The notes under the pieces were generated by a model. That model saw only the letters and a program-made list of their open reading frames with translations, did not search any database and had not been told where the DNA came from. From Macrostomum lignano (taxonomy: Eukaryota), in contig NIVC01004880.1 of the NCBI GenBank assembly GCA_002269645.1, positions 1-32,506 of the forward strand: a DNA stretch of 32,506 nt. Reading direction: 5' to 3'. The translations under genes were made by a program, and so were the position numbers. Within the stretch, counting starts at the first letter, position 1. The number at the start of each line of letters is the position of its first letter. Below, piece by piece: positions 1-32,506 of the stretch.

Positions 1-1110
1 CACGATTGGTACAGATATCTGATATAATTGATACAAATACCTAATAGGATTGGTACAGATACCTAATGGAATTGGTACAGATACCTAATAGGATGGTACA
101 GATACCTAATGGAATTGGTACAGATACCTAATAGGATGGGTACAGATACCTAATGGAATTGGTACAGATACCTAATAGGATGGGTACAGATACCTAATGG
201 AATTGGTACAGATACCTAATAGGATGGGTACAGATACCTAATGGAATTGTACAGATACCTAATAGGATGGTACAGATACCTAATGGAATTGGTACAGATA
301 CCTAATAGGATGGGTACAGATACCTAATGGAATTGGTACAGATACCTAATAGGATGGGTACAGATACCTAATGGAATTGGTACAGATACCTAATAGGATG
401 GGTACAGATACCTAATGGAATTGGTACAGATACCTAATAGGATTGGTACAGATACCTAATGGAATTGGTACAGATACCTAATAGGATGGGTACAGATACC
501 TAATGGAATTGGTACAGAATACCTAATAGGATTGGTACAGATACCTAATGGAATTGGTACAGATACCTAATATGATGGGTACAGATACCTAATGGAATTG
601 GTACAGATACCTAATAGGATTGGTACAGATACCTAATAGGATTGGTACAGATACCTAATAGGATAGGTACAGATACCTAATAGGATAGGTACAGATACCT
701 AATAGGATTGGTACAGAAATACCTAACAGGATAGGTACAGATACCTAATAGGATTGGTACAGATACCTAATGGAATTGGTACAGAAATACCTAATAGGAT
801 GGGTACAGATACCTAATGGAATTGGTACAGATATAACTAATAGGATTGGTACAGATACCTAATAGGATAGGTACAGATACCTAATAGGATTGGTACAGAA
901 ATACTTAACAGGATAGGTACAGATACCTAATAGGATTGGTACAGATACCTAATGGAATTGGTACAGAAATACCTAATAGGATGGGTACAGATACCTAATG
1001 GAATTGGTACAGATACCTAATAGGATTGGTACAGATACCTAATAGGATAGGTACAGATACCTAATAGGATTGGTACAGACATCTAATAGGATTGGTACAG
1101 ATACCTAATG
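1..1110. repeat. ~22-bp minisatellite (TGGTACAGATACCTAATAGGAT / ...TAATGGAAT), truncated by the window start
   Basis: About 50 tandem copies are directly visible. Two variants alternate as a 44-bp dimer over roughly 60-600. Confidence 0.97.
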
Positions 1111-1463
1111 GGATCGGACCGATTGGTACATCATTTTAAGGTTCTCCAGCATTAATTGCACAAGGAGACGTCGCAAAGCCAATGAAACAGAAGTGAATAA
1201 ATCTGTTGGGTTTTATAGCGCATTAAAAATTGAAAGAACTCGCGGAATATCATTGTATGGATGGGCAATCAGCCAGCAGATTGGGGCAGAATTTGATAGC
1301 AAAATTTAACGGCTTAGTGAACCCGCAGCGTCAGTACAACACGATGAGACGCGCTTCGCCAAGACATTTACTGATGACGCAATGAGTATTTCGATATTCG
1401 CAATAGGCAATAAGTTTGCGCATAAAGGGATCCTGCTCGGCCATTTCGAAATTATGCATCTAA

Positions 1464-4400
1464 TCAGAGGTCATTGTTCCGAATGAAGCGATTGCCCTCC
1501 GAGTGCTTGCCGTAGTAGATGTAGCGGGACTTGCCGAAGGCCGCTGCGTGTGGGGTGGGCGGTGCGAGCTGGACTCTGATCTGGATAAGCTGCATCTAAT
1601 CTATAGACCTGATCTGGATAAGCTGCATCTAATCTATAGACCTGATCTGGATAAGCTGCATCTAATCTATAGACCTGATCTGGATAAGCTGCATCTAATC
1701 TATAGACCTGATCTGGATAAGCTGCATCTAATCTATAGACCTGATCTGGATAAGCTGCATCTAATCTATAGACCTGATCTGGATAAGCTGCATCTAATCT
1801 ATAGACCTGATCTGGATAAGCTGCATCTGATCTATAGACCTGATCTGGATAAGCTGCATCTAATCTATAGACCTGATCTGGATAAGCTGCATCTAATCTA
1901 TAGACCTGATCTGGATAAGCTGCATCTAATCTATAGACCTGATCTGGATAAGCTGCATCTGATCTATAGACCTGATCTGGATAAGCTGCATCTAATCTAT
2001 AGACCTGATCTGGATAAGCTGTATCTAATCTATAGACCTGATCTGGATAAGCTGCATCTAATCTATAGACCTGATCTGGATAAGCTGCATCTAATCTATA
2101 GACCTGATCTGGATAAGCTGCATCTGATCTATAGACCTGATCTGGATAAGCTGCATCTAATCTATAGACCTGATCTGGATAAGCTGCATCTAATCTATAG
2201 ACCTGATCTGGATAAGCTGTATCTAATCTATAGACCTGATCTGGATAAGCTGCATCTAATCTATAGACCTGATCTGGATAAGCTGCATCTAATCTATAGA
2301 CCTGATCTGGATAAGCTGTATCTAATCTATAGACCTGATCTGGATAAGCTGCATCTACTCTATAGACCTGATCTGGATAAGCTGTATCTAATCTATAGAC
2401 CTAATCTGGATAAGCTGCATCTAATCTATAGACCTGATCTGGATAAGCTGCATCTAATCTATAGACCTGATCTGGATAAGCTGCATCTGATCTATAGACC
2501 TGATCTGGATAAGCTGCATCTAATCTATAGACCTGATCTGGATAAGCTGTATCTAATCTATAGACCTGATCTGGATAAGCTGCATCTAATCTATAGACCT
2601 GATCTGGATAAGCTGCATCTAATCTATAGACCTGATCTGGATAAGCTGCATCTAATCTATAGACCTGATCTGGATAAGCTGTATCTAATCTATAGACCTA
2701 ATCTGGATAAGCTGCATCTAATCTATAGACCTGATCTGGATAAGCTGCATCTAATCTATAGACCTGATCTGGATAAGCTGCATCTGATCTATAGACCTGA
2801 TCTGGATAAGCTGCATCTAATCTATAGACCTGATCTGGATAAGCTGTATCTAATCTATAGACCTGATCTGGATAAGCTGCATCTAATCTATAGACCTGAT
2901 CTGGATAAGCTGCATCTAATCTATAGACCTGATCTGGATAAGCTGTATCTAATCTATAGACCTGATCTGGATAAGCTGCATCTACTGTAATTTATAGACC
3001 TGATCTGGATAATCTGCACCCTCTGAACTCCCGCCCCAGCTCACCTTTGTCCACGGAGTCGGGCTGGGCGGCGGCCAGGCTGGGCAGCGGGCTGTATGGC
3101 TGCCTTGCCCCGTCTTCCCCGCCAGCCGGGCCGTCGCTCTCGGCCAGGCGCACCTTCAGCAGGTAGCGGCCGCGCTGCCGGGCCTCGAGCCTCTCCCGGT
3201 CGGTGACGGGCTGGAGTCCAGGTAGCGCAGACTGGGCAACAGATGCGCCACCAGTAGTCGGTAGCGAGCGAAGTCGTCCTCGTCGAAGTCTGGCGTCGCC
3301 GAATCGACAAAGTCATCAGCGTCATCAGCAGCGGCAGCGGCGTCAGCCAGGCGGCTGATGTGCTGGAAGATGGCGTCCGGAGCGGCCGGGTTGCCCATCA
3401 GGCTGAGGAACTCCAGGCGGGGCGCCCGGCGGCCAAGCTCGGAGCACAGCTGCTCCAGGTCAGAGATCTGGCGGGGGCGAGAGTGCGTGCTGGGCGTCAT
3501 GGACAGCTAATTTGTATTTAGAGAGCAGTCCTAGGTTATGATCAGCGGTGTCTGAGACACTGTGGATCCGTGCGTGAGGGCCAGAAACTGAGGATCTGGG
3601 AGATGGGAAAGTAACTGGGGATCTGGGAGGCTGGCCTAGCAACTGGGGATCTGGGAGGCTGGCCCATCAACTGGGGATTTGGGAGGCTGGCCCATCAACT
3701 GGGGATCTGGGAGGCTGGCCCATCAACTGGGGATCTGGGAGGCTGGCCCATCAACTGGGGATCTGGGAGGCTGGCCCATCAACTGAGGATCTGGGAGGCT
3801 GGCCCAGCAACTGAGGATCTGAGAGGTGGCCCAGCAACTGAGGATCTGAGAGGTGGCCCAGCAACTGGGGATCTGAGAGGTGGCCCAGCAACTGAGGATC
3901 TGTGAGGTGGACCAGTAACTGAGGATCTGGGAGGCTGGCCCATCAACTGAAGATCTGAGAGTTGGCCCAGCAACGGGTCTGTGAGGTGGCCCATCAACTG
4001 GGGATCTGGGAGGCTGGCCCATCAACTGGGGATCTGGGAGGCTGGCCAATCAACTGGGGATCTGGGAGGCTGGCCCATCAACTGGGGATCTGGGAGGCTG
4101 GCCCATCAATTGGGGATCTGGGAGGCTGGCCCATCAACTGGGGATCTGGGAGGCTGGCCCATCAACTGGGGATCTGAGAGGTGGCCCAGCAACTGAGGAT
4201 CTGAGAGGTGGCCCAGCAACTGAGGATCTGTGAGGTGGACCAGCAACTGGGGATCTGGGAGGCTGGCCCATCAACTGAAGATCTGAGAGTTGGCCCAGCA
4301 ACGGGTCTGTGAGGTGGCCCATCAACTGGGGATCTGGGAGGCTGGCCCATCAACTGGGGATCTGGGAGGCTGGCCCATCAACTGGGGATCTGGGAGGCTG

Positions 4401-5028
4401 GCCCATCAACTGGGGATCTGGGAGGCTGGCCCATCAATTGGGGATCTGGGAGGCTGGCCCATCAACTGGGGATCTGGGAGGCTGGCCCATCAACTGAGGA
4501 TCTGAGAGGTGGCCCAGCAACTGAGGATCTGAGAGGTGGCCCAGCAATGGGTCTGTGAGGTGGACCAGCAACTGAGGATCTGAGAGGTGGCCCAGCAACG
4601 GGTCTGTGAGGTGGACCAGCAACTGGGGATCTGAGAGGTGGCCCAGCAACGGGTCTGTGAGGTGGCCCAGCAACTGGGGATCTGGCAGTGCATTCGGCCA
4701 TTCAAGCGCTGCACACTCGCCTTATTCTTATTGAGGCTGAGGGTTTCCAAATGCGGCAAGTCAGGCAGCCGCAGCTGGCTGTCCAACTCGTTGTCATCAG
4801 CTATGAGCACCTTCAGCTGCTTCAATGGCGCCAAGGAATCGAGGCTCCTGCAAAAATAAGAAAACCTGCCTGCAAATTGTGTGAAGACCTATTAGTAGAA
4901 GACAAAAGTTCATCATACAGAAACAAAAGCAAGCCATACCTGAAGTGGTTGTGTGAAATATCTAAGATTGTCACTGCAGCATCCGCATCTGGAGGCAGCT
5001 GTGACAAGTCCTGCCAACAGAAGCTCAT
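1464..5028 (-). CDS. LRMDA: LRMDA (C10orf11)-like LRR protein; complement(join(1464..1543,3045..3467,4721..4847,4940..5028)); 1-nt deletion near 3207-3211; 5' end uncertain
   Basis: The spliced translation [21 protein letters not shown]|[31 protein letters not shown]|[37 protein letters not shown](fs)[19 protein letters not shown]..|[26 protein letters not shown] matches LRMDA as I recall it ([37 protein letters not shown]). Splice sites and phases 2/0/1 are consistent. Confidence 0.9.
1576..3018. repeat. 33-bp minisatellite (CTGATCTGGATAAGCTGCATCTAATCTATAGAC), ~43 copies, filling the last LRMDA intron
   Basis: The tandem unit is directly visible and lies within intron 1544-3044. Confidence 0.98.
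3587..4685. repeat. 24-28-bp minisatellite (ACTGGGGATCTGGGAGGCTGGCCCATCA and variants) filling the LRMDA GC-AG intron
   Basis: About 40 tandem copies of mixed 28/27/24-bp variants lie within intron 3468-4720. Confidence 0.96.
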
Positions 5029-8000
5029 GGGCGACAGCTGGCATGCATTCCATATTTTGCCATTGAGGCCATATTTCTATGCATTCAGAGTAAAACAAAA
5101 TGTTATTAGGATAAGATTGGACACTGTATTGTTAGGCCTTAAACTTATAAGTAGTCCTGTTCTAAAATGGCACAATATTAAATACTTGCTTGACTTAATC
5201 ATTTTTCAAAAGGATGTGATAAAACAATTTTTGGAACTGTTTTAGAAGGCTATCAATCATGTATGTATTCAAGAAAATATCAGTTTTATATCTAAAACTC
5301 ATTTATACGATATACAAAGTAAACATTAGGCAGACAAAAATCTCTTAAGTGATTTTATCATTTTCTATTAAAAAAATTTTCACAAAATTTATATGTTGCT
5401 TTTAAAATTATGCTCAATACTTAAATAAAAAAACAGTTAATTCTTTTGAAATTTCCCATATTAAAAATATTTAAAACAAATACCAACCATGATATGCATT
5501 TGCTTATCATACAAATAGGAAAAAATGAAAAACATAAACATAGATTCTTACTATAGCCAATGCATTTTTCTATATATCTTTAAGGTACATATTTCAATAA
5601 ATATGAGAGCACAAATATACATGTAAGAAATAAGGGATAAACAATACATTAGTTCAAGGTGAAAATCAGTCTAATACAAGTGCAAAATAAAAAATCAATA
5701 ATCACTATACAAAAAATATGGAGAAAGTTTAACCCTCAGTGACTACTCACACAACTTTAAGTTGGTGCTCCAGCTGCATATTCAAGCTAGACTGCTGCAA
5801 TTTGGTATATGAAAGCTTCAACAGTTCTTAGTTGAAAACATGCATGCCCAACCTTAAAATTTCACCCATCCAGTGCAACTTAGTTTTGTTCAGATTTGCA
5901 ACTTAGTTCCCCCATGGCAACTGCAACTTAATTTTCACTTTGTATATGACTTTCTTGCCTTTTTCTTTTCTCTTCCTTCTTTCCCCTCTTTCTCTTCTCT
6001 CTCCTTTTTTCTTTTTCTTTTCTCTTCTTCTCCTTTCTTTTTTCCTCCAATCTCCCAATTTTTCATTTTTCACATTTTTTATTTTGCAACTTACCTTGGC
6101 TGGCAGCCATTTCACCCATCCGGTTTGGACGGGTCAAGCGGGTATTGGGCATATATGGTTAAAAATCTATTTAGTTTGGACCCATATAATTCCTTCAATA
6201 ACTGCATTGGATTATTGTACAACATGCATGCAACCTAATAATTGCTCTTAAATCATAGAACTTAATTAGCCAAAGCTTTACGTGCCTTTATAAATAGGCA
6301 TTGCTCTATGTTATTATCAATTCTATTACTCTATTGATCAATAGTTCCTATATAGGAAAATGGGTATAATGACTATTGATTATTAACTTTTCATTTAACT
6401 ACATTGGATTAACTTGCAATAATTATTTAATTTATTGGACTAATTTATTTTATTTAACTAAAGCTATTTAGTATCTTATGTCTAAATTAAGGAACCAAAC
6501 TGAAAGATACTAAGATTACTTAAACAAATAATTAAAAATAAAATAGCCAACCCTCCAAAAAGTTTTTATGCTCATTTCTTAGGCTCTGTTAATTTATCAT
6601 TTGAAATTTAGGTATCTAATAGAAAATTTGTGGTCTTTTAAGGAAACAGTAAATTATATTAAATATCATTAATTTTTACTTTTAGTATGCAAGATTTAAA
6701 CACGGTCTATCATTTTTAATGGATGCATGCAAACTCAGTGACAAACAAATTTGGCAATAGGAATTTAATATAGACAAATTTGGCAAAAGCAAATTTTGTA
6801 TCAATCTAAGCAAATTTGGCTATCAATAATTTTAAGTCTGATTTATTGATTGCAACCATGGCTTCAGATATAAGCCATCTATTAGACACACTTCATCCCC
6901 TTGGTTAATAATACATGACTTAAACTTAAGCATGAGCCATGAGATGTGGGCATCAACTAAGTGGACTATAGTCAAATGTAGAATATTTAAAGATATTATA
7001 TAACTATTTTTTTTATTTCACTAGAGCTATCATTCTATTAACTTGTTTAAGTACAAATAATTACATAAGTTAACAATTCCTTAATTTAGGCCTATGATTA
7101 TGTTTAATAAAATTTGCTTTAACTATGGTATAGCCTAATTGTATTTTGGTCAAAATTTTTGCAATTTTGAGAAATATAACAGGTACGATTTTGGGTCCTG
7201 CCTGCACCTTTTGCTCACATTGGATAACAAAGAGTTGAACTAGAAGCATGGTATTTCTGGGCCCAGGCTGCTGCGGTCTACAGCCCAGCTGGCAGCTGAG
7301 GCAATGGCCATGCCTTTGGGCCTGCAGATGTGGGCAAGAGAAAAGTGAAGCAAGCACCTCTACTGTCTCTCCATTTTATTTGAAAAACTGAAGAACATGC
7401 ACATGGGAACATAAAATTTTATAGGCTACATAGAACAAAATTCAAATTACGCAGCAAGTTTTAGGTGTAGGGCCTAGCTGTCCTTCACAAATATGACTGC
7501 ATTTTATGTAGCTTATAGACATAGGAAATGTGCTAAAATGGAAGTTTGTCACCTAAATTTTCATTTTCAAGAACTAGAATTCCATAGTCAGCAGCGCATG
7601 GTGTCAACACTAATATTTAGTACGCCTATGCTAAATTGAAAACTAAAAAAGCAGTTGATTAGGGGCCTAGTCAAAAAATATACTATAGTCTAGATAAGAT
7701 AAGATGGGACACATTACTAATGTCTATACCCTAGGCTACCTATATTTATAATATAACTCTTAGAGCCTCTGCCTCTAGCTCTAGCTAGGCCGTAGTCCCC
7801 TACCGGGCCTAAGACTGTGTTAGGCCTAGGCGGCGCCGTGGCAAGGCTAGACAGATATGCCTACAGTTTAATTTTAAAAATTGATATAAACTTGCATTTC
7901 AGAAAATTTGTCTTATAATTTTAGTTTTATTCGTCTATTCAGATCTAATTAGGCCTTAGCACAGCAGGTAACGAAAAATGTATTGAATATTTTTGTTCCT

Positions 8001-8299
8001 GGATGCTAGCTGGCAAGCAGGTTTTACCGAGTACTAAATGGTTTATATTTGGCTGTGTTAAATAATGTATCTACCTATGTTTAAATATCTTTTAAAAATA
8101 ATTTTTTGTGAAATAAAACATTTTTGGCTTTTAATGATGTCGTACAATTTATTTGTTTACTGTTTTGGTCCTTGCCGTTAAAAGTATTTGTTATTATATA
8201 CCAATTTGAAATTTTGCTTTTAAAACAAAGTCGATCATAGTGCCGGCACGAGTGCGGGACAGGTGGACGGAGTGGCACGATGCAAAAAAAAATTTTTGA

Positions 8300-8526
8300 G
8301 GGGACATGCCAATTATTTATCCCCAGCCCCACCTTGTGACCCGTAATGTAATTCAATTAATTTTGATTCAGGGGCCGAAAAATACCTGCAGCGCCAAAAT
8401 AATGAGTGTCCGCAAGCGTAAAAATGAGTGATATGAACACTGATTTCGAAAATAACCTAGGAATTCAGTCATGTAGAATTCTTGAAATTATCCCCCACCA
8501 TAGAATCCGGGGTGACGACGACCCTG
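8300..8526. mobile_element. Diverged partial relative of the hAT-like MITE at 12190-12612
   Basis: It shares CCCCACCTTGTGA, GCGCCAAAAT..ATGAGTG, AGTCATGTA..GAATTCTTG and CCCCACCATA.AATCC with the 12190 element, and ends in a TIR-like GACGACCCTG. I could not find the left end. Confidence 0.55.
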
Positions 8527-9044
8527 CTAATAGTCACCTAGCGCCTGTCATGGACTCTCAAGGGTAATGATGAATGATTGAGAGCCTACATGCAAGCTGA
8601 GGATGTCAAGCAGTTGAGGTTTTCTCGCTGCTTGAGGTCTTATCAGCCAAACTAGAGAGACCACGAGGCAAATATATGGGGCGCGCGTCTGGATGACGAC
8701 CGGCGCGAATTCTAACTTGAGTACTACATGTATAGTTGAGGATACCTTGCAAAATATTTTTTTATTTAAATTATTCACTGCGTGCCAATGTGGCAGATTC
8801 TAAGCCTTGTTCTAATACCCTCAGTTGTAAAACGTTGAAATTCCTTATTAAAAATCATTAAAAATCCTGCCAGTGAAAAGAATCGGGTCCATGGAAACAA
8901 CGAGCTTCGACCATGGAAACTGAAAGCCATCACATCACATACATGTAAATTAAGTTTCTTAATTGAAAATGATATAATTAAATAGTCAGAACCTCTCTCT
9001 GATCTCTTTGAAAATTTTACGTATGTTGGACTTTTTATGGAATA

Positions 9045-9066
9045 TGTGTGTGTGTGTGTGTGTGTG
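9045..9066. repeat. (TG)11 microsatellite
   Basis: Directly visible. Confidence 0.95.
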
Positions 9067-10645
9067 CATAGAGTAGATACTGAGATCCAAGCTTGGACTC
9101 TTGGTAAGCAAACAAGGACACAGTTCCAATGTTCTATAGACATATCAGATGTGCGCCCGCTAAAAAAATCTCCAGCAAAGCCAACAGAGCATCAGTCAAT
9201 TTGAATTTGACCGCAGCCTACAAGCAGCGCTCACGCAGGTGGCTGTAGCCAACTGAGTCATTGGAGTCGACGCGCACGCAACTCAGAGGCTGGCAGCAGC
9301 GGTAGGACGGCAGCTTTTCGTCGCAGAAATATCCTTTTGGGAGGCATTTGGTGCCGGCGCAGGCCGCTGCGCATCCTGTCAGGAGTTCATGGGATCAATT
9401 TCAGCTGATTCTGTTTCAGGAAAAGATGGGTCGAAGTGCGCCGAGTGGCCAAGGGGTTGGTCAGCATAGGGACAAAATCCCACAAATTCCTAATGCATCG
9501 GGCGCTACCCAAGACTGCAGCAAAGTGGTGTCTGGGGCGTCACTTGGAATATTTTGAGTATCACTTTGTGTCAAGAGCGCCACTTCCGGTGGCAGGAGCG
9601 CCACTTTTGTGCATCAAGAGCCAAACAGGTTTCGGCGCCAAAGTGACACCAACATGCGCGTAGCCAGTAAAAGCCTCTAAAAAGACGCACTATTCTTCCC
9701 CAAAATAACTCACCCATTATCAGAGAGATGATCGCAGCCAAACTCGCAAGCCTCATAGTTTTGTTTTGTCGTACATGTAAAATTAAATTTGCGGTTTTTG
9801 TTAGTACACAAACAAGCCAAAATTTATCTGTTTATCTGCTCATGGGCATGCAGCAGGCCCGGGGATTGGCTTAGTTCAATAAAGCTTTTTGCAGCCCATT
9901 TGGGCTTACGATCGAGCTACTACGTGCATTGAATTCAATCCAAGATACGTTTGCCGATGTAACGGAGCTTTTGTCTATGGCAGCAAGGCTGGCACAGCAA
10001 CTTATTGTAAAAAAATTACGATACGAAAACATGCGCATGGTACATTGACTTTTGCGAGTACGTATAAGCTATTCCATGGGTTTGAGGTCGGTATGTAATT
10101 AAATCCCGAGAGCTGAAGGCTCGAGGGATTTAAGTGAAATACCGACCGAAAAACACAGAATATCTTATTTAAACTACTTTAATTTTGCGGGATGTATTTA
10201 GATAAATCCCGGAGCCATACTTGTATGTCTATGGTTGAAGTTGGGGATGGGGGTGTGGGGGCGAAGCCCCTGCTGGGGGTGTGGGGACGAAGCCCCCATG
10301 TTCTTACCATAGACGAAACTTCATTAAGAAATTTCTCGAGTCACGAAGGAAGAGAAGAGAGAAGCTCGTTTATTTAGATACATACAATAATCCTTGCAAT
10401 ATGTCCGGGAAAGTAATCGATTGAATCCCGCAAAATAAAATCTATGTCAACAACCTCCCTGAAAGTGAGCTTTAAAGTGGTTTAAATGTAAATAACCATG
10501 AGATATTGCCGGCTGCATGGTTTCATTTATTGTGGCCGCGAATGGCCTTGAGGAGTTGTTCATGAGTCGAGACCATTGATCTTATTTTCCTGCTTGATTT
10601 TGCGGGCAAGACTATAGTATTGAGTAGTATTGTAACACGATATAT

Positions 10646-10750
10646 ATTTCTCGTGCATTAAATGACTCCAGCCAATACGCGATCACGAGCCATTTAAGCA
10701 CGCTTTTAGCGTTTTAATGCACGCTTTTACACATTTATATCGTGTTACAA
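10646..10750. repeat. Dispersed repeat fragment; inverted copy at 24037-24124
   Basis: ATTTCTCGTGCATT..ATGACTC.AGCCAA.ACGCGATCACGA..AGCACGCTTTT..ACACATTTA.ATCGTGT.ACAAT is present here and as a reverse complement at 24037-24124. Confidence 0.7.
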
Positions 10751-11046
10751 TGCTTAAGAAACGGCCCATTCTCTGCCCGATATCGGGCTGGGCCATAGAC
10801 GAAGCCAAAACGATTGTATTTAAAACGTTAAAAGTGCAACATTACAAAGAGGACAACAGTAACGATTTAATATAGTCTTGTGGTGTAACCCACGCCGTCT
10901 TTATAGTACATGGAGTAGTTCAATGCCCAAGTGGCGTTCAGAGGTACTCACTTATAGAAAAAATAGAACACAGGATCCATTTTTCTCTAGCACTGCAGTC
11001 GGCAGAACTCCATTAAAGTCCCTTTGTTCGCAGTCCGATTCTCGGC

Positions 11047-11358
11047 CATGGAGGAAAGAATAGAATGGAGTGCTAATCTGAGCCAGTTATTTTTATCTCG
11101 CTCGATTTTCGCTTTTAACATCCCTCTCCCCCCTGTTCCTTCCTATTGGCTGAAAGCATATTTTGATGCGAGCTCGTACTATGCTGGGACAGACCTTTCA
11201 GAGTGGAACAAAAACGAAAACGAGACGAAAAATACTTTGTCTATGGCAGTCACGAGCCAATTGGAAAGAACGGGGGGAAAGGGATGTTAAAAGTGAAGAT
11301 CGAGTGAGACAAAAATAACTGGCTCAGATTAGCACTCCATTCTATTCTTTCCTCCATG
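11047..11358. mobile_element. MITE with ~105-bp terminal inverted repeats, CATG termini and an 8-bp TSD (P-element-like)
   Basis: Arms run CATGGAGGAAAGAATAGAATGGAGTGCTAATCTGAGCCAGTTATTTTT... and its reverse complement. Flanks are TTCTCGGC (11039-11046) and TTCTTGGC (11359-11366). Confidence 0.8.
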
Positions 11359-12189
11359 TTCTTGGCCCGCAAGAAAATGGAATTTGTCTATGGCACAAAA
11401 TGCAAACTGTATTTCATTTTAGCTCTGCGCCTAAAAGAACGACTGACAAAGTGCGTTCTGAGAACATGATAGAAGGAGGCGAGATTTCTGGGTTGCAGCG
11501 TGAAGAAATCGACTTTGTATGCCAACTCCGTGGCCGTGGGCGAATGTTCAATCAGTACACTGGCTTGCCTGTGTCTGGAATTGGATTCAGTAAGGCGCTC
11601 GGCAACGGCCTGTTGGATGCTCTAGTAGACTACTGACGAAATTGAGTTCAGTAGTTTATTTTCACGCTGTCGCGAGATGCAAATTTTTTTACATTAGCTT
11701 CTATGACCACATAAGCGGTTAATGCTCATCTTGTGTTTACATGATCTTTGGTCGAGACGAAGCAAAGCCTCAGCCCAAGCGTGTCCGAAGCATGGATGAA
11801 TTGAACCTTCCGCAATGAAGCATGAATAGTTTTATTCACGTGGACGAGCTGGCACCATGAAGCATGCTTGTGCGCTATATGGCTCTTTGAGTCCTCTGCG
11901 TCTATACTACTACTACTATACTACTGTGGAAGCGTTTATAAGTTTCTAGGAAAGTTCATTAAATTCATTATCAGATTAATAAGTGTTAGTCATTTTGCAG
12001 TGAGAAATCCTAATAAGCATCCGGAGATATCCGCTAAGGGAAGGGAACTGGGAGTCAAGGGGATACCAAGAGTAACGCCGTGACCTTCTAATCTCGGTAA
12101 CGCCCAGACTGAAGAATAGTGCATGTACCAGAAGACCGCTCAGGCCTACCAGAACTATACTAAGACGCTACCAGAACTATACTAAGAAG

Positions 12190-12612
12190 CAGGCGCGTCG
12201 CCACCGGTGGGGGGGGCAGGGGGATGGCCCCCCAGTAAAAGATATGGGGGCATGGCAATGCTTTGGCCCCCACCCCACCTTGTGAGTCGTAGTAATCAAT
12301 AATTTTCTTCAGGGCGCCAAAATATCGCGCCTTCGGCGCCAAAATGAGTCTTGTGGCGCTAAAATGAGTGCCTGCGGCGCTAAAATGAGTGCCTGCGGCG
12401 CTAAAAGGAGTGCCTAAGGCGCTAAAATGAGTGCCTGCGGCGCTAAAAGGAGTGCCTAAGGCGCTAAAATGAGTGCCTGTGGCGCCAAAATGAGTGCCTG
12501 TGGCGCCAAAATGAGTGCCTGTGGCGCCAAAATGAGTGCCAAAATTTAGTCATGTACATGTTGAATTCTTGGCTTTGTCCTCCCCACCATAAAATCCATG
12601 GCGACGCCCCTG
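12190..12612. mobile_element. hAT-like MITE: 14-bp TIR, 8-bp TSD, internal 21-bp tandem array (12335-12540)
   Basis: TIRs are CAGGCGCGTCGCCA and TGGCGACGCCCCTG (1 mismatch). Flanks are CTAAGAAG (12182-12189) and CTAAGACG (12613-12620). The internal unit GGCGCTAAAATGAGTGCCTGC occurs about 10 times. Confidence 0.8.
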
Positions 12613-12940
12613 CTAAGACGCTATCAGAAATAGATTAAGACGCTACCAGCGCTATACTAAGACGCTATCAGATTTTTTTGGCCCGGAAGTAAACCACAGA
12701 AGAGTAATTTCTGGCCTGGCAATAGACTTATGAAACGTATTTACTTGGCCTGACGCAATAAAACTCCAAATCCTCAGAAATACGATTCTGCACAGATTAT
12801 AGCCGGAAATAAATATGCTGCACATATGATCCACACTGGGAAATAAAGTAAACCTGCTTAGCAACTTGAAAAATGAAGCATCGCTGCCAATTGGTCCGAT
12901 GAGGCGCCATCTGCAGCATTCGAGCCTCGCACCGTCACTG

Positions 12941-13285
12941 AGCCCCTCATCATGCAAGCAGACACAGTCCCCATCGACGCCAGACCACATAGCCCCTCAT
13001 CATGCAAACAGACACAGTCCCCATCAACGCCAAACCACATAGCCCCTCATCATGCAAACAGGCACAGTCCCCATCAACGCCAAACCACATAGCCCCTCAT
13101 CATGCAAACAGGCACAGTCCCCATCGACGCCAACCATCATAGCCCCTCATCATGCAAACAGGCACAGTCCCCATCGACGCCAACCATCATAGCCCCTCAT
13201 CATGCAAACAGACACAGTCCCCATCGACGCCAACCATCATAGCCCCTCATCATGCAAACAGACACAGTCCCCATCGACGCCAACC
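12941..13285. repeat. 50-bp minisatellite, ~7 copies
   Basis: G(A/G)CACAGTCC recurs at 12961, 13011, 13061, 13111, 13161, 13211 and 13261. Confidence 0.95.
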
Positions 13286-13867
13286 CAATTACATTTAATT
13301 GGCATCACCGTCATCGCACTGCATTTGTATCGCCTACAATTTCAATCGCATGAGTCAGCCAAGTTGAGTGCATGAATGCCTCCACTGGGCTGCACAAGGC
13401 CGTTCGTTCAGTTATTCCGCCGCCCACTGAACCCATGTTGCTAATACGCGTTATGAATTACTCTAACTCGAAACGCACTCCAAACACGTCACGGCTGAAA
13501 GCCTCGGCAAGTCGGACTTCTTGAAGATTAAGCCAGTAAGTTGGGAGGGGTTAAATAAAGTCAACCTCGTTAGCGACGCTCGTTTGCGGTAGCATCGCTA
13601 CAGACTTGGCTGAATTATCGAATCGGCCACTGCTTGATGCTTCTAAGTTTGCAGCTTGAATATATTATGAAAAAGTTAGGCAACACTTTGAAATTTGTAG
13701 TCTAAACTTTATTTAGAATGAATTCTGGTGCTATCATTAAGAGATGGTTATAATATCACTATTGGTGCCATTAGTTTTTGCATGACGTGATTACTTTCAG
13801 AACGCTGAATGTAGCATCTTTAGGCCTGGGTACCAGTACGCAGTAGAAGCCAGAGCTAATGAGCAGA

Positions 13868-16800
13868 TCAACTGACCGGCAAGCCCAGAGCAGTCCGGGC
13901 CCGCAGAACCTTAGCAACCAGCTGCTCCCGGTACTGCAGCATCAGCGGATCCCGCACGTAGTCGTCTCGATGCATTTCTTTGGACCCGCCAATCGAATAG
14001 TGATGTAGGCCAGCTACGTTGTACTTTATAAACTCCGTGTTTCGCTCGTTCAAATACTGCCATACATAGTTCACGCCAAGCATTAGCACAAAGTGTGGCT
14101 TGATGATCATCTTTGACCGGGAGCCATGGACGTGCACCTCAGCCTCGCGGTTCAGCTTCAGCAGAGTGTTTAGCTTCAGGCCGGAGATTGTAGTGTTGGC
14201 CGATACCCCGGGATCGCTGGCCCATTCAAGACGGAAAAAAGAGTTCTGAAACAACAGACCACCGATGCTACCGTCCGACATGAAAGCTCGGGTCAGGTCC
14301 CGCCAGCTGCGAAACCCCTCTCCTCTCGGCACAATCACTTCGTCCGTATCGGTGGAAACCACGAACTCGTACTGTGCTGCAGTTCGCAGTACACAGTCCT
14401 GCAGCATTACTATGGTACCGTAGTACTTCACTTCTTCTGCGGAATCCGACGATTTGGTCTTGCCGTCAACTTTTAGTGGTGGGTGGAAGGGAAGGACGGT
14501 GACGTCACTGGCGAACTGCAGGTGAAGATGTTTGTTATGATGGTTGGCTTCATACACTTGTAGGCGAAGTAATATAAGAGGTACGTGTAGCCATGGATAT
14601 ACAGAGCTACAAATGTATGCATATTATGTATATTATTCTTCAACTTTTGAGGGAAAACATTGGAAGTCAATATTTATAAAGTCAAAATTACATGTTTTGT
14701 TTGAATAAACAGTTAAGAAGCACTGCAAAGGTTTAAGGCCACTCACGTGCTTATTCGAAAGCAGCTCGGTCACTCGCCTGCTCGTTGAGTGCTTGTACAC
14801 AAAGAAATGGTCGGCGCCAAAAAGGCGGTTCAGTTCCAGCGTCTGCACCAGCTCGTCCACCTTGTCGTACTTGGACTGCAGAGGTGACATGCACACAGCG
14901 AATCTGCCGTTGCGCACCGGCTCGGACGGCAGCGGAATCACCGGGTGCACTGCGTGGGGCTGACCACAGGCCGACCTGCGGGCAGATGCGACCAGTTGAG
15001 GTTCTGAGCTTCAGTTTGTATTCTGAGCTTCAGTTTGTATTCTGAGCTTCAGTTGGGGTTCTGAGCTTCAGTTTGTATTCTGAGCTTCAGTTTGTATTCT
15101 GAGCTTCAGTTTGTAGGGTTGCGTTTGGTTTGGGCCGTCGGGGTGGGGGCTGCTCTATTAGTATATGTACTTGCATCTCGCTTTCTTCTCTGTACATGCC
15201 CACCACCCCAGTTGGGTGAGTCACTTAAATCGATCTATCATCGCTGACTATTTAATCGCTCGTAAAATTATCGTGCATCAAAATATACTTCGTAAACTTA
15301 CTCTAAATTCTCGGCTCTTACATCTGTGGCAGCGAGAACCCAGTGCAAGTGCACTCATGGCCCAGAACACCCTTCTACCGCCAAAGTTCAGTGGAACAGA
15401 CGGCACTGACGTGAGAAAGTGGCTGCGCATCTTTGAGGAATTCGCCAACGATGCGAAATGGGATGACGCGACCTCAGCGTCGAAGGTGAAGCTGCTGCTC
15501 ACGGGAGAAGCCCAACTGGTCGTCTATGACCTGGCCGAGACATGACAAGAGTTTTAAAAGTATAAAGGAGGACCTCACAAAGTTATATGGAGGCGAAGCG
15601 GACAGCTTTAAGGCCATGAGCGACTTCTACGCGAAAAAACGTGGAGATACCGAGACACTGCGTGAGCTCTGCTTTAACCTGAAGCTGCTACACCAGAAAG
15701 CCAGACCGGAGGACTCAATTGTTCAGCGAGACCGAGATGTGCGCTTCAAGCTTCTGAAGCTGCTCAAGGCCGAAATTCGTGACAACCTGCTTAAGGCAGA
15801 GGTCGCAGAGACCTCCAGCCTGGAGACTCTGCTGCAGCGGGCGGCTCGGCTGGAGGAGCTGGCTGGGCGACAGTCGGTGGCGGCAGTCAGAGCCGTCAGC
15901 GCTACATCATCGGCAGAACCAAGCGAGGACCGCCTGGACCGACTGGAGAAACGCATGGAGGAGCTCATCGCGAGGGTCAGCGTACAGTCGGGTACCGACA
16001 CTCGGCGTCGCCGTCAACAGCGAGGAGGCGGCTGCTTCAAATGCGGCCAGCTCGGACACCGTGCAGCGCAATGTCAGCAGCGAGAGAAACAGCCGGGTCC
16101 GATCATCTGCCACAAGTGCTCTGGGCGGGGGCACAAGGCCTCTGTCTGCCCATCGAAGGCTTCGGGAAACTTTTAAGGGTTGGTGCAACGGGTGCGGGAC
16201 CCACACCAACCCCAAGGAGCAATCCCGTGCTTCATGCTATTTTTATACCTGGAGAGGCAAACGGCAAGCCGTGCCGCTGGCTGCTGGACACCGGAGCGCA
16301 GACCTCGCTGATCAGCGACGTTGCTTTGAGAGAGCTGGACGGTCGCTGCGAGCTGAAGCCGGCAGATGTCAGGCCTGTGTCCGTGGACGGCTCCGTTCTC
16401 GAGCTGTTAGGAAGCGTGAGCATTACGGTGCGACTCAGTCATCAGCTGCGCAGACAAATGGACGTGCTGGTGGTCAGAGGGATTCGCCCAAACTTCATCC
16501 TGGGGATGGATTTCGTGAGCAAGGCGGCCAGATCGCAGTTCAGCATCGACCAGGGTGCCAAGACAGTCGCATTCGATGGTGAGGCGGTTCCGTTCAGTAA
16601 CTGCGATTCCAAGCAAGATGGCCCGCTGTCTTGTTGCTTGGTACCCACAGTGATCATCGCCAGAGTTCAGGGCGCCGTCGTGGTACCGCCAAGGTCAGTT
16701 AAAGTGGTGGACGTGACGACCGAGACCAAGCAGGCACATGGCTGAACCCAGGCAAGAGCTTCTTTGCCTACCGGAGCGTCACGTACCTGGGTCACCAAGT

Positions 16801-19800
16801 CTCTGAGAGCGGCATCGCACCTGCCGCGGAGAAGGTCGAGGCGATCAGGCGGATGCCGGAGCCGCAGTCTGAGGAGGATGTTCGACGCATCATCGGCATG
16901 CTCAGCTTCTACCGCAGGTTTCCGCAGGTCACGGCGGCTTCGTGTGGACGTCAGAGCATGCTGCGGTGCTGGACAAGTTGAAGGACGCGCTGACCCAGGC
17001 CCCGGTGCTCCAGCTGCCCGACTTCAGCAGGCCTATCGTCATCAGCTGTGACAGCAGTGCTGTGGCCTTGGGTGCGGTGCTCAGCCAGGAGCGCGACGGC
17101 CAGGAGCTGCCAGTGGCCTACGCTTCCCGGACGCTGAGCAAGGCAGAGCGCAACTACAGCACCACGGACCGGGAGCTGCTCGCGATTGTTTGGAGCCTCA
17201 AGCAGTTCCGCATGTACCTGAGCAACAGCTGCAAGATCCAGGTGTTCACCGACCACAAGCCGATCACTGGGCTGCTCAACGCGAAGGAACCAACCGGTCG
17301 GCTGGCACGTTGGCTACAGCTCATTCAGGAGTTCCCCCTGGAAATCCTGTACCGGCCCGGCAAGGAGAACATCGTGCCAGACACCCTCAGCCGAGCAGCG
17401 GCGGTGCAGTTCCAGATCGCTAATCTGCCTGACGAGCAGGACCAGGACCAGGTTCTGCACGCGGGTTCGGCACGCGATGCTCCAGCCCAACTTTCAAGTT
17501 CCGGCGGCGGTGAGTGCATCGGTCCAGAAGCTGCTGCCCTATCTGACGCTGTCACCGGACGGCGCACTGCTCCACAACGGGTTGCCGGTGATCCCTCAGC
17601 ACATGAGAGCGGAGCTGCTGCAACAGGCGCACGACCGGCCGAGCGCGGGTCACCTCGGACAGCGGCGGGTGCTGCAGGCTCTGCGCGAGCGTTCCTGGTG
17701 GCCGGACATGCGCGAGGACGTGCGGGACTGGGTGCGGAGCTGCCTGGTCTGCCAACGACGCAAGGGAGCGCCAAAGCGAGCGCTCGCTGAGCTGGTGCGG
17801 CAGCCGCTACCGGCCAAGCCGTGGGCTGTCATGCAACTCGACATCAAGGGCCCACTGCCAGTCACCGAGTCTGGCAAGCGCTACATCATCTGCTTTGTCG
17901 ACACATTTTCAAAGTGGGTGGAGGCGGCGGCCCTCGGCCAGATCGACGCCAAGACGGTAGCCGAGGCTCTGGTGACCTGCGTGGTGCTGCGCACGGAGTT
18001 CGGAGGTCGTGCACTCGGACCAAGGTCGCCAGTTTGAGGCCAAGTTTTCAAGCAGACCTGCGCGCTGCTCGGAGCAGAAAAATCGAGGACCTCACCGTTT
18101 CACCCCAGCGGCAACGGGAACGTCGAGAGGTTCAATAGGACGCTGGGCAACATGCTCTCCGCATTCTGCTCAGAGAATCAGGCCAGCTGGGATGCCCTGC
18201 TGCCCTATGTCGTGTGGGCCTACAACAGCTCTGAGCACAGCTCCACGGGCGAGTCGCCGTTCAAAGTGCTCCGCGGCATCGAGCCCAGACTGCCGGTCGA
18301 CTTGGCACTCGGTGGGCAGTGCGACCAGCCGCAGGACTGCGCGGACCTGCAGGCGAGAATCAGGCGCGGCTTTCAGGTAGTGCGGGCGCACCTGCACACG
18401 GCCCAGAAATCGCAGCACGAGTTCTACAACCTAGGGGCAGAGACTACCGACTTCAAGACCGGTGACCGAGTGATGCTGACGCACCATGCGATGAAGCGCG
18501 GCCAGTGCAAGTCGCTGTCGAACCGGTGGTCCGGCCCGTTCATCGTCCTTAAGAAGATCAGCCCTGTGAACTACCGGCTGCAGGCTGTGAACGGCAGGCG
18601 CCGCTTGCTGGTTCACCACGACCGCTTGAAGCGCTTTATCGACCGACCGAATCTGAGCGGCAGGCCGCCAGCCAAGCCGGCCACCGAGGACGACTGTCAG
18701 AGCGTCCTGGACGCCGCGGGCCAGCTGGCCGGCCCGGACGCCTGGGAGCCGCTGCGCAACCCGGACGCGGCTGAACCCGGCAACACGGTGCGCCGGTCGG
18801 GCAGGCAGCGCCGGCGGCCGGATTTTTACACGGCGACCTGTTGACGTGCTTTATTTCTGATCGGGACTTTTTTCGCGTTGCATGAACTTTTTTTTGTTTG
18901 CTTTTGTTTTATCCCGTTTTTTATCCCATGTATTTTTCTTGGGGGAGAGTGATGTAGGGTTGCGTTTGGTTTGGGCCGTCGGGTGAGGGCTGCTCTATTA
19001 GTATATGTACTTGCATCTCGCTTTCTTCTCTGTACATGCCCACCACCCCAGTTGGGTGAGTCACTTTAATCGATCTATCATCGCTGACTATTTAATCGCT
19101 CGTAAATTATCGTGCATCAAAATATACTTCGTAAACTTACTCTAAATTCTCGGCTCTTACAAGTTTGTATTCTGAGCTTCAGTTTGTATTCTGAGCTTCA
19201 GTTTGTATTCTGAGCTTCAGTTTGTATTCTGAGCTTCAGTTTGTATTCTGAGCTTCAGTTTGTATTCTGAGCTTCAGTTTGTATTCTGAGCTTCAGTTTG
19301 TATTCTGAGCTTCAGTTTGTATTCTGAGCTTCAGTTTGTATTCTGAGCTTCAGTTTGTATTCTGAGCTTCAGTTTGTATTCTGAGCTTCAGTTTGTATTC
19401 TGAGCTTCAGTTTGTATTCTGAGCTTCAGTTTGTATTCTGAGCTTCAGTTTGGAATTCTGAGCTTCAGTTGATTCTGAGCTTCAGTTGGATTCTGAGCTT
19501 CAGTTGGGATTCTGAGCTTCAGTTGGGATTCTGAGCTTCAGTTGGGATTCTAAGCTTCAGTTGGGATTCTGAGCTTCAGTTTGTATTCTGAGCTTCAGTT
19601 TGTATTCTGAGCTTCAGCTTCTATTCTGAGCTTCAGTCGAAATGCACTCAGCCGACTGAGTGGGTCTCCGATTTAGTCATAGTCTGGAAACCAGATAGGA
19701 CACTACGCTTGTTCCTTGACCCCAGAATCTCAGCGAATTCATCATTTAGGACCGTTACCCAAGACTATCAGAGGATCAATAAAAACTGATATGTAAAATG

Positions 19801-22800
19801 TTGGGACCAAAATTTTCTCTCTTCACTTTCCCTTTGATACAATGTGAGGCTTTCCCTGTATGGACTGCTAACAGCTTTTTATGCACCTTATACATGTACG
19901 TGATGAATAAACTGCCGTTCGGTCTGAAAGATTATCCGGAGCAACAACAACAAGATACTCTGTCAGGGTTATTAGAAGGAAGCGTCACAGGGCGCGCCTC
20001 TGCGCGAGGTAGCGAACGAATGGCAGTCGCCGAAATGCCAAGTGCGCGCCTGTTGCCGCCGGTAGGTGTCTGCAGCGTCAGCAGCAGCATCTCCTGCATC
20101 GGCTGTGGGCAGTACGACGGCGTGGACGATGTGGCCTGCCATTTAGAGTCGCTGACGGCGCAAAAGGTCGTTTGGACGGACCAGGCAGGCGCGGTGAAAA
20201 AAGTGCCGCGTTTGAAAAAAAAATTGCTCGTCGCTGATCCTGAAAGTGGCGAGCAGCAGGCCAGCATGGGCCGCATCTACTTTTCATTCGAGCGGGTCCG
20301 TCAGCGTCTCTTCATGTACCATTTATTAAAAATCGGTTCAGGCATTCCGGCTGTAGACTGAAATACCGGTCGGATCTAAGAGATTTAGTATATTGTGAAT
20401 GATGTTTGACGTAGCCCTAATCAAAGATTTTTATATTAGCTTTTCATATCGAGGTTTCAGTAGGTCTGGACCATAGACTGTTGATATGAAGTGGACTTTG
20501 TCGAAAGTGGAAGTGAAGTCTTTAATCTTTTAGACATGTGCCTATCTCTGTGGTGTAATTTCGTTTTCCAAAATTTTAGTTTGCTTTGGTGCGAAGCTAT
20601 CTGTACAGAAAGGAGATTCTGATTGTACACTGCTTTAATGAACAACTGTAAAAATTTGGTACAAATATGAACACAGAGAAGCATTTTCTAGAGGTTAGAA
20701 TTGACCTTCACTTTCAGTTGTGATGAAAGGGAGTTTGTCTGAAGTGGATGCAGTTTCAGAGATGCTAAGCTTGAAGTGTGGAAGATGAAGTTCTCACTGT
20801 CGAAAGAGAAACTGAGTTTGAATGAAAATTGAGGTAAAATGGTGTACCTTCAAGCGGCAAACAGTGGCAGGACCAAGCTAGGGCAGCGGAGCGAACGAAC
20901 GTGCGTCGGCGTGAGCGAAATCGGCGCGGTCGGCTACGTGGTGCCGCCCGACGAGCTGCTGCTGCGCTGGCCCATGCCGATCTTCTGGTTGGCGCCAGCG
21001 ACTGTAAAGCTTATTTCAACGGTACCACAAGGCACAAGGTCGGGATGCTGAACACCCTCAAGGTCGCCTTGCGGAGAGGAGCTCTGACAAAGCTAGCGCT
21101 CGACCTAAGCTGTGATATAATCTCTGCAGGAGGTGTATCAAGGCTGACCCGGGGATTCACTGTAAGGACCTGTGTGCCGGATGGATCCTTTTCTACACAT
21201 CGGCGGACCAACCAGACGTGGAGGTGTTGGAGCGCTGATAGGACCAAAGCTGCAGCAGAGCTGTCGCTGCGTGACACAGCGGTCGCCCTCGGAGACCTAA
21301 ACGCGGTTTTTGTAGGTCGTGACTGTTTGTGACGTCTCGTGAGAACGGCAACAGCAGAGCACTGGAGGACTTCCTGGAGAGGCAGGACATGGTGTCTGCC
21401 AACACCCGCTTCCGCAAGCCACTGCCACATTCGTGGGCTGCAAGCGGAGACGGCGGAACTCGCATGCGCGAGTAAAAATGACTCATCGTCTGTTCTGTTT
21501 TAGCACAGAAAAGCACGTGACTGCCACATACGCAAGTGACCCTGAGTCACGCGACCAATGTATGACAATCCTACTTTATTTAGCATCTGACCTTGGATCA
21601 CGCAGGCTCCCATGATTTTCAGGTCCAAATAGGTAAGTTTCCTTAGGCTAATGGCGCGATTTTCACGCGACTTACGAGGATCTTGACGCTATCAATGCGG
21701 GCTAGCTGAGCTCGATTCTTCCACCGTGAACTCTTACCCGCTACTAAGGAGAGCCAGCCGCCTCTTTCTCCATTTCACGCTTTTGAAAGTTTTACAGATT
21801 CGAGAAGCGCGCAGCACTTCAACAAGAGAGCGACTGCTTCGAAAGATTTTTTCTACTCGTAAAAGTCTTCGTCGAGTCAGTCAGTCAGTCCACATTTCAA
21901 TATCGAATTTAGTAATTGCAGTGTCCTACGTGTCGAAATTGTGAAACGCTTAGTAGCAAGGAGCATTGGAAAGGGTTTACGAGCTATTTACCATCTATTT
22001 ACAAATTTTACAAAAATCAATTTCAATGCACTTGTAGTGAGCCGCTAGTTTAATGTTAGGCGTCGCACTTAGGCAGCAGTTTCTCTCGCCCGCGCCCTCG
22101 CCCTGGGTTGCTCTCTGCCGCTGGTCAGCTTCCCGCCTCCCTTTTGTCTGTCTGTTTGCTGCCCTCTCTCTCTTTGCTGTTCGTTTTCTGTGCTCCTGTT
22201 CTCAGCCTCCAGCTTCTCTGCTGCGGGCTGTCCTTGTTTCGTTCCATTCCCGTTTCTCCTGTCATGTGACTTGCTCACATGACAGGCCTTGTTTTCTTGG
22301 AGTCCTAAAGAAACTCGCTGGTCCTGTTTGCGGGAGAATCACGTGCCTAAGACCCTTTCCTAAGGAGAGGAGTGACTCATGTTTCTAAAAATAGACACTG
22401 AGTCACAGCCTGGCGCACTGTGCCCGCAGACCTCAAGTGACGTCAATTCTAAGGTCTCGTGCGGAGGTCTTGTGCGAGGTCTTGTGCGGAGGAGAATCCC
22501 GCTCTATAAATAGGACCCTTCTCCCCTTGTTTCCGTCAAGGAGTTTTCCGAGATTTGGTCTTCTGAGAGTTTCGTCTTCTAAGACCCCGTGTGCGCCCTT
22601 GTCTGAGATTGAACACCCGTTCTCTGTCTGCGTACATTGAGTTCTCTGCTATTGGTCTGACTGAGACCCATCTAAAGCAAACCCCAAGCCTGTGAGAGGC
22701 TAACAAAGCCCTCCCATCCACCAACCAAGCCCGGCAGGTACTGCTGACGAGACGCCCTGCCCTGTACGTTGAGCTGCAAATCTGCATGTTGTGCTGAGTT

Positions 22801-25575
22801 CGTTGACTTCGTTATTTCGTTCCGACGGGAAGCTCACCTCATCGAAGGCCGAGACCTGAAGGAACTGGTGGCAGCACTACCTACGCGTCTGAGAGCTACG
22901 AAGAAGGCTTACGAGAGAAGAGGCTCATGACTTAAGGTAAACTTAAGTGCCTAAACCGGGAAGCAGAAGCTCTGTACTTCACTGGTAGCAGCGGTGGGAT
23001 TCAAAGACCTACCAGACCACCTCGAAACAACCCTAAGTACTTCACACTTGACATCTTGGTTCTTTTGAATTTAATACAGACTCTAAAATAAGATTTGGTC
23101 AGTTTTTTCTTCAAAATGGAACCGTGTTCAGTTTGGTCACTCACCTGACGAATGACACGGCATACGGCACCTCCCCATCAGCGGCCGGGTTCTTGCAGCT
23201 GATTAGCCACGATTCGTAGCTCTGGCCCTCACCATCGGGCATAACTTCGATTTCAGCCGGCACGGCCGCCATGACTGAGGCCGCTCGCCGATACCACAGC
23301 TGGCAGAGCACTTTGCCTCCGCCTCCTAACAAGGCAACGGCAAGCACTCGTACCACTGGCCTGCTCGAGCTGTCCCTCCGGTCATGGAAGGCTGAGTAGG
23401 TAGACAAGTTATGATCGCCTGGTCTGATGCTCTGGAAGCGAAACTCCTTCATTGGGTGCGTGAGGGCGATGGTCTTGTGTTAGGAAACTGAATTGGCCTT
23501 TGAATGAATTGATGGAACATGCTTCAATTTCTATGGGGATGATCTTTAGCTTCTGGATCGCCAGAAAACTTGGCTAGTCAATATTTTATGGTGGCTAATT
23601 TTGATCACCTGCTTTAACAGAAACTGGCAAGCATCCTGCTATGCAAGACAGTTATAGAAGCTATCAATTCAAGAGGACTCAATTAGCCGCTCAAATCGTC
23701 TTAATTTTAAGCCACTGTTACAGGCGTCAGAGCTTCTAAACCTCACTGGCCCGAGCGATTGAGCCTAGAAATCTGATGCGGTTTCCGGTTAAAGACTGCA
23801 GTGGCCTGCACTGTATAGAGCTCAGCGCAAACTTGAATAAATCGCTCGAATGAAAGAGGTATAAGCAAGGAAAACCACAGAAAACCTTCAATTCACATGT
23901 TATAAATCAGATGCTGCATAATTCTAAGAAACACTCAATCTTTTTAAATATAAATGTAGGTACACGTAATTAGCGTCTGCAATTGCGGTACAGCCGTAGA
24001 ATCGCATGAGGGGGAATTTTAAAACACTGTCTGCATATTGTGACACGATTTAAATGTGTAAAAGCGTGCTCAAACGGATCGTGATCGCGTGTTGGCTAGA
24101 GTCATCATCTAATGCACGAGAAATCCGAGCGTACAATCATGATTACAATGTAACGTTAGATACTGATGTTGAAGTCAAACTTGATGATCAAGTCAAATCT
24201 CTTTATTAAGACTTCTGAGCAATGGAGAGGCAATCAGACAAAATCTGCCGCGTGGCCAAATGCGCTGCAGGAAAAAAGCTTTGCGGGCAAACCTCGGCGG
24301 GAAAAAACTTGGCGGGCAATTCGCTCGCAGGCAAATTGCACTGCAGGCAATTCTCGTGCTCCCGTACTGATTTTTTCGGCAGCAATTGGCAGCTACGCGG
24401 CTTCAGCTCAGTAAAGCAATTGCTGCCGTTAAAAAATCTGTCCATGTCGTTATTGTAACCCTTTAAAATAAGCTACACTAAAGTGCTGCCTGAGCTAACG
24501 AAGATTTGCAAATGCTGGACCGGATTGAGAATGAATGTGTGCCTGAATCGACCGAGACTCGACGAAAACTTCACGTGGCAAGGTTCCGCCAGTTCCTCAA
24601 TGAGAAGGGGCTCTGCCAGGAGTTTGAGCGCGTACCGCGGATCGATTCCTGAACGATTACCTGAGGCTTTTCTATTTGTCTCTTCAAAAGCAGAATGGAA
24701 CATACTACGCGCCGAAGTCTCTATCTGTTTTCGTGGGGCCATTCACGGCACCTGGAATCCCCGTCCGTCAATCGCTAGGTGAACATCATTACCGGAGAAC
24801 CGGAGCCAAATACATTCGTTATTTTCCGGTAAAAATCTAAAACTGCCGGCAAGCAATTGAGTTGTTTTCGAAAGTCTTACTGCCGAAAACCATAGACAAA
24901 AGGGTACAATACTACTCAATACTTGGCTCTTCTTACTGAAATGTCTATGGCACTCAAAACCAAGTATTGAATCATATATCTACGCTCGTACAGCATAACC
25001 ACAACCATCCTTCGAAGGAATAGATGGGCTGCAATCATTGATGAAAGAATAGAAAGGATCGCTCATCTTCACGATGTTTAACGTTAATCGGGACTTTGGA
25101 ATTTCCCCCGCGTACAAGCTGCAGCCAGTAAGAACTTAGGGGGGACTATTATTAAACTCCACCAGCCAATGAAATTCATGGGGGGAATATCCCAAATTTA
25201 AGGAAGTCTTGTCCAGACTCGCTTTCAGATGAGCGATCCTTTCTATTCCTTCATCCATGGCTGCAATCTGTGCGCAATTGAAATGGGAAAGTTTGTTTGT
25301 CAGGAGAAAGTAAAAAAACTTTACACTTCTTAAGAGTTTACCTGGCCAAGTACAGGAGAATACAGCCAATTTATGCTGCACCATGGCACACGACGCACCT
25401 CATGCGTCTCAGCCATGGTCACGTGACTAACGTCCGCTAAAGAGTCGCTAGCCTTGTTCAGTGGGCTGATGAAGCGCAGACCCGCTATTAAAATCATTAA
25501 TACTGCGAAACACAGAAGGCAGTGACGCCCGGAGTTGCCAATCGAGTGTCGGCCCAGCCTGATTGAAAAGAGCAT
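13868..25575 (-). CDS. Glycosyltransferase family 92 (DUF23/galt-1-like) type II membrane protein, paralogue A; complement(join(13868..14515,14747..14975,23145..23446,25342..25575)), 470 aa
   Basis: Exon lengths 234+302+229+648 = 1413 nt give an open frame with GT-AG sites (phases 0/2/0). There is an N-terminal hydrophobic segment CLLCFAVLMILIAGL. Family-like motifs are TYSAFHDRR, AVCMSPL, ELNRLFGADHFFVY, QDC, DTDEVIVP (DxD), SKMIIKP and LHHY. Confidence 0.88.
14993..15111. repeat. 19-bp minisatellite (CTGAGCTTCAGTTTGTATT), proximal part, intron 2 of GT92-A
   Basis: About 6 copies lie between the exon-3 acceptor and the LTR insertion. Confidence 0.95.
15112..15322 (+). repeat. 5' LTR (211 bp)
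   Basis: TGTAGGG...CTCTTACA. It differs from the 3' LTR by 2 substitutions and 2 one-base indels by eye. Confidence 0.95.
15357..16176 (+). CDS. gag: Retrotransposon Gag with two CCHC zinc knuckles; frameshift near 15540
   Basis: MAQNTLLPPKFSGTDG..W..FEEFA.. is a capsid-like start. Knuckles are CFKCGQLGHRAAQC and CHKCSGRGHKASVC. Stop TAA at 16174-16176. Confidence 0.85.
16164..16212 (+). promoter_or_regulatory. -1 programmed ribosomal frameshift signal (G GGA AAC + 6-nt spacer + hairpin)
   Basis: The heptamer is in the correct gag phase (TCG GGA AAC TTT TAA). The -1 frame reads GKLLRVG into the protease. Stem GGGTTGGTG (16177-16185) pairs with CACCAACCC (16204-16212), with an inner GGGT/ACCC stem. 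Confidence 0.8.
16164..18844 (+). pseudogene. pol: Disrupted pol: aspartic protease, RT thumb only, RNase H, integrase
   Basis: LLDTGA (PR); LNPGKSFF..VTYLGH..SFYRRF (RT C-terminus, no YxDD core); CDSSAVALGAVL/DRELLA/TDHKP (RNase H); H..GHLG..C..C, LDIKGPL, HSDQG and NGNVERFN (integrase). Several 1-nt frameshifts are present. Confidence 0.9.
18953..19161 (+). repeat. 3' LTR (209 bp)
   Basis: Near-identical to 15112-15322 and preceded by a polypurine tract. Confidence 0.95.
19162..19636. repeat. 19-bp minisatellite, distal part, intron 2 of GT92-A
   Basis: About 25 copies, continuing the array in register across the LTR element. Confidence 0.97.
21033..21450 (+). mobile_element. Decayed non-LTR retrotransposon (RTE-like LINE) APE-endonuclease fragment
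   Basis: Across frameshifts it reads KVGMLN, DII(S)LQEV, ALGDLNA and NSRALEDFLERQDMVSANTRFRKP..TF, which follows the motif order of LINE endonucleases. Confidence 0.7.
22033..23002 (+). mobile_element. Candidate LTR remnant followed by a tRNA-Leu primer-binding site; boundaries uncertain
   Basis: TG starts at 22033 or 22054, TATAAATA at 22505, ...TTCA at 22981, then TGGTAGCAGCGGTGGGATTC (22983-23002). That is 19/20 complementary to the 3' end of eukaryotic tRNA-Leu as I recall it. I found no partner LTR or TSD. Confidence 0.5.
24495..24800 (+). mobile_element. Decayed Crypton-like (DUF3504 / tyrosine recombinase-type) transposon fragment in intron 1 of GT92-A
   Basis: Across frameshifts it reads IENECVPESTETRRKLHVARFRQFLNEKG..LNDYLRLFYLSLQKQNGTYYAPKSL(I)CFRGAIH(R)HLESPSVNR*VNII. 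This fits the L..L..FY...K.DG..Y...SL...R..I.RHL pattern I recall for Crypton/ZMYM proteins. Confidence 0.65.
25036..25259. mobile_element. MITE with ~33-bp TIRs and a perfect 8-bp TSD GCTGCAAT; termini related to the 11047 element
   Basis: Ends are CATTGATGAAAGAATAGAAAGGATCGCTCATCT and AGATGAGCGATCCTTTCTATTCCTTCATCCATG. GCTGCAAT lies at 25028-25035 and 25260-25267. Confidence 0.85.
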
Positions 25576-26552
25576 TTCTGCCGATTAGGAATTCCAAACA
25601 GCTGATAGCGATGCTTGATTCTGCCGTGGCTCTCTGCAAAATCTGTTGAGCACCAGCTGTGATGCTGTGAGCTAGCCTCTCTCGGTGTGCTAGGTGTGCT
25701 CAGAATAGCCACTAATATATAGTGAATGCAAGCCTTGCTGTAAGTGTTGCGAAGTTCTCAAGCTGCCGCTGCAGCGAGGCTGTCCTGACCAATTGTTCGG
25801 GAGAACAATGCAGACTCTACCTTCAGTACGTTTAAATTCTTGCGGTGGATTTAGCAGTACAATAGCGAGAACAGAGAAAAATTGCTTTGATAATTTAGCA
25901 CAGTTCTTTGGCCCCAAAACCCGTACGCCAATATACTCTGCTGCTTACGACAACTGCGCAGCGAATTTCAAATCGTTGTGGCCAGTTTAGAGGTTTGTGG
26001 CAAGATAATATAGAGCCAATTCACACAAGGGCCGGTGCATCTTTCATTGTGCTTCTCTGAGAGAGTAAAAAACGTACTGAGAAACTCCACGCATTAGAAG
26101 GCTGACTGGAAATAGGGTAGAGTCTGCATTGTTCTCCCGAACCATTGGTCAGGACAGCCTCGCTGCAGCGGCAGCTTGAGAACTTCGCAACACTTACAGC
26201 AAGGCTTACATTCACTATATATTAGTGGCTATTCTGACCAAACCCAGCACACCGAGAGAGGCTAGCACACAGCATCACAGCTGGTGCTCAACAGATTTCG
26301 CAGAGAGCCACGGCAGAATCAAGCATCGCTATCAGCTGTTTGGAATTCCTAATCGGCAGAAATGCTCTTCTCAATCAGGCTGGGCCGACACTCGATTGGC
26401 AACTCCGGGCGTCACTGCCTTCTGTGTTTCGCAGTATTAATGATTTTAATAGCGGGTCTGCGCTTCATCAGACCACTGAACAAGGCTAGCGACTCTTTAG
26501 CGGACGTTAGTCACGTGACCATGGCTGAGACGCATGAGGCTCGTCGTGTGCA
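25385..26552. repeat. Inverted repeat: arms 25385-25821 and 26116-26552 (~437 bp, ~11 mismatches), 294-bp spacer; covers upstream region and most of exon 1 of both GT92 genes
   Basis: Manual reverse-complement comparison. Each arm has a TATA-like CACTATATATTAGTG about 140 nt upstream of its ATG. Confidence 0.95.
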
Positions 26553-29500
26553 TTGGTGTCGCACAAATGCATCGCATTCTCCTGCCTTTGGCCAGGTAAT
26601 TTTTTACCCTTTAAAATAATTTTTGAATCACACGCGCTGGGGTTTGAAATTTTGGCTGAGACATGGTATGACTTTAAAAGCTGACATAAATTCAGCAAAT
26701 CGCTATTTTTGCTAAAAAGCTTCTGAGAAATATACATCACTTCAAAACGACTGTCGAAGTCATGTCAGGTAAAAGCCGTGTTCAAGAATTTGTGGCCTAA
26801 CAAAAATAAGTCCGTAGAAAATCTGGCAGAGTACGGAAATTGCAAACTGTTTTCGCGAAAACTGTTTCGCCAGTATAGTGTTACAGCCAGAGTTACTTTT
26901 TACGTAGCTTCAGCTCTGGTGGAATTTACCGTGGCGATCGATCCACGCCCTTAAACTGGCATTGCGATTCTCCGAGGACTCCAGAGCGCTTCTTCGCTTC
27001 CCCCGGGGCGGCAGGCAAATGGATCAAAGCGGAATATTTGAATCCGCATCAGCGCTGCGCTGGTGTGGGCTTGTGAGCTAATAGGACAATTGCCGGCAAG
27101 TACGTGCGATATGCCAGAAGCAGTTGGATATTTTAGTACAGTACACTGTGTCCTACGCGCATACTCCCTGCTCATGATCCACTCCTCCCCTCGAAAAAAC
27201 GCGTGTTTATTTTATATCCATTTGCGACAACTTCCCTTAACGTACACGCAACCCATGGGTGTATAACGTTACAGTGTCTTATTACTCTCTGGTCGTGACA
27301 CTGGAGTCCTTGATCGGTGCGGGTGTATCCGGGATCGCTCGTCCCCCCTACGTAAACAGGTAGCCCAGCTTTTGCCCTACTTTCAACTGCATGAGGAGCT
27401 GATACGCTCGTAAGCAGACGTTCGCTCGTAGTTCTGAGTTAACTAACCATTCTGCATAACTCTCTGTTTATATTCACCTGCGAATGGAACGAGTCGGAGC
27501 CTCAAATTAGAATATTTTCAGGTAACGCGGCTCTGGGTCTTGCTCCTGCCCTTCGTCCCGGTTTGTGCTGTTTGTGTTTTTCTGTTTTGGTGTGCTCGGA
27601 GAGTACAAGTGCAGGACTCGACATATAAACAGCAATACTAGTTATTGAATACAGCGAGAAAATAACACAAGAGCCTTAAGAAGAGCTTTGGAGAATTCAG
27701 AACCTGCACTGACCAACGAGCAAACCAATAGACGTGAGAACGGCGATTTGGCCACTGTACAACGAGCGAATCAATAAACGTAACGGCGATTTGGCCACTG
27801 GTACGCCGCCTGCTGCTTGAGTTCGTTATTTTCTGGGAGCTTGTTAGGCTGAGTTCTTGCCAGAGCGTCATAACGCCGGGAGATCATATAGCTTTTTGTA
27901 GTACTGTACCGTCTACTCTATTATAGTGTGTACAACCTACAGTATCGAAACTAGAAGCACCCGAGAGTGTCACCACACCCCGAGCCGCAGCGTGAACTCT
28001 GAGTGTCACAACACCAGAGGGATCGAACTATTATCGCAGAGCGTCGTCACGCCTGCTCGTATCCATAAAAGTACCGACAGAGCGTCACTACGCCTGTTAT
28101 ATTACGTGTAAAATAATTGTACTCGGACTGGGTACCCAAACCGACCCGGGTTACAACACGATCAAAGCGGAATATTTGAATCCGCATCAGCGCTGCGCTG
28201 GTGTGGGCTTGTGAGCTAATAGGACAATTGCCGGTAAGTACGAGCGATATGCCAGAAGCAGTTGGATATTTTAGTACAGCGTACACTGTGTCCTACGCGC
28301 ATACTCCCTGCTCATGATCCACTCCTCCCCTCGAAAAAACGCGTGTTTATTTTATATCCATTTGCGACAACTTCCCTTAACGTACACGCAACCCATGGGT
28401 GCATAACGTTACACAGTGTCTTATTACTCTCTGCTCGTGACACTCGAGTCCTTGATCGGTGCGGGTGTATCCGGGATCGCTCGTCCTCCCCCGTACGTAA
28501 ACAGGTAGCCCAGCTTTTGCCCTACTTTCAACTGCATGAGGAGCTGATACGCTCGTAAGCAGACGTTCGCTCGTAGTTCTGAGTTAACTAATCATTCTGC
28601 ATAACTCTCTGTTTATTTCACCTGCGAATAACTCTGGACGAGTCGGAGCCTCAAATTAGAATATTTTCAGGTAACGTTTTCAGCTGTTTTGAACTTTGTT
28701 TCGGCAATAAATATAATAATAATTAATAATAATTGATTACACCTGACTTAATGGGCAGATGTGCAACCGACAGCTCAGCCGCAGCTATTGCGCGGCGCAT
28801 CTGAATGCTGCGCACGGCTGTTTAGTCCAAGGACTGGGGGTCGCCACACACACCCTCAATTACCCCAGCTAATGCTGGCACCCATTTTACAGCTGGGTGA
28901 ACTGAAGCAATGCAGAGTTAAGTGCCTTGCTGAAGGACACAAATTGTTCCGAGTAGGTCGAGAATCGAACCCTCGACCTTTCAGTCGTGGGTCCGATGCC
29001 CGAACCTCTAGGCTAAAACCCCTCTAAAGGTAGACAACAACCCGCGTATTTACATGGCTAACTTTGAAAGGTCAGTGAATGTCAAGGCAGGCAAGCATTT
29101 CATCTTAAAGGAAATATGATGCTCCCTTGTCCAATACAGGAGCATCAGTTTCTGAGCAGCAATCCCGCGGACAGAAGTTTGTTTACCTACTCGGCCTTCT
29201 ATGACCGAAGAGACAGCTCCAGACGGCCTGTGGTCCGAGTGGTCGGCATCGCCTTGGGTGGCCGGGTAGACGGCCAGCTTTGCCAACTGTGGTATCGACG
29301 AGATACATCGGCGTGGTATCAGCGGTCGGCGATGGTGGCCGTGCCAGCCACTGCGGAGATTGTGCCTGGGGGGCACGCCTGGCCCTACGACTATGTGGTC
29401 ATCAGCTGCATTAATCCGGCCAGAGATCGGGAGGTACCGTATGGCGTGTCCTTTGCTAGGTGAGTACACAGATACTGGAATAAACGGATAGGTCACTTGA

Positions 29501-32500
29501 AAAAATGATTTCATCGATTCTTTCTTCAGTAGCAAAATTAGTTTTTGCCTTTAGAACAAATATATATATATTTGGTTATTCTGTTGTACAAGATATGTAA
29601 AGTTTTGGAAGCTGCAAAAATTGCCTTTCCACAAGCAGACCCATCAAATGAGCATCAGATCTCTTCTCTGTTGACACTGAGCTCTCGACTGCCCCAATCG
29701 GATGCACTGAAACCGAACTGGCGGGATGTTTTGTGGACCTGGCACTAACGCGAGACCTCTGATCCTCAGGTCTCTCGCTGTCCGTCTTGGTACATTCTAG
29801 ATCCACCAGCTTCCTAGACGCCTGGTGCAGATAATCGGCGCTCCAAGGCAGTGTTGGCCCGACGTAGATACCATTTCTCGTAGTTTTCAACCACAAGCTA
29901 GCTTGATCAAGGAGTCCGTGTTTGCCTACCTCCGCCATCACACTCCTCCGCTGCCACAGCTTACTTTTCGGGTCGTGTAGAACCACAATCGAGCCGATTC
30001 GGATTCGGTCGAGACTCTTCTTAGACTTGTGGCACTGCTGCATCACTCACTGTCTTGTGAATTTCAGATGCGGTCTGCTCAATCTGCTGAATTGTGCTGT
30101 GCCATTGGGGTTACAGCTTCGTCAATGAACAGGGAGGGAATTCCTCCATCATCGGATGTCCATACAGAATGATGAAGGGAACAGTATGCCTTTTGCCATC
30201 TTTTCCTGTCTATGTCATATTTCGATAGTCCCAGGATCAACTGATATTCTTTTTTTGGCAGACTTAACTGCAGATTCAGTCCTTCCATTACTTTGGTGAT
30301 GGTAAGGCGATGAGAATCTGGACTCAATTGACAAAGGCGTTGACTTTGAATGGAGGGCCTGAGAACCCGAGTCTGATAGCTCACGGCACGCGTTGATAAA
30401 CTTGTGAGCCGGAGCTCAGAAGCTCAGAATCCCAACTGAAGCTTAGAATACAAACTGAAGCTCAGAATACAAACTGAAGCTCAGAATCCCAACTGAAGCT
30501 CAGAATCCCAACTGAAGCTCAGAATCCCAACTGAAGCTTAGAATCCCAACTGAAGCTTAGAATCCCAACTGAAGCTCAGAATAGAAGCTGAAGCTCAGAA
30601 TACAAACTGAAGCTCAGAATACAAACTGAAGCTCAGAATCCCAACTGAAGCTCAGAATCCCAACTGAAGCTCAGAATCCCAACTGAAGCTTAGAATCCCA
30701 ACTGAAGCTTAGAATCCCAACTGAAGCTCAGAATACAAACTGAAGCTCAGAATCCCAACTGAAGCTCAGAATCCCAACTGAAGCTCAGAATCCCAACTGA
30801 AGCTTAGAATCCCAACTGAAGCTTAGAATCCCAACTGAAGCTCAGAATACAACTGAAGCTCAGAATACAAACTGAAGCTCAGAATCCCAACTGAAGCTCA
30901 GAATCCCAACTGAAGCTCAGAATACAAACTGAAGCTCAGAATCCCAACTGAAGCTCAGAATCCCAACTGAAGCTCAGAATCCCAACTGAAGCTCAGAATC
31001 CCAACTGAAGCTCAGAATACAAACTGAAGCTCAGAATCCCAACTGAAGCTCAGAATCCCAACTGAAGCTCAGAATACAAACTGAAGCTCAGAATCCCAAC
31101 TGAAGCTCAGAATCCCAACTGAAGCTCAGAATACAAACTGAAGCTCAGAATCCCAACTGAAGCTCAGAATCCCAACTGAAGCTCAGAATACAAACTGAAG
31201 CTCAGAATCCCAACTGAAGCTCAGAATCCCAACTGAAGCTCAGAATACAAACTGAAGCTCAGAACCCCAACTGGTCGCATCTGCCCGCAGGTCGGCCTGT
31301 GCTCAGCCCCACGCAGTGCACCCGGTGCTTGCTCTGCCGTCCGAGCCGGTGCGCAACGGCAGATTCGCTGTGTGCATGTCACCTCTTCAGTCCAAGTACG
31401 ACAAGGTGGACGAGCTGGTGCAGACGCTGGAACTGAACCGCCTTTTCGGTGCCGACCATTTCTTTGTGTACAAGCACTCAACGAGCAGGCGAGTGACCGA
31501 GCTGCTTTCGAATAAGCACGTGAGTGGCCTTAAACCCTGGTTGTGCTTCTCAAGTATATACTTTCTGGTGTATAGTTTATGAAAAAAGCATCATCCTATT
31601 AGATGTGCGTACAAACATCATCCACCTAGACTTGTCCAACTGGCCATTTCTTGATTTTAGAGTTGTGAGCCTTCCTCCAGTTCTTAGTATGTATCTTCTT
31701 TTCTCGACCCTTGGTGATTTTAATGTGTACATGTATGTATACGTTGTTATAAAACCTACCGCGCTGATGATTTGTCATGCCGGCGGCTTGGCGGCTGTCT
31801 CCTGGCCGGGTGCCTGAATCCGGCGCCCTATAACGATGGGAAAAGCACTTATGTACTTGTATCTGTGATTCTGACTCCTCAAAAATAATGTTTCTCTTTG
31901 TTTACTCACCTTTTTATTAATATATCTTCACTTACACCAGCCTCATACTCATATCTCGCCCATTCGCACCTGCAGTTTGCCAGTGACGTCACCGTCCTTC
32001 CCTTCCAACCGCCATTGAAAGTAGACGTCGACCCGCAGCCTCCCGGCTACGTTGTAGAATTGAAGTATTTCGGCCAGTGCGCGATGCTGCAGGACTGTCT
32101 GATGCGCGCTGCGGCTCAGTACGAGTTCGCGGTTTTCACCGACATGGACGAAGTGATTGTTCCGAGAGGAGAGCGGTTTCGCAGCTGGCGGGACCTGACC
32201 CGAGCTTTCATGTCGGACGGTAGCATCGGTGGTCTGGCATTTAAGAACGCATTCTTTCGGCTTGAATGGGCCAGCGATCCCGAGGTCTCGCGTAATGCCA
32301 CCATCACTGGTCTGAAGCTGAGCGCTCTACTCAAGCTGCGCCGCGAGGCCGAGATCTATTCGCCGATATCCAGGTCGAAGATGATCGCCCAGCCCCATCA
32401 TGTCCGCATTCTGGGGGTGCACAATGTGTGGCGCTATTTTAATGGGAGAAGCACCGAGTACGTTAAATTCGAAACAGCAGGACTGCACCACTACCGCAGG

Positions 32501-32506
32501 TGGGCC
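26362..32506 (+). CDS. Glycosyltransferase family 92 paralogue B; join(26362..26595,29140..29459,31291..31519,31976..>32506), runs off the window end
   Basis: Same exon structure and phases (0/2/0) as paralogue A. Motifs are a TM segment, TYSAFYDRR, AVCMSPL, YFGQCAMLQDC, DMDEVIVP, LGVHNVW and LHHYR. Confidence 0.88.
27022..27527 (+). repeat. Direct repeat copy 1 (~506 bp) in intron 1 of GT92-B
   Basis: GATCAAAGCGGAATATTTG...ATTTTCAGGTAACG, near-identical to 28160-28676. Confidence 0.93.
28160..28676 (+). repeat. Direct repeat copy 2 (~517 bp)
   Basis: Near-identical to 27022-27527 with a few substitutions and small indels. Confidence 0.93.
28706..29022 (-). mobile_element. tRNA-derived CORE-type SINE with (TTA)n-like tail
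   Basis: The minus strand has an A box TAGCCTAGAGG and a B box GGTTCGATTC. The plus-strand CCCATTTTACAGCTGGGTGAACTGAAGCA..GTTAAGTGCCTTGCTGAAGGACACA resembles the MIR/CORE domain. An AAT-rich tail lies at 28706-28733. Confidence 0.75.
29860..30046 (-). mobile_element. Possible decayed gypsy integrase C-terminal fragment
   Basis: RIGSIVVLHDPKSKLWQRRSVMAEVGKH..(fs)LIKLACG..RN..YLRR resembles the IG..V.IQDP.TKRW..G.I.EVG..Y.I.L.SGR..RNRR.LR tail of some gypsy integrases. Confidence 0.45.
30413..31272. repeat. 19-bp minisatellite (CTGAAGCTCAGAAT[CCC/ACA]AA), ~45 copies, intron 2 of GT92-B
   Basis: Same unit, same gene-relative orientation and same position next to the exon-3 acceptor as in GT92-A. 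Confidence 0.97.

Follow-up and report, generated by a model that had tools for sequence, protein, structure and literature searches.

Short islands of near-identity between two old head-to-head GT92 paralogues of Macrostomum lignano point to interlocus gene conversion

How can two adjacent genes be almost identical in some segments and deeply diverged in the segments between them? This question is raised by a pair of glycosyltransferase genes of the flatworm Macrostomum lignano. The original prediction for this locus explained the pattern by recurrent, tract-limited gene conversion between inverted copies. We therefore compared the two genes segment by segment, with a further paralogue as outgroup.

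The head-to-head GT92 gene pair

The analyzed window, 32,506 nt of M. lignano DNA, contains two divergently transcribed four-exon genes of glycosyltransferase family GT92, gene A on the minus strand and gene B on the plus strand. Gene A (13868–25575), whose model rests on GT-AG introns, Pfam, and UniRef, encodes 470 amino acids in exons at 25342–25575, 23145–23446, 14747–14975, and 13868–14515, the last of which includes the stop codon. Gene B (26362–32506) has exons at 26362–26595, 29140–29459, 31291–31519, and 31976–32506, where the window end truncates exon 4; two UniRef proteins of the B type (P0003 and P0004) show the full C-terminus to be present in other copies of B. In both genes, the open reading frames were intact and every intron was GT-AG. 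The two start codons are ~0.8 kb apart, and the evidence for this head-to-head arrangement comes from a single assembly of a neopolyploid genome very rich in repeats.

Searching protein databases gave best matches that were all from M. lignano, and gene A was 92% and 87% identical to UniRef GT92 proteins of this species. Orthologues from other Macrostomum species were not found in this search, the next matches being Logan proteins at 34% identity. Besides A and B, the family in M. lignano includes paralogue C (L001) and the paralogues P0006, P0007, and P0017. Paralogue C has the same exon structure as A and B, shares the exon lengths of 302 and 229 nt with gene A, and stands without a head-to-head partner in the 10 kb upstream of it.

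GT92 enzymes include C. elegans GALT-1, the plant enzymes GALS1-3, and a pigeon beta-1,4-galactosyltransferase. Both proteins matched the family profile PF01697 far above the cut-off of 23 bits (A, 100.6 bits, E=1.4e-28; B, 106.5 bits) over profile positions 2–213 of 249. A DxD-type motif was retained as TDTDE in A and as TDMDE in B and C. Searching the PDB by sequence, with single-sequence and profile methods, gave no relevant structure. A fold search was conducted with an AlphaFold model of A (pTM 0.73, mean pLDDT 68.7), and its best PDB match was poplar GalS1 (8D3T; E=6e-18, 429 columns), with a TM score of 0.67 normalized to the target. The flatworm enzymes resemble GalS1 and other GT92 enzymes in the PF01697 match, a predicted N-terminal helix, an all-beta N-terminal domain followed by a GT-A domain, and the kept DxD motif. 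However, sequence identity with GalS1 is just 13–14%, and the likeness is one of predicted fold.

Three near-identical islands in a diverged background

For each segment, we calculated the synonymous divergence (dS) of the two genes by the Nei-Gojobori method, and nucleotide differences were counted in ungapped comparisons of the inverted blocks. The dS was 0.024 in codons 1–59 of exon 1, 0.49 in the last 19 codons of the same exon, 0.91 in exon 2, 0.076 in exon 3, and 0.85 in exon 4, a more than 10-fold range along the gene. Synonymous differences numbered 5 at 97.8 sites in exon 3 and the first part of exon 1, compared with 106.7 at 211.3 sites elsewhere (Fisher p=7e-17), and chance is excluded as the cause of this pattern. 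As the original prediction held, a single duplication date is insufficient to explain such values. Uniform dS with only dN varying would have spoken against exchange; dS itself differed among the segments. The dN/dS ratios of exon 2 (0.36) and exon 4 (0.25) correspond to plain purifying selection.

The first island, tract 1, covers 424 nt and forms an inverted repeat around a unique spacer of 294 nt (25822–26115), the halves of which had no alignable similarity. Its arm in gene A (25398–25821, minus strand) consists of 246 nt of 5′ flank or 5′ UTR and codons 1–59 of exon 1; the counterpart in B lies at 26116–26539 on the plus strand. The arms differed at only 9 of the 424 nt (7 of 246 upstream of the ATG and 2 of 177 in the codons), and similarity stopped abruptly at either side. 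Both the start codon and the membrane anchor are encoded within this tract. The remaining 19 codons of exon 1 (A, 25342–25397, minus strand; B, 26540–26595), which include the conserved VPWC motif, differed at 16 of 57 nt. The estimate of ~11 differences in ~437 nt for the upstream region and exon 1 was close to the 12 of 437 that we counted (A 25821 to 25385), but exon 1 is not uniformly near-identical as had been supposed. For gene A, the exon 1 donor GGCCAG/GT at 25342 is supported by the homology of this diverged end to paralogues C and P0006/P0017, although the database models use another donor, CATGAG/GT at 25399. An interpretation of tract 1 as a foldback transposon was rejected, since start codon and anchor run in frame into the VPWC segment common to other paralogues. 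The shared 246-nt non-coding stretch is probably a transcribed 5′ UTR, because at least ~112 nt of it lie within the UniRef model P0004, which is open at its 5′ end and whose frame was assigned in this analysis. That A and B are co-regulated, co-localized, and different in specificity can only be inferred.

The second island, tract 2, is centered on exon 3 (A, 14747–14975; B, 31291–31519). Its unique part (A, 14730–14997, minus strand; B, 31269–31536, plus strand) comprises the last 22 nt of intron 2, the 229 nt of exon 3, and the first 17 nt of intron 3. Mismatches amounted to 7 of 268 nt, with none in the 39 intronic nucleotides (0 of 22 and 0 of 17), and farther into intron 3 the match broke down, with 13 differences in the following 30 nt. 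The earlier counts for exon 3 (7 of 229) and for the identity into intron 3 were thus reproduced. Upstream of exon 3, both second introns carry the same 19-bp minisatellite over 0.6–0.85 kb, as determined with TRF. In B, it comprises 45 copies (30419–31273, plus strand) and adjoins the 22 nt preceding the exon. In A, the part near exon 3 (14998–15111, minus strand) matched the B array in register with 6 of 114 mismatches, and the array resumes with a distal part of 25 copies (19162–19637, minus strand). Between the two parts lies a defective LTR retrotransposon of the Ty3/gypsy type (15112–19161, plus strand), bounded by LTRs that are 98% identical (15112–15322 and 18953–19161), with TG..CA ends and a 4-bp target duplication, AGTT. 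It showed Pfam matches to zf-CCHC, aspartyl protease, RT_RNaseH, and integrase, and no Pfam match to an RT polymerase domain. This element is context only and stands outside the conversion. The 400 nt distal to the A array had no similarity to the equivalent flank in B. The GC3 of exon 3 was 0.75–0.78 in A and B compared with 0.63 in C, and the other tracts showed no consistent excess.

The third island, tract 3, lies within exon 4, directly past the DxD motif. It spans 25 codons (PRGEGFRSWRDLTRAFMSDGSIGGL) without synonymous change (A, 14255–14329, minus strand; B, 32162–32236, plus strand) and contains a perfect run of 62 nt (A 14255–14316), whereas 7e-6 runs of this length are expected by chance. 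Differences were found at 0 of 19.2 synonymous sites in the tract and at 63 of 104.8 in the remaining exon 4 (permutation p=0.0002). Exon 4 had correctly been called diverged, its nucleotide identity being 76.5%, but it is itself a mosaic, and this third tract had been overlooked. Similarly, the description of the pattern as an exon-by-exon mosaic must be revised, given that one edge falls inside exon 1 after codon 59, tract 2 extends into both flanking introns, and tract 3 is internal to an exon.

Outside the islands, the genes are distant. Exon 2 was 69% identical in nucleotide sequence, and its protein identity of ~58%, as originally estimated, corresponds to 58 identical residues of 100 in A or 106 in B, with an indel of 6 amino acids. 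Neither word matches (word size 7) nor local alignment against shuffled sequences detected homology in the rest of the introns or distal to the minisatellites. Since near-identity is found in non-coding DNA as well, constraint at the protein level cannot account for it.

Gene conversion as the probable explanation, and its alternatives

We consider that this mosaic very probably arose by non-allelic (interlocus) gene conversion, in which three or more short, separate tracts were copied between two inverted paralogues of old origin. The tract-limited exchange between inverted copies that was originally predicted agrees with the heterogeneous dS, the identity of intron edges and 5′ flank, and the distance of C everywhere: its dS to A and B was 1.0–2.4 in every segment. 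The comparison is a within-genome triplet with this one paralogue as outgroup, which is nearly saturated at synonymous sites. In a GENECONV-like run test, of the kind proposed with the prediction, the longest concordant run of polymorphic sites for A-B was 69 sites, a length reached in 0 of 10,000 permutations. The longest runs for A-C and B-C, 4 and 5 sites, were not significant, leaving A-B as the only significant pair.

According to this conversion model, A and B would be old head-to-head paralogues with a background dS of ~0.85–0.9 and unalignable introns. Tract 1, ~424 nt of 5′ flank or 5′ UTR and the first 59 codons, would have been copied from one gene onto the other. Tract 2 would comprise at least 268 nt of exon 3 and intron edges, running on into the shared minisatellite, and tract 3 would be a patch of ~62–75 nt in exon 4. 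Conversion tracts usually measure tens of bases to a few kilobases, and the tracts here (~424 nt; at least 268 nt plus up to 0.6–0.85 kb of satellite; 62–75 nt) are within this range. The template would have been genomic DNA and not cDNA, because tract 2 includes intron edges. Conversion between partners that are ~70% identical outside the tracts is mechanistically disfavored, and prior homogenization has to be assumed; the islands may have remained open to conversion because previous events preserved their similarity. Homology to seed the pairing of A and B may have come from the minisatellite common to both genes and from the short palindrome geometry, and the remaining gene may have escaped through accumulated divergence, indels, and insertions. 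As an unlikely extension, the minisatellite 22 nt from exon 3 would repeatedly seed pairing, and the exon 3 tracts would mediate flip-flop inversions that swap the module of exons 1 and 2. If true, the anchor and N-terminal beta domain would be exchanged between two different catalytic C-terminal halves, and the locus would act as a built-in switch for domain shuffling, with as many as four enzyme combinations in one population.

The reverse history has only a slim chance of being correct. A and B would then be young duplicates (~2% diverged), and the end of exon 1, exon 2, most of exon 4, and the introns of one copy would have been imported from distant GT92 paralogues. Potential donors exist in the several further GT92 paralogues of M. 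lignano (C, P0006, P0007, and P0017), and exon 4 of B shares many C residues absent in A, such that 31 changes are unique to A and 12 to B. However, nearly the whole gene and three introns would have been replaced while three islands were spared, a far less parsimonious course than moving the small islands. Moreover, in exons 2 and 4 no known paralogue comes near either gene, C being the nearest (dS 1.0–1.6), and A and B are mutually closest there (dS 0.85–0.91).

An assembly artefact, with the near-identical blocks arising from collapse or chimeric joining or with the inverted order itself misassembled, is a little less credible again. The M. lignano genome is indeed hard to assemble, with 93% of read pairs multi-mapping and three paralogous copies of most blocks (PMC10733133), and satellites adjoin one tract. 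Nevertheless, the blocks are non-identical, with 9, 7, and 1 differences, and in both genes the reading frames are open and the splice sites canonical. Furthermore, the same mosaic and the same diagnostic residues were observed in five UniRef proteins (P0001–P0004 and P0010), which derive from other copies or another assembly. The amino-acid differences within the tracts (S/R37; G/A, I/L, and P/A in exon 3; G/R in the exon 4 tract) recurred as A- or B-specific residues, constant in each database copy that covers the position, although these are protein-level observations with small counts. In each of these five proteins, exons 2 and 4 were of one type, either both A or both B.

Fewer grounds still favor strong selection on the nucleotide sequence itself, through promoter or 5′ UTR function, splicing enhancers, or RNA structure, as keeping the islands alike with no exchange at all. 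Tract 1 does span the probable 5′ UTR and core promoter, and splice signals lie within the intron edges beside exon 3. However, synonymous sites are conserved over 59, 76, and 25 whole codons in segments that are highly diverged in C, the dS of exon 3 to C being above 2. The exon 4 tract shows no special protein-level conservation in C, where the stretch is not strongly conserved, and identity beside exon 3 runs 11 nt beyond the donor consensus and also into the minisatellite. Least probable of all is cDNA-mediated (retro) conversion with a spliced paralogue transcript as repair template, which we rejected: the pattern looks exon-wise at first sight and A intron 2 contains an LTR retroelement, albeit one in which the RT polymerase domain was undetected, but the identity takes in intron sequence at either end of exon 3 as well as the 246 nt ahead of the start codon, the neighboring exons 2 and (mostly) 4 are unconverted, and one tract edge falls within exon 1.

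Regarding the age of the proposed conversion events, divergence was 2.1%, 2.6%, and 1.3% in tracts 1, 2, and 3, respectively, and was homogeneous (p=0.79). At 1.3–2.6%, the tracts would have about one tenth of the age of the background divergence. Comparing C among the three genome copies gave differences of ~0.3% in coding and ~2.4% in non-coding sequence, in agreement with the three paralogous copies of ~98% small-scale homology reported for M. lignano (PMC10733133). Because the in-tract differences between A and B are common to other database copies, no conversion is visible since the genome copies split. Judging from these sequence comparisons, the three tracts appear older than the split of the neopolyploid's three genome copies, and conversion is not demonstrably ongoing. 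The term recurrent, as originally applied, is therefore not supported, the tracts being equally diverged and their A/B residues shared among copies.

Comparison with known systems

Our literature search found no report of gene conversion in this flatworm. Whole-gene alignments would yield wrong duplication dates and gene trees for the GT92 family, as they probably would for further gene families of M. lignano, and both annotation and read mapping in the neopolyploid must handle near-identical islands within otherwise distinct genes. A and B also form a natural chimera, in which the anchor and the first catalytic part are the same and the N-terminal beta domain and the catalytic remainder differ. 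This would be useful for asking which module governs the acceptor specificity of GT92 enzymes.

Region-specific interlocus conversion is known from another head-to-head enzyme pair, CYP1A4/1A5 of birds. Likewise, in the head-to-head CYP1A1/CYP1A2 pair of mammals, it affects the initial 500 bp of exon 2 and exon 5 in its entirety (PMC3199271). These are also old enzyme paralogues that share the intervening region and form a mosaic of homogenized and diverged parts, and the last event is similarly datable and not recent. However, the enzyme family and phylum are different, the intergenic distance is 23 kb compared with ~0.8 kb in M. lignano, and here one tract includes the 5′ flank and start codon and another ends in a minisatellite.

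The inverted heat-shock pair Hsp70Aa/Ab of Drosophila is homogenized by conversion. The same was reported for inverted adjacent pairs of C. elegans, the hsp16 modules and hsp70-7/8, and conversion tracts of inverted adjacent paralogues in Caenorhabditis reach into introns (PMC3966223). As with A and B, these are close divergent duplicates with conversion over coding and 5′ regions, and sometimes introns. In contrast, the heat-shock pairs are homogenized over essentially their full length (concerted evolution), whereas homogenization in M. lignano is limited to three islands with ~770 nt of unique DNA and the rest has a dS of ~0.9.

Slightom, Blechl and Smithies are said to have described in 1980 a conversion tract between HBG1 and HBG2 that ends at the simple-sequence repeat of IVS2. 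Conversion is partial in this pair as well, with a boundary at an intronic repeat proposed to promote exchange. However, HBG1 and HBG2 were duplicated in direct tandem and have a single long 5′ tract, whereas A and B are inverted copies with several short tracts and a 19-bp minisatellite of 0.6–0.85 kb.

Palindrome arms of Y chromosomes are many kilobases long and nearly identical. Arm-to-arm conversion has been described for large chromosome palindromes (PMC3403216), which share with the present locus inverted repeats about a short spacer and intrachromosomal conversion. The M. lignano arms, at 484–491 nt and ~94–95% identity, nevertheless fall outside the class of large palindromes. Taken together with these systems, the A/B pair is an unusually clear but ordinary instance of well-known gene conversion and involves no new mechanism.

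Gene models of the head-to-head GT92 pair

The two four-exon genes, A on the minus strand and B on the plus strand, were modeled with exons 1-4 at 25342-25575, 23145-23446, 14747-14975, and 13868-14515 (A), and at 26362-26595, 29140-29459, 31291-31519, and 31976 to the window end (B). Every intron is bounded by GT-AG, with phases that match between the two genes. Both products scored far over the curated cut-off of Pfam PF01697 (GT92), and their best database protein matches were all Macrostomum lignano GT92 proteins; the A protein was 92% and 87% identical to its closest matches, and UniRef proteins P0003 and P0004 are the counterparts of B. These matches assign the window to this free-living flatworm or to an organism indistinguishable from it. 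A third paralogue, C (P0005, NCBI contig NIVC01000516.1, locus L001), showed an A/B-like structure, with exon 2 of 302 nt and exon 3 of exactly 229 nt.

For exon 1 of gene A, the donor GGCCAG/GT was chosen, supported by the exon 1 end motif RRVPWC...SP..Q, which is retained in C and in the more distant P0006 and P0017. The UniRef models of A (P0001, P0002, and P0010) are spliced differently: their donor follows CATGAG at 25399, and their acceptor lies 27 nt upstream of the modeled one. This alternative GT donor (CATGAG/GTGCGT, 25399-25404) coincides with the 3′ boundary of the first similarity tract described below, and its equivalent in gene B (26533-26538) has GC instead of GT. Alternative splicing of gene A exon 1 is possible. 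In P0002, which represents another copy of A, most of exon 3 is out of frame (AVQVRQGGRAG...), reflecting either an indel error in an older assembly or a pseudogene among the genome copies of A.

The window contains many minisatellites, and its GC content ranges from 29% to 65%. Positions 1-13867 showed no convincing gene. Arrays occur at 4-1114 (22 bp, 50 units), 1576-3018 (33 bp, 44 units, 97% matches), 3581-4685 (28 bp, with a 328-bp higher-order period), 12329-12540 (21 bp, 10 units), and 12941-13285 (50 bp, 7 units). Intron 1 of gene B carries a direct duplication of ~510 nt (27022-27527 and 28160-28676; 95.8% identity, 1.14 kb spacing), which may have arisen in tandem or may represent terminal repeats belonging to a small element.

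Tract-limited similarity between A and B

Rechecking the A-B comparison bore out all numbers of the original prediction. The upstream region plus exon 1 showed 12 mismatches in 437 nt, exon 2 only 58% protein identity with a 6-aa indel, exon 3 seven differences in 229 nt, and exon 4 ~76% nucleotide identity; the first 17 nt of intron 3 were identical, followed by 13 mismatches in 30 nt. Self-BLAST of gene A against gene B revealed nothing further alike except a shared minisatellite. The proposed exon-by-exon mosaic was, however, replaced by a tract-wise pattern, as three observations indicated. Tract 1 (A 25398-25821, B 26116-26539) has its edge inside exon 1, where A and B differ by 2 nt in the 177 of codons 1-59 and by 16 in the 57 of the last 19 codons. 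Tract 2 (A 14730-14997, B 31269-31536) takes in all the remaining 22 nt of intron 2 and then enters a 19-bp minisatellite. Exon 4 is itself a mosaic: over 25 codons the two genes show no synonymous difference (tract 3; A 14255-14329, B 32162-32236), and 62 consecutive nt of this stretch (A 14255-14316, B 32175-32236) are identical.

Nei-Gojobori dS between A and B was 0.024 for exon 1 codons 1-59, 0.49 for the rest of exon 1, 0.91 for exon 2, 0.076 for exon 3, and 0.85 for exon 4, thereby excluding a uniform dS with dN alone varying. Across the two large tracts, 5 of 97.8 synonymous sites differed, compared with 106.7 of 211.3 outside them (Fisher p=7e-17). The exon 4 tract had none in 19.2 sites compared with 63 in 104.8 in the remaining exon 4 (permutation p=0.0002), and the chance expectation of the 62-nt identical run was 7e-6. 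When C was added to the alignment, A and B agreed over at most 69 consecutive polymorphic sites, a run reached in none of 10,000 permutations; the corresponding maxima for A-C and B-C were 4 and 5.

An assembly artefact as the source of the near-identical tracts is argued against by the tracts themselves, which differ between A and B and so are no exact duplicates. Furthermore, their amino-acid differences (S/R at residue 37; G/A, I/L, and P/A at the exon 3 start; G/R in the exon 4 tract) recur as A- or B-specific residues in all five UniRef proteins where the models cover the position, and exon 2 and exon 4 types in these proteins are always matched, A with A and B with B. Slow evolution is not intrinsic to exon 3 or to tract 3, since C is far from both A and B in all segments, these two included (dS 1.0-2.4), and protein constraint cannot produce identity in the 5′ flank and intron edges, which are non-coding. 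Thus the core of the original prediction, tract-limited gene conversion between the inverted paralogues A and B, is well supported by the dS values, the run tests, and the non-coding identity.

Age and possible mechanism of the proposed conversions

The divergence of the three tracts was equal (9/424, 7/268, and 1/75; homogeneity p=0.79), and their pooled dS of ~0.05 was at most about a tenth of the background value. M. lignano has a neopolyploid genome, and most blocks of its assembly occur in three paralogous copies with ~98% small-scale homology (PMC10733133). The three genome copies of C were ~0.3% apart in coding sequence and ~2.4% in unique non-coding DNA. Among these loci (L001, L002, and L003), coding identity was 99.3-100% and that of unique flanking DNA ~97.5%, agreeing with the published copies, and minisatellite lengths differed widely. 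At the protein level, the A/B differences inside the tracts were common to all database copies covering them, and no conversion after the genome-copy split was visible among these copies. From these sequence comparisons, we infer that the latest conversions would be older than that split. The predicted recurrence of conversion was not established, given the equal tract divergence and the shared differences; it is plausible on mechanistic grounds. Exchange is disfavored between sequences that are ~70% identical, as A and B are outside the tracts. The tracts were therefore probably held similar as islands by earlier events while the remaining gene escaped.

The conversion template would have been genomic DNA, because intron edges and 5′ flank lie inside the tracts; the same features rule out cDNA-mediated conversion. 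Tract 1 forms a small palindrome with ~484-nt arms and a 294-nt unique spacer. The 19-bp minisatellite of intron 2 (A 14998-15111 plus 19162-19637; B 30419-31273) adjoins tract 2 and, at 0.6-0.85 kb, is the longest mutual homology between A and B, making it a plausible pairing seed. No A-B similarity was found distal to the arrays, which are partly differentiated, the unit variant AATACAA predominating in A and AATCCCA in B. The A array was split later by insertion of a defective Ty3/gypsy-type LTR retrotransposon (15112-19161) with TG..CA termini, an AGTT target duplication of 4 bp, and 211-bp LTRs of 98% identity. Its broken frames matched Pfam gag zinc knuckle, protease, RNase H, and integrase, with no Pfam match to the RT polymerase domain. 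The introns of C are each mostly one minisatellite (L001 10727-11141, 11538-12504, and 12940-13548; units of 39, 23, and 32 bp). The 23-bp intron 2 unit, read on the same strand, matched the 19-bp A/B unit at 15 of its 19 positions, a score equaled by only 1% of shuffles; on this alignment, a minisatellite at the intron 2 position may predate the A/B/C split.

Protein divergence and relation to known systems

The AlphaFold model of A (pTM 0.73, mean pLDDT 68.7) comprised, from N to C, a helix (16-35) consistent with a membrane anchor, a low-confidence linker, an all-beta domain (~60-193), and a GT-A domain. Its best PDB match was the poplar GT92 galactan synthase GalS1, with both domains aligned (E=6e-18). 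On this model, tract 1 corresponds to the anchor, the diverged exon 2 to most of the beta domain, the converted exon 3 to the first part of GT-A, and exon 4 to the DxD motif and the remaining catalytic domain. The A-B dN/dS was 0.36 for exon 2 and 0.25 for exon 4, indicating purifying selection on both genes. Relative to C, unique amino-acid changes were symmetric in exon 2 (11 each), and those in exon 4 (13868-14515 vs 31976-32506) numbered 31 in A and 12 in B (Tajima relative-rate p=0.004). This asymmetry is compatible with functional divergence of A; it does not amount to evidence for the different specificities originally suggested, and co-regulation of the pair is likewise only a possibility.

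A literature search on gene conversion in M. lignano yielded no account of this locus, nor any of the phenomenon in the species. The pair is of modest interest, chiefly for the care it advises in dating paralogues of this genome and for its use as a natural chimera in structure-function studies of GT92. Partial interlocus conversion leaving mosaics is well documented, and A/B adds a further case of it. In Caenorhabditis, the adjacent inverted paralogues of the hsp16 and hsp70 pairs have been converted, with tracts reaching introns (PMC3966223). The closest verified analogue is CYP1A1/CYP1A2, head-to-head paralogues with a common promoter region, in which only exon 5 and the first 500 bp of exon 2 were converted and the last event was datable (PMC3199271).
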